DNA of 64,000 nt from positions 26,894 to 90,893 of the IMG/VR virus record IMGVR_UViG_3300010347_000503; one strand, written 5' to 3'. Shown here in pieces: positions 1-64,000 of this stretch (position 1 is the first letter of the stretch; the number at the start of each line of letters is the position of its first letter). The position numbers were made by a program, and so were the translations under genes. The notes under the pieces are model-generated. The model saw only the letters and a program-made list of their open reading frames with translations. It had not been told where the DNA came from and did not search any database. This DNA is from a virus. Taxonomy: Duplodnaviria > Caudoviricetes.

Positions 1-5
1 AAAAA

Positions 6-287
6 ATGGCTGCAAAAGGAAGTCAGGCAAAAGAAGAGATTACAAAGAAGATTTTGGAAGTCTTTGATGGTGCTTTCATTAACGAAAAAGAGATTCGGAT
101 TCCATGGGTTGAGAATGGAGAGATTGTGCAGATTAAAGTAGCATTAACTTGCGCAAAAGTTAATATTGAAGGCGGGGCTGGAGTTGCTCCAGTGCAGCAG
201 AATACCACGGTTTCCGCAGAGGATAGACAGATTACACCAGACGAGAAAAAAGAAGTAGACGATCTAATTACAAGACTTGGACTGTAA
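6..287 (+). CDS. hypothetical phage protein
   Basis: 93-aa ORF with phage-like codon use; next gene has an AAGGAG RBS. Confidence 0.7.
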   Translation: MAAKGSQAKEEITKKILEVFDGAFINEKEIRIPWVENGEIVQIKVALTCAKVNIEGGAGVAPVQQNTTVSAEDRQITPDEKKEVDDLITRLGL

Positions 288-299
288 GGAGAAAAAGGG

Positions 300-584
300 A
301 TGTTATTTAAAATGACGGAATGGCAATCAGCATCGGGAAATTGGTATTGTGGTTGTGTAGACAATTTAGCTGGAGATTCTGGTGCTTGGTACCTGCCAGC
401 CCGCATTTTAAATATTACTCCCGTAGCTTTTATTGAATTATTAATAACAAAATTTAAGCCAGATGATGTTTGGTACAGTAAAGAAAAATGTATTTTGGTT
501 TACTCTTGGAAAAGCCAGACTAAAATGAGAGCTTATAAAAATTGGTTGAATGCGGAAGCTCGTAAGAAAAATTTTCAAATTTAA
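300..584 (+). CDS. hypothetical phage protein
   Basis: 94-aa ORF preceded by AAGGAG/AAGGG. Confidence 0.7.
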   Translation: MLFKMTEWQSASGNWYCGCVDNLAGDSGAWYLPARILNITPVAFIELLITKFKPDDVWYSKEKCILVYSWKSQTKMRAYKNWLNAEARKKNFQI

Positions 585-636
585 TGGACAAAGATCTAAA
601 AAGTAAGTGGAGTTATTTTAATATAATAATACTTAC

Positions 637-665
637 TTGAAAAACTTAAAAATTTTTGTTATAAT
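637..665 (+). promoter_or_regulatory. sigma70/sigmaA-type promoter with extended -10
   Basis: TTGAAA-17 nt-TATAAT with TG at -15/-14; the same block recurs throughout the window. Confidence 0.8.
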
Positions 666-686
666 ATATACATAAGATAAAAAAAA

Positions 687-804
687 TGAGTGGTGGCGGA
701 AAAGGTAGACGCTAAAAGGGCTCGGTACTTGATAGGGGAGAGGCAAAGAATTTGTGTCCTATCAACACAAAATTCATGTAAGGTGCAAATCCTTACCCAC
801 TCAA
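687..804 (+). ncRNA. anticodon-less tRNA-like RNA (Leu-type D and T arms)
   Basis: Acceptor TGAGTGG/CCACTCA; D arm TGGCGGAAAAGGTAGACGC; T arm GTAAGG-TGCAAAT-CCTTAC; no anticodon stem; long arm GAATTTGTGT/ACACAAAATTC. Confidence 0.7.
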
Positions 805-807
805 TAA

Positions 808-878
808 CCACGATTAGTACAATGGTAGTGCCTCCGTCTGATACGCGGATAACGGTGGACCGTAACCACCATCGTGGA
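808..878 (+). tRNA. tRNA-Ile(GAT), atypical T-loop
   Basis: Acceptor CCACGAT/ATCGTGG; anticodon arm TCCGT-CTGATAC-GCGGA; T-loop ACCGTAA. Confidence 0.8.
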
Positions 879-949
879 GTAGACACATTAACAGCAAATG
901 TTTATAATGGTGAAGAAAATCAAATGGGTTGATTTTTAGAGTGAACTTT

Positions 950-1435
950 GAGCGAGTTTTGATTAATCACTTCTTTCTCTCGCTCTTAAAAAAAATAATA
1001 AGTTGGAAGTGGTCCTTACTGGTGGGTTGGTCATAAACCAGTCGTTTATAGAGATGCCTAGCATAGACCCTCTCACTTAGGTGCGAGAAGCCTTAAAGAC
1101 GCGCGGTCAATGCTCTCGGTAATTAAAAGGTTTCCTAACGAGGTAAATAAAAAAGGAAAGTAATAGTTTGCAAACGAAAGGTATTGGTTGGTAGCCATTG
1201 GACAGATCCAAAAATATCAACAAGATTTGAACTTCAAATCTATGAGTATCACGGCTAACGAAGAAATTTCACGCCGGTCGGAATGAGAAATTTCAGGCGG
1301 TCTTGCGGAAGACAAGGTTGAGTGACTCTGAAATCTTCCTTTATTATGCTCTGCCCCCCGCAAAGGGCAAGTAAAGAATGGGATGCGGCGGTGTCTCCTA
1401 TGGAGGAGCCTGATACACCGGTCACAAATTCAGGC
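950..1435 (+). ncRNA. candidate large structured ncRNA between tRNAs
   Basis: No credible ORF, GC above background, many hairpins (e.g. AGATTTGAACTTCAAATCT, ATTTCAG/CTGAAAT, GGTGTC..GATACACC). Confidence 0.45.
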
Positions 1436-1439
1436 ATAT

Positions 1440-1517
1440 GGTCCCTGAGTCTGCGGTAGGCGTGGACGCCGCCCTGTCACGGCGGAAACTAGACGGGTTC
1501 GACCCCCGTAGGGATCG
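1440..1517 (+). tRNA. tRNA-Asp(GTC)
   Basis: Acceptor GGTCCCT/AGGGATC; CCGCC-CTGTCAC-GGCGG; T-loop TTCGACC. Confidence 0.85.
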
Positions 1518-1528
1518 TTTAAAAATTT

Positions 1529-1600
1529 GGTTGCGTAGTGTAGCGGTTAACACGCCTGACTGTCTCTCAGGTAGCGTGGGTTCGAATCCCACCGTGATCG
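1529..1600 (+). tRNA. tRNA-Asp(GTC)
   Basis: Acceptor GGTTGCG/CGTGATC; CCTGA-CTGTCTC-TCAGG; TTCGAAT. Confidence 0.85.
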
Positions 1601-1601
1601 T

Positions 1602-1739
1602 TTTGCAGTAGCTCAATTGGAAGAGCGCTAGATGGTCTAATCTAGGTCACATTGACGATACGTCATAGTTAGAGCCAATGGATTAGTCACCCATTTAGGT
1701 TTCGGTATGATGGTGCGGGTTCGAGTCCCGCCTGCATAG
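1602..1739 (+). ncRNA. tRNA-like RNA with about 70-nt expanded variable region
   Basis: D arm GCTC-AATTGGAA-GAGC; T arm GCGGG-TTCGAGT-CCCGC; acceptor TTTGCAG/CTGCATA; non-canonical CTAGAT/ATCTAG arm followed by extra hairpins. Confidence 0.6.
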
Positions 1740-1742
1740 TTA

Positions 1743-1823
1743 GGGAGTTGAGCAATAAGACCATCCGGTTGGTAAGGCAGTAAGCCTCTGTAGAAAGAGG
1801 CGGGGTAGTACCCGCAACTCTTC
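1743..1823 (+). ncRNA. small tRNA-like structured RNA
   Basis: Terminal stem GGGAGTT/AACTCTT; hairpins CCTCT/AGAGG and GCGGG-GTAGTA-CCCGC; no D or anticodon consensus. Confidence 0.4.
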
Positions 1824-1833
1824 CTCTCTATAT

Positions 1834-1905
1834 TGGGGTATAGTACAACGGTTAGTGCAGGCGTCTTATAAGCGTCTAACCTGGGTCCGACTCCCAGTAC
1901 CCCGA
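1834..1905 (+). tRNA. tRNA-Ile(TAT)
   Basis: Acceptor TGGGGTA/TACCCCG; GGCGT-CTTATAA-GCGTC. Confidence 0.85.
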
Positions 1906-1918
1906 CTAAAAAAGTTAT

Positions 1919-1947
1919 TTGACATTTCTTAAAAATTATGATATGAT
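1919..1947 (+). promoter_or_regulatory. sigmaA-type promoter
   Basis: TTGACA-17-TATGAT with TG extension. Confidence 0.8.
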
Positions 1948-1982
1948 ATATATATCAAAAGAAAAAATAAGAGGTGATAAAA

Positions 1983-2285
1983 ATGATTGTTGCTATTCAT
2001 GCATATGAAGAAATTTATGGTGGATTACATGGAATTGAAGATTATCTTGTTACTGAAGTAAAAGATTTAAAAATAGCAGAAGATATTGCATCAGATTTAG
2101 CTTATAATGTAGTTGAGGATTATTCTTATAATTTTGATGAAGAAGATTTAGAAGATCCTGAATTATGTTGGGAAATCTATGAAATAATTGATACAAAAGG
2201 TAAAACTGTAGAAAAATTGAATATTGAATATCATTATGATTCAGAGGGTTTTCTTACTGAATATAATTGCGTTCAAGTAGTTTAA
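1983..2285 (+). CDS. hypothetical acidic protein, paralog of 6030..6335
   Basis: N-terminus MIVAIHAYEEIYGGLH matches MIVAIHVYMETFHGFH; GAGG RBS. Confidence 0.75.
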   Translation: MIVAIHAYEEIYGGLHGIEDYLVTEVKDLKIAEDIASDLAYNVVEDYSYNFDEEDLEDPELCWEIYEIIDTKGKTVEKLNIEYHYDSEGFLTEYNCVQVV

Positions 2286-2293
2286 AAAGTTAT

Positions 2294-2322
2294 TTGACAT
2301 TTTAAAAAAAATATGATATAAT
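2294..2322 (+). promoter_or_regulatory. sigmaA-type promoter
   Basis: TTGACA-17-TATAAT with TG extension. Confidence 0.85.
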
Positions 2323-2344
2323 ATATATATCAAAAGAAAAAATT

Positions 2345-2585
2345 GGGGAGTTACCATTTAAAGAGCCTATCTTCCCCCTTACAAGCGCAAAGTAAGGTTA
2401 TTAAAAAGACTTGGAAAGTCGAAAAGGGAGATTAACCGCTACATTACAATTCCGGTGCGGTATATAAAATGCGGAAAGCACTGCCCGAGTACGGGGTGCG
2501 GTGAACTAATCTGCATAGGTTGTGACTGGTGTAATTTTTGCACGATGCAGAGATTTAAGGGTTTCAAGCGGAAAAGAAACGGGCT
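2345..2585 (+). ncRNA. candidate structured ncRNA
   Basis: Follows a promoter; stems CCTTAC/GTAAGG, ACCGC/GCGGT, CCCG-AGTA-CGGG, TCTGCAT/ATGCAGA, GGTTTC/GAAACC; no RBS-led ORF. Confidence 0.45.
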
Positions 2586-2588
2586 TAT

Positions 2589-2661
2589 GGCGGATTCGTC
2601 TAGCGGCTTAGGATCCCTGATTCTCAGTCAGGGGACATTGGTTCGAATCCAATATCCGTCA
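2589..2661 (+). tRNA. tRNA-Glu(CTC)
   Basis: Acceptor GGCGGAT/ATCCGTC; CCTGA-TTCTCAG-TCAGG. Confidence 0.9.
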
Positions 2662-2912
2662 TTTCCACAGAGCATAGAAACCAAAGTGGAGTATTGTAGC
2701 ATCCCCCTTTATGGCTGAACAAATAACTCGCTTTCCATAAGAAAGAGAATCAGGACTGGGTGTAAAGCTGACTTGGTAGGCTATGGTGGATAAAAACTGG
2801 ATACTGCGGAGAAAACCTGTTCTAACCAGTATAAAAAAGTAACAACAACCGCTTACTCAGAGCGTATAGATGGGGTGGAGGGTTTGCTAGTTTTCCTAGG
2901 TAAAAACTAGTA
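2662..2912 (+). ncRNA. candidate structured ncRNA
   Basis: ORF-free, GC above background; stems TCCAC/GTGGA, CTAGTTTT/AAAACTAG, ACTGG/CCAGT. Confidence 0.35.
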
Positions 2913-2915
2913 TAT

Positions 2916-2987
2916 GGCGGGTTCGACAAGTGGCTAAGTCGCGTCTCTTTCACGGACGAGTCAGGGGTTCGATCCCCCTACCCGCTA
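2916..2987 (+). tRNA. tRNA-Glu(TTC)
   Basis: Acceptor GGCGGGT/ACCCGCT; CGTCT-CTTTCAC-GGACG. Confidence 0.9.
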
Positions 2988-3059
2988 CGCAGAATGTTAA
3001 GTTCTGTCGCTTACCTCTTTTCTCTGGCTGGGCGACCAGTTAAAAAACGCCTATATTAT

Positions 3060-3132
3060 CGCGGGTTGGAGTAATTGGAAACTCACTTGCCTCATACGCA
3101 AGAGATTGCAGGTCCGAGTCCTGTGCCCGCAA
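3060..3132 (+). tRNA. tRNA-Met(CAT), C1:A72 mismatch (initiator-like) but no three G:C anticodon pairs
   Basis: CGCGGGT/GCCCGCA; CTTGC-CTCATAC-GCAAG. Confidence 0.85.
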
Positions 3133-3135
3133 TTA

Positions 3136-3247
3136 AAGACTCTAACAGCAATTTTGCTGGCTCCTAGCCAGGGTAGTCTAAAGGTTAAGACATTCAACAT
3201 TAAATTGAAAAATAGTGGTTCGAATCCACCCCCTTAAATAAGTCTTG
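3136..3247 (+). repeat. stem-ACAGCAA-stem cassette enclosing a degenerate tRNA
   Basis: AAGACT-CTAACAGCAA...AGTCTTG; inside are D arm GTCT/AGAC, TTCAA-CATTAAA-TTGAA and GTGG-TTCGAAT-CCAC; acceptor only 4 bp. Confidence 0.6.
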
Positions 3248-3256
3248 TAATAATAA

Positions 3257-3285
3257 TTGACATTAATAAAAAATTATGATATAAT
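3257..3285 (+). promoter_or_regulatory. sigmaA-type promoter
   Basis: TTGACA-17-TATAAT with TG extension. Confidence 0.85.
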
Positions 3286-3315
3286 ATTTATATAATAAAA
3301 TAAAAGGAGAGAAAA

Positions 3316-3444
3316 ATGATAAAGACAGAAAAGTTAGCATTAATTAAGGATAGATATAATAAGTTGGCGGGAACCCCGAAGAATGTAAAGGCGCCGGGTG
3401 TAGTGCGAAAATTGGCAAGACAAATTCGTAATATGGAAAAGTAA
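3316..3444 (+). CDS. small basic hypothetical protein (42 aa, missing from ORF track)
   Basis: AAGGAG RBS after a promoter; MIKTEKLALIKDRYNKLAGTPKNVKAPGVVRKLARQIRNMEK. Confidence 0.65.
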   Translation: MIKTEKLALIKDRYNKLAGTPKNVKAPGVVRKLARQIRNMEK

Positions 3445-3769
3445 AAATATTAGGAAGCGTTTGTTGTGAAAGGCAACTTGGTACAATAGTCCAATAACTA
3501 TTGATAGTGTGAGATAGAGCTTTGAGTCTTATGACTCCGCAGGCAGCGCAGGAATCACTCATGCATACCCTCTGTGGATAAAGGCTCTAATATATTTAAG
3601 CGGAAGATAATTAATCTTTCGTATATTACTTAGCACTGAAGTTATGCGGTGTACGAGGGTGACGCAAACAGGTCTTATTCTTTGCTTCGTTATAAAAAAC
3701 CTACTTTCTCCGAAATGAGAAAATAAAACTATTCTAATTCAAACAATAAGATAAGAGTTAGAGATTCAC

Positions 3770-3854
3770 GGGCGTGTGCCGAAACTGGAGAGACGGAGCG
3801 GATTTAAAATCCGCTACATTAGAAACGCTGTGGGTTCGAATCCCACCACGCCTA
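3770..3854 (+). tRNA. tRNA-Leu(TAA)
   Basis: GGGCGTG/CACGCCT; GCGGA-TTTAAAA-TCCGC; long variable arm. Confidence 0.9.
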
Positions 3855-3860
3855 CTTAAT

Positions 3861-3932
3861 GCAGTCATAGTTTAACGGTTAGAATTGGTGCTTGCCATGC
3901 ACCGGATACGAGTTCAATTCTCGTTGGCTGCT
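3861..3932 (+). tRNA. tRNA-Gly(GCC)
   Basis: GCAGTCA/TGGCTGC; GGTGC-TTGCCAT-GCACC. Confidence 0.9.
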
Positions 3933-3957
3933 TAATCTTAATATTGGAATAAGATAT

Positions 3958-4031
3958 GCCCGACTACCCCAACTGGCAGAGGGATATGATTAAGGGTCAT
4001 AGCAGTCTGGATTCGAATTCCAGGTCGGGCA
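3958..4031 (+). tRNA. tRNA-Leu(AAG), short variable arm
   Basis: GCCCGAC/GTCGGGC; TATGA-TTAAGGG-TCATA; TTCGAAT. Confidence 0.75.
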
Positions 4032-4152
4032 TTTATAAAAAAATTTATAATCGAATAAAGTGACTGTCGTAATAGACCTGGTCCACCACCTGATACTTAA
4101 AGTCGGGGAACTCCAGAGGAAGTCCTCTGCAAGGCGGGTTGAGCCGCCAAAT

Positions 4153-4223
4153 AGGCCTCTGGTGTAACGGTAGCATACGCGGCTCCAACCCGCTTGGTCA
4201 GGGTTCGAATCCTTGGGGGCCTG
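4153..4223 (+). tRNA. tRNA-Trp(CCA)
   Basis: AGGCCTC/GGGGCCT; GCGG-CTCCAAC-CCGC. Confidence 0.9.
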
Positions 4224-4234
4224 GTTAATATAAT

Positions 4235-4325
4235 AGGGGTGTAGCATAATGGTTAATGCAGCTGTCTCTAAAACAGCCAGGTGCGTCCAAACCACCGGAT
4301 GTGGGTTTAAATCCTACCACCCCTG
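4235..4325 (+). tRNA. amber suppressor tRNA (CTA), long variable arm, G73 (Ser-like body)
   Basis: AGGGGTG/CACCCCT; GCTGT-CTCTAAA-ACAGC, anticodon at 4268-4270; variable arm GGTG/CACC. Confidence 0.85.
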
Positions 4326-4328
4326 TAT

Positions 4329-4440
4329 CGAGAGGTAGTTTAATGGCAGAACGCTGTTTTTGAATTTAGAAATAAATTTTTACAGCAGTTTCTTTTTGCT
4401 TGGGGAGCCGGTAATGCAGGTTTGAATCCTGCCCTTTCGA
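4329..4440 (+). tRNA. tRNA-Pro(GGG) interrupted by about 41 nt in the anticodon stem
   Basis: CGAGAGG/CCTTTCG, A73; removing 4357..4397 restores CTGGC-TTGGGGA-GCCGG. Confidence 0.65.
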
Positions 4441-4489
4441 TTAAGAGCTTTATAGGAAAAAGGGGTTGGTACCTCCTATATAAAAATTA

Positions 4490-4581
4490 ACCTAAGTCTA
4501 ATTATTAATACCAACAGTAATTAGATAAGCGACGGACAGTTCGGGTTGATGTGTATATGGGTTCGATTCCCATCTTAAGTA
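4490..4581 (+). ncRNA. possible tRNA-like RNA (T arm plus acceptor only)
   Basis: ATGGG-TTCGATT-CCCAT followed by CTTAAGT, which pairs imperfectly with ACCTAAG; long hairpin TCTAATTA/TAATTAGA instead of a D arm. Confidence 0.3.
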
Positions 4582-4597
4582 ACTGAGTCTTGTTTAT

Positions 4598-4684
4598 ACG
4601 GGTTTACTCTAATTGGTAAGAGACTGGTCTTGAAAACCAGCGTAGCTGTCAAAGGCGATCGGGGTTCGAGTCCCTGAGCCCGTG
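4598..4684 (+). tRNA. tRNA-Ser(TGA)
   Basis: ACGGGTT/AGCCCGT; CTGGT-CTTGAAA-ACCAG; long variable arm. Confidence 0.9.
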
Positions 4685-4740
4685 GTTAAAGAGAGGGAGG
4701 AGTTTCAGAAGCGCTGCTATCTGGGGCTTTTTTCTTTTAT

Positions 4741-4772
4741 GTGCTGAAAATATTTATTTTCAGCACTTTTTT
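4741..4772 (+). terminator. intrinsic terminator ending the tRNA run
   Basis: GTGCTGAAAA/TTTTCAGCAC stem followed by a T-run. Confidence 0.7.
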
Positions 4773-4969
4773 ATTTAGAATAAAGTTACAATAATCTGCT
4801 CGGGCGGCAAACGTGCGTCACGTGGGAAACAATTAGGTGTTTTGACTTTTTTCAAGGCAATTTTTATTATTGGACAATTTTAGAAATAAGGTCTCCCGCG
4901 ATTTTTATATTTTAATAAAGAATATACTCTTTTATAACAGAGTCAATTTATTAAAAGGAGGAAACAATA

Positions 4970-5149
4970 ATGTTTAAAATAATATCTAACCTTGAAGCTG
5001 GAGTTGTTGAGATTATGGCAGATGAAAGATCAGATATAGATAATTTACCAGATACTTCAGAAGTAAGTATGGGAAGTAATTGTCTTGTAATTGAAGATGG
5101 TTCTGTATGGATTCTCAATAGCGAGGATGAATGGGTTGAAATTGAATAA
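4970..5149 (+). CDS. small acidic hypothetical protein (59 aa, missing from ORF track)
   Basis: AAGGAGG RBS; MFKIISNLEAGVVEIMADERSDIDNLP...EWVEIE. Confidence 0.7.
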   Translation: MFKIISNLEAGVVEIMADERSDIDNLPDTSEVSMGSNCLVIEDGSVWILNSEDEWVEIE

Positions 5150-5181
5150 ATAAATCTGTATAGAAAGGAGATTTATTTATT

Positions 5182-5973
5182 ATGAAAATAGAAGGAAATA
5201 TAAAACAATTATTTTATATAGATATAATAGATACAAATAGATGGATTCAAAAAGGTTTTGATAAAGACGGAATAAAATTTGAAGATAGAGAAATTAAGGA
5301 TATTCAAGGAACTCTTTGCACAATGAAATACGCAATAATAAGATTCAATAAAAATGCACAAGGACAATCTCAAGCTAGCGGAAAAGGAGGGGTTGTAAAA
5401 ATAGGTTACTCTTGTAGACCTTCTATTACTAGATTTCCTATATTTTTAACTTATCCTAATGATGCAAATGAATATTGTATTTATATAGGAAAAACTGGAT
5501 TATTTGAATCTCAAACTGATACTTGGATGGATGTAAATAACGAAGATCCAAAAGCAAGAGAAGAGCAAGTAAGTGTTGTAGAAGTAACTTCTATAGCGAT
5601 TCCATGGGCCTATCCTAATGGAATTACTACTTTTAATGAATTTGAATCAATTATTGACTATGTTGAATCAACTGATAAAGAAGGCACTTATAATATAAAA
5701 AATCAACCAGATCCATATAATCATTCTATAAAGCCTATTGTAACTAATAGAGATTTTTCTTGTAGACAACATATTATAGCTTATGTTGATTCAGAAGATC
5801 GTTTTATTTTTAAAGTAAAAGCAAAAAAACCATCATTAAAATGTAATAACTGTCAAGAAGGAGTTCATGCAACGGTAAATGCTGATAATGAAACTGCTTA
5901 TTTTTATAGTATATGTAAACAGCATATATATTTTTCAGGTGCAAGAGAAACTTTTTCTGTAAATTTTATTTGA
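5182..5973 (+). CDS. hypothetical protein
   Basis: 263-aa ORF, AAGGAG RBS. Confidence 0.75.
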   Translation: MKIEGNIKQLFYIDIIDTNRWIQKGFDKDGIKFEDREIKDIQGTLCTMKYAIIRFNKNAQGQSQASGKGGVVKIGYSCRPSITRFPIFLTYPNDANEYCIYIGKTGLFESQTDTWMDVNNEDPKAREEQVSVVEVTSIAIPWAYPNGITTFNEFESIIDYVESTDKEGTYNIKNQPDPYNHSIKPIVTNRDFSCRQHIIAYVDSEDRFIFKVKAKKPSLKCNNCQEGVHATVNADNETAYFYSICKQHIYFSGARETFSVNFI

Positions 5974-6029
5974 TTTTTTAAAAAATTTTTGATATAATAT
6001 ATATATCAAATGAAAAAAGAGGAAAAAAT

Positions 6030-6335
6030 ATGATAGTAGCTATTCACGTATATATGGAAACATTTCATGGATTTCATGAACTAGATGATTATACTATTAA
6101 AAAAGTAAATGATGTTTTTGAAGCAGATGACCTAGCGAATAATATATGCGAAATTATTATTAAAAAATGTATTGATGATGAATATGATATTAATGATTGT
6201 GATATTGATTATGAAATTTATGAATTAGAGTTAGATAAACTACCTATTGGAAAAGAACTTTGTGATTTAGCTCAAAATTTTTCTCTTGATAAAGGTAATT
6301 TTTTAAAAATGTATAATGCAAAAAGGTTGTTTTAA
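6030..6335 (+). CDS. hypothetical acidic protein, paralog of 1983..2285
   Basis: Shared MIVAIH N-terminus; preceded by the same promoter block. Confidence 0.75.
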   Translation: MIVAIHVYMETFHGFHELDDYTIKKVNDVFEADDLANNICEIIIKKCIDDEYDINDCDIDYEIYELELDKLPIGKELCDLAQNFSLDKGNFLKMYNAKRLF

Positions 6336-6392
6336 AAAATTATTTGATATTTTTAAAAATTTATGATATAATAAATATGTAATAAAAAAGAA

Positions 6393-6452
6393 AAGGCACC
6401 TACAGCAAATTTATTTTATACTTCTACTTTTAATAGTAAATTTTGTGCCTTG
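6393..6452 (+). repeat. stem-ACAGCAA-stem cassette with Lys-like anticodon hairpin
   Basis: AAGGCAC-CTACAGCAA...GTGCCTTG; inside is TTCTA-CTTTTAA-TAGTA. Confidence 0.6.
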
Positions 6453-6493
6453 ACAATCGGGGTGTAAGTCAGTTGGTAGACTGCGTGATTTGG

Positions 6494-7161
6494 TAAAAAA
6501 ACTTTAATATAACTCCAAATAAACCATGGATGAAACACTTATTCGTGGCGATGTAAATGAACTCCAATGTATTTTAGACTTCCAAAAAAGAGGGTATTAT
6601 TGCAGTATTCCTTTCAGCGGTTCTTGTAGATACGATGTAGTTGTAGATATAAATAATAAATTATATCGTATTCAATGTAAATCATCTACTTTTCATGAAG
6701 AAGATGGAACATTAAGAATGTATGCTATTAGAACTACAACAAATACTCAAAAAACAATAAGGTATTCCTATTCAAAAGAAGAAGTAGATTTCTTTTATAC
6801 AAGTTGGAATAATTATGGCTTTTTAATTCCTGTGAATGAAGTTTCAACGACTAAATATTTAAGAGTAAAAAAGCCAAAAAATGGAATACAAGAGGGGATG
6901 TCTATTGCTGCTGATTATCTTATTGACAATGTTTTAGAAGCTATTGTTAATAATAAATCAATCAGTAAATATCAAGATAATAGATTTATTTCATGGAAAG
7001 AAAATGAACTTGAAAAAGTTTGGTCTGTTGATGAATTAAAATCTGTTTATCAAGATAGACAAATAAGATATATAAAGGAGTGCATCGCAAACAACAAAAT
7101 GGCTTATCAATATAATTGGAAGTATAAGGAGTTCCCTGAGTTATAAGAGTATTTTTTACTG
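6494..7161 (+). mobile_element. endonuclease-encoding tRNA intervening sequence without a group I core
   Basis: Ends pair (GTAAAAAA/TTTTTTAC, TATAACTC/GAGTTATA); the ORF fills 621 of 668 nt; no GACTA/TAGTC P7 as in the 12 group I introns here. Confidence 0.75.
6526..7146 (+). CDS. PD-(D/E)XK homing-endonuclease-like protein (I-Ssp6803I-like) with C-terminal NUMOD-like tail
   Basis: GDVNELQC...YDVVVD...RIQCKS motif spacing typical of intron-associated PD-(D/E)XK nucleases. Confidence 0.75.
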   Translation: MDETLIRGDVNELQCILDFQKRGYYCSIPFSGSCRYDVVVDINNKLYRIQCKSSTFHEEDGTLRMYAIRTTTNTQKTIRYSYSKEEVDFFYTSWNNYGFLIPVNEVSTTKYLRVKKPKNGIQEGMSIAADYLIDNVLEAIVNNKSISKYQDNRFISWKENELEKVWSVDELKSVYQDRQIRYIKECIANNKMAYQYNWKYKEFPEL

Positions 7162-7390
7162 GATCACGATGCCGTGGGTTCGAGTCCCGCCACCCCGATT
7201 AACCTTTTTGCTATTCAGCACCTTAAAATAAGGTATAGGTTAAAATATAATTTTTTAAGCGAAAATTATATTTCAAGGAAATTGTGAATATTGGTGGAAA
7301 AAATATCTATAAATGATATTTAAAAGAAAGCTCTATGGCTTAGATAGAGATCAATGAAATCACCAATACAAACTTTCTTTTAAATATTAT

Positions 7391-7463
7391 AGCTCATTAG
7401 CAGAATGGAATATGCGGGCGCCTCAAAAGTGTCAATTTCTGGGTTCGAATCCCAGATGGGCTA
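7391..7463 (+). tRNA. tRNA-Leu(CAA), short variable arm
   Basis: AGCTCAT/ATGGGCT; GGCGC-CTCAAAA-GTGTC. Confidence 0.75.
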
Positions 7464-7570
7464 GTGGTACTTAATAGTACCTGTAATGTACCTCTCCTTT
7501 CATCGTAAGTTGTGGTTATCAACGTGCTATAAGCGGGAACTGCTAGAGATCTTGAATCTGGTTCCCGTAT

Positions 7571-7641
7571 AGGGGATTAGCTTAATGGTAGAGCAGCGGG
7601 TTTTGATCCCGCGTGTGTGGGTTCGACTCCCGCATCCCTTA
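7571..7641 (+). tRNA. tRNA-Gln(TTG)
   Basis: AGGGGAT/ATCCCTT; GCGGG-TTTTGAT-CCCGC. Confidence 0.85.
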
Positions 7642-7791
7642 TTTACAGGGGTTAGTAATCTCTGTATAGTGAAAAAAATATCCATTAGAAAGTCGCCTGG
7701 ATAAGGCGCGCGCATCTTTTAAAGAGTGGATCCGGATTCTTTGCCCATATAGGGACACTAATGGCGTTTGCGGTCGACGATAAACCGCTTT

Positions 7792-7864
7792 ATCCCTGTA
7801 AGCTAATGGAATAGACTACTAGGTTACGACCCTAGATGTGTGGGTTCGAATCCCGCTGGGGATG
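7792..7864 (+). tRNA. tRNA-Arg(ACG)
   Basis: ATCCCTG/TGGGGAT; CTAGG-TTACGAC-CCTAG. Confidence 0.85.
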
Positions 7865-7867
7865 TAA

Positions 7868-7939
7868 GCAGGCGTAGTCTAATGGAAAGAACAGGGCACT
7901 TCTAATGCTCTAATGGGGGTTCGATTCCCTCCGCCTGTA
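7868..7939 (+). tRNA. tRNA-Arg(TCT)
   Basis: GCAGGCG/CGCCTGT; GGGCA-CTTCTAA-TGCTC. Confidence 0.9.
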
Positions 7940-7972
7940 GTTAGTCCTACTTTGCAAAAAGGAGGTATTAAA

Positions 7973-8266
7973 ATGTCTCGTTCATACAAAAAGAGTCCAG
8001 TTTATACAGATGGTAACGCGGGTACAACAAAAGAAATGAAGCGTTTAGCTAATAAAGTAGTTAGAAATACAGATTTTGATAAATTACCAATGAAAGGGAA
8101 AGGATATAAAAAATGTTTTCAATCTTGGAATATTCACGATTGGAGAGATAGATATACTAAACAAGAATGGGCAAATTATTATAATAAACAAATTAATCAT
8201 TGGTGGTTTACAGATACATATGAAGAACATATGAAACAATGGGATAAAATGTATCGGAGAAAATAA
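7973..8266 (+). CDS. hypothetical basic protein
   Basis: AGGAGG RBS supports a start at 7973 rather than 7913. Confidence 0.75.
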   Translation: MSRSYKKSPVYTDGNAGTTKEMKRLANKVVRNTDFDKLPMKGKGYKKCFQSWNIHDWRDRYTKQEWANYYNKQINHWWFTDTYEEHMKQWDKMYRRK

Positions 8267-8268
8267 AA

Positions 8269-8504
8269 ATGAAAACTGAAATAAAAATCAATGTTAATGA
8301 TTTAGAAACTTTTATAGCAGCATTAAATAATGCTATTATTGCTTATAATGATATTAGAGAGCGCCTTTCTTTTTTGGTATTGAGGAAGAAAATTTAAACT
8401 CTAAATGGTATGAAAATACTGGTCTTAATTATGAAATATTAACTGAAAGAATTGAAGAATTAAAATATGTATATGACCAATTATTAGAATTGGAAAATAA
8501 ATAA
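8269..8504 (+). pseudogene. hypothetical protein with -1 frameshift at a T6 run (8370-8375)
   Basis: MKTEIKINV...RLSF continues as FGIEEENL...LENK in the -1 frame. Confidence 0.55.
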
Positions 8505-8858
8505 GGGGTCGAAACAGTTTCGACGGGGTCTTGAAAATTATTAGTTCGCACGAAATGATATGCGCGTTATGCAATCAAACTTAAAATAAACGCAAAAGTT
8601 ATTTCTTTTAATTCTTATAGACCGGTAGCTATGGCTGCCTAATATAATGAATACCTCAAGTAATTCTATCGCTTCTGGTCAATGCTTGAGTGTTTAAGTA
8701 AAAGAAGCAAGTCGGTTCTTTGTAAACGCAGTTAGGAACAAAGTGGTGGGTCTAGGCAAAAACCTGTTAAAGTGAGAGAACACTTAGAAAACGCTATTGC
8801 GTAAAAAACTAATAATTAGTATGGATTTCGGACGCGGGGGCAGAGCCCGCCGGCTCCA
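8505..8858 (+). ncRNA. ssrA: tmRNA; tag peptide (A)KVISFNSYRPVAMAA* at 8592..8642
   Basis: 5-prime GGGGTCGAAACAGTTTCGAC; 3-prime GGACGCGGG..CCCGCCGGCTCCA; G3:U70 alanyl determinant; AATAAAC-GCA resume context; tag ends in AA. Confidence 0.92.
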
Positions 8859-8862
8859 CTTT

Positions 8863-8931
8863 AAGACGCTAACAGCAAAAATTTTAATATTTTTCCTACC
8901 AAATTTTTAGGATTCATTATAAAGCGTCTTG
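8863..8931 (+). repeat. stem-ACAGCAA-stem cassette
   Basis: AAGACGCT-AACAGCAA...AGCGTCTTG directly after the tmRNA. Confidence 0.65.
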
Positions 8932-8957
8932 ACATTTTAAAAAAATTATGATATAAT
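8929..8957 (+). promoter_or_regulatory. sigmaA-type promoter
   Basis: TTGACA-17-TATAAT with TG extension. Confidence 0.85.
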
Positions 8958-8998
8958 ATATATATCAAAACAAACAAAGAAAGGTAAATAAAAATCAA

Positions 8999-9304
8999 AT
9001 GGCAAAAAATTGGACATTGATTTACACAAATGCAGACACGACAACAGAAACAAGAGCAGAGAAAGTGCGGAAGGCGCGTAAGATTGATAATACAATCAGA
9101 AATATGAAATCACCGACCGCAGATCAATTAAAAAGAGAATCAGAGTTTACCTATGAAGTTAAAACTCTTGAGGAAGAGAAATTGCTTCGAGCTTTCGATG
9201 AAAAAAAGGTAAAATCAAAGGCGGCAATCAAGCAGGCATTGCGAATTAAAAGAGAACGAGCTGCCGCAGAAAAGAAAAAGGAAGCAGAAGCAGTAGAATC
9301 TTAA
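8999..9304 (+). CDS. hypothetical charged helical protein
   Basis: 101-aa ORF downstream of a promoter. Confidence 0.7.
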   Translation: MAKNWTLIYTNADTTTETRAEKVRKARKIDNTIRNMKSPTADQLKRESEFTYEVKTLEEEKLLRAFDEKKVKSKAAIKQALRIKRERAAAEKKKEAEAVES

Positions 9305-9372
9305 TAGATAAATGCCAAGAGCAAATGATGGCATTAAAGTTATGGGCGGTTGACTGACCTAAAGTTATAGAT

Positions 9373-9445
9373 GCTCCTGTAGTTCAAACGGATAGAACCC
9401 CGGCTTTGTAACCCGGTAATCTCGGATCATACCCGAGTGGGAGCT
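9373..9445 (+). tRNA. tRNA-Thr(TGT), atypical T-loop
   Basis: GCTCCTG/TGGGAGC; loop TTTGTAA; T-loop ATCATAC. Confidence 0.8.
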
Positions 9446-9540
9446 TTAAAAATTTTTCCAAATTTTGGGCGCAAGTTCATATAAGTATTAGATTTAATAA
9501 ACATAAAAGTGCTTCTATGAATAAAAATGATCCAAATTAA

Positions 9541-9660
9541 ATTGGTAAAGATTATGGAGTAACCGATAATACAATAAGAAAATGGTGTGTTGCAGAAAAT
9601 TTACCAAAAAGAAAAAAAGATATAAATGAAATATCTGATGAAAATTAGATTAATATTTAA
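9541..9660 (+). pseudogene. remnant of a homing-endonuclease C-terminal HTH
   Basis: IGKDYGVTDNTIRKWCVAENLPKRKKDINEISDEN*INI, with no intact start. Confidence 0.55.
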
Positions 9661-9664
9661 AAAC

Positions 9665-9735
9665 GCACTCGTAGTTTAAAGGAAAAATACTAGGCTTCCA
9701 ACCTGGAGTTGTGGTGTCAGGATCCATCGGGTGCT
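9665..9735 (+). tRNA. tRNA-Gly(TCC), atypical T arm
   Basis: GCACTCG/CGGGTGC; CTAGG-CTTCCAA-CCTGG. Confidence 0.75.
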
Positions 9736-9737
9736 TT

Positions 9738-9844
9738 AGGGCGAACAGCAAATCTTCTTCTAAATTAATAGAAGAACAAGAATAATTATGATGATACAAA
9801 TTATTCAAGGATTGTAAAAGATGTAATCTTTTTCCTGCCCTTAG
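9738..9844 (+). repeat. stem-ACAGCAA-stem cassette with three internal hairpins
   Basis: AGGGC-GAACAGCAA...GCCCT; inner stems TTCTTCT/AGAAGAA, GAATAATT/AATTATTC, AGGATT/AATCTT. Confidence 0.55.
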
Positions 9845-9921
9845 ACAATTAAAGGAAGAAGAGAAGCCATGATGAGAGTGTAAAACTCACTCCATTTTAC
9901 AATCATATACTTATTAGATCC

Positions 9922-9969
9922 GCCCCCACATATTATACTATACGATAACTTTGTGGGGGCATTTTTTTT
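9922..9969 (+). terminator. hairpin plus T-run (terminator-like)
   Basis: GCCCCCACA/TGTGGGGGC followed by ATTTTTTTT. Confidence 0.55.
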
Positions 9970-10043
9970 GTGATGGTCATCCAAGTGGCTTAAGGTACGC
10001 GGCTGCAACCCGCGGATCGTAGGTTCGAATCCTACCCATCACT
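9970..10043 (+). tRNA. tRNA-Cys(GCA)
   Basis: GTGATGG/CCATCAC; CGCGG-CTGCAAC-CCGCG. Confidence 0.9.
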
Positions 10044-10067
10044 TTTAACAAAAGAAAGGAGTATCAT

Positions 10068-10319
10068 ATGTATGCGGCGTTAATAAATAAAACGTATATG
10101 GCAAAAGGTCGTCAGATAATTCTATTTGACACAATAGAACAAGCACAAATGTTTGTTCAGGATTTCTTTCAATATGCAATAACTAAGGCTGCAAGCGGTG
10201 CTGGAAACGTATTTGATGTAATGGCTGCTCAAGGTAATGTAGATATTGAAGAATTCAAACTTGGTAAATATGATACAGATGTACAAACAGTAAATTTTAC
10301 TGATTTGGACAGAAAATAA
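10068..10319 (+). CDS. hypothetical protein
   Basis: 83-aa ORF, AAGGAG RBS. Confidence 0.7.
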   Translation: MYAALINKTYMAKGRQIILFDTIEQAQMFVQDFFQYAITKAASGAGNVFDVMAAQGNVDIEEFKLGKYDTDVQTVNFTDLDRK

Positions 10320-10374
10320 AAAAATAAGGTTATGAAAATAACCACAACTAAAAGTTGAAAAGGAGATAAAAGGA

Positions 10375-11935
10375 ATGAACACTTTTTTGAATGAAATGAA
10401 GAACGCTTCTAACTATGCAGTAACAGAGAACGGGGCTTTAGCACATAAAACCACACGTTCCGCAGTTTACGATATGTTTGCTCTTGGCGGTGCTTACCGC
10501 AAGAGAAGTGATGAAGACTGTATTCTCTTATTCAAGAACGCTCTTGAAGAGAATGAGACTCTGGCATTGAAGTGTCTGTTTTATTTACGTGATTGCCGCG
10601 GAGGTAAGCTCTTTGCCTAGCCTCCCTATATAGTGATATATAGTAAAAAATTCTGTGAACCCAAGCAAAAGGGGTGTCAGATTTAATCTGGCTAACGGTT
10701 CAGAAGATAGAAATATCGTTATGAGTAAGGGAACCTAAGTCTTATAAAGATATGGTAATACCGTGCCAAGCTACATTTGGTCAATTTTATAAAAATATTT
10801 TCTTATTATTTTAATATCTCTATGTAAGATTAGAACAGGGAGAAAAAATATGGGATATATTTATAAAATTGAAAACTTAATAAATCATAAAATTTATATT
10901 GGGCAAACTACTAAAGAACGACCTACTGATAGATTTAGTCAGCATCGTTATTTAACTAGGCATCCAGAACAAGAAACTTCTATTAGTTATCTTCATAGAG
11001 CGATGAATAAATATGGGGTAGAGAATTTTTCTTTTGAAATTATTGAAGAAATTGAAGATAATCTTCTTAATGAGAGAGAGCAATATTGGATAAAAGAAAA
11101 AGAATCTTTAATGCCAAATGGCTATAATATGACAATAGGTGGAGAAGGAACCATAGGATATTCAAGAATTCAATCTAAAGAAGAAAAAATGAAAAGAAGT
11201 AAATCAGTAAAAAAATTTTATGAGAATAATCCAGAAGCTATTAAAAAATTAAGAGAAAGAACTTTATCTTTATGGCAAGATGAAGAATACAGAAAACGAG
11301 TGACGGAAAGTAATAAAAAATTTTATTCTGAACATCCTGATAAATTTAAAGGAGAAAATAATCCAATGTATGGTAAACATCATACAGAAGAATCATTAGA
11401 AAAAATTCGTAACCATGCCGCAACTCGAAAAAATAAAATTGCCCAATTAGATAAAGACACTTTAGAAATTATTAACATTTATGATGGAATAAAAGATGCT
11501 GAAAAAGCGTTAGGTGTTGGTCATGGATGGATATCTAAAGCGGCAAGACAAGATAAAATTGCTTATGGATACAAATGGAAACTTATGTAGAAGGTGTAAC
11601 GACTAATATGTAGAATAGAGATTAGCACTATTCGAAGCGCAGAACTCTTTCTTAATTTTGGTTAAGAGAGATGAAGAGATAGTCTGCGAAATTATGAAAA
11701 TAATTTTATCGCCGTGCAGGGTGAAAGACGCTTCTTCCGCGTTTGCTATAAGTGGTTAGCTACTAAACACGCAGATATTGCTCGTAAATACATTGAGTGC
11801 ATCCCATATTATGGACGCTATGATGATATTTATTGCTTATTTAATACTCCTCTTGAACAAGATGCTTTAGCTTTTATTAAAAAAGAAATTGATAATGGCT
11901 TAGAAATTTTAGGTGCGTTAGATGAGTTGGGATAA
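10375..11935 (+). CDS. Ro60/TROVE-like (DUF2828-type) protein, N-terminal part; join(10375..10605,11717..11935), 149 aa
   Basis: TENGA..DMFA...YLRDCRGG|QGERRFFR is restored by splicing; ends LGALDELG*. Confidence 0.75.
10606..11716 (+). mobile_element. group I intron with GIY-YIG homing endonuclease
   Basis: Exon ends in U with P1 GGAGGT/GCCTCC; P7 strands ACGACTAA and GAGATAGTC; terminal G; in-frame ligation. Confidence 0.9.
10850..11590 (+). CDS. intron-encoded GIY-YIG endonuclease with NUMOD3/NUMOD1
   Basis: GYIYKIEN..KIYIGQT; ENNPMYGKHHTEES; KIAYGYKW. Confidence 0.9.
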   Translation: MGYIYKIENLINHKIYIGQTTKERPTDRFSQHRYLTRHPEQETSISYLHRAMNKYGVENFSFEIIEEIEDNLLNEREQYWIKEKESLMPNGYNMTIGGEGTIGYSRIQSKEEKMKRSKSVKKFYENNPEAIKKLRERTLSLWQDEEYRKRVTESNKKFYSEHPDKFKGENNPMYGKHHTEESLEKIRNHAATRKNKIAQLDKDTLEIINIYDGIKDAEKALGVGHGWISKAARQDKIAYGYKWKLM

Positions 11936-11954
11936 AAGTAAAAGGAGAATAAGT

Positions 11955-13010
11955 ATGGAAAATAATACAGGATTAATTTTTAAATGGTTAAAGTCAGAAA
12001 ATGCTTCTTCTAAAGAAAAAGCAATAGCTGTAAAAATAAGAAAATATCTTGGAATGACACATAAAGAATATAGAAAAATGCTTTCTTACGGAAGAGAAAA
12101 GACAAATGTTTTAGAAAAATTAATGTCTTCAAATGAGTGGAATAAAATAGACTTTTCTAAAATCCCTTCTAAGGCTGGTTTAATCTATAAGAATGCATTC
12201 GCAAGACGAGATATTATTGCAAAGAAGTATGAAGATTTTGCAAAAGATAAGAATACTACAGTTAATGCTGCGACTTTATATCCTTATGAAGTTGTTGCTA
12301 AAGCAATTGATACTTTTGGCTGGAGTTGTTGGGATAGAGGAACAGCAACTGAAACGGATAGAGCTATGATTGAAAAATATTGGAATAATCTTACAGATTA
12401 TTTTAATGGAAAACAGTCTAATATGCTTTGCGTAGTAGATACTTCAGGTTCTATGCACGGAACTCCTATTAATGTAGCTATTTCTCTTGGTATTTATTGT
12501 GCAGAGCGAGCTGGCGGTCCTTTTAAAGATCACTATATTAGTTTTAGTTCTCGTCCGCAGTTAATTAAGGTTGAAGGTGTTGATTTTGTAGATAAGGTTA
12601 AACGCATCTATCTAACAAATTTGTGTGCGAATACTAATCTTACACGCACTTTCGATATGCTTCTTGAAATTGCAAACCGCCCTGGAGTAAAAGAGGAAGA
12701 TATTCCAGAAACTATCTGTGTAATTAGTGATATGGAAATTGATTGCATGTCAAATTGGGGTTCTTCTAATACACAGACTGAAATGGAAAAAGTAAGAGAG
12801 AAATGGGCTAGATATGGACATAAACTTCCTAAGTTAGTATACTGGAATGTCGATGCTCGTAATAATATTATCTTGGATGGCGGTCCGGATGTTACATTCG
12901 TATCTGGTATGAGTCCAGTCATTTTCGAGAATGTCTTGACAGGTAAAACTGGTTGGGATTTATGTCTTGAGAAATTGCTTTCTAAGAGATATGAAGCTAT
13001 CACTGCTTAA
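11955..13010 (+). CDS. Ro60/TROVE-like protein, C-terminal part with vWA (MIDAS) domain
   Basis: Own AAGGAG RBS; KWLKSENAS; VVDTSGSM; ISDME; YWNV. Confidence 0.8.
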   Translation: MENNTGLIFKWLKSENASSKEKAIAVKIRKYLGMTHKEYRKMLSYGREKTNVLEKLMSSNEWNKIDFSKIPSKAGLIYKNAFARRDIIAKKYEDFAKDKNTTVNAATLYPYEVVAKAIDTFGWSCWDRGTATETDRAMIEKYWNNLTDYFNGKQSNMLCVVDTSGSMHGTPINVAISLGIYCAERAGGPFKDHYISFSSRPQLIKVEGVDFVDKVKRIYLTNLCANTNLTRTFDMLLEIANRPGVKEEDIPETICVISDMEIDCMSNWGSSNTQTEMEKVREKWARYGHKLPKLVYWNVDARNNIILDGGPDVTFVSGMSPVIFENVLTGKTGWDLCLEKLLSKRYEAITA

Positions 13011-13084
13011 TATAATATAATAAATAATAAATAAAAGGAAGGTTTGACCTTCCTTTTTAATTTTATACAAAGGAGGTACTATTG

Positions 13085-13942
13085 ATGATAATAAGTTCTT
13101 TAGCTAAAACTGTGATTATTTCCCCTAACAAAAGTATAAGACAACAAAATAAATATTATTGTAAAATAGATACAATAACAATTCATGTCATGGCGGGAAA
13201 TCTTTCTGTAGAAACTTGCGGAAATGTATTTAAAGATCCAAAAAGACAAGCTTCTTCTAATTATGGCGTAGATAGTAAGGGCAATATTGCTTGTTATGTT
13301 CCAGAAGAATATAGATCTTGGGCAACAAGTAATAAACCAAATGATTATCGTGCTATTACAATAGAAGTAGCTAATGATAAAGGAAAACAAACTGGATATC
13401 ATGTAACTGATACAGCATTAAATTCTTTAGTAACTTTAATTGCCGATATCTGCAAAAGAAATGGCATTAAAAAATTAATTTGGTCTGATAATAAAAACAA
13501 TAGAGTAAATCATTTAAATGGTTGTAATATGACTGTTCATAGAGATTATGCTGCGAAAGCTTGTCCTGGAGATTACTTAATGAGTAAGCATCCTTGGATT
13601 GCAGAAAGTGTTAATAATTTGCTTGCGGGAGCCCCTGTTCCAGTCCCCGCCCCATCAAATTATATATATGAAAATATTGATTACACTTCTGTTTTTGATC
13701 CAGTATTTTATTCTAATAAATATTCAGATTTAAAAGCGGCTTTTGGTAATAATACTACTTTACTATTTAATCATTTTATTAAAAATGGAATAAAAGAAGC
13801 AAGACAAGCTATTACAACTTTCGATCCAAAAATATATAGACAGAAATATCCAGATTTAAATGCTGCTTTTGGAAATAATTGGGAATATTATTACAAACAT
13901 TATTGCACAATAGGCAGAAATGAAGGTAGAACAGGAATTTAA
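13085..13942 (+). CDS. N-acetylmuramoyl-L-alanine amidase (Amidase_2) with C-terminal repeats
   Basis: ITIHVMAG, ASSNY, ITIEVAN, HRDYAAKACPG; FDPxxY repeats. Confidence 0.85.
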   Translation: MIISSLAKTVIISPNKSIRQQNKYYCKIDTITIHVMAGNLSVETCGNVFKDPKRQASSNYGVDSKGNIACYVPEEYRSWATSNKPNDYRAITIEVANDKGKQTGYHVTDTALNSLVTLIADICKRNGIKKLIWSDNKNNRVNHLNGCNMTVHRDYAAKACPGDYLMSKHPWIAESVNNLLAGAPVPVPAPSNYIYENIDYTSVFDPVFYSNKYSDLKAAFGNNTTLLFNHFIKNGIKEARQAITTFDPKIYRQKYPDLNAAFGNNWEYYYKHYCTIGRNEGRTGI

Positions 13943-13946
13943 TAAT

Positions 13947-13972
13947 GCGGGAGATGGAACTCCATCTCCCGC
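13947..13972. repeat. GCGGRAGAT..ATCTYCCGC palindrome (family member)
   Basis: Related hairpins at 16568, 20997, 26375, 35278, 41010, 43575, 44603 and 53249. Confidence 0.75.
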
Positions 13973-14049
13973 ATTTTTTATTACTATTGATTTTTATTAA
14001 AATTTTTGATATAATATATATAAATAAAAAAGAAAGAAGATGTTTATTG

Positions 14050-14823
14050 ATGGGAAGAACATTTGTCAGTAGTGATTGGCATGGATGTGAAGTAGCTAAA
14101 AAAGTATTTGATTTTCTTAAGCCAGATGATACTTTATATTTTCTTGGAGATGCAGCAGATCGAGGTCCAATTGGTGCTGAATTAATAGAAAATATATTGA
14201 ATGATAATAGAATAATTTATCTTAAAGGAAATCATGAAGAATTTTTTATTGAATGTATGTTAAATATTTATGATACTAATTATGTAGGTGGCATGAATGG
14301 TGTCTGGTATTATCGAAATGGTGGAGAATCTACAATTGATGCCTTTATAGATAAAAAGAAATACACAAGAGAGCAGATAATTAGTATTATTGAAAAAATT
14401 AAAAAACTTCCTACAGTATGTAATTACAGAAATAAAAAAGGTAATAATATTATCCTTGAACATGCAGGATATACTCCTTGGGAGTTTAAAAAAATGCAAC
14501 GTCACGATCCGCTTTGGGATAGAACTCATTTTTTCGATGCTTATGATCAAAAGGGTGCTAACACTTATATTATTCATGGTCATACGCCAGTTCAATATCT
14601 TCAATTTTATTATGGTTATATAGATCAACCTAAAAGAACTATTGAAGATTTAGAAATAAAAAAAGCTTGGGAAAATGATGAACCAATGGGGAATTGGAAA
14701 CCTACTATTCTTCATTATTGTAATAGACATAAAATTGATATTGATATGTGTACTATTACTAGTAATAGAGTCGCATTATTAGATCTTGATACTTTTGAAG
14801 AAATTTATTTTGATGCAGATTAA
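14050..14823 (+). CDS. calcineurin-like metallophosphoesterase (lambda phosphatase type)
   Basis: SDWHG, GDAADRG, GNHE, HGHTP; the ORF-track start at 13945 lies in the palindrome. Confidence 0.85.
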   Translation: MGRTFVSSDWHGCEVAKKVFDFLKPDDTLYFLGDAADRGPIGAELIENILNDNRIIYLKGNHEEFFIECMLNIYDTNYVGGMNGVWYYRNGGESTIDAFIDKKKYTREQIISIIEKIKKLPTVCNYRNKKGNNIILEHAGYTPWEFKKMQRHDPLWDRTHFFDAYDQKGANTYIIHGHTPVQYLQFYYGYIDQPKRTIEDLEIKKAWENDEPMGNWKPTILHYCNRHKIDIDMCTITSNRVALLDLDTFEEIYFDAD

Positions 14824-14841
14824 ATGAAAGGAGAATAAAAT

Positions 14842-15264
14842 ATGGGACTTGACAATGGTATTATTATTCGTGGAAAAACTGAAAAAGGAACAAATTATCT
14901 TAAAAATAATTTTAGTAATTGTTATGATAAATATATCGAAGGTTTTGAGTTTGGCTATTGGAGAAAATGCTGGAATATAAGAAGAAAATTTATTGATGAC
15001 TTTGGCTATGATACTGAAAGACAAGAAATAAAATTTGAATTAGATGATATTCCTCTTATTATAGAAACTCTTAAATATTTTCTTAATGAAGATAATTGGG
15101 AGTATGGTAAATGTTATTCTCAAGTTTTTAGTTGGATTGAAGAACTTCCTAGTATCGCAAATGCTATGCAAAATCTTTGGAGATTTTATGATAATTTAGA
15201 TATTGATCCAAACAATGAATTAACAGATGAAGATTTTGAAATTTATTTTTATGATAGTTATTAA
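14842..15264 (+). CDS. hypothetical protein
   Basis: 140-aa ORF, AAGGAG RBS. Confidence 0.75.
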   Translation: MGLDNGIIIRGKTEKGTNYLKNNFSNCYDKYIEGFEFGYWRKCWNIRRKFIDDFGYDTERQEIKFELDDIPLIIETLKYFLNEDNWEYGKCYSQVFSWIEELPSIANAMQNLWRFYDNLDIDPNNELTDEDFEIYFYDSY

Positions 15265-15299
15265 ATAAAAGTGATTTTATAATAAAAGGAGAATGATTT

Positions 15300-16559
15300 A
15301 TGATAAATAGAAATACTCAGATGCGCGAACTCGCATACGTCGTTACGGTTGACGCAGTAGAGCCTATTTCTGGTCGTGACCGTGTAGAATGTGCTAGAGT
15401 AGGTGGTTGGACTTGTATGGTTCCAAAGGGTGCATTTAAAGCTGGTGATCCGGGTATCTATTTTGAGATTGACTCTCAGGTTCCTGTAGATAAAGATCCG
15501 TTTAAGTTCTGTGAGAAATATAAGGGACGCATTAAGACTCAGAAATTCAAGACCCCGGATGGTCAGTTCTGGTCTCAAGGTCTCTTAATGGCTGCCGCAG
15601 ATTTTGGTTGGACTACTGATTTTGCTCAGTTTGCTGGAGATTTTGGTTTTATTGTAGATGATAAGGGCGTGCAGCATATTCCTGGAGAAGAGTCTGCATT
15701 TTTAACTACTCAGCTTGGCGTAACTTATTATGAGATAGAGGACCAGAAGCGGAAGGCTGCATCTACTGTTGATAAGTATAAGAAAATGGCTGGACGTCAT
15801 CCACAGCTTTTCAAGAACAATGCTATTGTAAAATGGCTTTATAAGCGGAATTGGGGTAAAAAGCTGCTGTTTGTTTTCTTTGGAAAGAAAAAGGACAAGA
15901 CTGCGTGGCCGCAGTGGGTAGTTAAAACGGACGAGGAACGCGTTCAAAATATTCCTTTTATACTCCAGAGTGATATTCCTTGGTACGCAACTGAGAAGAT
16001 CGATGGAACCAGCACAACTTTCACTATGAAAGGAAGAGGACGCAAAAGAGAGTTTTATATCTGTTCTCGTAATGTATGTTTTGATACTCCTGAGAAGATG
16101 GAAAAGGGTGCTTGGTACGATACCAATGTATATCAAGAGATGGCGATTAAATACAATGTAGAGCAGGTACTTGCAGATATTATGGATTTATTCAAGGATC
16201 TTGAGTTCGTAACTCTTCAGGGTGAGACCTTCGGGGCTGGTATTCAGAAGAGAGATTACGGAATGAAGGATCATGATTTCCGCGCTTTCAATCTGATCTT
16301 CGGTTATAAGAATGGAGAAAAAGAGCGTTTTAATCCGCGGAGAATGACTGACTTCCTTAAACAATTCGGTATTCCTTCTGTGCCGATTGTAGATGAACAT
16401 TTCATTCTTCCGGATACTGTTGAAGAGCTGCTTAATATTGCAACTGACAAATCTGAAATTGATGGCGGAATGCGGGAAGGTTTAGTATTCCGTTCTGCAG
16501 ATGGCACTCAGAGTTTTAAAGCAGTATCTAATGAATTTTTATTGAAATATCATCAGTAA
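15300..16559 (+). CDS. ATP-dependent RNA ligase, Rnl2/DRB0094-type
   Basis: Motif I TEKIDGTS, III LQGETFG, IIIa FRAFNL, IV REGLVF, V FKAVS; N-terminal OB-like module. Confidence 0.88.
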   Translation: MINRNTQMRELAYVVTVDAVEPISGRDRVECARVGGWTCMVPKGAFKAGDPGIYFEIDSQVPVDKDPFKFCEKYKGRIKTQKFKTPDGQFWSQGLLMAAADFGWTTDFAQFAGDFGFIVDDKGVQHIPGEESAFLTTQLGVTYYEIEDQKRKAASTVDKYKKMAGRHPQLFKNNAIVKWLYKRNWGKKLLFVFFGKKKDKTAWPQWVVKTDEERVQNIPFILQSDIPWYATEKIDGTSTTFTMKGRGRKREFYICSRNVCFDTPEKMEKGAWYDTNVYQEMAIKYNVEQVLADIMDLFKDLEFVTLQGETFGAGIQKRDYGMKDHDFRAFNLIFGYKNGEKERFNPRRMTDFLKQFGIPSVPIVDEHFILPDTVEELLNIATDKSEIDGGMREGLVFRSADGTQSFKAVSNEFLLKYHQ

Positions 16560-16689
16560 TAAAAATGGCGGGAACCGGGTCTAGACCCGCTCCCGCATTT
16601 CTTCTTTTAATACTCTTTTTTTATTTTTTATAAAATTTATGATATAATATATATATATAATAAAAAATAAAGAAAGAGGTGTTTATCAT

Positions 16690-16998
16690 TTGACAAAAAA
16701 TAAAATGATTCAAAGTGAGTTCTATTGTACTAAATGCGGTAAAAAAGGACTTCCAGTTTGGCGCAGGAAAGGTGACGCAAGAGAAGATGGACATTTAAAA
16801 GCATTATATTGTCTATTTTGTAATGATTATACAAACCATGTTGAATGTAAACCTAATACTCCATATTCTTTTGAAGATTTTAAATTAGAATATGAATATA
16901 ATAATTTCACAAAAGATGGTTTAAGAATTTATACTTTAAAACAATTAAAAAATTTAGTTAGAGAAGAGAAAATTGAAAAAGTGAGGGAATTAAAATGA
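16690..16998 (+). CDS. zinc-ribbon protein
   Basis: CTKC and CLFC pairs. Confidence 0.7.
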   Translation: MTKNKMIQSEFYCTKCGKKGLPVWRRKGDAREDGHLKALYCLFCNDYTNHVECKPNTPYSFEDFKLEYEYNNFTKDGLRIYTLKQLKNLVREEKIEKVRELK

Positions 16999-17516
16999 AA
17001 AAATTATTTATTATGGTAGGCTGCCCAGGATGCGGGAAATCTACTTATTTAAAAAATAATGAAAAATTCTTCCATAAATCTCATATTATAATTTCAAGAG
17101 ATGAAATAAGATTTTCTCTTTTAAAAGAAGGAGATTCTTATTTTTCAAAAGAAGATATAGTATATAAAGAATTTATTAAACAAATTAAAGCTGGATTAAA
17201 AATTTATGAAGAAGTATATGTCGATGCAACTCATTTAAATGTGAGTTCCCGCAAAAAATTATTTTATGCTTTAGGTGATGCTATTAAAAATGTAGAACTT
17301 TATGCTATTGTCATAAAAGTACCTCTTGAACAAGCACTTGTGCAAAATCAAAAAAGATTTGGAACAAAAACATATGTGCCAGAAGAAGCTCTGCGGAATA
17401 TGTATAAAAATTTTATGCTTCCTACTTTAAATGAAGGATTTAAAGAAATTTGGTTATATATTTCAGAAGGTATTGATAAACCTTGTCATTTTCAAAATAT
17501 TAGAAAAAGATTTTAA
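16995..17516 (+). CDS. polynucleotide-kinase-like P-loop protein (T4 Pnk kinase domain/AAA_33)
   Basis: GCPGCGKST, SRDEIR, VDATHL. Confidence 0.8.
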   Translation: MKKLFIMVGCPGCGKSTYLKNNEKFFHKSHIIISRDEIRFSLLKEGDSYFSKEDIVYKEFIKQIKAGLKIYEEVYVDATHLNVSSRKKLFYALGDAIKNVELYAIVIKVPLEQALVQNQKRFGTKTYVPEEALRNMYKNFMLPTLNEGFKEIWLYISEGIDKPCHFQNIRKRF

Positions 17517-17533
17517 AAAGGGATAGAGATAAT

Positions 17534-17716
17534 ATGAAAACAAAATTAGATAAAGAAAGAAAATATGCTTTTTGGTTAAGATTTGATCAGAAAAATTTTA
17601 CAGGAATTTATAAATGTCCTGATTGTGGAAAAGAATATACTTTTAAAGAAGCAACTGGAAAAGAAAAAAATCAAATTGGACATAATTGTCCTCATTGTGG
17701 AGTAAAATTGAATTGA
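17534..17716 (+). CDS. small zinc-ribbon protein
   Basis: CPDC and CPHC pairs. Confidence 0.65.
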   Translation: MKTKLDKERKYAFWLRFDQKNFTGIYKCPDCGKEYTFKEATGKEKNQIGHNCPHCGVKLN

Positions 17717-17853
17717 ATTAAGGAGAAAAATTACAACTGACTAACATTTTTTATAAATGCTGGTCAGTTGTAAGCAACAGTAAATGCAAGAATACGCAAT
17801 GGATAGGATAGCATAAAAGCTATTACTACTCCTTTAAGGAGGTGATTTAAAAA

Positions 17854-18416
17854 ATGAGTGCTATATACCTTACATCGGATTGGCACTTTGGTTAACAGGC
17901 CATGACCGAGACTTTATCTATCAACCTCGCGGATTTAGTTCCATGGACGAGATGAATGAAGAAATAATTACTAGATATAATGAAATTGTTAAGCCAGAAG
18001 ATGATGTATATGTACTTGGTGATTTAATGCTTGGTAATAATGAAATTGGTCTCAAATGTATTAAAAATCTTAAAGGTAATATTCATGTCATCCGCGGAAA
18101 TCATGATACTAATACTAGAATGGATCTTTATAATAATTGCTATAATATAGTAGAAATTTGTGAAGGTAAGTTTTTAAACTATAAAGATTATCATTTTTAT
18201 CTTAGTCATTATCCTTGTTTGGCAAGTTATTATGATGAGCATAGTCCAGTTAAGCTTAAGCGAAAAATGACTAGTCTATGTGGTCATAAGCATACTCAAA
18301 ATGCTTTTGAAGATTTTGATAAGGGATTGATTTATCATTGTGAAGTAGATGCACATGATTGTTATCCCGTTTCTATTGAAGAAATTATTAAAGATATAAA
18401 GGAGATTATTATATGA
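17854..18416 (+). pseudogene. metallophosphoesterase interrupted by an 8-nt insert (17893..17900) carrying an in-frame TAA
   Basis: MSAIYLTSDWHFG|TAACAGGC|HDRDFIYQPRGF...LGDL..RGNHD..GHKH; AAGGAGG RBS. Confidence 0.75.
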
Positions 18417-18685
18417 ATAAACTATCATCAAAAGATACAAAATTTTCTGAGGCTGTTGCATTTCTTATTACTGCGATAATTATAAGTATCATTTCACCAT
18501 TCCTTGTTTTTTGGATAAGCTATATTATAGGATATTTTGTAAAATGGACAATTGGAAATATTTTAATACAAGGACTTATGTTATTTAATATTAATATACC
18601 CATTGAAAAGATTCCATTGGTTTGCGGTGTACTAGGTTTTATTTCAAGTTATTTTAATACTACTATTCAAAATAAATCTAACTAA
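18413..18685 (+). CDS. membrane protein
   Basis: Hydrophobic stretches; ATGA overlap with the upstream gene. Confidence 0.7.
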   Translation: MNKLSSKDTKFSEAVAFLITAIIISIISPFLVFWISYIIGYFVKWTIGNILIQGLMLFNINIPIEKIPLVCGVLGFISSYFNTTIQNKSN

Positions 18686-18791
18686 ATAAATAAAAGGCTT
18701 AATTAAAAATATTAAGCCTTTTTATTTTGACTTTTTAAAAAATTTATGTTATAATTAAGATAATAATATAAATATAAGAAAGGAATATTTT

Positions 18792-19220
18792 ATGAAATTT
18801 ATTTCTGCTGACTATAATAAAGAAAATGGTCACTCAACAGTTATAGTGCAACATTTAGGGAAAAAATTTGTCGGTGAAGGAAGATTTAATCCAGAAGATA
18901 AATCTGGAGCATCTGAATTTGCTGGTTGCACTTATGCAGAAACAAGAGCAACTATCAAAGCTCTTAAATATGAACTTAATATTGCTAAAAATAAAATGCG
19001 GGAAGCACAAGATTTCGTAAAATCTTGTGAATGTTATAAAGATTTTGATCCAAATTCTTCTAGCGCAAAAGTTTTTTATAGACAATTAAATCGAAGAATT
19101 AAAAGAGTAGAAGATTTAAAGAATGAAATTAAAACAATGCAGCTCTCTTTAAAAGCTTCTATTGAAGCTAGATATAATAAAATTATGAAGATTTTAGAGA
19201 AAAAAGACAAAAAAGGTTAA
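18792..19220 (+). CDS. hypothetical protein
   Basis: 142-aa ORF after a promoter. Confidence 0.75.
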   Translation: MKFISADYNKENGHSTVIVQHLGKKFVGEGRFNPEDKSGASEFAGCTYAETRATIKALKYELNIAKNKMREAQDFVKSCECYKDFDPNSSSAKVFYRQLNRRIKRVEDLKNEIKTMQLSLKASIEARYNKIMKILEKKDKKG

Positions 19221-19286
19221 TTTATTTAGTCCATTTTTTTATATCTTTATAGAAATTAACCTTTAAAACGAAAGGTGGACTTATAA

Positions 19287-20522
19287 ATGATAAAATTTTA
19301 TGACACATGTAGTTTGTTGGAACTTCAAGAGGAAGTATTCAACGATTCCAAGTTTTATATCTCCAGCATTACTCTTTCTGAACTGGAACAGATAAAAACC
19401 TCTGGAACAAGAGATGAAGAAATTAAGTGGAAAGCGCGGCAGGTGCTTAACTGTCTCCGTCAACATAAACAATCTTATGAAATTATTATTTTTGACAAAG
19501 AAGTTGAAGCATATTTAGATGATTTACAATTAATTTCTAATAATGATAATAAAATAATCGTTTCTGCATATATGCGAAATCAGAATGAGCCTATTACTTT
19601 TGTAACTAATGATTTAGCTTGTGAAGCAATCGCTAATTCAGTTGGTTTAAAAACAGAAATGATTTCTGATAACATTGTAGATGATGATTACACTGGATAT
19701 AAAATAATTAAATTATCTGATGAAGAATTAGCTGATTTTTATATGCATATTCTTCAAGAAAATCAGAATAAATATAATTTATTAACAAATGAATATCTTT
19801 TAATTAAAGATAGTAATAATCATATAGTTGATAAATATAGATGGAATAATAAATATGAAAGTATTGGTTTTATTAAAGCAGAGTCTAAAATGTTTGGTAA
19901 AGTAACACCAAAAGATGATTTACAATTACTTGCATTAGATGCATTAAATAATAATCAAATTACTATGCTTAGAGGCCCCGCGGGAAGTGGTAAATCTCAC
20001 CTGGCTTTTGGATATATGTTTTCTTTATTGGATCAAGGTAAGATTGGAAAAATAATTATTTTCTGCAATACTGTTGCAACAAAAGGATCAGCTAAATTAG
20101 GCTACTACCCTGGTTCCCGCACAGAAAAATTACTTGATAGTCAAATTGGTAATTTTCTTGAAAGCAAATTAAGTAGTCGTATTGAAGTAGAGCGTTTAAT
20201 TGAAGATGGAAGTCTCATTTTACTTCCTATGAGTGACATTCGTGGTTATGACACAACAGGAATGAATGCCGCAATTTATATCACTGAGGCACAAAATCTT
20301 GATATTGAACTAATGAAACTCGCTCTTCAACGTATTGGTGAAGACTCTATATGTATCCTTGATGGTGATGATAAAACTCAGGTTGATATGTCAATGTATG
20401 CGGGAAGTCATAATGGCATGAAGAGAGTGAGTAAAATATTTAGGGGTGCTGATTTCTATGGCGAGATCGCTCTCCAAAAAATCCATAGATCAAAAATTGC
20501 AGAATTGGCTCAACAATTATAA
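19287..20522 (+). CDS. phoH: PIN-PhoH fusion protein
   Basis: N-terminal FYDTCSL/FVTND PIN motifs; GPAGSGKS; IRG..ITEAQN; GDDKTQVD. Confidence 0.85.
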   Translation: MIKFYDTCSLLELQEEVFNDSKFYISSITLSELEQIKTSGTRDEEIKWKARQVLNCLRQHKQSYEIIIFDKEVEAYLDDLQLISNNDNKIIVSAYMRNQNEPITFVTNDLACEAIANSVGLKTEMISDNIVDDDYTGYKIIKLSDEELADFYMHILQENQNKYNLLTNEYLLIKDSNNHIVDKYRWNNKYESIGFIKAESKMFGKVTPKDDLQLLALDALNNNQITMLRGPAGSGKSHLAFGYMFSLLDQGKIGKIIIFCNTVATKGSAKLGYYPGSRTEKLLDSQIGNFLESKLSSRIEVERLIEDGSLILLPMSDIRGYDTTGMNAAIYITEAQNLDIELMKLALQRIGEDSICILDGDDKTQVDMSMYAGSHNGMKRVSKIFRGADFYGEIALQKIHRSKIAELAQQL

Positions 20523-20564
20523 AAAGCTCCATAAGGAGCTTTTTTATTTTAAGGAGGCGAAATT

Positions 20565-21011
20565 ATGTTCAAAAAGATTTCAGAAATAATAGCCAATAAA
20601 AAACTACAAAGAACTACAGATAAAATAAATTTAGAAAAACGAATATGGCTTCAAGAAAAACCTTTAATTGAACAAGAGAATCAAATAAACAATGAAAAAC
20701 AAGAATTAAAACGAAAAAAAAGAGAAACAAAACTTCCATCTTGGAGTAAATTACTTTTAATATTTTTATTTATTAATTTTACTGTATTAGAATTATTTAT
20801 AGGTTTTATTACTTTATATAGTTTCAAATTAGCTGCGGAAGTTGGCTTAATGCCGGATCTTACTCCATTAATTACTTTAATAACCGCGGTTGTGGGTGAG
20901 ACTATTTCATATTGGATCTATTGTGCAAAATCTAAAGCTGAAAATGTTAAAGATGGAATTGTTTATGAAACTACTATGTATAATCTAAGAAATAATGCGG
21001 AAGATGAATAA
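20565..21011 (+). CDS. membrane protein with two TM helices (possible holin-like)
   Basis: Two hydrophobic segments, charged termini. Confidence 0.6.
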   Translation: MFKKISEIIANKKLQRTTDKINLEKRIWLQEKPLIEQENQINNEKQELKRKKRETKLPSWSKLLLIFLFINFTVLELFIGFITLYSFKLAAEVGLMPDLTPLITLITAVVGETISYWIYCAKSKAENVKDGIVYETTMYNLRNNAEDE

Positions 21012-21278
21012 TCTTCCGCATTTTTTTATTATATTTTTATACTTTTGAGCTGTAGCTAAGTTAAAATTGCAAACTAGTTTGACTTTTATAAAAATTTATG
21101 TTATAATTATTATATAGTTCAATAGAGATTAGATATTGCTAAATAAAATTAGAATAAAAAAGAAAAATAGAATTTTAATAAAAATAAAAATAGCACAAGT
21201 AAAAACTTGGGTAACTTTAAATAATTTATTTTTTATAAAAAGTATATATAATATCAAAAATAGTAAAGGAGGAAAGAT

Positions 21279-22106
21279 ATGTTATATACTTTAAAAGATG
21301 GATCTCAAATAGAATCCGTGCCTATAGGACAATCATCTGTGAAAATAGGAGAAATTAGTCCCAATGGAATGTTAACTGTTTGCGATAGAGGACCAGCACC
21401 TTCTTCTGGAAGAGGAGCAACTGTGATTTGTAAATGTCGCTGTGGAAAATATACTTTATTAAAATTACAAGCGTTTAGAGATGGAACTACTAAATCTTGT
21501 GGATGTTATAATAAAAAAGTACATCAAAAACTTTGTAAAGAAATAGGGAAAAAACAATATTTTAAAGATTATTCTTCTCCTGATTTAAATATAAATCCTT
21601 ATTATAATTTTATAAGTCCTACTGAAGAAATAACTCCATTAGGAGTAAAATGGATTATAAAATGTAAAAAATGTGGAAAAGAATTCATTGAGGTTCCAAA
21701 TCAATTAATTTCAGATAAAAGATGCAGAGGAAATAATCCATGCTCTTGTTGGAAACAAACAAGTAAAGGTGTTTTAAAATTAATTAATTTATTAGAAGAA
21801 ATGAATATTCAATATTTTACTGAATATTCATTTCCTACTTGTTTAAGTATTAAAAATAATCCTTTAAAATTTGATTTTTATTTGCCAGAACAAGATTTAC
21901 TTATTGAATATGATGGAGAACAACATTTTGAAGATAAAGGAATGTTTGGTGATAAATATCATGAACAAAAATTTAAATTACAACAAGAGTATGATAAAAT
22001 AAAAAATGATTGGTGCTTAAAAAATAATAAAAAACTTATTAGAATAAGCTATAAAGATTATAATAATATAAATCAACATTATATAGAAAGGATTTTAAAT
22101 GAATAA
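21279..22106 (+). CDS. free-standing homing-endonuclease-like protein (Zn modules plus Vsr/PD-(D/E)XK-like domain)
   Basis: CKCRCG..DGTTKSCGC; LKFDFYL..LIEYDGEQHF; overlaps the gyrB start. Confidence 0.7.
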   Translation: MLYTLKDGSQIESVPIGQSSVKIGEISPNGMLTVCDRGPAPSSGRGATVICKCRCGKYTLLKLQAFRDGTTKSCGCYNKKVHQKLCKEIGKKQYFKDYSSPDLNINPYYNFISPTEEITPLGVKWIIKCKKCGKEFIEVPNQLISDKRCRGNNPCSCWKQTSKGVLKLINLLEEMNIQYFTEYSFPTCLSIKNNPLKFDFYLPEQDLLIEYDGEQHFEDKGMFGDKYHEQKFKLQQEYDKIKNDWCLKNNKKLIRISYKDYNNINQHYIERILNE

Positions 22107-24033
22107 TAATTATAACTTAGATAGTGTTCAAAAATTAGATTTCTTTTCTGCGGTTCGTAAGTATCCGGGAATGTATATTGGTTCTAAAGATGCTGATGGA
22201 TTACATCATCTTGCTAAAGAAATAATTTCAAATAGTATTGATGAATATTTGAATGGTTCTTGTACTGAAATTGCAGTTACATTAGTAAAAGATGGAAGTT
22301 TAAAAATAAGAGATAATGGTCGTGGTATTCCTATTGGCAAAAAACAAGGAAGCGAAAAGACTGCTTTAGAGTTATGTTTTACAGAAGAGCATGCAGGTGG
22401 TAAGTTCCTTAATGCAACAGGAGAAAGTGGTTATAATTCTGCTGGTGGTATGCATGGACTTGGTACTAAATGCGTTAATGCTCTTTCTGATAAAATGATA
22501 GTTATTAATCAAAGAGATGGACAGAGAGAAACTCTTGAATTTATAAATGGAGAACAAAAGAAAAACGAAACAATTAAAATAAATAGTAAAGAAACTGGTC
22601 TTATAGTCCAATTTTATCCTAGTGCTAAATATCTTGAAGTAATAGATTTTGATGAAGCAAGATTAAAGAAAATGTTAGAAGAATTTAGCTTTCTTTGTAA
22701 AGGCTTGACTTTTACTTTTATTAATGAAAAAGTAGGAGATGCATCTTTTGTAACATATAAATCAAAAAATGGATTATATGATTATCTTACTTATTTAACT
22801 AAAGATAAGGAAATGCTTTGTAAACCTTTTTATTTTGAACAAGAGGAAGGAACATATAAAGTAGAAGTAGCCTTTGGGTATAATAACAGTTATTCTTCTA
22901 CTGTTAAATTATATACAAATAATATTCCTCAGTTTAAAGGGACTCATTTAACAGGATTTAAAACAGCTTTTACAATGACTTTAAATTCTTTTGCTAGAGA
23001 GAAAGGTTGGTTAAAAGATAAAGATGAAAATCTTACTGGATCTGATTTAGAAGAAGGGCAACTTTTAGTTATTAATTTTAAAATGATCGATCCAGTATTT
23101 AAAGGTCAGAATAAAGAAGAATTATCTTCAACTGAAGGTAGAACATATGTTCAGAAATTCTCTATTGCTGCTTTAAAAGAATTATTTGGATATAATGAAA
23201 AAGATATTAAAATAATTTTTGATAAATCTATTAATGCGCGGAAGGCGCGGGAAGCCGCTAAAAAAGCTAGAGATGCAGCCCGCAACATTACACCGAAAGA
23301 TAAGAAAAAGCAACTTTTAAATCTTCCTACTAAATTGGTAGATTGTTGGAGTAAGGATAGACTGAAATGTGAGATATTAATTGCAGAAGGTGATTCTGCT
23401 GCAAATGGTTTGGTTGAAGGTAGAAATTCAGAAATTCACGCTATCTTCCCTATCAGAGGTAAAATTATTGCAGCATATAAGAATTCAACTGAAAAGATTT
23501 TTGCAAACCAAGAAGTTGTAAATCTTATTAAAGCCATTGGTCTTGATCTCGATCCGAAGACGCATAAATTGATTTATGATATAAAGAAACTTAGATATGG
23601 CAAAATTCTTCTTTGTGCGGATGCTGATCCGGATGGAGCTAGCATTAGAAATCTTTTGATTGAGATGTTCTGGTGGTTGTGTCCAGAATTGATTTTAAAT
23701 GGGCATATATATACAACAATGCCACCTTTGTTTAGAATTACAACAAAGAAGAATGAATATATTTATTTGAAAGATGCGGCGGCGCTTGAGCAGTATAAAG
23801 CTCAGCATCAAGGTGAAAAGTATCAGATTAATAGAAATAAAGGTTTAGGCGAGCAAGATGCAGATGAGCTTTGCGAAGCATTACTCAATCCCGCTACAAG
23901 AAATATTGCTCAATTAGTCGTATCTGATGAAAAGAAAGCTGCGGTATTAATAGAGACACTTCTCGGTCCAAGCGTACCGCCTCGAAGAGCATTCTTATTA
24001 CAACACGCAGAGGAGGCAAATGACTGTGAATAA
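22099..24033 (+). CDS. gyrB: DNA gyrase subunit B
   Basis: VRKYPGMYIG, EIISNSIDE, GMHGLG, EGDSA, PIRGKI, DADPDG, NKGLGE. Confidence 0.93.
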   Translation: MNNNYNLDSVQKLDFFSAVRKYPGMYIGSKDADGLHHLAKEIISNSIDEYLNGSCTEIAVTLVKDGSLKIRDNGRGIPIGKKQGSEKTALELCFTEEHAGGKFLNATGESGYNSAGGMHGLGTKCVNALSDKMIVINQRDGQRETLEFINGEQKKNETIKINSKETGLIVQFYPSAKYLEVIDFDEARLKKMLEEFSFLCKGLTFTFINEKVGDASFVTYKSKNGLYDYLTYLTKDKEMLCKPFYFEQEEGTYKVEVAFGYNNSYSSTVKLYTNNIPQFKGTHLTGFKTAFTMTLNSFAREKGWLKDKDENLTGSDLEEGQLLVINFKMIDPVFKGQNKEELSSTEGRTYVQKFSIAALKELFGYNEKDIKIIFDKSINARKAREAAKKARDAARNITPKDKKKQLLNLPTKLVDCWSKDRLKCEILIAEGDSAANGLVEGRNSEIHAIFPIRGKIIAAYKNSTEKIFANQEVVNLIKAIGLDLDPKTHKLIYDIKKLRYGKILLCADADPDGASIRNLLIEMFWWLCPELILNGHIYTTMPPLFRITTKKNEYIYLKDAAALEQYKAQHQGEKYQINRNKGLGEQDADELCEALLNPATRNIAQLVVSDEKKAAVLIETLLGPSVPPRRAFLLQHAEEANDCE

Positions 24034-26374
24034 TACAATGGAATTAACTCAAGAGTTAGGTCAGAACTTTCTTGACTTTTCATATGAAGCAAATAGTCAG
24101 AGAGCATTTGCTGATGCTAGAGATGGTCTTAAACCTGGTCAAAGAGCTTGTATTTGGGAAATGTATAATGAAGGATATAGTAGCAATAAGCCCCACGTAA
24201 AAGCAGCAAAAATTGCAGGCGGTATTATTGCTAACTGGTGGCCTCATAGTAATGATGCAATTTATGATACATTCGCAAGAATGTCTCAAACTTGGATTAA
24301 CAATATTCCAGAAGTAGATTGGCACGGCGCAAATGGTTCTATTCAAATTAGTGGTGAGCCGGCTGCTATGCGTTATACCGAAGCCCGCCTAGCAAAAGTA
24401 ATAGAAGAAGGAATGTTAAATAACATTAAGAAAAATAATGTCCCTATGATTCCTAACTTCTCAGAAGATGATGAATGGCCTCAGGTTCTTCCAGCGCTTA
24501 TGCCACGATTAATGATTAATGGATGTCAAGGTATTGGTAGTACAATAGCCAATGTATGGTTGCCGCATAATTTAACAGAACTTGCAGCAATTATTATCAA
24601 ATATCTTGAAACAGGAGAAATAGATTATGATAATATCTTTCCTGATTTCCCTACTGGCGGTATTATCATAAATAAGAAAGATTTAGTTCCAATTTATAAA
24701 ACTGGTAAAGGTAAAGTTATACTGCGCGGGAAGGCTGATATTAAGGGAAAAAGTATCTTCATTACAGAAATACCCTACCAAGTTTATGTAGAACCATTTA
24801 TTGCACAAATTAAAGAGCTTATTCAGAAAGATGAATTGACAGGTATTTCTAATATTTTAAACAAGAGCGATAAGAAAAAACTCTTAATTGAAATTGAATG
24901 TGATGAAGCACCTGCAGGGGTTCTTAATCAGCTTTATAGAAAAACTACATTACAAAAATCTTATTCTGCTAATCAATTTGCTCTTGTAGGAAAGACACCT
25001 AAGTTATTAACTTTAAAAGAGTATCTTGATATTTATATTCAACATAATTATGATTGTATCAAAAGAGAGCATGAATTTGATTTAAATAAAGCAAAAGATA
25101 GGTTAGAAATTGTTGAAGGTCTTATAAAAGCATTAGAAGATATTGATAATATTATTGCTTTAATTAAGAAAAGTGATAGTTCTTCTGATGCAGTTAAAAA
25201 TCTTGTTGCTAAATATCAGTTTACAGAAAGACAAGCGAAAGCTATTGTAGATATGAAACTCGGTAAATTAGCACATCTTGAAAAAGTTGAACTTAATCAA
25301 GAAAGAATTGATTTAACTTCAACAATAGAAAAATGTGAAGAAGTTATTAATAATGTAAGTAAACAAAAAGAAATTTATCTTGAAAGATTTAATTCTTTTG
25401 TGAAGAAGTATGCGGGAGCCCGCCATACTGAACTTACACATATTGATATCAAACCAGAAGAAAAAGAAATAGAAACGGTAGTTCCTGTCGATGTAGTAGT
25501 AGTAACAACTCAATCTGGTCTGATTAAGAAAGTTCCTGTATCTAGTTATAAAGTACAGAGACGTGGCGGGAAGGGCGTTAAATCAGAAGATGATGCAGTT
25601 ATGTCTACTATTAAGACAAACACAGTAGACTATATGATGTTCTTCACCAACACTGGTAAGATGTATCGTACTGTTGTTGATAACATTCCTGATGGAACAA
25701 ATGCAACAAAAGGCGTTCCTATTAATAGTTTAGTACAACTCGATCAGAATGAAAAGGTTATAGCTGTGACTTCACTACACAGAACTACGTTGCCGAAATT
25801 TGCCATTTTTATAACAAGACAGGGAATGTTTAAAAAGACATTTTTGAACGAGTATCTCGGTGCGAAGAGAAATGCGGGAATCGCTGCTATTAAGCTACGT
25901 GAAGGTGATAGCGTCGCGGCAGTAAGTTTCCAGGATGATGAAGAAATGATTATCGTTAGTAAGAATGGTATGAGTATCAGATTCGTAACAAAAGATATTG
26001 GCGCTATTGGTAGATTATCTATTGGTGTAAAAGGCATTAATCTTGCGGAGGATGATGAAGTAGTTGCAGCACTTCCGGTTCATAAAGAAACTGATAAACT
26101 TGCAATCTTTACCGCAAACGGTCTTGGAAAGAAAGTTGAACTTAAAGAGTTTATGATTCAAGGTAGAGGCGGAAAAGGTACAATAGCAAGTAAAGTATCT
26201 GAAACTGGAAATGTAGTAGGTGCGGCGATGGTGTCTGATGAAGATAATATCCTCGTCACCGGAAATAAGACTTCAATCTGTTTCTCCGCAGCAGAAGTAT
26301 CTTCTGGCTCAAAAGCAAGTAATGGTAATATGGTGATTAAAGATAATAGGATTATCTCTATAACAAAGATTTAA
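24020..26374 (+). CDS. gyrA: DNA gyrase subunit A
   Basis: DGLKPGQR, AAMRYTEARL, GyrA-box QRRGGKG, beta-pinwheel repeats. Confidence 0.93.
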   Translation: MTVNNTMELTQELGQNFLDFSYEANSQRAFADARDGLKPGQRACIWEMYNEGYSSNKPHVKAAKIAGGIIANWWPHSNDAIYDTFARMSQTWINNIPEVDWHGANGSIQISGEPAAMRYTEARLAKVIEEGMLNNIKKNNVPMIPNFSEDDEWPQVLPALMPRLMINGCQGIGSTIANVWLPHNLTELAAIIIKYLETGEIDYDNIFPDFPTGGIIINKKDLVPIYKTGKGKVILRGKADIKGKSIFITEIPYQVYVEPFIAQIKELIQKDELTGISNILNKSDKKKLLIEIECDEAPAGVLNQLYRKTTLQKSYSANQFALVGKTPKLLTLKEYLDIYIQHNYDCIKREHEFDLNKAKDRLEIVEGLIKALEDIDNIIALIKKSDSSSDAVKNLVAKYQFTERQAKAIVDMKLGKLAHLEKVELNQERIDLTSTIEKCEEVINNVSKQKEIYLERFNSFVKKYAGARHTELTHIDIKPEEKEIETVVPVDVVVVTTQSGLIKKVPVSSYKVQRRGGKGVKSEDDAVMSTIKTNTVDYMMFFTNTGKMYRTVVDNIPDGTNATKGVPINSLVQLDQNEKVIAVTSLHRTTLPKFAIFITRQGMFKKTFLNEYLGAKRNAGIAAIKLREGDSVAAVSFQDDEEMIIVSKNGMSIRFVTKDIGAIGRLSIGVKGINLAEDDEVVAALPVHKETDKLAIFTANGLGKKVELKEFMIQGRGGKGTIASKVSETGNVVGAAMVSDEDNILVTGNKTSICFSAAEVSSGSKASNGNMVIKDNRIISITKI

Positions 26375-26527
26375 GTGGGAGATGTCAAGCATCTCCCGCT
26401 TGACTTTTATAAAAATTTTTGTTATAATATAATTATGTTGGTCAAACAACAAAAAGTTATATTGCATAATAATTAAATATATTATGTATATTTGGGATCA
26501 TTATAAATAATGGAGGTTATATTTATA

Positions 26528-27187
26528 ATGAATGAGTTTCAAAAATCTTATATTTTAATTTTTACATCTTTATTAAGTATCATTTTACTTGCTTGCTCTC
26601 TGCGTCTGATGAATGACGTTAACGTACTAAACCAAAGAGTTGATAAACTTATAGAATATCAACAATCAACTCAAGTACCTGATGATTCAACACTTGCTGT
26701 GTCAGGTGAAATAACAATCGCAGGACTAGACGAAATAGTAGTAACAGAAGAAGATAAAGTAGTTGAAGAAGAAATAGAAATTAATGATGATCCCACATTA
26801 GCCAAAAGTAGATATGCAGATACTATTGATGGATTAACTAATTATGAAAAAGATTTAATCTGTCGCATTGCTTTCAGAGAAGCGGGAAACCAAAGTGAAG
26901 AAGGAAAACGCGCAGTTATAGAAGTTATATTAAACAGACTGAATAGTGATGTATGGCCCAATACAGTAGAAGGTGTACTAAGTCAATCCCACCAATTTTC
27001 AACATGGCGCGGAAGAGCTAACGTATCAGCAGAGAATGTAGCAAGCATACAACCAATATTAGATAAAGTAGGTACAGAAGAGCCTATATTATCAGAAGAT
27101 TATATATATTTTAATTCTTTATCTAATCCTAAAATGAATAACAGAGTAAAAATTCAAGATCATTGGTTCGGAACGGGGAATAGTTAA
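26528..27187 (+). CDS. SleB/CwlJ-like cell-wall hydrolase with N-terminal anchor
   Basis: CRIAFREAG...AVIEVILNR..QFS..DHWF. Confidence 0.8.
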   Translation: MNEFQKSYILIFTSLLSIILLACSLRLMNDVNVLNQRVDKLIEYQQSTQVPDDSTLAVSGEITIAGLDEIVVTEEDKVVEEEIEINDDPTLAKSRYADTIDGLTNYEKDLICRIAFREAGNQSEEGKRAVIEVILNRLNSDVWPNTVEGVLSQSHQFSTWRGRANVSAENVASIQPILDKVGTEEPILSEDYIYFNSLSNPKMNNRVKIQDHWFGTGNS

Positions 27188-27202
27188 TACTATTCCCCGT
27201 TT

Positions 27203-27231
27203 TTGACATTTATAAAAAATTATGATATAAT
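27203..27231 (+). promoter_or_regulatory. sigmaA-type promoter
   Basis: TTGACA-17-TATAAT with TG extension. Confidence 0.85.
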
Positions 27232-27268
27232 ATATATATGTAAGAAATAAAAAAGAAAGAAGAAAAAC

Positions 27269-29227
27269 ATGGATTATATAGCGCAAAATATAAAAGATTT
27301 AATTTGGAAACTTAATAGATATACAAAAAATTATGATGAAGGCCATCCGCTTATCTCTGACAAAGAATGGGATGAACTTTATTTTGAGTTACAGAAAATG
27401 GAAGAAGAAACTGGTATTATTTATCCAGACTCTCCAACGCAGTCCATTTCCTATACTGTTGTTGATAATCTTAAAAAAGTAGAACATAATCACCCTATGC
27501 TTTCTCTTGCTAAAACAAAAGATATAGAAGAAATCAAGAGTTTTGTCAAGGGACATGACTGGTGTGGTATGTTTAAACTTGATGGATTAACTTGCTCTTT
27601 AACATATGAAGATGGTAAATTAGTAAGGGCAGAAACCCGAGGAAATGGTATTATAGGTGAGGACATTCTTCATAATATTATGGTGATGGAAAGTGTTCCT
27701 AAAGTAATTCCAAATAAAGAAATAACAGTAATAGATGGTGAAGTAATTTGTAAATATCCAGATTTTGAAAAATTTGCAGATGAATATAAACATCCTCGTA
27801 ATTTTGCAAGTGGAAGCATTAGATTACTAGATGCTAAAGAGTCTGCAGCCCGCAATCTTACGTTTGTAGCTTGGGATTTGATTAAAGGGCGGGATGATAT
27901 TGATTTCTTCTTTTGGAGACTTGAAAAACTTGATGAATGGGGTTTTGAAACAGTCCCAAGAGTAGGAGATATGGAAACAGTAGAAGATACCATTGAGGTA
28001 TTGAATGAAATGAATGAATCTCATATCTATCCTATTGATGGTTATGTATTTAGATTTGAAAGTCAAAAATATTATAATAGTTTAGGTAATACAGATCATC
28101 ACTTCAGGGGAGATATGGCTTTCAAATTCTACGATGATGAATATGAAACAGAATTGAAAAACATTAGTTATGATGTCTCAAGAAACGGTATTCTTACTCC
28201 AGTTGCAATATTTGAACCTATTGAAATAGATGGAACTACTGTTAAAAAATGTTCATTATTTAATTTATCTGTTTTAGAAGAAAAATTAGGTAAACCTTAT
28301 GTAGGACAAAAAATTTGGGTAGTAAAAAGAAATCAAATTATTCCATATATTGAACGAGCTGAAAAAAATTGCGGGAGGTTATCATTGGGAATTTGTATGA
28401 ATAATATAGTATATATAAATATACCAACAGAATGCCCTATATGTGGACAAAAATTAATTATAGATACCTCTCCATCAGGGGTAAAGATATTAAAATGTAT
28501 TAATAAAGATTGCAATGGAACATTGTTACATAAGCTAGAGCATTTTTGCTCTAAAAAAGGAATGAATATTTTAGGTCTTGGTGAAAAAACTATTGAATTT
28601 TTAATTCAAAAAAATTGGATTGCTAATTTTTCTGATATTTATAATTTAGAAAAATATAAAATAGAATGGAGTCAAGAACCTGGTTTCGGAGAAAATAGTG
28701 TAAATAAAATATTAGAGTCAATAGAAAAATCTAAAAAATGTACATTAGAATCTTTTATTAGTGCTATTGGGATTAATGGTATTGGATCTACAGTTGCAAA
28801 AGAAATCGTAAAGCATTACCCTACTTGGACAGAGTTTAGGGCGGCAATTGGCAGTAACTGGTATGAAATTGATGGATTTGGTCCAGAAATGAGTAAAGCA
28901 ATTAATAAGTTTGATTACGATGAAGCAGATGAAATTGCAGCGATGTTTACTTTTAAGCAGCCAGAGGTTCAGCCTGAAATTCAACAGGCTGCCGCTATTA
29001 AAGATAAAGTGTTTGTTATCACTGGTAAGTTAACTTCTGGTCAATTTAAAAATAGAGATGCGCTTAAAGCAGATATTGAAGCAAATGGTGGAAAAGTAAC
29101 TGGTTCAGTATCTTCTAAAACTAATTATCTTATTAGTAATGAAGATTCATCTTCCGCAAAGTCGCTTAAAGCAAAAGAACTTGGGGTAACGGTCATTACA
29201 GAAGATGAATATCTGTCAATGAAATAA
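27269..29227 (+). CDS. ligA: NAD-dependent DNA ligase
   Basis: MLSL, KLDG, TRGNG, zinc finger, HhH and BRCT (GGKVTGSVS). Confidence 0.93.
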   Translation: MDYIAQNIKDLIWKLNRYTKNYDEGHPLISDKEWDELYFELQKMEEETGIIYPDSPTQSISYTVVDNLKKVEHNHPMLSLAKTKDIEEIKSFVKGHDWCGMFKLDGLTCSLTYEDGKLVRAETRGNGIIGEDILHNIMVMESVPKVIPNKEITVIDGEVICKYPDFEKFADEYKHPRNFASGSIRLLDAKESAARNLTFVAWDLIKGRDDIDFFFWRLEKLDEWGFETVPRVGDMETVEDTIEVLNEMNESHIYPIDGYVFRFESQKYYNSLGNTDHHFRGDMAFKFYDDEYETELKNISYDVSRNGILTPVAIFEPIEIDGTTVKKCSLFNLSVLEEKLGKPYVGQKIWVVKRNQIIPYIERAEKNCGRLSLGICMNNIVYINIPTECPICGQKLIIDTSPSGVKILKCINKDCNGTLLHKLEHFCSKKGMNILGLGEKTIEFLIQKNWIANFSDIYNLEKYKIEWSQEPGFGENSVNKILESIEKSKKCTLESFISAIGINGIGSTVAKEIVKHYPTWTEFRAAIGSNWYEIDGFGPEMSKAINKFDYDEADEIAAMFTFKQPEVQPEIQQAAAIKDKVFVITGKLTSGQFKNRDALKADIEANGGKVTGSVSSKTNYLISNEDSSSAKSLKAKELGVTVITEDEYLSMK

Positions 29228-29302
29228 TGAAAATTAGCTGAAATCACTTGCAATTTTAGAAAATTTTTGTTATAATAGTATATGTAAGGAGATAGATAAA
29301 AT

Positions 29303-29482
29303 ATGAAAAACAAAGATTTAGAAAAAATTGCAAAGAAAGTTCTGGAGTTGGAACAAGCATGCCGACACGGCGATAACCTACCTGAGAATATGACTAAAAT
29401 GGATATGATTATGAGTTCCTTGGAGCCAGATGATCTGTTCGCTTTAGTGAAACTTTTAGAAGAAACGTCTTGCAATTTATGA
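29303..29482 (+). CDS. small hypothetical protein (59 aa)
   Basis: AAGGAG RBS after a promoter; MKNKDLEKIAKK...TSCNL. Confidence 0.6.
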   Translation: MKNKDLEKIAKKVLELEQACRHGDNLPENMTKMDMIMSSLEPDDLFALVKLLEETSCNL

Positions 29483-29587
29483 AAAATTTTGTTATAATAT
29501 ATATATAAAAGTGAGAGATATAAAAATAACATATCTATCTACTTTATAAATAAAATAAAAAAATAAAATTTTAAGGAGAATTTAAAA

Positions 29588-29887
29588 ATGGGAAAAAGTG
29601 TTAGTGAAAAGAGTTTAGTAGTATTGAATTATCTTAACAGTATCGGTGATGAGAACGTTACAGCAGCAGATATTGCTGAAGCACTTGGTATGGAAAAGAA
29701 ATCTGTAGATGGTATTGTTACATCTGGTTTGATTCGTAACAAGGGACTTGCAGAGAGAATTCCAGCAGAGATTGAACTTGAGGATGGTACTCATAAGACA
29801 GTTAAGTTTATTAAGTCTACTGCGGCTGGTAAGGCTTATGATCATGAGGCAGCTAAGGCAGAGGATGCTGCGGCTTCAGCTGAGTAA
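29588..29887 (+). CDS. winged-helix DNA-binding protein
   Basis: VTAADIAEALGMEKKSVDGIV. Confidence 0.7.
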   Translation: MGKSVSEKSLVVLNYLNSIGDENVTAADIAEALGMEKKSVDGIVTSGLIRNKGLAERIPAEIELEDGTHKTVKFIKSTAAGKAYDHEAAKAEDAAASAE

Positions 29888-29969
29888 TTGAAATTATAAA
29901 TTACTTCTTATGATAAAAATAAAATGGGTGAAGTTTTAAACTTCACCCATTTTCTTTAAGGAGAAACTT

Positions 29970-31067
29970 ATGATAATAAAAATTCTAGGAATAATTTGTA
30001 TAATATGCTCAATAATTTGCATATATAGTTTTTTACATTATACAAAAGAAATAAAAAATATACATAAATTAAATGCTAATATAGATGAACTAAATAAACA
30101 ATCTAAAGAAATACAAAATGATATAGATAATAGGTTGCAACAAGTTGAAAATTTAAAAAATAAATTGTATAATATAAATAAAGAAATAAATGATAAAGTA
30201 TATTATTCAGAACAAAAAATAAATTCTTTAGATAAAACTATTGAAGATAAACAAAAATATCTTGATAATATTCAACAAAATGTAACAAAAACTATTGATT
30301 CACAAAAACAATTATCTCAATCAGCATTTGAAAATTATTGTGAAATTTTAATAAAAAATTATGAAGAAAAAGAAAAAGAATATGAACAAAGTATTCAAAA
30401 ACTTAATGATTCATATTTTAATATACAAAATAATATAAATAAAGATTTAGAACAAAAGAAAGAAGATAATCAAAAATATCTTGAAGAAGAAAAGCAAAAA
30501 ATTGCGGAGGAGCTGTCTAAAGAACGGGAGATCTTAGAAAAAGTTCGTCAAACCCGCGCTGCCGCACTTCAAGCACAATTAAAAGAACAAGAAATTAAAG
30601 AAAAGCTTTCTTTCTATTGTTTAACTATAAAAGATTCTGAATTAGATGATATAAAAGTTCTTGAACGTGTTAAGGAACAGCTTCATGCCCCGCGTATACT
30701 GTCGATGCTAGTATGGCAAACTTACTTTCAGAAACCTATGACAAGTCTTTGTAATAATATTATAGGGACTGGAGTAAAAAGTGGAGTGTATAAAATAACT
30801 AATCAAAAAAATAATATCTGCTATATTGGTCAAGCGACTAATTTATCGGACCGTTGGAAACAACACGCAAAATGTGGATTAGGTATAGATACTCCTGTTG
30901 GAAATAAGTTATATAAAGCTATGAGAGAAGATGGCTTATGGAATTTTTCTTTTGAAGTTTTAGAGTTCTGCACGCCCGCAGAGTTAAATGAAAAAGAAAA
31001 ATATTATATAGAATTATATCAATCAAAAGATTATGGATATAATAGTCAAAATGGAAATTCTAAATAA
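29970..31067 (+). CDS. membrane-anchored coiled-coil protein with C-terminal GIY-YIG domain
   Basis: N-terminal TM; long Q/K/E coiled coil; GVYKITN..CYIGQA..RWKQH. Confidence 0.75.
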   Translation: MIIKILGIICIICSIICIYSFLHYTKEIKNIHKLNANIDELNKQSKEIQNDIDNRLQQVENLKNKLYNINKEINDKVYYSEQKINSLDKTIEDKQKYLDNIQQNVTKTIDSQKQLSQSAFENYCEILIKNYEEKEKEYEQSIQKLNDSYFNIQNNINKDLEQKKEDNQKYLEEEKQKIAEELSKEREILEKVRQTRAAALQAQLKEQEIKEKLSFYCLTIKDSELDDIKVLERVKEQLHAPRILSMLVWQTYFQKPMTSLCNNIIGTGVKSGVYKITNQKNNICYIGQATNLSDRWKQHAKCGLGIDTPVGNKLYKAMREDGLWNFSFEVLEFCTPAELNEKEKYYIELYQSKDYGYNSQNGNSK

Positions 31068-31081
31068 AAGGAGAATATAAA

Positions 31082-31723
31082 ATGGCAAAAGTAGATTATG
31101 AAACTCAAGAAATTGATATTAATGAATTAGCCAATGCTCTTGTTGAAAATGTAAAGGGAGATATTAAAAGTTTCAATGATTTTATTGATCTGGATGCCGC
31201 ATTAAATAGAGAAATTGCGATAGGTGAAATTGAAGATGGTTTAGGCTCTGCGGTTGATGCTTATATCCGTTATTGGAATAAATGTGATGAAAATATTCCT
31301 ATAGAAGATCGTAAACCTATTAAACTTATTATTGACTCTTGTGGTGGATTTTTAACTGATAGTTTTACTATTATTGATGCAATTAAAATGAGTAAAACTC
31401 CTGTTATTGGTATTTGCACAGGTAATGCTTATTCTGGTGGATTTTTTATTTTTATTTCTTGTAATAAGAGAATTGCATATCCACATTCTTCTTATTTGTT
31501 CCATGAAGGAGCTACTTCTAATGGAGGTACAGCCGGACAGTTTGCTAATTATGCTGCTTTTTATAAAAAACAATTAAATCAATTAAAAGATATTGTTATT
31601 GAAAATACAAATATCACAGAAGAAGAATATAAAGATATTAAGAAAGATGATGTTTGGTATGATGCAAAAGAAGCTATTGAAAAAGGTATTGTTGATGAAA
31701 TTGCGGAGGAATTTATAGTATGA
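31082..31723 (+). CDS. ClpP-like protease
   Basis: IDSCGG, AYSGG, FHEG. Confidence 0.75.
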   Translation: MAKVDYETQEIDINELANALVENVKGDIKSFNDFIDLDAALNREIAIGEIEDGLGSAVDAYIRYWNKCDENIPIEDRKPIKLIIDSCGGFLTDSFTIIDAIKMSKTPVIGICTGNAYSGGFFIFISCNKRIAYPHSSYLFHEGATSNGGTAGQFANYAAFYKKQLNQLKDIVIENTNITEEEYKDIKKDDVWYDAKEAIEKGIVDEIAEEFIV

Positions 31724-31768
31724 GGTCTTCAATAAATATAACGATAAATAAATTATTAGGAAAAGAAG

Positions 31769-32593
31769 GTGATTAAAATAGTTTTTACAAATACTTGGAC
31801 AGGTAATTGGGAAAATGCTTTCAGGGGATTAAGACATCCCCTAGAAAGTTATGCTAAATCTGATAGTGAATTTGGTATTGCAGATAATGATATTTGGATG
31901 GATGAGGTTGCTAATGATGTTGTATATTCATATATTAATAATTGGAAAGATGAAAGAATTGATCCAAATGAAGAAGAAATAAGAGAATGGTTATTTGATA
32001 ATGGAGGATATATTCGCGGAAGTGGGAAACAAGCTGGTGAATATGTTTTCATTGGTGCTAATGATCTTGATCTTGCACAGCGCATGATTAAGGCGGGGAA
32101 TCCTAATGATAAGTTTCTACGACAAATTTTTGTTAGTGTAGATATAACTGCTCCACTCTATTGGTGGAAAGAAATGGATACTTATAAAGTAGCAACTGTA
32201 GCTAATTCTACATCTACAATGCACAAATTAGCATCAACGCCAATTACAAAAGATTGCTTTGAAATGGACGATTATAATGGTTCACTTAAAGTGTATGATA
32301 GAGAGCCGTTCAATATTGATGATTATGTAGATGATATATGGGATAATATTATTGACTATTGTGAAACTCTTCGTAAAAGATACCTTGAAACAAAAAACAT
32401 AAAATATTGGAAAGAACTTATTCGTATTCTTCCTGAGTCTTGGCTACAAACACGTACATTTACTTGCAATTATGCTGTGCTTAGACAGATTTATCATTGG
32501 CGTAAGTCGCATAAACTGACCGAGTGGTGGTCTTTCTGTGACTGGATAAGATCTCTCCCATATGCTGAACAATTAATTACATTTGAAAATTAA
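31769..32593 (+). CDS. ThyX-like (Thy1 family) protein
   Basis: FLRQIFVSVDITAPLYWWKEMDTY..STSTMHKL; LPESWLQTR. Confidence 0.65.
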   Translation: MIKIVFTNTWTGNWENAFRGLRHPLESYAKSDSEFGIADNDIWMDEVANDVVYSYINNWKDERIDPNEEEIREWLFDNGGYIRGSGKQAGEYVFIGANDLDLAQRMIKAGNPNDKFLRQIFVSVDITAPLYWWKEMDTYKVATVANSTSTMHKLASTPITKDCFEMDDYNGSLKVYDREPFNIDDYVDDIWDNIIDYCETLRKRYLETKNIKYWKELIRILPESWLQTRTFTCNYAVLRQIYHWRKSHKLTEWWSFCDWIRSLPYAEQLITFEN

Positions 32594-32644
32594 TAAAAAT
32601 TATGATATAATAATTATATATTAAAGGAAATGGAGAATTAAAAA

Positions 32645-33007
32645 ATGTCAAAGAAAGAAACTTTTATTAATGAAGTATTAGTGTTGGCGGGAGATGCTCC
32701 AGAAAAGGTATTCTCTCAGGATGCTCTTGATTTTTGGAATGGACTTCAAGTAAGTGGAGATAAGGAAAAACCAAAATTTACAGAGAATGGTAAATTGGTT
32801 TTAAATTATATGAAAGAACATAAAGATCAGTATAATAATCTTTTTAAAGCAAAAGATATTGGTGAAGGTCTTGGTATCTCTTCAAGAACAGCATCTGGAG
32901 CAATGCGGAAGTTGGTAACAGATGGCTATGTAGAAAAAGTAGGAACTGATCCTATTGTTTATGCAATCACGTCAACGGGGATTGAGACTGATACTTCTGC
33001 AGAATAA
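32645..33007 (+). CDS. winged-helix transcription regulator
   Basis: AKDIGEGLGISSRTASGAMRKLVTDGYVEK. Confidence 0.7.
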   Translation: MSKKETFINEVLVLAGDAPEKVFSQDALDFWNGLQVSGDKEKPKFTENGKLVLNYMKEHKDQYNNLFKAKDIGEGLGISSRTASGAMRKLVTDGYVEKVGTDPIVYAITSTGIETDTSAE

Positions 33008-33093
33008 AGTTGAAAAATTAAAAAAATTTTGATATAATTATTATATAGTCTTTAGAAAAATAAAGATATAAATTTTTAAGGAGAAAAGAAAAA

Positions 33094-34056
33094 ATGAGAA
33101 AAGCATTGAATAAGGTTACATTGAGTGGTAGAGTTTATGATCATAAGTTGGCACTGAAGACGGTACAGGACTCAAGCAAGCAGAGCTATGGTACAGAATT
33201 TATTAATGGTACTATTGATATTGCTACAGATGATGCTTGTTTAAATATTGTTCAGGTACATTTTACTTATGTAACTGAAATGACAAAGCAGGGTAAGAAA
33301 AATGCAACTTATACAGTTTTGAAGAATATTATTGATAATGGTAAGACTGTTATTGCTGATGGTAAGGATGTAGCACTTTGTGTTAAGGTTGATACAGCAA
33401 TCGGTTTGAATGATTTTTATTCAACTCGTAATGGAGAAGAGACTCTGGTTTCCGCAAAGAGATGCGAGGGTGGTTTTGTATCAACAGTTAAGACCTTGCC
33501 TGAAGAGAAAGATAGAAATAAATTTGAGTGCGATATGTTGATTAATGGCACTCACGTAGTTGAAAAGGACGAAGAGAAAAATATTGCAGAAGATTATCTT
33601 GTAGTTAAAGGCGCAGTATTTGACTTTAGAGGTGCAATTCTTCCGGTTGAGTTTGTAGTTAAGAGCAAGGGTGGAATTAATTATTTTGAATCTCTTGATG
33701 CATCTCCAAAAAATATGACATTCACTAAAGTTTGGGGTTCCATTAATTGCACAACCATTGTTACTAAGAAAGAAGAGGAATCTGCATTCGGTGAAGCTAT
33801 GGTAACAGAGTACACCAATACCAAGAGAGAGTGGATTGTAACAGGTACTTCTAAGCCGGATTCAACATATGAGATTGGCGATGAAAAGAATGGTATTACT
33901 GAAGATGAAATTAAGAAAGCTCTTGCTGATAGAGAAGTTAAATTGGCAGAAGTAAAGAAGAATCAGGAAGAGTGGCAGACAAAGAAAAATGCGGGAGATG
34001 AGGTTCCTTTTGGAAACACAAAGGCTCCTGCTGCGGATGGCGGATTTAACTTTTAA
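33094..34056 (+). CDS. putative ssDNA-binding protein
   Basis: Beta-rich body, acidic/aromatic tail DGGFNF, replication context. Confidence 0.55.
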   Translation: MRKALNKVTLSGRVYDHKLALKTVQDSSKQSYGTEFINGTIDIATDDACLNIVQVHFTYVTEMTKQGKKNATYTVLKNIIDNGKTVIADGKDVALCVKVDTAIGLNDFYSTRNGEETLVSAKRCEGGFVSTVKTLPEEKDRNKFECDMLINGTHVVEKDEEKNIAEDYLVVKGAVFDFRGAILPVEFVVKSKGGINYFESLDASPKNMTFTKVWGSINCTTIVTKKEEESAFGEAMVTEYTNTKREWIVTGTSKPDSTYEIGDEKNGITEDEIKKALADREVKLAEVKKNQEEWQTKKNAGDEVPFGNTKAPAADGGFNF

Positions 34057-34219
34057 TCAAAGAATAAAAATAAAGGGGAGTAAAATTACTCCCCAATATT
34101 TTTAATCTATTTTTATGAACAATTCTTTTAATATAAAGAGAAATTAATTGCTGGGCGGTCAATGATCGTGTCCCAAAATCAAAAAGTTGTTTTGAATTTT
34201 TTTAAAGGAGATTTTTAAA

Positions 34220-35272
34220 ATGGCAAGTATTGATATTTTTAGTGTAAAACCTCATCAAGTAAGTCGTGATATGCGCGGTTATTCTGTATTTATGTATGGC
34301 GGATGGAAAACAGGTAAGACAACTACCGCAGTTAAATTCCCAAAGCATTTTTTGTTAGCTTTTGAAAAAGGTTACTCTGCAATTCCTGGAGCAATGGCTC
34401 AACCTATTAATTCCTGGGGCGAATTTCGTCAAGTTCTTCGCCAGCTTAAAGAACCAAATGCGAAAACTATGTTTGAAACAATTATTGTCGATACCGCAGA
34501 TATTGCATATGACTATTGTGTAAAATATATCTGTGATAATTATACTAGACCCGATGGTGGAACTGGCGTAGATTCCGTATCTGATATTCCTTTTGGTAAG
34601 GGTTATGGAATGATTGAAAAAGAATTTGATTCTTGTCTTCGTCAGATTGTTCAATTAGGTTATGGTCTTGTAGTTATCTCTCATGAAACTGATAAGACTT
34701 TTAAAAATGAAAGTGGAACAGAATATAATAAAATTGTTCCTACTCTTGATAAGAGAGCTAACAATGTTCTTGCAAGAATGAGCGATATTATCGGTTATAC
34801 TAGATCCGTTCCAGATGAATCTGGTAAAGAAAAAGTTGTAATGTTTATGCGCGGTACTTCTCGTTATGAAGCTGGTTCTCGTTTTAAATATACACCTGAT
34901 TATATTGATTTAAGCTATGATAATCTTGTTAAAGCTATTGGAGATGCTTTGGATAAGCAAATGGAGGAAGATGGTTCTGATCTTTTCACAAAAGAGAGAG
35001 AAAATGTACATCTTGATACTACAACCGATCTTGATTTTGATGATTTAATGAAGAGATTTAATACTATTATTGCTAATATTCCTGGCTCTTCTGATGGAAA
35101 AGCTGAGACTGAAGAAGGTATTAAGTTTAGAGATTATTGGCAGCCAAGAATTACTCAAATCATTGAACGTTATCTTGGTAAAGGTAAGAAAGTACGTGAT
35201 GTAACAAGAGAGCAAGTAGAAGCTATGGACTTAATTGTTACTGAATTGGAAGATATTATTAAAGAGAAATAA
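34220..35272 (+). CDS. Sak4-like/AAA_24 NTPase (recombination)
   Basis: YGGWKTGKTT, IIVDTAD, VISHE. Confidence 0.75.
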   Translation: MASIDIFSVKPHQVSRDMRGYSVFMYGGWKTGKTTTAVKFPKHFLLAFEKGYSAIPGAMAQPINSWGEFRQVLRQLKEPNAKTMFETIIVDTADIAYDYCVKYICDNYTRPDGGTGVDSVSDIPFGKGYGMIEKEFDSCLRQIVQLGYGLVVISHETDKTFKNESGTEYNKIVPTLDKRANNVLARMSDIIGYTRSVPDESGKEKVVMFMRGTSRYEAGSRFKYTPDYIDLSYDNLVKAIGDALDKQMEEDGSDLFTKERENVHLDTTTDLDFDDLMKRFNTIIANIPGSSDGKAETEEGIKFRDYWQPRITQIIERYLGKGKKVRDVTREQVEAMDLIVTELEDIIKEK

Positions 35273-35364
35273 TTAATGCGGGAGATAAGTTATCTCCCGC
35301 TTGATTTTATATAAAAATTATGATATAATTATAATATAGTATAAAAAAAGTAGGTGAAAAATAT

Positions 35365-35883
35365 ATGGGGCATCCTGTTATATGTGCAGTATGTGGGAAA
35401 AAATTTGATAGGGACTTAGTTCAAGCAGTTAAATTCAGCGCCCGCCGCTATGCTCATTATGAATGTAAACCAGATGGAGAATTAGTTCCTTTAGATTTAA
35501 AAGAAGCAGATCCAGATCTTATTAAACTAAAAGAATATATAAAGTCTTTATTTGGAGATAATACTAATTGGGCATTAGTAAATAAGCAGATTAAAAAATT
35601 TAAAGATGAAAATGGATATTCTTATTCGGGTATATTAAAGTCTTTAATATACTTTTTTGAAGTTAAAAACAATCCTATAAATAAAGCGAATAATTCTATA
35701 GGCATTGTGCCTTTTGTCTATAAAGATGCATATAATTATTACCTAGCTCTGTATATTGCACAGCAAGCTAATGAAAATAAGACAATTAATGTGCAAGTCA
35801 AAGAAATAACAATAAAACCTCCAGAAAAACAAAATCATTTACGAAGAATATTTTTTGATTTGGAAGGGTGGGAAGAAGAATGA
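35365..35883 (+). CDS. hypothetical replication-region protein with N-terminal Zn motif
   Basis: CAVC..HYEC; overlaps dnaB. Confidence 0.7.
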   Translation: MGHPVICAVCGKKFDRDLVQAVKFSARRYAHYECKPDGELVPLDLKEADPDLIKLKEYIKSLFGDNTNWALVNKQIKKFKDENGYSYSGILKSLIYFFEVKNNPINKANNSIGIVPFVYKDAYNYYLALYIAQQANENKTINVQVKEITIKPPEKQNHLRRIFFDLEGWEEE

Positions 35884-37412
35884 AGAGTAGTCGTTATACA
35901 GAAATTTCTAATCTGGTTCAAGTAATTGGATGTGTATATAAAAATCCAAAAATATTTGAAAAAGAAGATAAATATACATTTAAAGAACATGATTTTTATG
36001 ATGATTTTCATAAAATTGTATTTACTTGTATTTATCAGCTTTGGCAATTAGGAGCAAAAGAAATCACACTTCCCGCAATTGAAGATTATTTAAGTCAAAG
36101 ACCTAAAGCTGCTGGATTCTTTAAAGCAAATAATGGTGCAGAATTTCTTTTGCGGGCGGCGGATAATGCAAATTTAAGTACCTTTGATTATTATTATAAT
36201 AGAATGAAAAAAATGTCCTTACTTAGAGGTTATGAATCTTTAGGTATGGATCTTGATTGGCTTTATAATCCTGATGAAATTCATAATTTAAAGAAAAAAC
36301 AAGAACAAGAAGATTGGTTAGATAATGCAACAGTAAGAGAAATTGACGAAAAAATTAATGATAAAATTGATGCAATTAGAGAAAGTTGCGTTGAAGATGT
36401 ACAAGAGTATGGTTGTCAATTAGGCACAGGAATTGATGAATTACTTGATAATTTTGCTAAAACTCCTGCTATTGGTTATCCATTTTATGATATTTACTTT
36501 TCTACTGTAACTCGCGGAGCTCGCCTAGGGAAATTTTATTTGAGATCTGCCGCAACTAACGTAGGTAAAACTCGTGCAGCAATTGCAGATGCTTGTTATA
36601 TTGGTTGCAGCCAAATGTATGATGCAGATCAGAAAAAATGGATTACGACAGGTGCCGCAGAATCAGTTTTATTTATTGCAACAGAACAAGAAATAGATGA
36701 AATTCAACCATCCGCACTTGCGTTCTTATCAGGAGTTGAAGAAGATCATATTCAAATGAATAATTATTATGCTGGTGAATGGGAACGTATTGAAAAAGCT
36801 AAACAATTATTAAAACAAGGAAAAGTTCAATTTGTTTGTTTACCAGATTTTGGAACTGAAGATATTGAAATTGTAATAAAGAAGTATATTAGAGAAAAAC
36901 AAGTTAAATATGTTTTCTTTGATTATATTCATACTTCAACAAAGATTATTTCTGAAATTGGCGGCGGCTCTGGTATTAAATTAAGAGAAGATAATATTCT
37001 TTTTCTTATGTCGTCAAAATTGAAAGAGATTGCATTAAAGCATAGTGTATGTATAGTTTCAAGTACGCAGCTAAATGCATCATATCAGACATCTGAAACT
37101 CCAGATCAGAATTTGCTTCGTGGTTCTAAAGCTATTGCAGATAGAGTAGACTGGGGTGGAATCCTATTGGAAGTAACAAAAGATGATAAAGAAAAAATTA
37201 CTCAATTTTGTAATAAAAATAATTTACCTATTCCTAATGTAAAATTAAGTGTTTATAAAAGCAGAGCAAATAAATGGAAGGGCATTTATTTATGGATGGT
37301 AACTAACCCAGGCATATGTTCATATAAAACTTATTTTGTAACGGATTGGGCATATAATGTAATTGATCTTCCGCTTTTGAAGATAGAGATCCAGGATGAG
37401 AGTGCATTTTAA
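35880..37412 (+). CDS. dnaB: replicative DnaB-like helicase
   Basis: ATNVGKT, FFDYIH, STQLN, LRGSKAI. Confidence 0.8.
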   Translation: MKSSRYTEISNLVQVIGCVYKNPKIFEKEDKYTFKEHDFYDDFHKIVFTCIYQLWQLGAKEITLPAIEDYLSQRPKAAGFFKANNGAEFLLRAADNANLSTFDYYYNRMKKMSLLRGYESLGMDLDWLYNPDEIHNLKKKQEQEDWLDNATVREIDEKINDKIDAIRESCVEDVQEYGCQLGTGIDELLDNFAKTPAIGYPFYDIYFSTVTRGARLGKFYLRSAATNVGKTRAAIADACYIGCSQMYDADQKKWITTGAAESVLFIATEQEIDEIQPSALAFLSGVEEDHIQMNNYYAGEWERIEKAKQLLKQGKVQFVCLPDFGTEDIEIVIKKYIREKQVKYVFFDYIHTSTKIISEIGGGSGIKLREDNILFLMSSKLKEIALKHSVCIVSSTQLNASYQTSETPDQNLLRGSKAIADRVDWGGILLEVTKDDKEKITQFCNKNNLPIPNVKLSVYKSRANKWKGIYLWMVTNPGICSYKTYFVTDWAYNVIDLPLLKIEIQDESAF

Positions 37413-37430
37413 CTAGATTAAGGAGTATTT

Positions 37431-38573
37431 ATGTATACTTATAATAAAGATGAGATTAAACAGAATTTAACAACAGATCAAGTAATAGAACTTCTTTCTG
37501 AATTTGGTGGAGAACCATTTCAAAAAGGGGACACTATTATATCTAAAACTATCTGTCATTGTGGGCAATCTCATAAACTTTATTATTATTCTAATACAAA
37601 TTTATTTCGATGCTATACTGATTGTGCAGAACCAACTTTTGATATTTTTGAATTAACGCGGAAAGTATTAAGTAGGGAACAACCTAAACAAAGAGAAGAT
37701 TCGGAATGGAATTTACCTGAATGTATAGATTATATAGCTAAGAAATTTGGTTTTGCTCCAAACGAACAAGATTTTGATGAACAAAGTCAAATTACTCAAG
37801 ATTTGAAATTATTTGAAAAATATGATAGAATTAAAGATATAAATATAAATAATCAAGAAGTTGAATTAAAAGAATATAATGGTTCTTTTTTAAAAAATCT
37901 TCCGCATCCTATTATTACCCCGTGGGAAAAAGAAGGAATATCAAGAGAAGTAATGAACAATGCGGGAATATGTTTTGATCCTCAAAATTGCGGGATTGTA
38001 ATTCCTCATTATGATATTAATAATAGATTAGTAGGAATTAGAGAAAGGACTATAATAAAAGAAGATGCAGAATTATACGGTAAATATAGACCTGCATATA
38101 TAAAGGGACAGTTATTTAATCATCCATTATCATTTAACCTTTATAATTTAAATCATAGTAAAAAAAATATTTTAAATATTAAAAAAGCATTTGTATTTGA
38201 ATCGGAAAAAAGTTGTCTTAAATATAGAAGTTATTTTGGAGAAGAGAATGATATTAGTTGTGCAGTATGTGGATCTAGTTTTATAAATTATCAGGTTTGG
38301 CTCTTAATTCAACAAGGAGCAGAAGAAATTATTATTGCTTTTGATCACGATTTTACAGATATATCTTCTGTAGAAGCACAAAGAATTATAAAAAATTTAA
38401 AAAATATACATAAAAAGTATGGTAATTATGTTACTATATCTTTTTTATGGGATAAAGAAAATTTACTAGGCTATAAAGATTCGCCCATAGACAAATCTAA
38501 AGAAGTATTTTTAAAATTATATAAAAATAGAGTTAATCTATATAATGAGAATACCATATACTCATTTAAATAA
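37431..38573 (+). CDS. DNA primase (Zn finger plus Toprim)
   Basis: TICHCG..CYTDC; FESEKS; AFDHD. Confidence 0.75.
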   Translation: MYTYNKDEIKQNLTTDQVIELLSEFGGEPFQKGDTIISKTICHCGQSHKLYYYSNTNLFRCYTDCAEPTFDIFELTRKVLSREQPKQREDSEWNLPECIDYIAKKFGFAPNEQDFDEQSQITQDLKLFEKYDRIKDININNQEVELKEYNGSFLKNLPHPIITPWEKEGISREVMNNAGICFDPQNCGIVIPHYDINNRLVGIRERTIIKEDAELYGKYRPAYIKGQLFNHPLSFNLYNLNHSKKNILNIKKAFVFESEKSCLKYRSYFGEENDISCAVCGSSFINYQVWLLIQQGAEEIIIAFDHDFTDISSVEAQRIIKNLKNIHKKYGNYVTISFLWDKENLLGYKDSPIDKSKEVFLKLYKNRVNLYNENTIYSFK

Positions 38574-38629
38574 TTTATGTATTGAAGATTTATTACTTGA
38601 AACAAGTAAATTTATTATAAATTAAATAT

Positions 38630-38740
38630 AGTGCGGTGGCGGAATAGGTAGACGCTGGTCAGGAGGATCCCAAAGGCATCTTGTGAGTGTGTCCGTGTGG
38701 GTGTAGATGCTATGTAGGGTGCAAATCCCTACCCGCATTT
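38630..38740 (+). ncRNA. anticodon-less tRNA-like RNA, second family member
   Basis: AGTGCGG/CCGCATT; TGGCGGAATAGGTAGACGC; GTAGGG-TGCAAAT-CCCTAC; long arm GCATCT/AGATGC; own promoter-like block upstream. Confidence 0.72.
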
Positions 38741-38771
38741 TAAAAAACAAAAAGGAGTAAATGAATGAGAA

Positions 38772-40583
38772 ATGAAAATTAAATTAATAAACCCACCTAA
38801 CCCAAAATATAGCGCCATAGAACAAATTCTTATTAATAGAGGAATTGTACCAGAAAATATTAAGCATTATATTAATTTAACAGATGAAGATATTAATGAT
38901 CCAATTATCTTTGGAAAAGAATTAATGGATGGAGCTGCGAAATGTTTTTTAACTAATCTTGATGCAGATAGTATAATTTGTGTAGTAATAGACTGTGACT
39001 GTGATGGATACACTAGTTCAGCAATACTTATAAATTATATTTGTGATCTTAAATCCGAAGATTGGATGAAAGATCACGTATTTTGGTATATGCATGATGG
39101 CAAACAACATGGTCTTAGTGATTGCATGGATTGGATTGAAGATATAGGACCTGAATTAGTTATTATACCAGATGCGGGAAGCAATGATATAGTTCAATTG
39201 CAAAAATTACATGATGATGGACGAGAAATTATTATCTTAGATCATCACGAATTAGAAATAGATCCTTTTTCATATTGCTATCTTATTAATAGTCAACTCC
39301 CGCAATATCCTAATAAAGAGTTATCTGGTGCTGGAGTCGTGTATCAATTTTGCAAATATGTTAGTCGAGTTCGTGGACTTGAAGATAAACATATTGAAGA
39401 CTGGTATCTTGATTTAGTGGCCCTGGGCCTTGATGGAGATATGATGAGTCTTAAGTCACCCGAAACCCGCAGACTTATTACAAAAGGATTAAATCCAAAT
39501 AATATTCATAATCCTTTTATTTATGAAATGTGGCAGAAAAATAAATTTAAATTAGGTGATGAACCTACTGCCTGGGGTGCTACCTTCTATATTGTACCTC
39601 TTGTTAATGCAATAACTAGATCTGGTACTCTTGAAGAAAAAGAATTAATTTTTGATTCTATGCTTAAATTTAAAGCATTTAAACAAATTCCTTCAAATAA
39701 AAGAGGACATAAACAAGGTGAAACTGAAAGATTAGTAGATCAAGCAATTAGAACTTGCACCAATGTAAAAAATCGCCAAACAAGAGCTGAAGAAGCAGGA
39801 ATTGAATTAGTTGAACATCTTATTAAAGAACAAAAATTATTAGATCATAAAGTGCTTTTATTCCTTTTAGAGCCGGGGTCTATTAAAGCAGAAATAAGAG
39901 GTCTTATAGCTAATAAATTAATGGCTAAATATCAAAGACCTTGTTGCATATTAACTAAAAGAGTTGCGGAAGATGGAACTGAATCATATGAAGGTTCTGC
40001 AAGAGGATGCGATAAAGTAGGAGTAACTAATTTTAAAGACATATGCGCAGAAACTAATGCTTGTGATTATACAGTTGGTCATCAAGGAGCCTTTGGTTTG
40101 GGTATCACAATGGGAAAACGAGATGAATTTACAGGGGAAGTATATGGAGAGAACCTTCTTCAGTTTATAGATGCAACAGATGAAATATTAAAAGATATGC
40201 CGAATGAGCCTATTTATTATGTAGATTATATTTGGAATTATAAAGATGCTGATGCAGAAAAGATATTAGAAATTGCAGATTTAGCCCCATATATTGGAAA
40301 AGGTATTGATGAACCTCTTGTTGCTATCAGAGGAATACAAATTACGAAAGATATGCTGACAATGATGGCAAGCAACACGCTGAAAATAACTTTACCTAAT
40401 GGCGTGCCTATTATTAAATTTAGGATGCCAGATGAAGAATATGAAAAACTTATTTCTAAAACTGGTTATGTGGAAATTGATGCTATATGTCGTTGTAATA
40501 AAAATGAATGGAATGGAAATATTTCTGCTCAATTATTGCTTGAAGATTATGAAATTATAGGAGGATGTGCTTATGTTTTTTGA
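38772..40583 (+). CDS. recJ: RecJ-like DHH exonuclease
   Basis: DCDCDG, LDHHE, GHQGAFG. Confidence 0.88.
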   Translation: MKIKLINPPNPKYSAIEQILINRGIVPENIKHYINLTDEDINDPIIFGKELMDGAAKCFLTNLDADSIICVVIDCDCDGYTSSAILINYICDLKSEDWMKDHVFWYMHDGKQHGLSDCMDWIEDIGPELVIIPDAGSNDIVQLQKLHDDGREIIILDHHELEIDPFSYCYLINSQLPQYPNKELSGAGVVYQFCKYVSRVRGLEDKHIEDWYLDLVALGLDGDMMSLKSPETRRLITKGLNPNNIHNPFIYEMWQKNKFKLGDEPTAWGATFYIVPLVNAITRSGTLEEKELIFDSMLKFKAFKQIPSNKRGHKQGETERLVDQAIRTCTNVKNRQTRAEEAGIELVEHLIKEQKLLDHKVLLFLLEPGSIKAEIRGLIANKLMAKYQRPCCILTKRVAEDGTESYEGSARGCDKVGVTNFKDICAETNACDYTVGHQGAFGLGITMGKRDEFTGEVYGENLLQFIDATDEILKDMPNEPIYYVDYIWNYKDADAEKILEIADLAPYIGKGIDEPLVAIRGIQITKDMLTMMASNTLKITLPNGVPIIKFRMPDEEYEKLISKTGYVEIDAICRCNKNEWNGNISAQLLLEDYEIIGGCAYVF

Positions 40584-40985
40584 AGACAGAGATACTTATG
40601 ACGATAAAGAATATAAAGAATTTTATTATCCTGTTTATGCTAAAATAGAAGAATTAAAAAAGAAAAAGAACAATTAGAAGAGTATTATAGACAATTAATT
40701 TTTATTAAAAAAATATTAGAATATATTATTATAGAATATTCTGATAATGAAAGAAGAAATTTTAATATTGCATTAAAAGATCCTAAATATATTTATTTAA
40801 ATGATTATATAATTCAAGCCTTAAATATGCTATTAAAAGATTTTCCTTCTCTTAATAATTCATTTTCTAAAATTGAAATTGAAGAATATATTAAAAAATT
40901 ATGTGAAGAAAGTGAAAAAGTGGATGTTAGAATAAGTGCTATTATACATGGAATACAAAGATTTGAAAAAAATAAAAATAAGTAA
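40573..40985 (+). pseudogene. hypothetical protein with -1 frameshift at A AAA AAG (40656-40662)
   Basis: GGAGG RBS; MFFEDRD..EELKK continues EKEQLEEYY... in the -1 frame. Confidence 0.55.
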
Positions 40986-41180
40986 ATTTATACTATAAGA
41001 ACAATAAAAGCGGAAGATTAATATCTTCCGCTTGATTTTTTATAAAAAAAATGATATAATAAATTATAAAGAAAAATAAAAGGAACTATTTATGGAACCG
41101 GGGACAAAGTTAACTCATCGGTTTAATATTATTTTAAAATATAATAATAAATAAAATAACATTAAGGAGGAATATAAAAA

Positions 41181-41905
41181 TTGGAAGAAAAAAATATGTT
41201 GTTTATGTTCACATAAATAAAACTACAAATAAAACATACGTTGGTCAAAGTTGCAATATAGAAAGACGTTGGCGTAATAATGGAATTGATTATTATGATT
41301 ATAATAAATCAGATAAAGATCAAAGTATATTTTGGAAAGCCATACAAGCATATGGATGGGATGGTTTTGAACATATTATTTTAAAAGAAAATCTTACTTT
41401 AGAAGAAGCTAATTATTGGGAAGGATATTATATGGATTTTTATCATTCTCGATATTTTGAAAATGGATATAATATAAGGGAGGCTGGTTCTAATGGAGCT
41501 TTATCTGAAAAAACAAAACAAAAATTAAGTAAATTAGCTAAGGAAAGAGGTCTTTGGAAAGGAGATAATAATCCTAAACATTTAGACCCTCCTGTAGGAG
41601 ATAAAAATCCAATGTATGGGAAAAAACATTCTGAAGAAACAAAACAAAAAATTTCAAAGGCTTTAACTGGTAGAACTTTATCAGAAGAGCAAAAACAAAA
41701 GATAACTAATTTTATGAATACTAATCATCCAAGAGCTAAAAAAGTAAGATGTATTGAAACTGGAGAAGTATTTTTATCAGCTAGAAAAGCTGCTGAAGCA
41801 TATAATACAGCGCATACTTGTATTACTAGAGTATGCAATGGTGAAAGAAAAACAACTCAAGGAAAACATTGGGAATGGGTGACTGAAAATGATATTAACG
41901 AATGA
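41181..41905 (+). CDS. free-standing GIY-YIG endonuclease with NUMOD3; -1 frameshift in A7 near the start
   Basis: AAGGAGG plus TTG start; YVVYVHIN..TYVGQS; NPMYGKKHSEETKQK. Confidence 0.75.
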
Positions 41906-43070
41906 ACAAGAAAAAGCATTAAAAATTATATTAGAAAAATATAAAAACCATGAAAAATATGTCACGATATGCGGCTTCGCTGGAGTTGGGAAAAGTACCC
42001 TAGTAAAATTTGCTATAGAAGCTTTAGATGTAGATCAAGATCGTGTAACCTATGCTTGTTATACAGGGAAAGCCGCCGAAGTTCTTAGACGCAAAGGAAA
42101 TAAAAATGCTATGACTTTACATAGACTACTATATGATAGCATTCCACGCCCAGGAGGAGGCTTTTTTCGTAAACCCAAAATGTCATTAGAATATGATATT
42201 GTTGTAGTTGACGAGATTTCACTTGCTCCAAAGTCTATGATTGATATGTTATTAAAACATAAAGTTTTTTGTATTTTTATTGGAGATAGTTTTCAGTTAC
42301 CTCAAATAGATAAAACTGAAGCACATGATTATCTTGAGCATCCAGATATTTTTCTTTCAACTATTATGAGACAAGCAGCTGAGTCTGAAATTATTAGACT
42401 TACAATGAAGATTCGTAATCAAGAAGATATTAATTATTTTGAGGGAAAAGAAGTTATTATTGCTCCCAAGTCTTCTCTCGTGACTGGGCACTATACTTGG
42501 GCAGACCAGATTATTTGTGCAACAAATGCAACAAGAGGAGCAGTAAATAATCAGGTAAGATCTATATTAGGTTATCATGGAAACCCGCAAGATGGAGAGC
42601 GGATGATCTGTCTTAGAAATTATTGGGACGATATTAGTGAGTCTGGAAATGGTGCTTTAGTAAATGGTTCTACAGGTATTATTCGTAATCCATTTGAAAG
42701 CTTTATTGATGCACCTTATTATGTTAAAATGAAAAATCATCGAATGCCAGTAATTCAAGGCATTTTTCTTGCAGATGATGGTGAAACTTATGCTAATGTA
42801 GATATGGATAAATGTATGATTGAAACTGGTGAACCTTTTCTTGATTGGCGGGAATCATATGCACTTGGTAAATTGAAAATGAAAATCGGAGACATTGTAC
42901 CGCGGCAGTTTTCGTATGGTTACGCAATAACCTGCCATAAATCGCAGGGCAGCGAGTTCGAAAAAGTATTAGTTCTCGAAGAAAGTTTTCCATTCGTGAA
43001 ACTTGAACATGCACGCTGGCTATATACAGCCTGCACTAGAGCTAGTGAAAAATTGGTTCTGCTCCGATGA
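41889..43070 (+). CDS. SF1B RecD/Dda-like helicase
   Basis: GFAGVGKS, VVVDE, GDSFQL, YAITCHKSQGSEF. Confidence 0.88.
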   Translation: MILTNEQEKALKIILEKYKNHEKYVTICGFAGVGKSTLVKFAIEALDVDQDRVTYACYTGKAAEVLRRKGNKNAMTLHRLLYDSIPRPGGGFFRKPKMSLEYDIVVVDEISLAPKSMIDMLLKHKVFCIFIGDSFQLPQIDKTEAHDYLEHPDIFLSTIMRQAAESEIIRLTMKIRNQEDINYFEGKEVIIAPKSSLVTGHYTWADQIICATNATRGAVNNQVRSILGYHGNPQDGERMICLRNYWDDISESGNGALVNGSTGIIRNPFESFIDAPYYVKMKNHRMPVIQGIFLADDGETYANVDMDKCMIETGEPFLDWRESYALGKLKMKIGDIVPRQFSYGYAITCHKSQGSEFEKVLVLEESFPFVKLEHARWLYTACTRASEKLVLLR

Positions 43071-43080
43071 GGAACAATCT

Positions 43081-43284
43081 ATGACAACTAATGTAAATTA
43101 TGAATTATATAGAATGAGATTTGAAAATAGAAATAATAGGCCTATGGCAATTAAACAAATGTTAAAAGATGCTGAATTATATTCAGCTTATACAAGGGTA
43201 AAGAAAAGTTTAGATGTAGATATAATAATTGAAAATAAGGAGGATTTTTTAAATGGTATTAAAGATACTCTTATTAATAGTTAG
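43081..43284 (+). CDS. hypothetical protein
   Basis: GAGG RBS, ATG at 43081. Confidence 0.6.
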   Translation: MTTNVNYELYRMRFENRNNRPMAIKQMLKDAELYSAYTRVKKSLDVDIIIENKEDFLNGIKDTLINS

Positions 43285-43379
43285 TTTTAGTTGCGGAGCC
43301 TGTTTAGGAGTTCTTATTATGGCTTTAATGTTAAATGCTTCAAAATGTTCAAGATGGGAAGAAGAAATGGAAAGAAAAA

Positions 43380-43601
43380 ATGAAGAAAAAAGAATTTGAA
43401 ATAGAACCAGGTATTATTATATCTAAATTAGATTTAAAAGATGGTGATAATATTATTATAACAGTAGATATAGATATATGGGATATTGACGTTGCTTCTG
43501 AAATGTGCAAAATAGTAAGTAAAATATTTCCAAATAATAATGTAATAACTACATTTAAAGGAATTGAAATAAGTGCGGGCGCCGGGTCTAGTCCAGAGTG
43601 A
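43380..43601 (+). CDS. hypothetical protein whose C-terminus is encoded by a palindrome
   Basis: MKKKEFEIEPG...EISAGAGSSPE*. Confidence 0.55.
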   Translation: MKKKEFEIEPGIIISKLDLKDGDNIIITVDIDIWDIDVASEMCKIVSKIFPNNNVITTFKGIEISAGAGSSPE

Positions 43602-43958
43602 CATCGGGCGCCCGCAGACAAAGAATATTATATAGACAAGAGAGGAATAGTATGCGGGCTTCGGTATGAACCACTTATAGTTCAAGCACAAGGAAACCAT
43701 AGTTGTCCTTGCATGAATCCTTTTAACGCACCCTTTTGTCCTACTATGGTAGAATATAGACAATTACTTTATAAATTAGTAGATAAAGAAAAAACTTTAA
43801 AAGCATTTGAGTATTGTTTAAATACATTTAATGCTGATACTATTGTTTTAATAGTATATGAAACACCAAAAAATCTTTGTAGTGAAAGGTGGGCATTACA
43901 AGAATTTTTTGGCTGTGAAGAACTAAAATATCCAATAGGAGAAAACTATGGAAATTAA
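43602..43958 (+). pseudogene. ORF open from 43602 with no start or RBS (5-prime truncated)
   Basis: DKEYYIDKRGIVCGLRYEP...VYETPKNLCSER reads as coding upstream of the first ATG (43713). Confidence 0.45.
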
Positions 43959-44613
43959 TAAGTTATATAATATAGATTGTATGGAATTTATGAAAACTCT
44001 ACCAAATAATTCAGTAGATGTCATTATTACAGATATTCCATATGGAGAAGTAACAAGAGAGTCAAATGGTTTAACAAATTTTGACAGAGAAAATGCAGAT
44101 ATAGTTACCTTTGACACTCTTGCTTTTGTTAAAGAATGTTATAGAATTGCTAAATCAAGTATAACAATATTTTGCGGGAAGGAACAGTTCTCTGAAATTC
44201 ATTCTTTCTTTAATGAAGAACAAAAGAAAAAGAAAGGAACAGTACGACAATTAATATGGGAAAAAACTAATCCCACACCTTTTAATGGTCAGTATGTATA
44301 TCTTTCTGGAATAGAAAATGCAGTTTGGTTTAGAAAGAGTAAAGGAACATTCAATGCCCATTGTAAAAATACTGTTTTTCGTTATCCTATATGGGGCGGG
44401 AAGAACAGAATTCACCCTACTGAAAAGCATCATGATTTAATAAAAGAAATTATGCTTGATAATAGCAATGAAGGAGATTTGATATTTGATCCTTGTGCGG
44501 GGAGTGGATCAACGCTTCTTGTAGCTAAGGAAAATGATAGAAATTATCTTGGCTGTGAACTTGATAAAGAATATTATGAAAAAGCATTAAAAAGATTGGA
44601 AGGCGGGAGATGA
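43948..44613 (+). CDS. DNA N6-adenine/N4-cytosine methyltransferase (beta class)
   Basis: ITDIPY, HPTEK, FDPCAGSGST. Confidence 0.85.
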   Translation: MEINKLYNIDCMEFMKTLPNNSVDVIITDIPYGEVTRESNGLTNFDRENADIVTFDTLAFVKECYRIAKSSITIFCGKEQFSEIHSFFNEEQKKKKGTVRQLIWEKTNPTPFNGQYVYLSGIENAVWFRKSKGTFNAHCKNTVFRYPIWGGKNRIHPTEKHHDLIKEIMLDNSNEGDLIFDPCAGSGSTLLVAKENDRNYLGCELDKEYYEKALKRLEGGR

Positions 44614-44794
44614 AGCATCTTCCGCTCGACATTTTATAAAAATTATGATATAATATATATAGATAAAATAATTAAAGGGAGGGATATATTATGTGGTATC
44701 TTTTTGAATCAGCCACGAAATTATAGTAGTAAAATTGGACAAGTAATAAGAAAAGAAAGAAAAACTTTTGCAGGATACCACTAGGAGGCGGTAG

Positions 44795-47700
44795 ATGAAC
44801 AGATTTGATATTCATGTACATAGTGAATATAGTAATTTAAGAATTCTTGATAGTATCAATAAAATTGATAAAATTACAAATAGAGCAATAGAAATAGGAT
44901 TAAAAGGATATTGTCTAACCGATCATGAAACATTAGCAGGACATATCCAAACTAATATAATTGCAAAAAAACTTCGTGAAACAAATCCAGATTTTAAAAT
45001 TGCATTAGGGAATGAAATTTATCTTGTTGATAAAAGAGAAAATGGTCAGCGGTATTGGCACTTCATTCTGATAGCCAAGGATGCGGAAGGTCATCGTCAG
45101 CTTAGAGAATTGTCAACCGCAGCATGGTTGAACTCATATTGGGATAGAGGTCTTGAAAGAGTTCCTACATTAAAATCTGATCTCGAAAGAATTGTAAAAA
45201 AGAATCCAGGTCATTTAATTGCAACTTCTGCTTGTATTGGCGGAGAATTAAGTGGCAATGTTTTAATTATGGAAAACGCGCGTCAGATTGGAGATAAAGA
45301 AACTGCATCTAAAGCAAAATTAGATATTATAAATTTTGTATGTTGGTGCATGAGTCTCTTTGGTAGCGACTTTTACATCGAAGCAGCTCCAGGTGCGTCC
45401 CGCGATCAAATTATCGTAAATAAAAAATTAGTTGAGATGGCACCGCAGTTTGGTTGCAAGATGGTAATTGGTTCTGATGCTCACTATCTTAAAAAAGAGG
45501 ATAGATATGTTCATGAAGCATACCTTAATAGTAAAGGTGGAGAGCGCGAGACCGCGCAGTTTTATGAATATGCTTATCTTCAAGATGAAAATGATATAAT
45601 AAAGAATTTAACTCCATCTATTGTTGATAGTTATGAAGAAATGTGTAAGAATAGTATGGAGATTTGGGATAAAATAGAATTTTATGATTTAACTCACCCA
45701 CAGGTTATTCCTAGTGTTGAAGTTAAAGATTATCCTAAAAAAGAAAATTCTGGTTTAGGTAAACAATTTCCAATTTTAAGAGAAATGTATGTCTCTGATA
45801 ATAAATATGAAAGATATTGGGTTAACGAATGTATTAATAAATTAATGAAAATTAAGAAAAATAATAATGAATATTTTGCTCGACTTGAAGAAGAAGCAGA
45901 TATAAAGAAAACAATAGGAGAAAAATTAGGAACTAATATGTTTTCTTATCCTATTACACTTCAGCATTATATTAATCTCTTTTGGGAATGCGGAAGTATG
46001 GTAGGTGCGGGACGTGGTTCAAGTTGTTCGGGACTTAATCATTATCTTCTTGGTATCACACAGCTTGACCCGATAAAGTGGGATTTACCTTTCTGGAGAT
46101 TAAGACTCTAAGAAATAGTCTCCCTATATAGTGATATATAGTATAAAAAATTTCGTGAACCTTATTACTCAAGGGTGTGTAAGAAACGATTCAGTTTTAG
46201 TAGGAAATGACTAATTAATTCTTATGCTAACCGGGAAGCCTTAGCAAGTAAAGTTGAAGGTAATCCAGTGCCAAGGCGGCAATCGCCGCAAGGTGTAACG
46301 ACTATCCGAAAGGAGTAGAGTAGAAGATGAGTTGCTACTCGAAGTGCGAAAATCTTTAAATATTTTCTTTCTACTATGGTTATTTGATAGAAAATATTTA
46401 AAGAATAAGATATAGTCTGCGCCATCAGAAATGGTGGATAACGTGATTTAAACAAAGAGAGAACCGAACTGGGTAGTCTATAGTTGATATTGCCCAGTTG
46501 TAAAAAAAGATTGTGAACCCTGCTAAGGGGTGTCGTGAAAGCGGCTAACGGTATCAGCGAAATAAGGTTTACACGAATCAGCTGACTAAGAGAGCAAGCC
46601 ACCTGAAATATGGTGAGGCATGTGATACCGTGCTAAATTTTTTCTAATAATTAAATAAAAATCAAGGTCAAAATTTTAAAAATAGTGAAATGACAGACCT
46701 TGTAAAACATTTTGATACAATTCAAGAAGCGTTAATTTGGATAGGAACTAAGCCTACTGATTACTCTGGAATTAGTAAAAGAATGAAAGAAAATAAACCT
46801 TATAAAAAATATTATTGGAAAAAAGAAGTGTAGAGACTAAATTATAGAGGAGTGGAGATAAGCACCATTCCGTAGTGCAATCTAGCAATAGATGAAGTAA
46901 ATGTTCTCAGTAATCTATTGTGAAAGAGATAGTCCATAAACGGATATTGACTTAGATTTATGTCCTTCCAAGCGCCCGTTCATTATTCAAAAGATAAAAG
47001 AAGAGCGCGGAAAAAATTTTAGAGAAGATATTGATGATTTATCTCGTAAGAATTTAGGTTGTACTCTTGTAGCAACTTTTGGTACAGAGACAACAAAGTC
47101 TACGATTCAGACAGCTTGCCGCGGATATAGAAGTGAAGAGTATCCTAATGGAATTGATAATGATATTGCGCAGTATCTATCTAGTTTGATTCCAAGTGAA
47201 AGAGGGTTCTTGTGGAGTCTTGATGAAGTTATAAATGGCAATAAAGAAAAAGATAGGCAGCCAGTAGATATTTTTATTAGAGAAGTAAATAATTATCCTG
47301 GACTTCTTGAAATAATGCAAGGTATTGAAGGGTTAATAAGTAGACGCGGAAGTCATGCATCTGGCGTTATTATGTTTGATGAAGATCCATATGAGTTTGG
47401 TTGTTTTATGAGAACACCAAGTGGAGATGTTATAACTCAGTATGATTTGCATATGTGTGAAGCAGCGGGTTAACGTAAGTCTAGCCCGATAATATCTAAT
47501 CGCCTTACCAGCGAGGTTATATAGGCAGAGAAATCGTAAGTAAAAAATACCTATATAGCTGCCGGGGAAGTCTTAGCAAGTAAAGTTGAAGATAATCCCG
47601 GGCGAAGTTGTTAAATTTGTTCAAAATAAATCTTACTTTATTAAGAGGGTAATAAAATAAGATTTATAAAAATCTTAAAAGAAAGGAGAGAAAATGTTCT

Positions 47701-50700
47701 TATATAGAATAACGAATAAAATAAATAATAAAAAATACATTGGCATTACAAATGATTATAAAAAAAGATGGAGTAATCATAAATGTAATAAAAAAATGGT
47801 AATTGGAAAAGCCATTCAGAAATATGGAGCAGATAATTTTATTTTTGAAGTTTTATTTTCTAATTTGTCTCTTGAAGAAGCGTCTAAGATAGAACAAGAA
47901 TATATAGAAAAGGAGAATACTTTAGTTCCAAATGGTTATAATGTAGCTAAAGGTGGTATGAATTTTATTCAACCTAAACTCAAAAAAAGATATGGAGAAG
48001 ATAATGGAAAAGCTGTTTTAACTAATGAAGAAGCTCAATATATAAAAAACCATAGAAACATTCCTGAATATGTATTATATGAAGAATTTTCAGATAGAAT
48101 TTCTTATAGTGCTTTTAAAGATGTTTATTTAGATAAAACATATAAAAATATAAAAACTTTAACTCCAATTTATCCGTTTAATGCAGAGTTTTCTAATCAG
48201 TTTACTTCGCAAAATAAATTAACTTATAATGAAGTAGTACAGTTAAGAAATATGTATGCAGAAGGTATTGATTGGGAACAAGCTTTTAAGCCATATGAAA
48301 ATAGATTCAAAGATAAATGGAGCTTTTGGAATATTTATTATGGTAATAAATATAAATTAGTTATGCCAGAAGTTTTTTCAGAAGAAAATAGAAAAAAACA
48401 TAGTCAAATAAAGAATAATAAAAAAGCAGGTTCTAATAATGGAAGAGCTAAATTAACAGAAGAAGATGTTTTAAATATTAGAGAACTCCACGATGAAGGA
48501 GTTAGTAATTCAGAAATCTATCAGTTGTACCCTCAAGTATCAACAACATCTGTTAGAAATATCATAAATAGAAAAACATGGACAAATATTTAACAATGTG
48601 CCTATCGACTATCTACGTTAAGTAGAGTAGGGCTGCTATTGGTACGCAGTTCGAAATGGTATTCTTATTATTTTATAATAAGTAAGATATAGTCAGTGCC
48701 ATTAGAAATAATGGATATTCACGATGACAAAGTATGACTTTCTTTTGACAGAAGTACAGGATAAAATAACTCAATGTATTAAGTTCTTACAAGAGAATGG
48801 TGAAATAGAAGATGATTTATCTTTAAGAGAAGTATATGATAAATATTTTCATCCAGATGTTTTAGACATAGAAGATAAAGCAGTATGGAAAAATGTTCAG
48901 GAAGGAAATATTTTAAATATCTTTCAATTTGATAGTGATATAGGAAGTCAAGCAGCAAAGAAAATTAAACCTAATAGTATGCTTGAGTTAGCAGATGCTA
49001 ATGGGTCAACCTTATCGGCCCAAACACACTTTTCTGGTAATCACCAGGGTATGCAAATAGCATGCTAACGGGGAAGCCTAAGTCGAAAGATATGGTAATC
49101 CCGTGGGAAATTAATGTATAAAATTGGTCAAAATAGCATAAAAAATAGGGATACAATAGAAAAAATTAATAAAGGTTATCAACAAATAGTTCAGACTTTA
49201 TACGAAGAAGAGTTCCCTATTAGAAAAAATGCTAGAAAAGGTTATACATTAAAACCTGTAGAGACTATCCCGGGTTAGACTGGGAGTACCTCCTCTATTG
49301 ATACGAGGCGGGAAATGGTGTGCTTACAATAGTAAGTAAAAGATAGTCCAGACCACAAACACTTTTAAGTGGCTAGAAATAGTAGATGGTAAGTGATGAG
49401 ATTAATGACCTCAGAAAAAGGTGCGGAAACGCCAATGGAAAAGTATATAAGATTTAAAAATAATTTAAGTCTTTGGTATGATGAAATGGCGGCAGCAGGA
49501 CTTTCTACTGATGAAATTAAAGTTCTTGAACCTTATTTTAAAAAATCTTATGGGGTTCCGCCTAGCCAAGAGCAAATGATGCAGATGTTAATGGATGAAA
49601 ATATATGTCATTTCAGTTTGAAAGATGCAAATGCAGCAAGAAAAATAGTCGGTAGACTTTAAAAACTTATAACTTGCCGACATAAAATTGGACAAAATCG
49701 GTGAAAGCTAAACTTAAATTAGTTAATGAAGATTTGAATGATTGCTTTTACTATGAAAGAAAATATTGTAGATTGCGTGATAGTTTAAATATCTAATTTA
49801 AGCAAGCTAATACCGAGGTAACTCGCCAGATTGCGAAAGGCTGGTGAGCACCGTAGAGCGTAGGTGGTGAATAAATATAATCCACCCAAGAGTGTCCAAC
49901 AACTTTAATTAGTTGAAAATGTACGCCGACCTTATAGGAAACTATAAGAAGTAAAGGATAAAAAGCCTTTACGATAACAATGTGAAGAAACAGATGTCCC
50001 GTATTCCAGAGCTTAAAGAAAAAGTTATTAGAAAAGCTAAAACTTTAAATTTAGGTCATTATGTATGGACATATGGTATCGGGCCTCAGATGGGATATTC
50101 ATTTAGCATTGTGTAAATGGTGCTTACACACTTAACCGTTTATCAGCGGGGTAATTAAAGCATTTATATATTTGGCAAATATAGCTTTAATTGCTAACGA
50201 GGGTAAAATCTCGTGACAAATTTCTTTAATAGAGGTATAGTATTTTTCAATTATACATGAGAACAAATAAACAATGTATAAGGAGAATATTATGTATTAT
50301 ATTTATAAATTTACAAATAAAACAAATGGTAAAATTTATATCGGGCAAACTAATAATATCCAAAAAAGAAAAAATGGACATAAAAGTGAATCTTTTAACG
50401 AAAAAGCTTCTGGTTATAACTTACCATTTCATGCAGCTATAAGAAAATATGGTTGGGACAATTTTAATTTTGATATTCTTGAAGAGATTGCCGATGGGGA
50501 ATCTCAAGAATATGTTGATGAAAGAGAAAATTATTTTATTCAGTATTATCATTCTTTAAAAGATGAAAATGGATATAATATTACTTTAGGTGGACAAGGA
50601 TGTAGGAGAAAACCACTAACATATGAAGAAAAATTAAATCGTTCTAAACTTTTTAAAAAAGAAGAAATTATCGATATTCAAAATCGTTTAATAAATGATG

Positions 50701-52749
50701 AAGAATATGATGATATTGAAAAAATTTATTTTCCTAAGTTAAAAAGAACGTTTTTAGTTAACATAAATACTGGAACAAATTATTTTAATGAAGAGTTTGA
50801 TTACCCTTTAAAGAAAAATTCTAAAAGTCGTTTCTCTCAAAAAGAGATTAGAGAAATAAAAGATAGAATTAAAAGCGGAGAAAAATATAAAACAATTCAA
50901 GAAGATTTTGGTATTAAGTCAGCTGGTTTTTTATCTATGATAAATACAGGAAAATATTTTTATAGTGATAAAGATAGCTATCCTCTTTGTGATAAAGGAG
51001 GTAATAAAGCTAAAAATGAAATCTGGATTCAAGGTATTATAAAAGATATTTTAGAAACAGATTTACCTTTAATAGATATAGCTAAAAAATGGAACAAAAG
51101 CTATGCAACCATTAAGAACATTAACGCAGGACGTTCTCATAAAAAAGAAAAATATAAATACCCTCTTAGAGATAATAAATAAATCTATTAAAAGAAAAAT
51201 GTTGTATCGACTATCCCGGGTTAGACTGGGAGTACTGGAACTATTGATACGTTCTGGGAAAAAGTGTGCGGATAAGAGAAAAGCCAAAATCTCACTACAA
51301 CATCCGTAAAAAATAGTCAGTAATTTAAAATTATGCATACACGCATTAGCATACTCATTCATAGGATATCAAACTGCATATTTAGCAACTCATTGGAATC
51401 CTATATATTGGGATACCGCTTGTTTAGTAGTAAATAGTGGTAGTCTTGAAGAAGATGAAGAATATGAATTAGATGATGAAGATAGCTTAAAGAAAAAAGA
51501 AAAAGGTACTAATTATGAAAAACTTGCTAAAGCTATTGGTGATATAGTAGAGGCGGGAATTGAAGTATCTTTAGTAAACATTAATACATCTGATTATGGT
51601 TTTGAACCAGATATAAAAAATAATCGTATATTGTATGGTCTTAAAGCATTAAGTAATATTAATTCTGAAACAATAGAAAAGATAAAATGCGGAAGACCAT
51701 ACATAGGAATTAAAGATTTTATGATAAGATGCCCGCTTACTAAAACCGCAATGTTTAATCTTATTAAAGCTGGAGCTTTTGATGAAGTAGAAACCGTTTT
51801 AAGTGATAGAAAAGAGATTATGGCATATTATATAATGAAGATAAGTGAGCCTAAAAGTAAGTTAAACTTAATTAATTGGCCAGGTCTTGTATCTCACGGA
51901 ATTGTTTCTAAAGAACTAGAGCTTCAAATAAGAGTTTATAATTTTAATAAATATATTAAAAGTATAAATAAGACAACTGAATATTTTATGTTAAATGATG
52001 AATGTATTCAATTTTTAGAAAAGTTTATTCCTGATGCAATGAATATAGTTCAATCTAGAGAAGCATTTGAAGGTTTCTTTATGGACAAAAAAATATGGGA
52101 TAAAATTTATCAGTCATTGATGGATCCCGCAAGAGATTGGCTTAAAGATAAACAGCAAGAAGTATTAAAAATATATAATCAAATGCTTTTTAAAGAGGTT
52201 TGGGATAAATATGCAGCAGGTAATACTTCATCTTGGGAAATGGCTGCATTATGTTATTATCATGGAGATCATGAATTAAAGAATGTAAATACATATAAAT
52301 ATAATTTAGCTAATTTTAATGAATTGCAGTCTTGTGAAGTTGAATCCTATTTTAAACGCGGAGGTGTGAAGATACCTTTGTATAAATTATATAGGATTGC
52401 TGGAACGGTTATATCTAAAAATGATAATAGACATACAGTAAGTTTACTTACAACAACAGGAGTAGTTCCAATTAAGTTCTCAAAAGACTATTATGCAATG
52501 TTCAAGCGCCAGATTAGTCAGGTACAAGTCGATGGCACAAAAAAAGTAATTGAGAAATCGTGGTTTAAACGTGGAACTATGTTGATGATAACAGGATACA
52601 GGCGAGATGATCAGTTTGTAGCTAAGACTTATAGTAGCACACAATCTCATCAACTTTATAAGATAACAGAAGTTTTAGGTGACAGTATCACACTTCAACA
52701 TGAGCGAATGACGTCTGAAGGAAGTTATGAAGAAGATTATGAAGATTAA
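44795..52749 (+). CDS. dnaE: DNA polymerase III alpha; join(44795..46100,46446..46474,46943..47470,48724..49006,49394..49653,49985..50109,51336..52749), 1314 aa
   Basis: PHP motifs HVHSEYS/TDHE/GNE; GRGSS; spliced FWRYLNKERTELGDIDLD, AAGMTKYDFL, NGLMRL, IVGKKQ, YSFSIIHALAY; all junctions in frame. Confidence 0.92.
46101..46445 (+). mobile_element. group I intron 1 of dnaE (no ORF)
   Basis: P1 GGAGAT/GTCTCC; P7 ACGACTATC/GATATAGTC; terminal G. Confidence 0.88.
46475..46942 (+). mobile_element. group I intron 2 of dnaE (degenerate ORF remnant)
   Basis: P1 ACTGGGT/GCCCAGT; GAGACTA/GAGATAGTC; lies immediately before the catalytic DID motif. Confidence 0.88.
47471..48723 (+). mobile_element. group I intron 3 of dnaE
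   Basis: P1 CGGGT/GCCCG; CGACTATC/GATATAGTC; terminal G. Confidence 0.9.
47694..48593 (+). CDS. intron-encoded GIY-YIG endonuclease
   Basis: FLYRITNKINNKKYIGIT; GYNVAKGG. Confidence 0.9.
   Translation: MFLYRITNKINNKKYIGITNDYKKRWSNHKCNKKMVIGKAIQKYGADNFIFEVLFSNLSLEEASKIEQEYIEKENTLVPNGYNVAKGGMNFIQPKLKKRYGEDNGKAVLTNEEAQYIKNHRNIPEYVLYEEFSDRISYSAFKDVYLDKTYKNIKTLTPIYPFNAEFSNQFTSQNKLTYNEVVQLRNMYAEGIDWEQAFKPYENRFKDKWSFWNIYYGNKYKLVMPEVFSEENRKKHSQIKNNKKAGSNNGRAKLTEEDVLNIRELHDEGVSNSEIYQLYPQVSTTSVRNIINRKTWTNI
49007..49393 (+). mobile_element. group I intron 4 of dnaE (no intact ORF)
   Basis: P1 TGGGT/GCCCA; GAGACTATC/AGATAGTC; ligation gives GGG TTG ATG AGA. Confidence 0.85.
49654..49984 (+). mobile_element. 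group I intron 5 of dnaE (variant P7, no ORF)
   Basis: P1 GTCGGT/GCCGAC; P7-like GCGTA/TACGC. Confidence 0.85.
50110..51335 (+). mobile_element. group I intron 6 of dnaE
   Basis: P1 AGCAT/GTGCT; CGACTATC/AATAGTC; terminal G. Confidence 0.88.
50292..51182 (+). CDS. intron-encoded GIY-YIG endonuclease
   Basis: YYIYKFTNKTNGKIYIGQT; GYNITLGG; AAGGAG RBS. Confidence 0.9.
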   Translation: MYYIYKFTNKTNGKIYIGQTNNIQKRKNGHKSESFNEKASGYNLPFHAAIRKYGWDNFNFDILEEIADGESQEYVDERENYFIQYYHSLKDENGYNITLGGQGCRRKPLTYEEKLNRSKLFKKEEIIDIQNRLINDEEYDDIEKIYFPKLKRTFLVNINTGTNYFNEEFDYPLKKNSKSRFSQKEIREIKDRIKSGEKYKTIQEDFGIKSAGFLSMINTGKYFYSDKDSYPLCDKGGNKAKNEIWIQGIIKDILETDLPLIDIAKKWNKSYATIKNINAGRSHKKEKYKYPLRDNK

Positions 52750-52804
52750 GCGGCGACCTGGCTCAGAGATCTCTGAGCCGCTTCCCGCAAAAAGGAGAAA
52801 TAAT

Positions 52805-53239
52805 ATGACAGATGCAAGATATTTTACATATAGAGATGGTAAAAATATTACTGTTCCACCTATGGATGAATTATGTTTAGCATTAAAAGATAAGTTCATT
52901 AGACAAGAAGAAATAATAGAATCTTTAAGAGAAGAAATTAAAAAGCTTAAAGATGAAAATTGGAAAGATAATGAACTTCAATCAATGAAAAAACAATATG
53001 ATAAAATGAAAGAAGACTATTATCGTGGTTTTCCTATTTCAAAAGAAGAAAAAGAAAAAATTAAAGAATGGATTAATAAGCATGAAGAGGAAAAACATCC
53101 TCGTCCAAAAATGGATTATCCTAGAGGTGGCGCTATTGGTGGATGTTATTCTTATCATTTTATTCCAACTTCTATTGGAACTTTTGGAACTATTGAATGT
53201 ACTTGTGGTGAAAAATTTACTTTTCAAGATGAAGCTTGA
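52805..53239 (+). CDS. hypothetical protein
   Basis: AAGGAG RBS supports a start at 52805; GGAIGG..CTCG. Confidence 0.7.
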   Translation: MTDARYFTYRDGKNITVPPMDELCLALKDKFIRQEEIIESLREEIKKLKDENWKDNELQSMKKQYDKMKEDYYRGFPISKEEKEKIKEWINKHEEEKHPRPKMDYPRGGAIGGCYSYHFIPTSIGTFGTIECTCGEKFTFQDEA

Positions 53240-53328
53240 GAGAAATATGCGGGCGGGTGGCAAACGCTCGTCCCGCCAATTTTAAAAGTGGTTTTGGATT
53301 TTTTAAAATTAGAAAAGGAGAATATAAA

Positions 53329-53697
53329 ATGGCAGATAAAGTAAATCATCCTAAACATTATAATCGTGAAGGTGGAATGGAATGTATTGATGAAATGATT
53401 TTAGTTTTTGGTATGGAAGCAGTTAAGTATTTTTGTTTATGTAATGCTTGGAAGTATAGATATAGGGCAGCAGATAAAAATGGTGAAGAAGATTTAAAGA
53501 AATCTGATTGGTATTTAAAAAAATATAAAGAACTTTGTGGAGAACCTATTACTATTCAAACAGTAAAGGCACCTTATCCAGTTGTAACCCCTTGCACAGA
53601 AACATGGACATTAAATGATTTTCCACCAGTAAATGATACTAAAATAGTTACAACAGATAGAACAGTATCAATTAATAAAGTTAGCAATTTAGATTAA
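53329..53697 (+). CDS. DUF3310/SaV-like phage protein
   Basis: VNHPKHY..ECID..NAWKYRYRA..KNG.EDLKK..WY. Confidence 0.8.
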   Translation: MADKVNHPKHYNREGGMECIDEMILVFGMEAVKYFCLCNAWKYRYRAADKNGEEDLKKSDWYLKKYKELCGEPITIQTVKAPYPVVTPCTETWTLNDFPPVNDTKIVTTDRTVSINKVSNLD

Positions 53698-53767
53698 TCG
53701 TTTAAATATAAAAATTATATATATTTACAAACCTTAAAATAATAATATCTAGGGAGGTAAATAAGAA

Positions 53768-56700
53768 ATGTACTATATCATTAAAAGAGATGGAGTTCGT
53801 GAAGAATTTAATCCAGAGAAAATCAAAAAAGCAGTTTTAAAAGCATTTGTTGCAGTAGACGGAGAAACTACTCAATATGCAGAAGAAAAAGCTGAAAATA
53901 TAGCACAATATATTGAAGGCTATATGGAAGGGATTCCTAATGAGCTTACTATTGATGATATTCAAACTTTAGTAGAACATGGGCTTATGAGTTGTAAAAG
54001 AAAAGATGTGGCAACCGCTTATGTTGAGTATAGACATGATAGAGACCAAGTTCGAAAATGGAATAACCATATGATGGATGTTATTAAAGAGAAACTCCAA
54101 GCTAGTAACGTACAAAACCAGAATGCTAATGTTGATGAACATAGTTTTGGTGGTAGAAAAGGCGAAGCTGATTCAGTTCTTATGAAAGAGTTTGCTCTTG
54201 ACAATTGTATGTCAGAAAAATCAAAAGCTAGACATATGAATAATGAAATTTATATTCATGACCTTGATAGTTATGCTATTGGTATGCATAACTGCTGCGC
54301 AAGAGAAACTAAATTTATTACAAAACATTCTGGAGTTCAATCTTTTGAGAACTATGAAAATGGTTCAATAGTTTCAGTATTAAGTCATGATGGTAGTTTT
54401 AATCTTGCTACTGTTAAAAATTTTGGTGTACAAAAATTAAATAAAATTACTTTCTCTTTAGCTGGTCAAAGATTTGTTACAGAAAGATTTACCACTAATC
54501 ATAGATGGATTTTAGCAGATGGCTCTGAAACAACTCAATTAAAAATAGGAGATAAACTATATAAACCTCCTATCCATATTAGAAATTTTAACTGGGAGAC
54601 TGCAACAGATAATGAAAAATATTATTGGTGTTTAGGTTTTGTTCTTGCAGATGGAACTGAAGCATATCGTTGGTCGCATGGTAAAAAATGTGAAAATATA
54701 AAATTTGTTCGTATGAGATTATGCGGAGATAAAATTAAATATGAACCTAGATTTGCTAATTTGAAACATTCAACAAAAGAAATGGAGAATGGAGATTTAT
54801 ATTTAACTTTTAGTAGTATTATAGGTTTTAGAAAAATTTTTCCAGACATTGAAAAAATGACAAGAGGAGAAAAATTAGCTTTATTTGATGGTCTTTATTG
54901 TGCAGATGGACAACAAGCAGGACATAGAAAATCAATAATGACAACAGACGAACAAATTGCAAGTTTCATTGAAGATGAGGCTCCATCATTAGGATACTTC
55001 ATTCTTAATATTAAAGACAAGACTGGTGAAAAAACAAATTATACAACCCGCGGGTTTTCTAAAGAATATACCTTTATTGGTGATGCTAATAAATATTATT
55101 GGACTGTTGTAAATATTGAAGAAGATAATGAAGAAGAAGTATGGTGTTTACAGGTAGAAGAAACACACAGTTTTGTCCTTCCAAATGGTATTACTACTGG
55201 TAATTGTCTTAGTATTCCATTTGACGATCTGCTTGCAAAAGGTTTTAATACGCGGCAGACAGATGTACGCCCAGCAAATAGTGTTAATACTGCTTTTCAG
55301 TTAGTAGCTGTAATCTTTCAGCTCCAGTCCCTGCAGCAGTTTGGAGGCGTTGCTGCGACGCACTTAGACTGGACTATGGTTCCATATGTAAGAAAATCTT
55401 TCTTTAAACATTATAAAGATGGAATGAAATATTTATGTGATGTAGATAATTGGAATTTAGATTATCTTTTAGAAGATAGTGAAGAATATCAAAATATAAC
55501 TGATATACCTATTAATGATTATAGATATTATATAAATAAAAATGATGATAGTGGAGATTATAAAAAAGTATATCAATATGCTATGGAAATGACAATCAAA
55601 GAAACCCAGCAAGCAGTCGAAGGTATGTACCACAACCTTAGGTAATTAGGGCGACTTAATAGTAATATTAAGAACATAGCTATCTAAACGGGGAAAATCT
55701 TGAAGGCAACAAGACAATCCCGTGCTAAATTTGTATCATCAAATAAATAAGGGTAGAGGTAAAACTCTTAAAGGATACCATTTAAAATATTATGATGATA
55801 CAATAAATGCCTAACGACTATCCCTATAAAACGGGGAGTAGAGTCAAGCGACTCGAAATGATAGCCCCCTCTAATAAGAGGGTGAAGATATAGTCTAATC
55901 TTTATGGTGACATAAAGAAGTTCATAAGAGAACTGCATAAGATTAGCGACCTTATGTGAATATAAATGTAATACACTACAAAGTAGAAGTGGAAATTAAC
56001 AGATTGGTTTCCCTAAAGAAGAAATTCTTTAGTAAAAAATTGAGCAAAATCGGTAAACCCTAAAAATTATTTGGACAAAAATAATTTGACATCTTAATAA
56101 AATTTTGATATAATAATGTAAATAAATACATTACAATGGAGGGTATTAAGATGGCAAAAAAGGTAAGTCCAGAAATAGAACAAGAAGTTATTAAATTATA
56201 TAATTCAGGTTTATCAATGGCTAAAGCTGGGGCATCTTACGGTATTTCAGGTGCAACAGTTATGGCAATATTAAATAGAAATAATATTCCAAAAAGAACT
56301 AAGGGTGGAATATATGCTATACCTGAACAAGAAGTTATAACAAGATATAAAAATGGAGAGAGTTGTCAAGTTATTGCGGATTCTTTTAAAGTAACTTTTC
56401 ATACAATTAGTAATATACTAGAAAAAAATAATATTGCTAGAGATAATAAATATAAAAATATTAACTTAAATGAAAATTATTTTGAAAAAATTGATAGTAG
56501 TGATAAAGCATACTTTTTGGGCTTTATGTTAACAGATGGCAATGTTTCTTTAAACGAAAATACAATTCGATTATCATTATCTTCTAAAGACGAAGAAATA
56601 TTAAATATCTTTAAAGAAAAAACAGGCAATGAAAATAAAATTTGTATTAGAGAAGATGAAAAACATAGCGAAAGAACTTTTCAATTAAGAAGTAAAAAAT

Positions 56701-59700
56701 GGAAAGACGATTTAGCTAAATATGGAGTAGTTCCACAAAAAACTTCCATTAGTGAAATGCCAGTTCTATCTACAGATATGATGCCTCATCTTATTAGAGG
56801 CATGATTGATGGAGATGGTTGGATTTCATTTAATTCACATCAAATTGGGTTTTGTGGCAATGAAAAAACTGTTAATCAATTAAAAGAATATCTTGTAAAA
56901 ACTTTAAATGTTTATGATGTAAAAGTAATTCATGCAAGTGAAAATTTGTGGCAAATTACTTGGGCATCACAAAAAGATATTGAAAAAATAGGTAACTACA
57001 TTTATCAAAATAAAGATAATTGTTTTTTATCTCGAAAATATAATAATTTCTTACAAATAATTCATGGCAATACCGAGGTAAATAGTTAGATTGCGAAAGG
57101 CTAGCTATCACCGTAACGCGTAGTGGGTGAATAAATATAATCCCACCAAGAGTGCTCAACCCTGACCGCGTAATGGCGAAGGTGAAGATGTACGCTACAC
57201 TGGAATGGAAAAGACCATTCGATGAAAATGAGAGAAATCTCCAGAGCACAGGATAAAAAGCCTGTGGTTAATAACTATTGCAATTACCTTTTACATCTAT
57301 CAACTATGGTACTTGTACATTACCAGAAGGTAGGATGGTAATTAAAGCATTACTTGAAGGTAGTATTAAAGGAGTGGGAAAATTTCATAAAACTCCTATT
57401 TTTCCTTGTGGAATATTTCAATGTATGAAAGGAGTAAATCGTAAGCCGGAAGACCCTAACTATGATATGTATCAATTAGCTTTAAAATCAACAGCTAAAA
57501 GATTATATCCTAATTATGCTAATGTAGATTGGAGCGGAAATGCTGGTTATGATATAAATGACCCTAGAACATATTTCAGTACCATGGGTTGCAGAACTAG
57601 CAATGGATATGATATAAATGGTTTTGGACAGTTAAAAGATGGTAGAGGAAATATTGCTCCTGTCACTATTATTATGCCAACATTAGCTATGATGGCAAAA
57701 AATAAAGTAAATAATTTACCTGCCTATAAAGTTTTAGAAGAAGAAAGAAAAACAGAAGTATATGTAGAAAAATTTATGCAACTTCTTGATGAAAAAATAC
57801 ATGAAGCAAAAGACCAGTTAATTGAAAGATTTGAATACATTTGTTCTCAACCAGCAGAATCTGCTAAATTTATGTATGAAAATGGGGTAATGGCTGGATA
57901 TATTCCTGAAGAAGGTATTCGTTCAGCTCTTAAACATGGTACTCTTGCTGTGGGTTAACCTAAATGGCCCACATTAAATGCTCTAAATTGCGGGAACCCC
58001 CTAAGAGCCTTAACAACCAAGCTTATATAGGAATATATAAGTGGCGAGGTTAGCGACCAAGGTATGGTAACATCGTTAAGGATTGGGAAACCAGACGCAG
58101 CGAAGCCTCTAGAGCAGAGGAACGTTCAACGACTATAATGGGCAAAATTGAAAATTTGACCTTTGAAAAGTTTTATGGCACAATAGAAAAAAACACGGAG
58201 GTCAATAAAATGATAGAAAATGGAAAAATTTATAAATACAAAATCAATCAATCTATCAATCAATTTATGGTATAGTCTAATCCCTAAAAAAATATCTCGA
58301 AAGAGAGGGTATTATTGCAACTAGGTTTAGCGGAAACTCTTCAAATATTAATTGGTTGTGACCATACTGAAGAAAAAGGTATGAAATTTGCTAAGCAGAT
58401 AGAACAACTTTTCAAAGATAAATGCGCTCAGTTCAAAGAAGAATATAAGCTTAACTTTGGAGTCTATTACACTCCTAAACTACTCGGATTGGGAGTCGCG
58501 TAGGTGACTACGTGTTAAAACAACCTTACTAAACGGGCAAGCGTAATAAGCTGGTAAGAAAGGCTAAACCGCAATGCGGCAGGCTAATCCCGTAGGACGA
58601 AACAAAAAAATATTGGACAGAAATGCGAATTTGTGTATAATAAATTTTTATATATAATAACAAAAAAAAGGAGAATACACAAAATGGCAAGAAGAAAATT
58701 AGAAAATAAATTAATTGATAAATCTCTTATTCAAGAAGAGATGAAACTTATAAATGGTAGTGATACTGATTATATAACTCCTTCAGGAGAAGTGTATAAA
58801 GATTATGGAAATAATAAATTTTTTCATAAAGCACAGTTTACAAATCATGGATATTGGTATTGTAATATAACATATCGAGAAGGTCAGCGACAGAAAAGAG
58901 TTCATATTTTAGTTGCTGAAGCATACGTACCAAATCCAGACAATCTTCCTATTGTATTACATTTAGATAGTAATAAAGAAAATAAACATTATACTAATCT
59001 TAAATGGGGCACTGTTTCTGAAAATACTAAACAAGCATTTGACGAAGGAATGGCTCATAATGATAAAAGTTGGGAAGATAGTCAATCAGTTCATGTTTGT
59101 CAATTTACTTTAGATGGAAAATTAATTGAAAAATTTGGTTCTGCTAGTGAGGCTCAAAGGCAAACAGGAATTACAAAAACTACTATTTTAAATCAATGTA
59201 AACATAAAGTAAAAACTAAACCAAGATGTGGTTATTGGTTTAGATACCTGTCCGAATATGAAGAAAAAGGTTTTGTTCTCTAACGACTATCGAAAGTATA
59301 ACTTAAGAGAAATACTTAAGTGAATAAATGAGTAGAGTAGCTGCGGCATCTGAGCCGCTGCGAAAGGTAAGGCTCTCTATATTTGGTAACAGAATATAGA
59401 GATGATAATATAGTCTAAACCTCTAATAAATATCGGGAAACCGAAGGTATAATTGGCCGAGAACTTATGCTATACGGCGATGAAAAAATTCAAACAAAAG
59501 TATGGTGAAATTCCTAATGTAAGTGATAGAGATTATTTTACAAATTCCATTAACAAAATAGTGGCTTAATAAAGTGATTTATTAAGAAAACCCAGTGAAC
59601 ATTTTTAATAAATGGTGTCTATTATAAATAGGCTAACGGTTCAGAAGATAGTAATATCAATATGAGTAAGAGAACTTAAATCCTTAATAAAGGACAAGGT

Positions 59701-61028
59701 AATACCGTGCTAAGTTTACTTTTTTACGAAAATATTATTAAAAATATAAAAGAAAGGAGGATAGAAATGGGTAGACCTGCAAAATATATTTATAATATTA
59801 ATGATATTGTTGATGATTATCAATGTATTAAAATAACAAAAAATTCTAATAATACTACTTGTTATATAATGCAATGTCAATGTTGTGGAAAAAAAAACAA
59901 ATGTTAGGAGCTACAATAGCTGCTCATAAAGGAACTAAACATAAAAGTTGTGGAAAAGGATTAGGCATTAGTTTTGATAAAGATTTTTATAATCGCTGGC
60001 AAAGCATGCGACAAAGAACTACTGAAAAATCCGTTCATAGTGAGCAATATTTTGAACGAGGAATTAATAGTGATGCTTTTGCAAGTTTTATTGATTTTTT
60101 TAATGCCATGTATCCTTCTTGGAAAGAGCATATTGCTAAATTCGGAGTCCATGATACTTCATTAGATAGAATTGATGTAGATAAATCTTATACCCCAGAA
60201 AATTGTCAATGGGTATGTTTAGATGAACAAAAAGGCAATATGCAAAAAACTATATATTTTACAGTTGAAGATTTAAATACTCATAAAATAGAATATTGTA
60301 AAAATGCAAATAAATATGCTTTTTTAAATCATTTACCTGAAAAATATATTAATGAAGTTATTAATAAAAATAGAGTATATCGAAATAAAAAATATACTCG
60401 AATTACTAAAGATGAATATGCAGAATATCATCTTAAAAACAAAACATTCGTAAAAAAGTAAAAAAGTGTAACGACTATCGAAAACATAACATAGAAGAAA
60501 AATCTATGTGAAGAAGTGAGTAGAGTAGATAAATATTTATCGAAGTGCTGGGGTTCTTTATTTTGGTAACAGAAATAAAGAATATGAGATAGTCTATTCC
60601 CTTAGAAATACTAAGAAATTAGGGGTTCTATAAGACATGTTCCAGTATGGAAAGAGATGTCACCAATAGAAAAAATAGACATAGAAAGTCAATTAACAGG
60701 ATATAGTAGTGCGGGATGCATTACTTATGTTGAGCTTGAAGGTGCGGTAATTCAAAATATTAAAGCACTTGAGACTCTTGTTAATTATGCTATGGATAAA
60801 GATATACCTTACTTTGCATTGAATGTACCTAATGATATGTGTGCTGATTGTGGTTATACAGGATTAATAACCGATACCTGTCCAGCATGCGGGGGGACCA
60901 ATATTCAAAGATTAAGACGCGTAACAGGTTACCTTACTGGAGATTACAAATCTGCTTTCAATATTGGTAAGCAACATGAAGTAGAAGATAGATATAAACA
61001 CAGTAAAAAACTTAGAGGGTTCATGTAA
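53768..61028 (+). CDS. nrdD: anaerobic ribonucleotide reductase; join(53768..55638,55969..55996,57281..57955,58318..58476,59456..59550,60635..61028), 1073-aa precursor, 769 aa after intein removal
   Basis: ATP cone; spliced YHNLNTLQSRSGNQLPFTS, AVGQLGLAE, YTPAENL, TNSIHVP; glycyl-radical RRVTGYL; C-terminal Zn site. Confidence 0.92.
54293..55204 (+). mobile_element. intein (304 aa) in NrdD with LAGLIDADG-like domain
   Basis: GMHN|CCARET...PNGITTGN|CLSIP; block-A Cys, terminal Asn, +1 Cys; LGFVLADG and FDGLYCADG. Confidence 0.88.
55639..55968 (+). mobile_element. group I intron 1 of nrdD (no ORF)
   Basis: P1 CCT|TA with TAGGG; ACGACTATC/GATATAGTC. Confidence 0.85.
55997..57280 (+). mobile_element. 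group I intron 2 of nrdD (variant P7)
   Basis: P1 GGAAAT/GTTTCC; GCGTA/TACGC; core very similar to dnaE intron 5. Confidence 0.88.
56151..57089 (+). CDS. intron-encoded LAGLIDADG endonuclease with N-terminal HTH repeats
   Basis: AYFLGFMLTDG and HLIRGMIDGDG. Confidence 0.88.
   Translation: MAKKVSPEIEQEVIKLYNSGLSMAKAGASYGISGATVMAILNRNNIPKRTKGGIYAIPEQEVITRYKNGESCQVIADSFKVTFHTISNILEKNNIARDNKYKNINLNENYFEKIDSSDKAYFLGFMLTDGNVSLNENTIRLSLSSKDEEILNIFKEKTGNENKICIREDEKHSERTFQLRSKKWKDDLAKYGVVPQKTSISEMPVLSTDMMPHLIRGMIDGDGWISFNSHQIGFCGNEKTVNQLKEYLVKTLNVYDVKVIHASENLWQITWASQKDIEKIGNYIYQNKDNCFLSRKYNNFLQIIHGNTEVNS
57956..58317 (+). mobile_element. group I intron 3 of nrdD (no ORF)
   Basis: P1 GTGGGT/GCCCAC; ACGACTATA/GTATAGTC. 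Confidence 0.88.
58477..59455 (+). mobile_element. group I intron 4 of nrdD
   Basis: P1 ACTCCT/GGGAGT; ACGACTATC/AATATAGTC. Confidence 0.88.
58684..59283 (+). CDS. intron-encoded HNH endonuclease with NUMOD1
   Basis: RVHILVAEAYVPNPDNLPIVLHLDSNKENKHYTNLKW. Confidence 0.88.
   Translation: MARRKLENKLIDKSLIQEEMKLINGSDTDYITPSGEVYKDYGNNKFFHKAQFTNHGYWYCNITYREGQRQKRVHILVAEAYVPNPDNLPIVLHLDSNKENKHYTNLKWGTVSENTKQAFDEGMAHNDKSWEDSQSVHVCQFTLDGKLIEKFGSASEAQRQTGITKTTILNQCKHKVKTKPRCGYWFRYLSEYEEKGFVL
59551..60634 (+). mobile_element. group I intron 5 of nrdD
   Basis: P1 CCAT/GTGG; ACGACTATC/GAGATAGTC; ligation gives ATA CAT GTT. Confidence 0.87.
59767..60461 (+). CDS. intron-encoded HNH-type endonuclease, -1 frameshift in A9 (59889-59897)
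   Basis: AAGGAGG RBS; CQCCG|KQMLG; YNRWQSMRQR; DRIDVDKSYTPENCQWV. Confidence 0.75.
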
Positions 61029-61098
61029 ATGAACCCTCTTTGAAAAAATAAAAAAATTATGTTATAATTAATATATATGAGATAAAAGGAGATAAATA

Positions 61099-61458
61099 AT
61101 GTCTGATATAGATTTAGGTATGAATTTATACGAATTTAATAAACAGGCTATGAATAGTGAAAGACCATTAGATCCTATTGCTCTGAATATTAAAACAATA
61201 GAAATAGCAAAAGAGATGGAAAAGAAAAAGTATTGGATGCTTTTATGCAATGAAAGAAAAGACTATTCGGTATTTGTAGTTAAAAAGAAAACCAATATTG
61301 CTGAAGAACTTAAAATTACTATTACAAATAGAGGACACATTTTAAGTATAGATAAACAAGAAGATGGCAGTTATGAAATTTGGATAAGAGATTTTGATAC
61401 CAAAGAAAATTTTGCTTATTATCTTTTTGATTATACCTTTGGCATTATTAAAGTATAA
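61099..61458 (+). CDS. hypothetical protein
   Basis: 119-aa ORF, AAGGAG RBS. Confidence 0.75.
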   Translation: MSDIDLGMNLYEFNKQAMNSERPLDPIALNIKTIEIAKEMEKKKYWMLLCNERKDYSVFVVKKKTNIAEELKITITNRGHILSIDKQEDGSYEIWIRDFDTKENFAYYLFDYTFGIIKV

Positions 61459-61466
61459 GAAAGGAA

Positions 61467-61736
61467 ATGAAGAAAATGGCAAGAAGTCATGTTGTAGTTA
61501 CTATTCATCCTTTCATCATGCGACAAGAGGTTAGCGCATATGTAGATGGAGTATGCGTAAAACATGCTGATTGCTCGATGGATGAAGTAGATAAAGTTTG
61601 TTATGCTTTCTGTAAAGAATTTGATATTCATCAAGTAGATTTTGCAGGAGTTACTAAATTTTGTGAACAGATAGAAAATAAAATGCTTACAAAACAAGAA
61701 TATGCTAACTTTGATTTATATTTTAATTATTATTAA
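61467..61736 (+). CDS. hypothetical protein
   Basis: 89-aa ORF. Confidence 0.7.
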   Translation: MKKMARSHVVVTIHPFIMRQEVSAYVDGVCVKHADCSMDEVDKVCYAFCKEFDIHQVDFAGVTKFCEQIENKMLTKQEYANFDLYFNYY

Positions 61737-61756
61737 AAAATAAGGAGATAAAAGGA

Positions 61757-62086
61757 ATGGGAAAATATTTAATTAGGTCAGTAAATACTTATAGAGTTGC
61801 TTCTGAATCTGAAGCTAAACAGTTGATTGAAGAAGCAAAAGCAGATCGCAACTTTACTCTTAGCAAATATTCATCTGAGTATAAATGCTCTAAAGCTAAA
61901 GGTGAGGTGGTCGATGAGTGGTATAGAGTAACTTTGACTGAAGATTTCACTTCTGAAAAGGAGCCTGATTGCACAACAACAGTAAGTTATAATGTAGATA
62001 AAGGAGCCTTCCCAGATCCCGTTGTAACAAAAGATAGTGATGATGAAAATAGCGATGACGATGATGAACCGGGGGATATGTTTTAA
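61757..62086 (+). CDS. hypothetical protein, acidic tail
   Basis: 109-aa ORF, AAGGA RBS. Confidence 0.75.
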   Translation: MGKYLIRSVNTYRVASESEAKQLIEEAKADRNFTLSKYSSEYKCSKAKGEVVDEWYRVTLTEDFTSEKEPDCTTTVSYNVDKGAFPDPVVTKDSDDENSDDDDEPGDMF

Positions 62087-62529
62087 TGAAAGTGAATGTA
62101 CCTTATAAGAAATTAAATTCTCTGGCTAAGACACCAGTATTTGGCAGTGAGTGTGCGGCAGGCGCTGACCTATATGCTGCAACTGATTACGATATTATTA
62201 TTCAACCACACCAAGAAGTTTCCATTGGAACAGGACTTGCTATGGCAGTTCCAGTTGGATTTTGGGGCGGTATTTATGCTAGAAGTGGTACGGCAAGAAA
62301 ACAGGGTTTGCGTCCATCGAACTGTGTCGGTGTTATTGATTCCGATTATCGTGGAGAAATTATTGTATCTGTGAGAAATGATACCGACGTTGATCAGATA
62401 ATTCCGGCTGGTTCAAGAATTGCTCAGTTCATTGTAGAGGAAAAGATTGATACTACATTTAATGAAGTAGATGAGCTTGATGAAACTGAACGCGGGACTG
62501 GGGGATTTGGCTCCACAGGGGTTAAATAA
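62086..62529 (+). CDS. dut: trimeric dUTPase
   Basis: AGADL, ARSG, GVIDSDYRGEI, RGTGGFGSTG. Confidence 0.93.
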   Translation: MKVNVPYKKLNSLAKTPVFGSECAAGADLYAATDYDIIIQPHQEVSIGTGLAMAVPVGFWGGIYARSGTARKQGLRPSNCVGVIDSDYRGEIIVSVRNDTDVDQIIPAGSRIAQFIVEEKIDTTFNEVDELDETERGTGGFGSTGVK

Positions 62530-62664
62530 AATGTAGCGGATAGAACATATGTTCTATCCGTTTTCTAATTATTTGGGTAAAATAAAAAAAACTATTTTAT
62601 AAAAAAATGATTTTATATTAGATATAAAATTTTATTTACCAATTTTAAAAGGAGGAAGGTTAAA

Positions 62665-62889
62665 ATGAATGATACCCATACACTTAAAGGTTTATTAAAA
62701 GTTATTTCTTATACTAAACCTATGACAATTAATCTTTATGATAAAGATAGTGAATTATTACTCATTACCTTTGGACTTCCTGGCTACCAGTATCTTGAAG
62801 ATACAATAGAAGATGATGAAGTAACAAAAATAGAGATAGTTAATATGCAAACATTAAATGTTTATATAGACACTTCTCTTGATAATTAA
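62665..62889 (+). CDS. hypothetical protein
   Basis: AAGGAGG RBS. Confidence 0.7.
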   Translation: MNDTHTLKGLLKVISYTKPMTINLYDKDSELLLITFGLPGYQYLEDTIEDDEVTKIEIVNMQTLNVYIDTSLDN

Positions 62890-62906
62890 TAAGGAGGTGC
62901 CTTTTT

Positions 62907-64000
62907 ATGTCAGATGTTTCTAAAATAAATATAGACAATATTGATTATGATATTAAAGATGAACTTTCAAGAAATCCTAATTGGGATGAAACGTATGAAG
63001 AAGGTTCTCTTCCTGTTGCAAAAGAGTATGTAGGAACTTCAATTCATAAAATTAGAGATATATTAAATGATTTTTCAGATGATTATGCAACTAAAAATGA
63101 ATTAAGTACAGCTGTAACAGCACTTCAAACAAATTTCCAGACTGGTGTTGATTTAATAGTAGAGGCTTGTGAAGATAAGGGGTCAACACCCGCCGGACAA
63201 TACCCTTATACACCACAAGCAGTTGCAGATGCAATTGATGCAATTCAAACAGGCGGCAACTATATGACTAAAGAAATAAGAGAAGATGGTACTTATTATG
63301 CTTCTGATGATGGAGTAGATGCATACGATATTGTTGTCGTATCTAAAGATGTAGGACAACCTCATACTGTAGTTTTCTATGGTCCTGATGGGAATATAAT
63401 AAAAACTCAAGCAAACGTTCCTTATCATGGTTACGCTAGTTGTACACAATTAGATGGAACAACAAGAAATGGATTATACTTTAAAGGGTGGAATCCATCT
63501 CCTACTAATATAATTAGAGATACATTTTGTTATCCCCAATATGGTGACTATATAATTGATAGTGGTGAGATACAGGATGATTGGGAAACCATCTGTGCAG
63601 TAAATGGTGCAGGTTATCCGTTGGGAAGTTATAAGGCGTTTGTTGTTGGAATGACAATTCCTGCGAATGAAATTATGTGTTATGGTACAGGGCATAACAC
63701 TAACGACAAGACAGGGTATCTGCCAAGAGAAAATTGGGGATTTTCACCGAATGTCAATTTGCCACTAAATTTTTCGTTTCACATGGTAAAGGTTGCAGAG
63801 GGCGAAGATAATAGCACATCAACATGGTTGAGTACCGGAGGCTTTGTGATCCCTATCACTATTCCTTATTATAATTATTATTCTAGGTGGCGTGACGGTA
63901 GTGGGGAATGGGTGAAACAGGACGGAAATGTAGGATTTTGTATAACTGATTTTGGGGATTGGTATACTTATACACACCCGCTTGGTTATAGCACGGAAAT
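62907..64000 (+). CDS. probable virion/tail-associated protein, runs off the window end (missing from ORF track)
   Basis: AAGGAGG RBS; frame open from MSDVSKINIDNIDYDIKD to the edge; G/Y/W-rich beta-type C-terminal part. Confidence 0.7.
   Translation, partial: MSDVSKINIDNIDYDIKDELSRNPNWDETYEEGSLPVAKEYVGTSIHKIRDILNDFSDDYATKNELSTAVTALQTNFQTGVDLIVEACEDKGSTPAGQYPYTPQAVADAIDAIQTGGNYMTKEIREDGTYYASDDGVDAYDIVVVSKDVGQPHTVVFYGPDGNIIKTQANVPYHGYASCTQLDGTTRNGLYFKGWNPSPTNIIRDTFCYPQYGDYIIDSGEIQDDWETICAVNGAGYPLGSYKAFVVGMTIPANEIMCYGTGHNTNDKTGYLPRENWGFSPNVNLPLNFSFHMVKVAEGEDNSTSTWLSTGGFVIPITIPYYNYYSRWRDGSGEWVKQDGNVGFCITDFGDWYTYTHPLGYSTE

Follow-up and report, generated by a model that had tools for sequence, protein, structure and literature searches.

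Just ahead of a tRNA array in a large phage genome, positions 687–804 (element A) have the ends of a tRNA and, between them, a segment of another kind where the anticodon arm should be. Is this a broken or interrupted tRNA gene, or a gene for an RNA that does not decode, and what might such an RNA do? We find that element A and a second copy in the same genome, element B, are real genes for non-decoding RNAs derived from class-II tRNA-Leu. That both are members of a maintained, anticodon-less, tRNA-Leu-derived RNA family is, in our estimate, about 95% probable.

Genome and locus

The window, that is, the whole 64-kb stretch analysed here, is the 3′ part of a 90.9-kb IMG/VR virus record that is estimated to be 58% complete and comes from a large phage; no near-identical phage was found in GenBank. 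Besides the RNA ligase listed in Table 1, its genes include those for a phosphoesterase, PhoH/PIN, gyrase A and B, NAD-ligase, DnaB, primase, RecJ and a Pol III alpha fragment. The tRNA array spans 808–10043, with 19 ARAGORN tRNA calls, and contains a tmRNA at 8505–8861 (Rfam RF00023, 70.7 bits). Phage-encoded tmRNAs are also found in relatives (L313 and L051).

Several further loci in the window deserve mention in their own right. At 1602–1739, a 138-nt Rfam tRNA match (36.4 bits) that ARAGORN does not call combines a normal acceptor, a Lys/Val-like D arm and a canonical T arm with a 6-nt-loop hairpin at the anticodon-arm site and approximately 67 extra nucleotides, folded into several hairpins, before the T arm. 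It is a tRNA-shaped oddity distinct from the Leu-frame family. Another match uncalled by ARAGORN (4329–4440, 112 nt, 43.8 bits) has a stem CTGTT/AGCAG around a 25-nt loop, followed by a 26-nt variable region, and Rfam-only tRNA matches also occur at 3170–3234 and 9665–9735. A 93-nt tRNA with the anticodon CUA (amber suppressor type) and a long variable arm, labelled tRNA-Pyl by ARAGORN, lies at 4234–4326 and has counterparts of the same kind in relatives L043 and L316; TAG recoding of some genes is possible. Finally, the ORF at 53768–55645, which encodes an anaerobic ribonucleotide reductase (NrdD), may carry an intein, judging from a sub-threshold Pfam intein-splicing match over residues 211–476.

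Table 1 Coordinates of elements A and B and of neighbouring features in the window
Feature	Position	Strand	Remarks
Sigma-70-like promoter match (candidate), TTGAAA-17-TATAAT with extended TG	637–665	+	11/12 consensus matches; 22 nt upstream of element A
Element A, acceptor 5′ strand TGAGTGG	687–693	+	7/7 bp with CCACTCA 797–803
Element A, U8 G9 (694–695) and Leu-type D arm GCGG-AAAAGGUAGA-CGC (696–712)	694–712	+	Direct reading
Element A, private 65-nt core	713–777	+	Replaces anticodon and variable arms
Element A, T arm	778–796	+	6-bp stem GTAAGG (778–783)/CCTTAC (791–796), loop TGCAAAT (784–790)
Element A, acceptor 3′ strand CCACTCA and discriminator A804	797–804	+	Without encoded CCA
DUF2828/DUF7788 gene, N-terminal piece	10375–10617		phrog_850 'RNA-binding protein'
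GIY-YIG/NUMOD homing endonuclease gene	10850–11590		Splits DUF2828/DUF7788 gene
DUF2828/DUF7788 gene, C-terminal piece	11922–13007		
RNA ligase	15300–16556		RNA-repair-type gene; the phage also carries a phosphoesterase
Element B, acceptor 5′ strand AGTGCGG, U8 G9, Leu-type D arm	38630–38655	+	R1 80.5 bits (element B)
Element B, private 58-nt core	38656–38713	+	AGGAGG-bearing linker, hairpin, UAU junction
Element B, T arm, acceptor 3′ strand and discriminator	38714–38740	+	T stem GTAGGG/CCCTAC (6 bp), loop UGCAAAU, acceptor CCGCATT, discriminator U38740
recJ-like ORF	38772–40583		Shine-Dalgarno and start directly 3′ of element B

Elements A and B share a tRNA-Leu frame

A sequence-only reading of this DNA had described 687–804 as an anticodon-less tRNA mimic with a 7-bp acceptor, a Leu-type D arm, a TGCAAAT loop and a 6-bp T stem. 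Direct reading supports this frame, as does R1, the covariance model that we built for the phage tRNA-Leu-frame family, which scores 687–804 at 80.1 bits (Table 1). Written in full, the D arm is GCGG-AAAAGGTAGA-CGC. The core consists of a linker (713–747), a hairpin (748–775) and A776 U777 of a conserved YAU junction, which reads CAU here. The linker is the 35-nt purine-rich segment that had been noted in place of the anticodon arm; its purine content is 71%. The core of element A is unrelated to that of element B and to that of the orthologue in the closest relative. Directly before the element, where a promoter had been proposed, lies the sigma-70-like match of Table 1, a candidate promoter by its agreement with the consensus, and tRNA-Ile begins at 808, 3 nt past the element.

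The second member with the same architecture that had been noted at 38630 was confirmed by direct reading and by R1. We place its start at 38630 (A1–U72, G2·U71) rather than at 38631, and its acceptor stem has 7/7 pairs including one G·U. The core hairpin is closed by GCATCT (38676–38681) and AGATGC (38705–38710). Element B sits between primase-like and recJ-like genes, 32 nt before recJ, and no good promoter match precedes it. Both elements carry the Leu-type D arm UGGCGGAAnAGGUAGACGC, and the same D arm is present in genuine phage tRNA-Leu. Searching the whole record with R1 returned exactly two copies, A and B, at approximately 80 bits each, and nothing else in the window scored below E = 1. 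Across loci, members reached 50–88 bits, versus 25–42 bits for genuine phage tRNA-Leu in the same loci.

A widespread family with covarying stems

Two copies in one phage, the scope of the earlier reading, turned out to be a small part of a far wider family. The search pattern GGTAGACGC-N40-70-GGTGCAAATCC matched at least 117 loci in viral contigs and 108 loci in one-genome-per-species prokaryote contigs, mostly from Bacillota. Outside this phylum, the matched contigs came from Pseudomonas, Comamonas, Methylobacillus, Methylobacterium, Dyadobacter, Acidobacteria and two archaeal MAGs, and the frame is conserved across hosts of several phyla. Samples from the matches listed comprised 183 unique elements, 149 non-redundant members that were aligned, and 164 members that were tested for anticodon arms.

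The acceptor is paired at 7/7 positions in 152 of the 183 elements, and every position shows all four Watson–Crick pair types; 167 of 183 have a T stem of 6 bp. In the 149-member alignment, 97.4% of stem cells are paired, versus 72.4% in shuffles and 36–45% in slid controls. The same alignment contains 628 double-change cells, and all seven acceptor columns covary across the family. The sixth T-stem pair is G–C in 126, A–U in 9 and C–G in 3 of these 149 members. The segment from U8 through the D arm (694–712 in element A) is nearly invariant in the alignment, as is GTGGCGGAATA, which the search pattern left unfixed, in the 183 unique elements, with the caveat that the near-invariance of some positions was partly imposed by the pattern. 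The discriminator varies: A in 98 (54%), T in 62, C in 13 and G in 10 of the 183.

Orthologues found by synteny deviate from the pattern, with UUCGAAU loops or a GACGU D stem. The orthologue of element A in the closest relative has a similar TTGACA/TATAAT promoter, a 130-nt core and a 6-bp T stem, together with a canonical UUCGAAU loop. Because of this loop, UGCAAAU must be regarded as common, not obligatory, and the pattern as having overstated its invariance.

Divergent and reduced forms were also encountered. Upstream of recJ, two relatives (L274:1980–2052 and L275:2642–2714) have a form in which a 15-nt linker connects the 7-bp acceptor with a 6-bp T arm (loop UGCAAAU), and D arm and core are absent; this reduced version is either a decayed remnant or a minimal form. 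One divergent member (L061:1372–1541) pairs a D loop AAUAAGUAGA with a T loop UGUAAAU, and a P100plus member (L329:4113–4254) is without both G18 G19 and C56. These two cases hint at co-variation of the D-loop/T-loop tertiary pair. In the closest relative, a Leu-frame element after tRNA-Gln (L313, G001:17300–17418) has a T arm of the canonical form GGGTTCGATTCCCAC, and its core encloses a second hairpin that resembles a T arm; the counterpart of this site in the window, the gap 7643–7790, folds well and has no R1 match.

Neither element has an anticodon arm

No anticodon arm (5-bp stem, 7-nt loop with U33 and a Leu anticodon) is present in element A or B. ARAGORN makes no call for either, and neither is matched by any family of Rfam 15 at E ≤ 10. 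The tmRNA model RF00023 matches neither of them, and the window's tmRNA is the separate locus within the array. Among the 164 members tested, ARAGORN, with or without its intron option, calls three, two of which are ordinary tRNA-Leu genes caught by chance; an anticodon-like hairpin occurs at the canonical place in five, including these two. We also looked for a continuum towards decoding tRNA-Leu with a UGCAAAU loop and rejected it, as a scan at shorter spacing gave only short-core, anticodon-less members. The massive covariation, together with the lack of an ARAGORN tRNA reading in 161 of 164 members, agrees with the earlier proposal of a maintained phage family of non-decoding tRNA mimics.

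A D arm identical to that of real phage tRNA-Leu, in an element that sits in a tRNA array, might instead mark a decaying tRNA-Leu pseudogene or a tRNA-Leu gene with a removable intron. The overwhelming covariation of the stems in 149 lineages is compatible with neither. An anticodon arm cannot be reconstructed, the cores share no sequence, and the phages carry ordinary tRNA-Leu beside the element. Group I introns are far longer than these cores, which measure 58–65 nt in A and B and from approximately 14 nt upward elsewhere, and no Rfam intron model matched. An intron whose removal would yield an ordinary tRNA-Leu, which the sequence-only reading had named as evidence against itself, was found neither in A and B nor in 161 of the 164 members. 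At the level of sequence, the pseudogene or intron explanation is refuted, and we give it next to no credence.

Cores are structured and exchanged as modules

Core lengths range from approximately 14 nt (elements of 67–88 nt) to approximately 130 nt (elements of 141–186 nt). The cores are A/G-rich and usually consist of a 10–15-nt linker, often a small A–U hairpin, and then a long irregular hairpin that ends just before the conserved YAU, which is the position of the variable arm in class-II tRNAs. Their folding stability exceeds that of dinucleotide shuffles (mean z −0.84 ± 0.10), with 17% below −2. For a Lactobacillaceae subfamily, RNAalifold recovered the frame as well as a core hairpin with compensatory changes and conserved loops. 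Because the folds beat shuffles and compensatory changes occur in this subfamily, the core module is functional rather than junk. A cis-antisense role of the core was considered and rejected, as we found no excess complementarity to the 500 nt on either side.

Frame and core recombine independently. We counted 149 core clusters versus 137 distinct acceptor stems. Four unrelated cores share one acceptor and an identical upstream flank and, conversely, 12 core clusters were found with different acceptor stems, several of these unrelated. At the site upstream of recJ, relatives whose RecJ proteins are 66–74% identical have elements whose cores are unrelated and whose overall lengths are 114, 122 and 175 nt, and orthologous sites in close relatives hold unrelated cores of approximately 60 to 130 nt.

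The sequence-only reading had also seen a pseudoknot in element A, formed between the linker and the loop of the long hairpin. The complementarity itself is real: TTGATAGG (729–736) and CCTATCAA (758–765) form a perfect 8-nt inverted repeat, and such a complement appeared in 18 of 2,000 shuffled cores. However, the resulting helix competes with the hairpin at 748–775 (−32.6 versus −34.0 kcal/mol), and if both helices formed together, the connecting loops would have zero length, a strained arrangement by standard H-type pseudoknot geometry. The orthologue of A in the closest relative does not have the 8-nt complement, and there is no signal for a linker–loop pseudoknot across the family (2.42 versus 2.35 in shuffles). 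A linker–loop pseudoknot is not a family trait; the complement may be a private two-state feature of element A, or chance.

Settings in phage genomes

In recurrent gene clusters, nearly every neighbouring ORF has the same orientation as the element, and the elements occur in tRNA arrays or between late activators and HNH/TerS/TerL genes. In many Bacillota siphophages of approximately 40 kb, the upstream gene encodes a late transcriptional activator (phrog_248, phrog_36; RinA in phage Sha1) and the downstream genes encode HNH, TerS and TerL. Tandem copies occur, in arrays of 2–3. A sigma-70-like −35/−10 pair lies within 43 nt in 5 of 183 elements only, and we therefore rejected an upstream promoter as a feature of the family.

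Members are present in well-studied phages. SPP1 carries one at NC_004166.2 6647–6756 (80.4 bits with R1), unannotated and under the dubious minus-strand 'gene 10' in the oriR 'moron' segment; the paper on the revisited SPP1 genome makes no mention of tRNA (PMC6316719). Just after this member (L317:1610–1665), a hairpin with a T-arm-like loop, CGGG-TTCAATT-CCCG, is set in a longer stem and followed by a T run, and looks like a mini tRNA-like terminator. In phi3T, an unannotated member follows the HU-like gene yonN (62.5 bits). With blastn, we found matches to the conserved D-arm or T-arm segment in Listeria phages LP-114 and LP-037, in Lactobacillus phages LP65, phiJL-1, Sha1 and Lb338-1, in Leuconostoc phage Ln-9, and in Enterococcus, Weissella and Brochothrix phages. 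The GenBank records examined leave the element blank or cover it with a dubious ORF, and no description of the family was found in Rfam 15 or in the literature searched by full text.

This arrangement could point to a cis-acting role as 'tRNA punctuation', in which the fold would let RNase P and 3′ enzymes cut a polycistronic transcript at operon boundaries, with the ends of the mRNAs fixed by the cut and the released RNA as a by-product. The elements are nearly always co-oriented and intergenic at module boundaries (late activator/element/HNH-TerS-TerL; primase/element B/recJ), and most small-phage copies are without a sigma-70-like promoter of their own, as the count above shows. A cutting signal would, however, have no need of cores that are selected for structure and exchanged as units. 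Nor does it account for tandem arrays, for copies inside tRNA arrays already full of RNase P sites, or for copies such as element A that lie behind a promoter match of their own. We consider punctuation an unlikely function.

A Ro-like gene near the tRNA array

The sequence-only reading raised the possibility that the RNA partners a Ro60-like protein encoded in the same genome. Just downstream of the tRNA array, 9.6 kb from element A, lies a DUF2828/DUF7788 gene split by a homing endonuclease gene (Table 1), probably as an intron or mobile insertion. Its product is 33–37% identical to mycobacteriophage proteins annotated as 'Ro-like RNA binding protein' and has a homologue in P100-type Listeria phages. 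The TROVE domain has no match in the whole 90.9-kb record.

A Y-RNA-like partnership with this protein would be in keeping with the location of the split gene near the tRNA array. In addition, such a protein is encoded by the P100-like Listeria phage CKA15, in which unannotated regions close to the tRNA genes are highly transcribed (PMC12282133), and the divergent P100plus member described above (36.7 bits) lies beside tRNA-Asn in a P100-type record. The YrlA family (RF02553) does resemble the elements in being a non-decoding tRNA mimic with D-like and T-like arms that occurs in some phages. The topology is the opposite, however: YrlA ends in its Ro-binding stem and has its 'acceptor' stem closed (PMC4201824), whereas the 5′ and 3′ ends of A and B lie in the acceptor stem, so that the two are circularly permuted relative to each other. 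The comparison with the Rfam YrlA model, suggested earlier, gave no match to A or B at E ≤ 10. Most carriers are siphophages of approximately 40 kb, and the neighbourhoods of the many small siphophage copies, those of SPP1 type among them, yielded no Ro-like gene. Given the permuted topology, the unmatched model and the record without TROVE, we rejected the YrlA/Ro60 link and regard a partnership with the DUF2828/DUF7788 protein as highly improbable.

A proposed role for the tRNA frame as carrier of an exchangeable module

What might a tRNA frame with an exchangeable core do? The mechanism that we favour, which we rate at slightly below even odds, is that the frame carries a swappable RNA module. 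The RNA would be transcribed together with neighbouring tRNAs or mRNAs and excised by the host tRNA-processing machinery, with RNase P acting at the 5′ end, followed by 3′ trimming and CCA addition. The frame holds the acceptor/T coaxial stack and the D/T elbow that tRNA-processing enzymes recognise, and the RNA is therefore probably excised in the manner of a tRNA; the CCA end is probably added, since none is encoded. If the host machinery does excise it, the frame would be a natural scaffold for processing and stability, and might also serve a tRNA-binding protein as a handle. Specificity would come from the swappable module, acting in trans on a fast-evolving target of the host or a rival phage. 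Engineered tRNA scaffolds of this design are processed and stable in Escherichia coli (PMC3753655), which is why we favour a natural scaffold with a specificity module. Some observations sit less easily with it. A scaffold role by itself leaves the constant Leu-type D arm, the UGCAAAU loop and the 6-bp T stem unexplained, the cores have no excess complementarity to the flanking 500 nt, and mini-versions without a D arm exist.

In a bolder version, to which we attach perhaps a quarter of our belief, the tRNA scaffold would be a universal expression and stability cassette for short RNA modules, exchanged rapidly (aptamers, mimics), that bind fast-evolving factors of the host or a rival phage, such as defence proteins, and neutralise them. 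If true, the elements would constitute a large unrecognised class of RNA effectors of counter-defence or host takeover in hundreds of phage lineages, including SPP1 and phi3T.

Another possibility, which we hold to be doubtful, is a charged, non-ribosomal tRNA-Leu mimic: a CCA-ended RNA that would be leucylated by host LeuRS and serve as a leucyl donor or titrate LeuRS. Such an RNA would be kept off EF-Tu and the ribosome by its 13-bp acceptor/T helix, its G55 T loop and its missing anticodon. Its appeal lies in the retained tRNA-Leu D arm, with U8–A14, G18 G19 and an A15/U48-type junction, and in the independence of LeuRS charging from the anticodon arm (PMC2377443). Staphylococcal non-proteogenic tRNA-Gly species, which bind EF-Tu and the ribosome poorly, likewise have TGC or TGT, not TTC, in the T loop (PMC7826273). 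However, substitutions of A73 cost LeuRS 45- to 143-fold and G18–U55 is also critical (PMC2377443), yet position 55 is G and the discriminator is A in only 98 of 183 elements. Element A has A804 but G55, and element B has U38740 and G55. No recurrent transferase or other tRNA-dependent enzyme is found among the neighbours, and charging would leave the structured, swappable cores unexplained.

Alternatively, the tRNA frame itself could be the active part, as a decoy that baits or sponges host or rival enzymes recognising the elbow or acceptor (for example, tRNA-directed defence nucleases or toxins that modify the 3′ end) while decoding goes on undisturbed. A family that is confined to phages and prophages, often multi-copy or tandem, non-decoding and conserved in its frame across hosts of several phyla would suit this role, as would the RNA-repair-type genes of the window phage, the RNA ligase and the phosphoesterase. 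However, the best-known tRNA-targeting defences cleave anticodon loops, which are missing here, and a decoy would not need a structured, covarying, swappable core. We think a decoy improbable, and return to the frame that carries a module.

If the variable module is indeed the effector, phages would have in this family a new and very common means of deploying small RNAs, and the engineered tRNA scaffold would have a natural counterpart. The function of the T4 and T5 tRNA-like stable RNAs is a half-century-old question; it becomes directly testable because this family is large, strongly covarying and present in tractable model phages. A covariance model of the family would also improve the annotation of tRNAs and non-coding RNAs in phage and prophage sequence.

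Relation to known tRNA-like RNAs

The evolutionary source of the family is clearly class-II tRNA-Leu (RF00005), with which it shares the D arm, U8, the acceptor stem and the overall frame. It differs in having no anticodon arm, a T stem of 6 rather than 5 bp, mostly UGCAAAU in place of UUCRANU, and a variable discriminator. The engineered tRNA scaffold of Ponchon and Dardel also retains the acceptor, T and D arms, carries an arbitrary structured insert in place of the anticodon arm, and owes its precise ends and stability to cellular tRNA processing (PMC3753655); it is man-made, and the analogy is one of mechanism only. The staphylococcal non-proteogenic tRNA-Gly species have a T loop with UGC or UGU instead of UUC, and therefore no pseudouridine-55, and are kept out of ribosomal translation (PMC7826273). 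Unlike the elements, they are encoded by the host, serve peptidoglycan synthesis and combine 7/5 geometry with a normal anticodon arm. We also considered the AcrIIIA1 protein–RNA complex and set it aside as unrelated, as it binds fragments of host tRNAs.

Among phage RNAs, the T4 species 1 and 2 RNAs (rnaC and rnaD) are small stable RNAs at the end of the T4 tRNA cluster, and rnaC ends in a canonical T arm and an acceptor-like strand; they differ in being without a Leu-type D arm, and R1 does not match them at E ≤ 10. The closest known system is T5 RNA1 (and also T5 RNA2). T5 RNA1 is annotated at NC_005859 30501–30644 as a misc_RNA, 'tRNA-like stable RNA with unknown functions'. Situated in a phage tRNA cluster, it has a Leu-type D arm UGCCGGAAUUGGUAGACGG, an acceptor stem and a T arm, with an insert of approximately 85 nt replacing the anticodon and variable arms. 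It differs in its canonical UUCAACU T loop and 5-bp T stem, and its R1 score of only 24 bits does not exceed that of a real tRNA-Leu. Because of the canonical T arm and this score, we regard T5 RNA1 as an RNA of the same kind rather than as a demonstrable member, perhaps independently derived. This kind of RNA is thus old, known from T4 and T5; neither Rfam 15 nor the literature searched yielded the widespread 7+6, mostly G55 family or its occurrence in small temperate and virulent Bacillota phages.

What the first reader, a model, noticed from the sequence alone, without database searches (positions are those of the whole stretch)
6458..7198. tRNA-Pro(TGG) carries an endonuclease-encoding intron with no ribozyme core: possible protein-spliced phage tRNA intron
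Seen: the two exons join into a perfect tRNA-Pro (C1:G72, A73, loop TTTGGGA), with the break at 36/37 or 35/36 (a shared G makes it ambiguous). The 668-nt insert is nearly all ORF (6526..7146, PD-(D/E)XK nuclease), leaving about 32 nt and 15 nt of flanks. There is no room for a group I core, and the P7 motifs found in all 12 other introns here are absent. The insert ends pair with each other and extend the anticodon stem into a long duplex (CGTGATTTGGTAAAAAA/TTTTTTACTGGATCACG, then TATAACTC/GAGTTATA). Known: I-Ssp6803I-type PD-(D/E)XK nucleases normally sit in self-splicing group I tRNA introns; archaeal HEG introns need a BHB motif and a protein endonuclease plus ligase. Inference: this is a homing element removed at RNA level by protein enzymes, with the Rnl2-type ligase, PNK-like kinase and phosphoesterases encoded 8-11 kb downstream as candidates for joining. 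I see no BHB, and a simple RNase III 2-nt stagger would give a 6- or 8-nt loop, so the cleavage chemistry is unexplained.
Basis: partly seen in the sequence, partly recalled or inferred. Interest (0 to 1): 0.92.

Follow-up and report, generated by a model that had tools for sequence, protein, structure and literature searches.

The report
Ribozyme-less endonuclease insert splitting tRNA-Pro
A phage proline-tRNA gene is split just after its anticodon by a mobile 668-base insert that holds only a DNA-cutting "homing" enzyme gene and no self-splicing RNA. It belongs to a large, apparently undescribed family of such inserts, and no test here could show whether proteins rejoin the tRNA or it is simply lost.

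Summary
tRNA-Pro(UGG) exons lie at 6458-6493 and 7162-7198. The 668-nt insert (6494-7161) is 93% ORF, encoding an I-Ssp6803I-family PD-(D/E)XK endonuclease. No ribozyme or BHB motif is detectable. The insert ends extend the anticodon stem into a continuous rod.

This scan has reported the same class before on other DNA (at least 68 genomes). I found about 75 distinct phage loci where relatives of this endonuclease split 11 tRNA anticodon types, always at 36/37. The rod covaries at RNA level: G.U 90 against A.C 13, and self pairing 0.87 against cross pairing 0.54.

Two results here cut against the splicing reading:
- Near-identical inserts sit in diverged exons and unrelated flanks. The element is actively homing, so intact exons may only reflect recent insertion.
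- Some free-standing copies carry the same ORF-enclosing rod without any tRNA.

Points in favour of splicing:
- The last three insert bases always complement the anticodon.
- Pairing is best kept at the two junctions.
- No spare tRNA gene was found.
- An Rnl5-type RNA ligase and a kinase co-occur.
- tRNA-in-tRNA inserts occur in the same arrays.

No RNA data could be obtained. My odds: about 0.45 that the tRNA is not functionally rejoined, about 0.35 for protein-dependent splicing, about 0.05 for cryptic RNA catalysis.

The parts
6458..6493 (+). Exon 1 of tRNA-Pro(UGG), tRNA nt 1-36
   Evidence: Read. ARAGORN with introns. The joined construct is called tRNA-Pro(tgg).
6494..7161 (+). 668-nt insert (mobile endonuclease cassette, intron-like), placed between nt 36 and 37
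   Evidence: The position is fixed by 65 relatives, all compatible with 36/37. No Rfam hit.
6494..6525 (+). 5' non-coding flank (32 nt): rod strand +1..+7, the conserved unpaired A,C at +8,+9 (6501-6502), and the second-helix strand
6526..7146 (+). ORF of 206 aa: PD-(D/E)XK homing endonuclease of the I-Ssp6803I family (aa 7-132), plus a C-terminal domain of about 70 aa shared with free-standing relatives
   Evidence: Pfam PF11645 at E 1.5e-24. PDB 2OST at E 9.6e-9. Foldseek 2OST at E 8.6e-6. Conserved E12, D37, D41, Q50-x-K52.
7147..7161 (+). 3' non-coding flank (15 nt). The last three bases, CTG, pair with anticodon UGG.
7162..7198 (+). Exon 2 of tRNA-Pro(UGG), tRNA nt 37-73
6484..6500 (+). 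Rod, 5' strand: anticodon stem nt 27-31, loop nt 32-36, insert +1..+7
   Evidence: 17 consecutive pairs with 7152-7168, including 3 G.U. Present in the MFE fold. Covariation in relatives.
7152..7168 (+). Rod, 3' strand: insert -10..-1, loop nt 37-38, anticodon stem nt 39-43
   Evidence: Same as the 5' strand.
6508..6515 (+). Second helix, 5' strand TATAACTC. It pairs with GAGTTATA at 7138-7145, which overlaps the stop codon.
7138..7145 (+). Second helix, 3' strand GAGTTATA (end of the ORF and part of stop codon TAA at 7144-7146)
15300..16559 (+). Candidate trans factor only: RNA ligase with an N-terminal OB domain, Rnl5 / Naegleria NgrRnl type. Not shown to act on this RNA.
   Evidence: Pfam PF09414 + PF21189. 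PDB 5COT at E 5e-30. Co-occurrence.
16995..17516 (+). Candidate trans factor only: P-loop (AAA_33) polynucleotide-kinase-like protein
   Evidence: Homologues in G001, G002 and G004 but not in G009.

Best explanation
This is a mobile homing-endonuclease cassette of the I-Ssp6803I (PD-(D/E)XK) family, specialised for the anticodon loop of tRNA-Pro genes. It sits exactly between nt 36 and 37 of the phage's only tRNA-Pro gene. It carries no ribozyme.

As DNA it spreads by homing. The enzyme cuts the pseudo-palindromic anticodon stem-loop of empty tRNA-Pro genes in co-infecting phages, and repair copies the cassette in.

As RNA, its short ends, together with the anticodon stem and loop, form a continuous dsRNA rod of about 17 bp. 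The rod is centred on nt 35 and is closed by a conserved 2x2 internal loop.

My most likely reading is that this rod belongs to the cassette itself. It would be a processing, stability or translation-control signal for the endonuclease message, probably cut by a dsRNA-specific nuclease. On that reading the interrupted tRNA-Pro is not restored to a working tRNA, or only inefficiently. The phage tolerates the loss because its tRNAs are accessory.

Shown: the anatomy, the family, the RNA-level covariation and the mobility. Inferred: the role of the rod and the fate of the tRNA.
For: Family and anatomy.

No ribozyme:
- Only 47 non-coding nt.
- No Rfam hit (and 28 on 11 relatives).
- No local peak of synonymous-site constraint in the ORF.
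- No conserved bases at either junction across tRNA types.
- Free-standing relatives keep the whole ORF.

Mobility:
- L078 and L079 have endonuclease DNA 100% identical over 390 nt, but tRNA bodies 86% and anticodon arms 65% identical.
- L067 and L089 show 94% against 75%.
- In three pairs only the split tRNA plus insert is shared (91-96%), while the flanks are unrelated.
- Intact exons can therefore be explained by recent invasion.
- The endonuclease tree clusters by target tRNA (26 label changes against 54.9 when shuffled), as expected for target-specific homing enzymes.

Rod as a cassette feature:
- Free-standing copies L008 (19 perfect bp), L044 and L007 have an ORF-enclosing helix (z -3.2 to -5.6).
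- L119 keeps the endonuclease, the rod and an anticodon-stem remnant, but the rest of the tRNA is gone.
- L098 has a truncated T arm.

No splicing machinery found:
- No EndA, RtcB, RNase III or Rnl1 in the phage records tested.
- The family is essentially absent from cellular genomes: 1 hit in the genome-contig collection (one genome for each of 185,579 species). So no essential tRNA depends on it.
Against: - The last three insert bases complement the anticodon in all 11 tRNA types. Pairing is best conserved exactly at the two junctions: rungs 34:-1 to +1:-4 pair in 56-58 of 59 rods, against 33-55 of 59 further out. This is expected if an enzyme must act there.
- Removal at 36/37 always leaves a canonical 7-nt loop (65 of 65).
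- Anticodon changes inside endonuclease clades keep the amino acid: Pro UGG to CGG, Thr UGU to GGU.
- All Ala-type exons keep G3.U70 (sequences).
- The split gene is the only gene for its anticodon in G000, G001 and the complete G002. Only 1 of 65 loci has a spare nearby.
- Every near-complete record with a split tRNA has a PF09414-like ligase domain (14 of 14, with 10 above cut-off). The one near-complete record with a free-standing copy has none.
- The same arrays hold tRNA-in-tRNA inserts that would need rejoining.
- Endonuclease genes lodged inside functional genes without any splicing are rare in established knowledge.
Confidence: 0.45

Rival explanations
1. Protein-dependent tRNA splicing. 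A dimeric, structure-specific nuclease cuts the 17-bp rod symmetrically about nt 35, after nt 36 on one strand and before nt 37 on the other, leaving 3-nt 3' overhangs. The nuclease could be the intron's own PD-(D/E)XK enzyme or an unknown phage or host enzyme. A phage RNA ligase (the Rnl5-type enzyme at 15300-16559, with the kinase and phosphoesterases if the ends need healing) then seals the anticodon loop, giving functional tRNA-Pro.
For: - Junction-centred conservation of pairing, and an anticodon-complementary 3' end that changes with each tRNA type.
- RNA-strand-specific G.U excess, 90 against 13 A.C.
- Self pairing 0.87 against 0.54 for cross pairing.
- A constant 36/37 position.
- Exons at least as well paired as uninterrupted neighbours: 0.63 against 1.11 mismatch marks per tRNA.
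- No spare gene.
- Ligase and kinase co-occurrence. In G001 the ligase gene lies about 0.5 kb upstream of the split tRNA-Pro.
- Nested tRNA inserts in the same arrays imply that half-tRNAs with 3'-OH/5'-P ends get rejoined.
- The required cut geometry equals what I recall for I-Ssp6803I on DNA: 3-nt 3' overhangs centred on the anticodon. This is from memory and I could not verify it.
- SOS splicing in animals shows that paired termini of a mobile element can trigger excision and ligation from RNA (PMC12779559).
Against: - No enzyme is known that cuts continuous dsRNA with a 3-nt stagger.
- The endonuclease has ordinary metal-dependent DNase motifs and no EndA-type triad.
- Rnl5 ligases seal nicks in duplexes rather than loops (established knowledge on NgrRnl).
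- The ligase association is confounded, because phages with tRNA arrays often carry RNA repair genes, and no base rate was measured.
- Four near-complete records have only sub-threshold ligase hits.
- Rods occur in free-standing copies.
- L119 and L098 show decay.
- Mobility explains intact exons.
- An earlier case of this class was later priced at 14/100 for protein joining.
Confidence: 0.35
2. A cryptic or new self-splicing RNA. Catalysis would reside in sequence overlapping the ORF, or in the rod with its conserved internal loop.
For: - Rfam misses the phage's other reported group I introns, so a negative Rfam result is weak.
- The A.A / Y.Y internal loop at +8,+9 is conserved in most rods. 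Tandem G.A pairs occur in the second Pro class.
Against: - Only 47 non-coding nt here. In relatives such as L012 the insert equals the ORF.
- The exon ends in G36, not U.
- The terminal base is not a conserved G (A in L005, C or T in other classes).
- No conserved junction bases at all.
- No synonymous-site constraint peak.
- Free-standing relatives conserve the same protein end to end.
Confidence: 0.05
3. The rod is cut, for instance by host RNase III, and the two tRNA halves are left unjoined or joined with a 6- or 8-nt loop. This would give a non-canonical or regulatory RNA rather than a normal tRNA.
For: - The rod is long enough for RNase III-class enzymes, and its centre lies within one base of the junctions.
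- rRNA intervening sequences are removed in this way without ligation (established knowledge).
- The window also holds a tRNA-like gene with an 8-nt anticodon loop.
Against: - A tRNA nicked next to its anticodon, or one with a 6- or 8-nt loop, is a poor decoder (established knowledge).
- No RNase III gene in the phage records.
- Nothing here tests it.
Confidence: 0.1

Closest known systems
Group I intron of the Synechocystis PCC 6803 tRNA-fMet gene, encoding I-Ssp6803I (655 nt, 150-aa ORF; PMC1995217; PDB 2OST)
   Same: The endonuclease family is the same (PF11645; 2OST at E 9.6e-9 and Foldseek E 8.6e-6). The kind of target is the same: the pseudo-palindromic anticodon stem-loop of a tRNA gene (PMC3384342). 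The insert also lies in the anticodon loop.
   Different: That intron has about 200 nt of ribozyme outside its ORF and self-splices. This one has 47 non-coding nt, no U.G or omega-G rule and no core. It is found in phages rather than cyanobacteria, and the family has spread to 11 anticodon types.
Free-standing homing endonucleases of phages and 'intronless homing' (for example T4 SegB in the tRNA cluster; review PMC3984707)
   Same: It is an endonuclease gene without a self-splicing vehicle, moving between phage tRNA regions. Close relatives are truly free-standing, next to an intact tRNA-Pro (L007 30 nt downstream, L008).
   Different: Free-standing genes sit between genes. This one sits inside the anticodon loop, with ends that pair with the anticodon.
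Archaeal and eukaryal protein-spliced tRNA introns (bulge-helix-bulge, EndA/Sen plus ligase; PMC4090602)
   Same: The intron lies in the anticodon loop and pairs with the anticodon. Some archaeal ones carry homing endonucleases. Removal would need an endonuclease plus a ligase.
   Different: The position is 36/37, not 37/38. The helix is continuous, with no bulges. No EndA homologue occurs in the phage records. The host is bacterial, since a tmRNA gene lies in the window.
'Enigmatic' tRNA introns of Lak megaphages (Devoto et al. 2019, PMC6784885)
   Same: These are phage tRNA genes with non-ribozyme inserts in the anticodon loop, including a tRNA nested in a tRNA. I see the same nested type in arrays that also hold this endonuclease insert (L012/L014:239-391).
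   Different: Those inserts are short and carry no endonuclease. No mechanism or family description was given.
SOS splicing of DNA transposons from animal mRNAs (Nature 2025, PMC12779559)
   Same: It works alike in concept: base-paired termini of a mobile DNA element in the transcript trigger excision, and an RNA ligase reseals the host RNA. The cutting enzyme is unknown there too.
   Different: That system is animal and nuclear, uses the RTCB ligase, acts on mRNA and gives imprecise junctions. There is no homology, and splicing is unproven here.
RNase III-excised intervening sequences of bacterial rRNA
   Same: A long helix formed by the ends of an insert in a structural RNA, with no ribozyme.
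   Different: Those are not religated, and fragmented rRNA still works. A tRNA cut in its anticodon loop would not.

Membership tests
PD-(D/E)XK homing endonucleases of the I-Ssp6803I type (Pfam PF11645) | Profile match above the curated cut-off | tested here: met
   87 bits against a cut-off of 26.1, E 1.5e-24, aa 7-132.
PD-(D/E)XK homing endonucleases of the I-Ssp6803I type (Pfam PF11645) | Catalytic motif (acidic residues plus Q/E-x-K) conserved, and fold similar to 2OST | tested here: met
   E12, D37, D41 and Q50-x-K52 are invariant in 13 relatives. 2OST is the best sequence hit and the best fold hit. The model is of modest quality (pLDDT 58.7).
PD-(D/E)XK homing endonucleases of the I-Ssp6803I type (Pfam PF11645) | Site-specific cleavage of the empty target gene, and homing | tested here: inconclusive
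   Cleavage is not testable here. Homing is strongly implied by near-identical cassettes in diverged exons and unrelated flanks.
Group I intron | Conserved catalytic core (P3-P9, of the order of 200 nt) | tested here: not met
   Only 47 nt lie outside the ORF. No Rfam hit. No synonymous constraint peak. Rfam sensitivity for this phage's introns is doubtful.
Group I intron | U at the end of the 5' exon (U.G in P1) and a terminal G of the intron | tested here: not met
   The exon ends in G36. In relatives it ends in G, T or C, and the last insert base is G, A, T or C according to the anticodon.
Group II intron | 5' GUGYG, domain V and a reverse-transcriptase ORF | tested here: not met
   The insert starts TAAAAA. 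The ORF is a nuclease. No Rfam hit.
Archaeal-type BHB tRNA intron | Two 3-nt bulges separated by a 4-bp helix, with the splice sites in the bulges | tested here: not met
   17 consecutive pairs run across both junctions here. The same holds in 59 rods.
Archaeal-type BHB tRNA intron | EndA-family splicing endonuclease available | tested here: not met
   No PF01974 match in 5 phage records, 2 of them complete. The host genome is unknown and was not tested.
Free-standing phage homing endonuclease gene (intronless homing) | Located between genes, leaving the neighbouring genes intact | tested here: not met
   It lies inside the anticodon loop. Relatives L007, L008, L044, L054, L057 and L058 do meet this feature.
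Spliced (functional) tRNA intron of any kind | Exon-exon junction present in RNA | not testable with these tools

The most novel reading that the evidence does not exclude
Bacterial viruses carry a protein-spliced tRNA intron. The rod mimics the endonuclease's own DNA target: 17 bp centred on nt 35, with cuts after nt 36 and before nt 37 that leave 3-nt 3' overhangs. The intron-encoded PD-(D/E)XK enzyme, or another dimeric nuclease, would therefore excise the insert from the RNA. A phage Rnl5-type ligase would then reseal the anticodon loop. That would be an RNA splicing pathway without a ribozyme, a spliceosome or EndA.
Probability: 0.3. Interest if true: 0.95.

Novelty: new variant of a known kind. 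Interest (0 to 1): 0.7.

Why it matters
Accepted knowledge holds that homing endonuclease genes survive inside functional genes only when a self-splicing intron or an intein hides them, and that bacteria and their viruses have no protein-based tRNA splicing.

Here a large phage-specific family puts a bare endonuclease gene in the middle of the anticodon loop of at least 11 tRNA types. I counted 231 relatives in one metagenome scan and about 75 split tRNAs examined. The element's ends pair with the anticodon.

If the tRNAs are rejoined, this is a new splicing pathway. It would also give a natural function to phage RNA ligases whose roles are unclear. If they are not rejoined, it is a clear case of a selfish gene that routinely destroys accessory phage tRNAs and uses the tRNA body and a dsRNA rod for its own expression.

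Either answer is directly testable with RNA from infected cultures or gut and rumen metatranscriptomes. On the practical side, these genes are missed by standard tRNA finders, so phage tRNA sets are under-counted.

Tried and rejected
- **Rfam.** Searches at gathering and E-value thresholds on the window and on 11 relatives found no intron, ribozyme or other family in any insert. Rfam also missed the phage's reported group I introns, so I give the negative little weight.
- **Hidden RNA in the ORF.** Codon identity among identical residues is uniformly 0.6-0.9, with no peak at the 3' end.
- **C-terminal domain as a dsRNA-binding domain.** The model has pLDDT 58.7, and the fold search returns only 2OST, Hjc and restriction enzymes.
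- **Target-site duplication.** The insert ends CTG, not TGG, so its pairing with the anticodon is an inverted complement with wobbles and not a repeat made by repair.
- **Rod as an RNase P/Z substrate.** The terminal 7-bp helix plus two unpaired bases resembles an acceptor stem, but I found no T-arm-like hairpin next to it, and an RNase Z cut would fall 2 nt short.
- **Exon intactness as proof of function.** Rejected after searches showed recent horizontal movement.
- **Search for ORF-less derivatives.** The 14-mer AAACTTTAATATAA gave only chance hits in AT-rich DNA.
- **I-Ssp6803I cleavage geometry.** I could not verify it; the two primary papers are not held.
Deleting 4357-4397 gives the best-paired tRNA-Pro(GGG). 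Many other deletions also give acceptable tRNAs, so it stays unproven.
Full report
**1. What is there**

The window is part of a 90.9-kb IMG/VR phage contig that CheckV rates 58% complete. It carries a tRNA array, a tmRNA gene and an RNA-repair gene cluster.

At 6458-7198 the two halves of a tRNA-Pro(UGG) gene flank a 668-nt insert.
- Exon 1 is 6458-6493 (nt 1-36).
- Exon 2 is 7162-7198 (nt 37-73).
- One shared G makes 35/36 and 36/37 equivalent at this locus.
- The ORF 6526-7146 (206 aa) leaves 32 and 15 non-coding nt.

ARAGORN finds the gene only when introns are allowed. The joined exons give a mismatch-free tRNA-Pro with C1:G72, A73 and loop UUUGGGA.

The ORF is a PD-(D/E)XK endonuclease of the I-Ssp6803I family:
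- Pfam PF11645 at E 1.5e-24.
- PDB 2OST at E 9.6e-9 by sequence and E 8.6e-6 by fold.
- Catalytic residues are invariant in relatives.

The whole precursor is predicted to fold into acceptor, D and T arms plus an anticodon stem that runs on into the insert as a 22-bp rod (z -9.3).

**2. No ribozyme and no BHB**

No Rfam family matches the insert, or the homologous inserts of 11 relatives. This negative is weak, because Rfam also fails to report the group I introns that first-stage notes describe in dnaE and nrdD of this window. Stronger arguments are these:
- Only 47 nt are non-coding. In relatives such as L012 the insert is co-extensive with the ORF.
- The 5' exon ends in G, and the last insert base varies with the anticodon.
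- Synonymous sites show no locally constrained stretch.
- Free-standing relatives conserve the same protein end to end.

Both junctions lie inside 17 consecutive base pairs, so there is no bulge-helix-bulge. No EndA gene occurs in five phage records.

**3. It is one member of a large family**

This scan had already noted the same class on other DNA, in at least 68 genomes. Protein-guided scans returned:
- 14 and then 51 viral loci.
- 231 relatives in metagenome contigs, 80 of them fetched, mostly gut and rumen.
- A single hit in the genome-contig collection (one genome for each of 185,579 species). The family is therefore phage-specific.

In 64 non-redundant loci ARAGORN finds a tRNA spanning the ORF. 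By eye, most loci it missed are split tRNAs as well. Insert length tracks ORF length: 458-495, 661-672 and 772-780 nt.

With the canonical register, joining at 36/37 gives a clean 7-nt-loop tRNA in 65 loci:

| Anticodon type | Loci |
|---|---|
| Pro UGG | 21 |
| Thr UGU | 18 |
| Ala UGC | 6 |
| Arg ACG | 4 |
| Asn GUU | 4 |
| Arg UCU | 3 |
| Ile GAU | 3 |
| Pro CGG | 2 |
| Lys UUU | 2 |
| Thr GGU | 1 |
| Val GAC | 1 |

The endonuclease tree clusters by target tRNA (26 label changes against 54.9 when shuffled). Free-standing forms are nested in it at least four times.

**4. The rod is a real RNA-level feature**

The figures come from 59 distinct rods.
- Rungs 34:-1 to +5:-8 are paired in about 90% or more, with 3-6 pair types each.
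- G.U outnumbers A.C by 90 to 13, which points to the transcript of the + strand.
- A rod's own strands pair at 0.87, against 0.54 for strands swapped between loci and 0.71 within one anticodon type.
- The last three insert bases always complement the anticodon.
- Pairing is best kept at the two junctions (56-58 of 59).
- Most rods then show a conserved A.A plus pyrimidine-pyrimidine 2x2 loop at +8,+9. A second Pro class has tandem G.A pairs there.

From 27:43 to +7:-10 the helix is 17 bp. The two junctions are symmetric about rung 35:-2 and are staggered by 3 nt with 3' overhangs.

I recall that I-Ssp6803I leaves 3-nt 3' overhangs centred on the anticodon in DNA. If so, the rod copies the geometry of the enzyme's DNA target. 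I could not verify this. What I could confirm is a pseudo-palindromic target given as 23 bp in one review and 17 bp in another, bound by a tetramer of which two subunits contact the DNA.

**5. Evidence that bears on whether the tRNA is restored**

For restoration:
- The joined tRNAs are at least as well paired as 287 uninterrupted tRNAs of the same loci (0.63 against 1.11 mismatch marks).
- Identity elements are kept: C1:G72/A73 in the Pro exons and G3.U70 in all Ala exons.
- Anticodon changes within endonuclease clades keep the amino acid.
- The split gene is the only one for its anticodon in this contig, in G001 and in the complete G002. Only 1 of 65 loci has a spare copy nearby.
- The ligase at 15300-16559 is of the Naegleria NgrRnl (Rnl5) type (5COT at E 5e-30).
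- It and the kinase are present in G000, G001, G002 and G004, and absent from the 97%-complete G009, whose endonuclease is free-standing.
- In 26 further viral records, 14 of 14 near-complete ones have a PF09414-like domain, 10 of them above the cut-off.
- The same arrays contain tRNA-in-tRNA inserts, for example tRNA-Phe inside another tRNA at L012/L014:239-391. RNase P and RNase Z would release these with ligatable ends, as in the 'enigmatic' Lak phage introns (PMC6784885).

Against restoration:
- The cassette is actively mobile. Endonuclease DNA that is 94-100% identical sits in tRNA bodies only 75-86% identical. In three pairs the flanks are unrelated while the split tRNA plus insert is 91-96% identical. 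Intact exons therefore need not reflect selection after insertion.
- Free-standing copies L008, L044 and L007 have an ORF-enclosing helix of similar length. The rod may serve the endonuclease message itself.
- L119 keeps the endonuclease, the rod and an anticodon-stem remnant, but the rest of the tRNA is gone. L098 has a truncated T arm.
- No RtcB, Rnl1, RNase III or EndA gene is present in the records tested.
- The ligase association has no base rate, and it is confounded by the habit of tRNA-rich phages to carry RNA-repair genes.
- Four near-complete records have only sub-threshold ligase hits.
- An earlier case of this class was later priced at 14/100 for protein joining. Other follow-ups concluded that the tRNA is dead.

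**6. Verdict**

The DNA-level story is well supported: a target-specific homing cassette without a ribozyme, inserted at 36/37. The RNA-level fate is open.

I rate 'no functional rejoining, with the rod serving the cassette' slightly ahead (0.45) of 'protein-dependent splicing' (0.35). An off-register or unjoined product gets about 0.1, and cryptic RNA catalysis about 0.05.

I found no description of this family in the searchable literature. The nearest published items are the I-Ssp6803I group I intron, the Lak phage introns and, as a working analogy, SOS splicing in animals (PMC12779559).

Noticed in passing
L012:239-391 and L014:239-391; also L078:1719-1868, L062:1945-2101, L081:2274-2472, L156:397-542: tRNA-in-tRNA. 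A complete tRNA-Phe(GAA), or another tRNA-shaped insert, sits inside the anticodon loop of a second tRNA (Thr/Arg or Glu UUC). These occur in the same arrays that hold the endonuclease inserts. RNase P and RNase Z would leave outer halves with 3'-OH and 5'-P ends.
   Followed up: partly
window 4329-4440: A tRNA-like gene with a 41-nt hairpin insert. Deleting 4357-4397 gives the best-paired tRNA-Pro(GGG), but many other deletions also give acceptable tRNAs, so its identity is unproven. ARAGORN calls it Gln(ttg) with a 20-nt intron.
   Followed up: partly
window 1601-1740; relative at L003:~3180-3250: A 138-nt tRNA-like gene with an 8-nt anticodon loop (CTAGA TGGTCTAA TCTAG) and an insert of about 65 nt in the variable region that starts GTCACATTGA. 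It is conserved in a related contig. There is a weak YrlA (Y RNA-like) Rfam hit nearby at 1556-1653, and the phage encodes a TROVE/Ro60-like protein (11922-13010).
   Followed up: no
window 6393-6452: A hairpin GGCAC...GTGCC enclosing the motif CTACAGCAA lies directly upstream of the split tRNA-Pro. First-stage notes report the same ACAGCAA cassette beside other tRNAs and the tmRNA. It gave a chance-level Rfam hit to Dictyostelium class I RNA, which shares a CCUUACAGCAA-like motif.
   Followed up: no
window 4234-4326; L011, L013: An amber-suppressor-type tRNA(CUA) with a long variable arm lies in the window. In relatives L011 and L013 the endonuclease ORF has in-frame TAG at conserved Gln positions (four in L011), so those phages read TAG as Gln (code 15).
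   Followed up: partly
L007:1401-1471 and L006 (=L003) exons: The tRNA-Pro(UGG) next to the free-standing endonuclease has A33 instead of the near-universal U33 (loop CATGGGA) and a G.A-containing T stem. The split relative L006 shares both features. This may be a cleavage-resistant target variant.
   Followed up: no
window 10850-11590, 19287-20522, 8505-8861: Three other features: a GIY-YIG/NUMOD endonuclease ORF that first-stage notes place in a group I intron of the Ro60-like gene, a PIN-PhoH fusion protein next to the RNA-repair genes, and a phage-encoded tmRNA. Rfam reports no group I intron anywhere in the window, although the notes describe 12.
   Followed up: no
L015:2969-3414; L018:534-678: A ROOL RNA (165 bits) and a cow-rumen-3 RNA (115 bits) lie beside the tRNA arrays of related phage contigs.
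   Followed up: no
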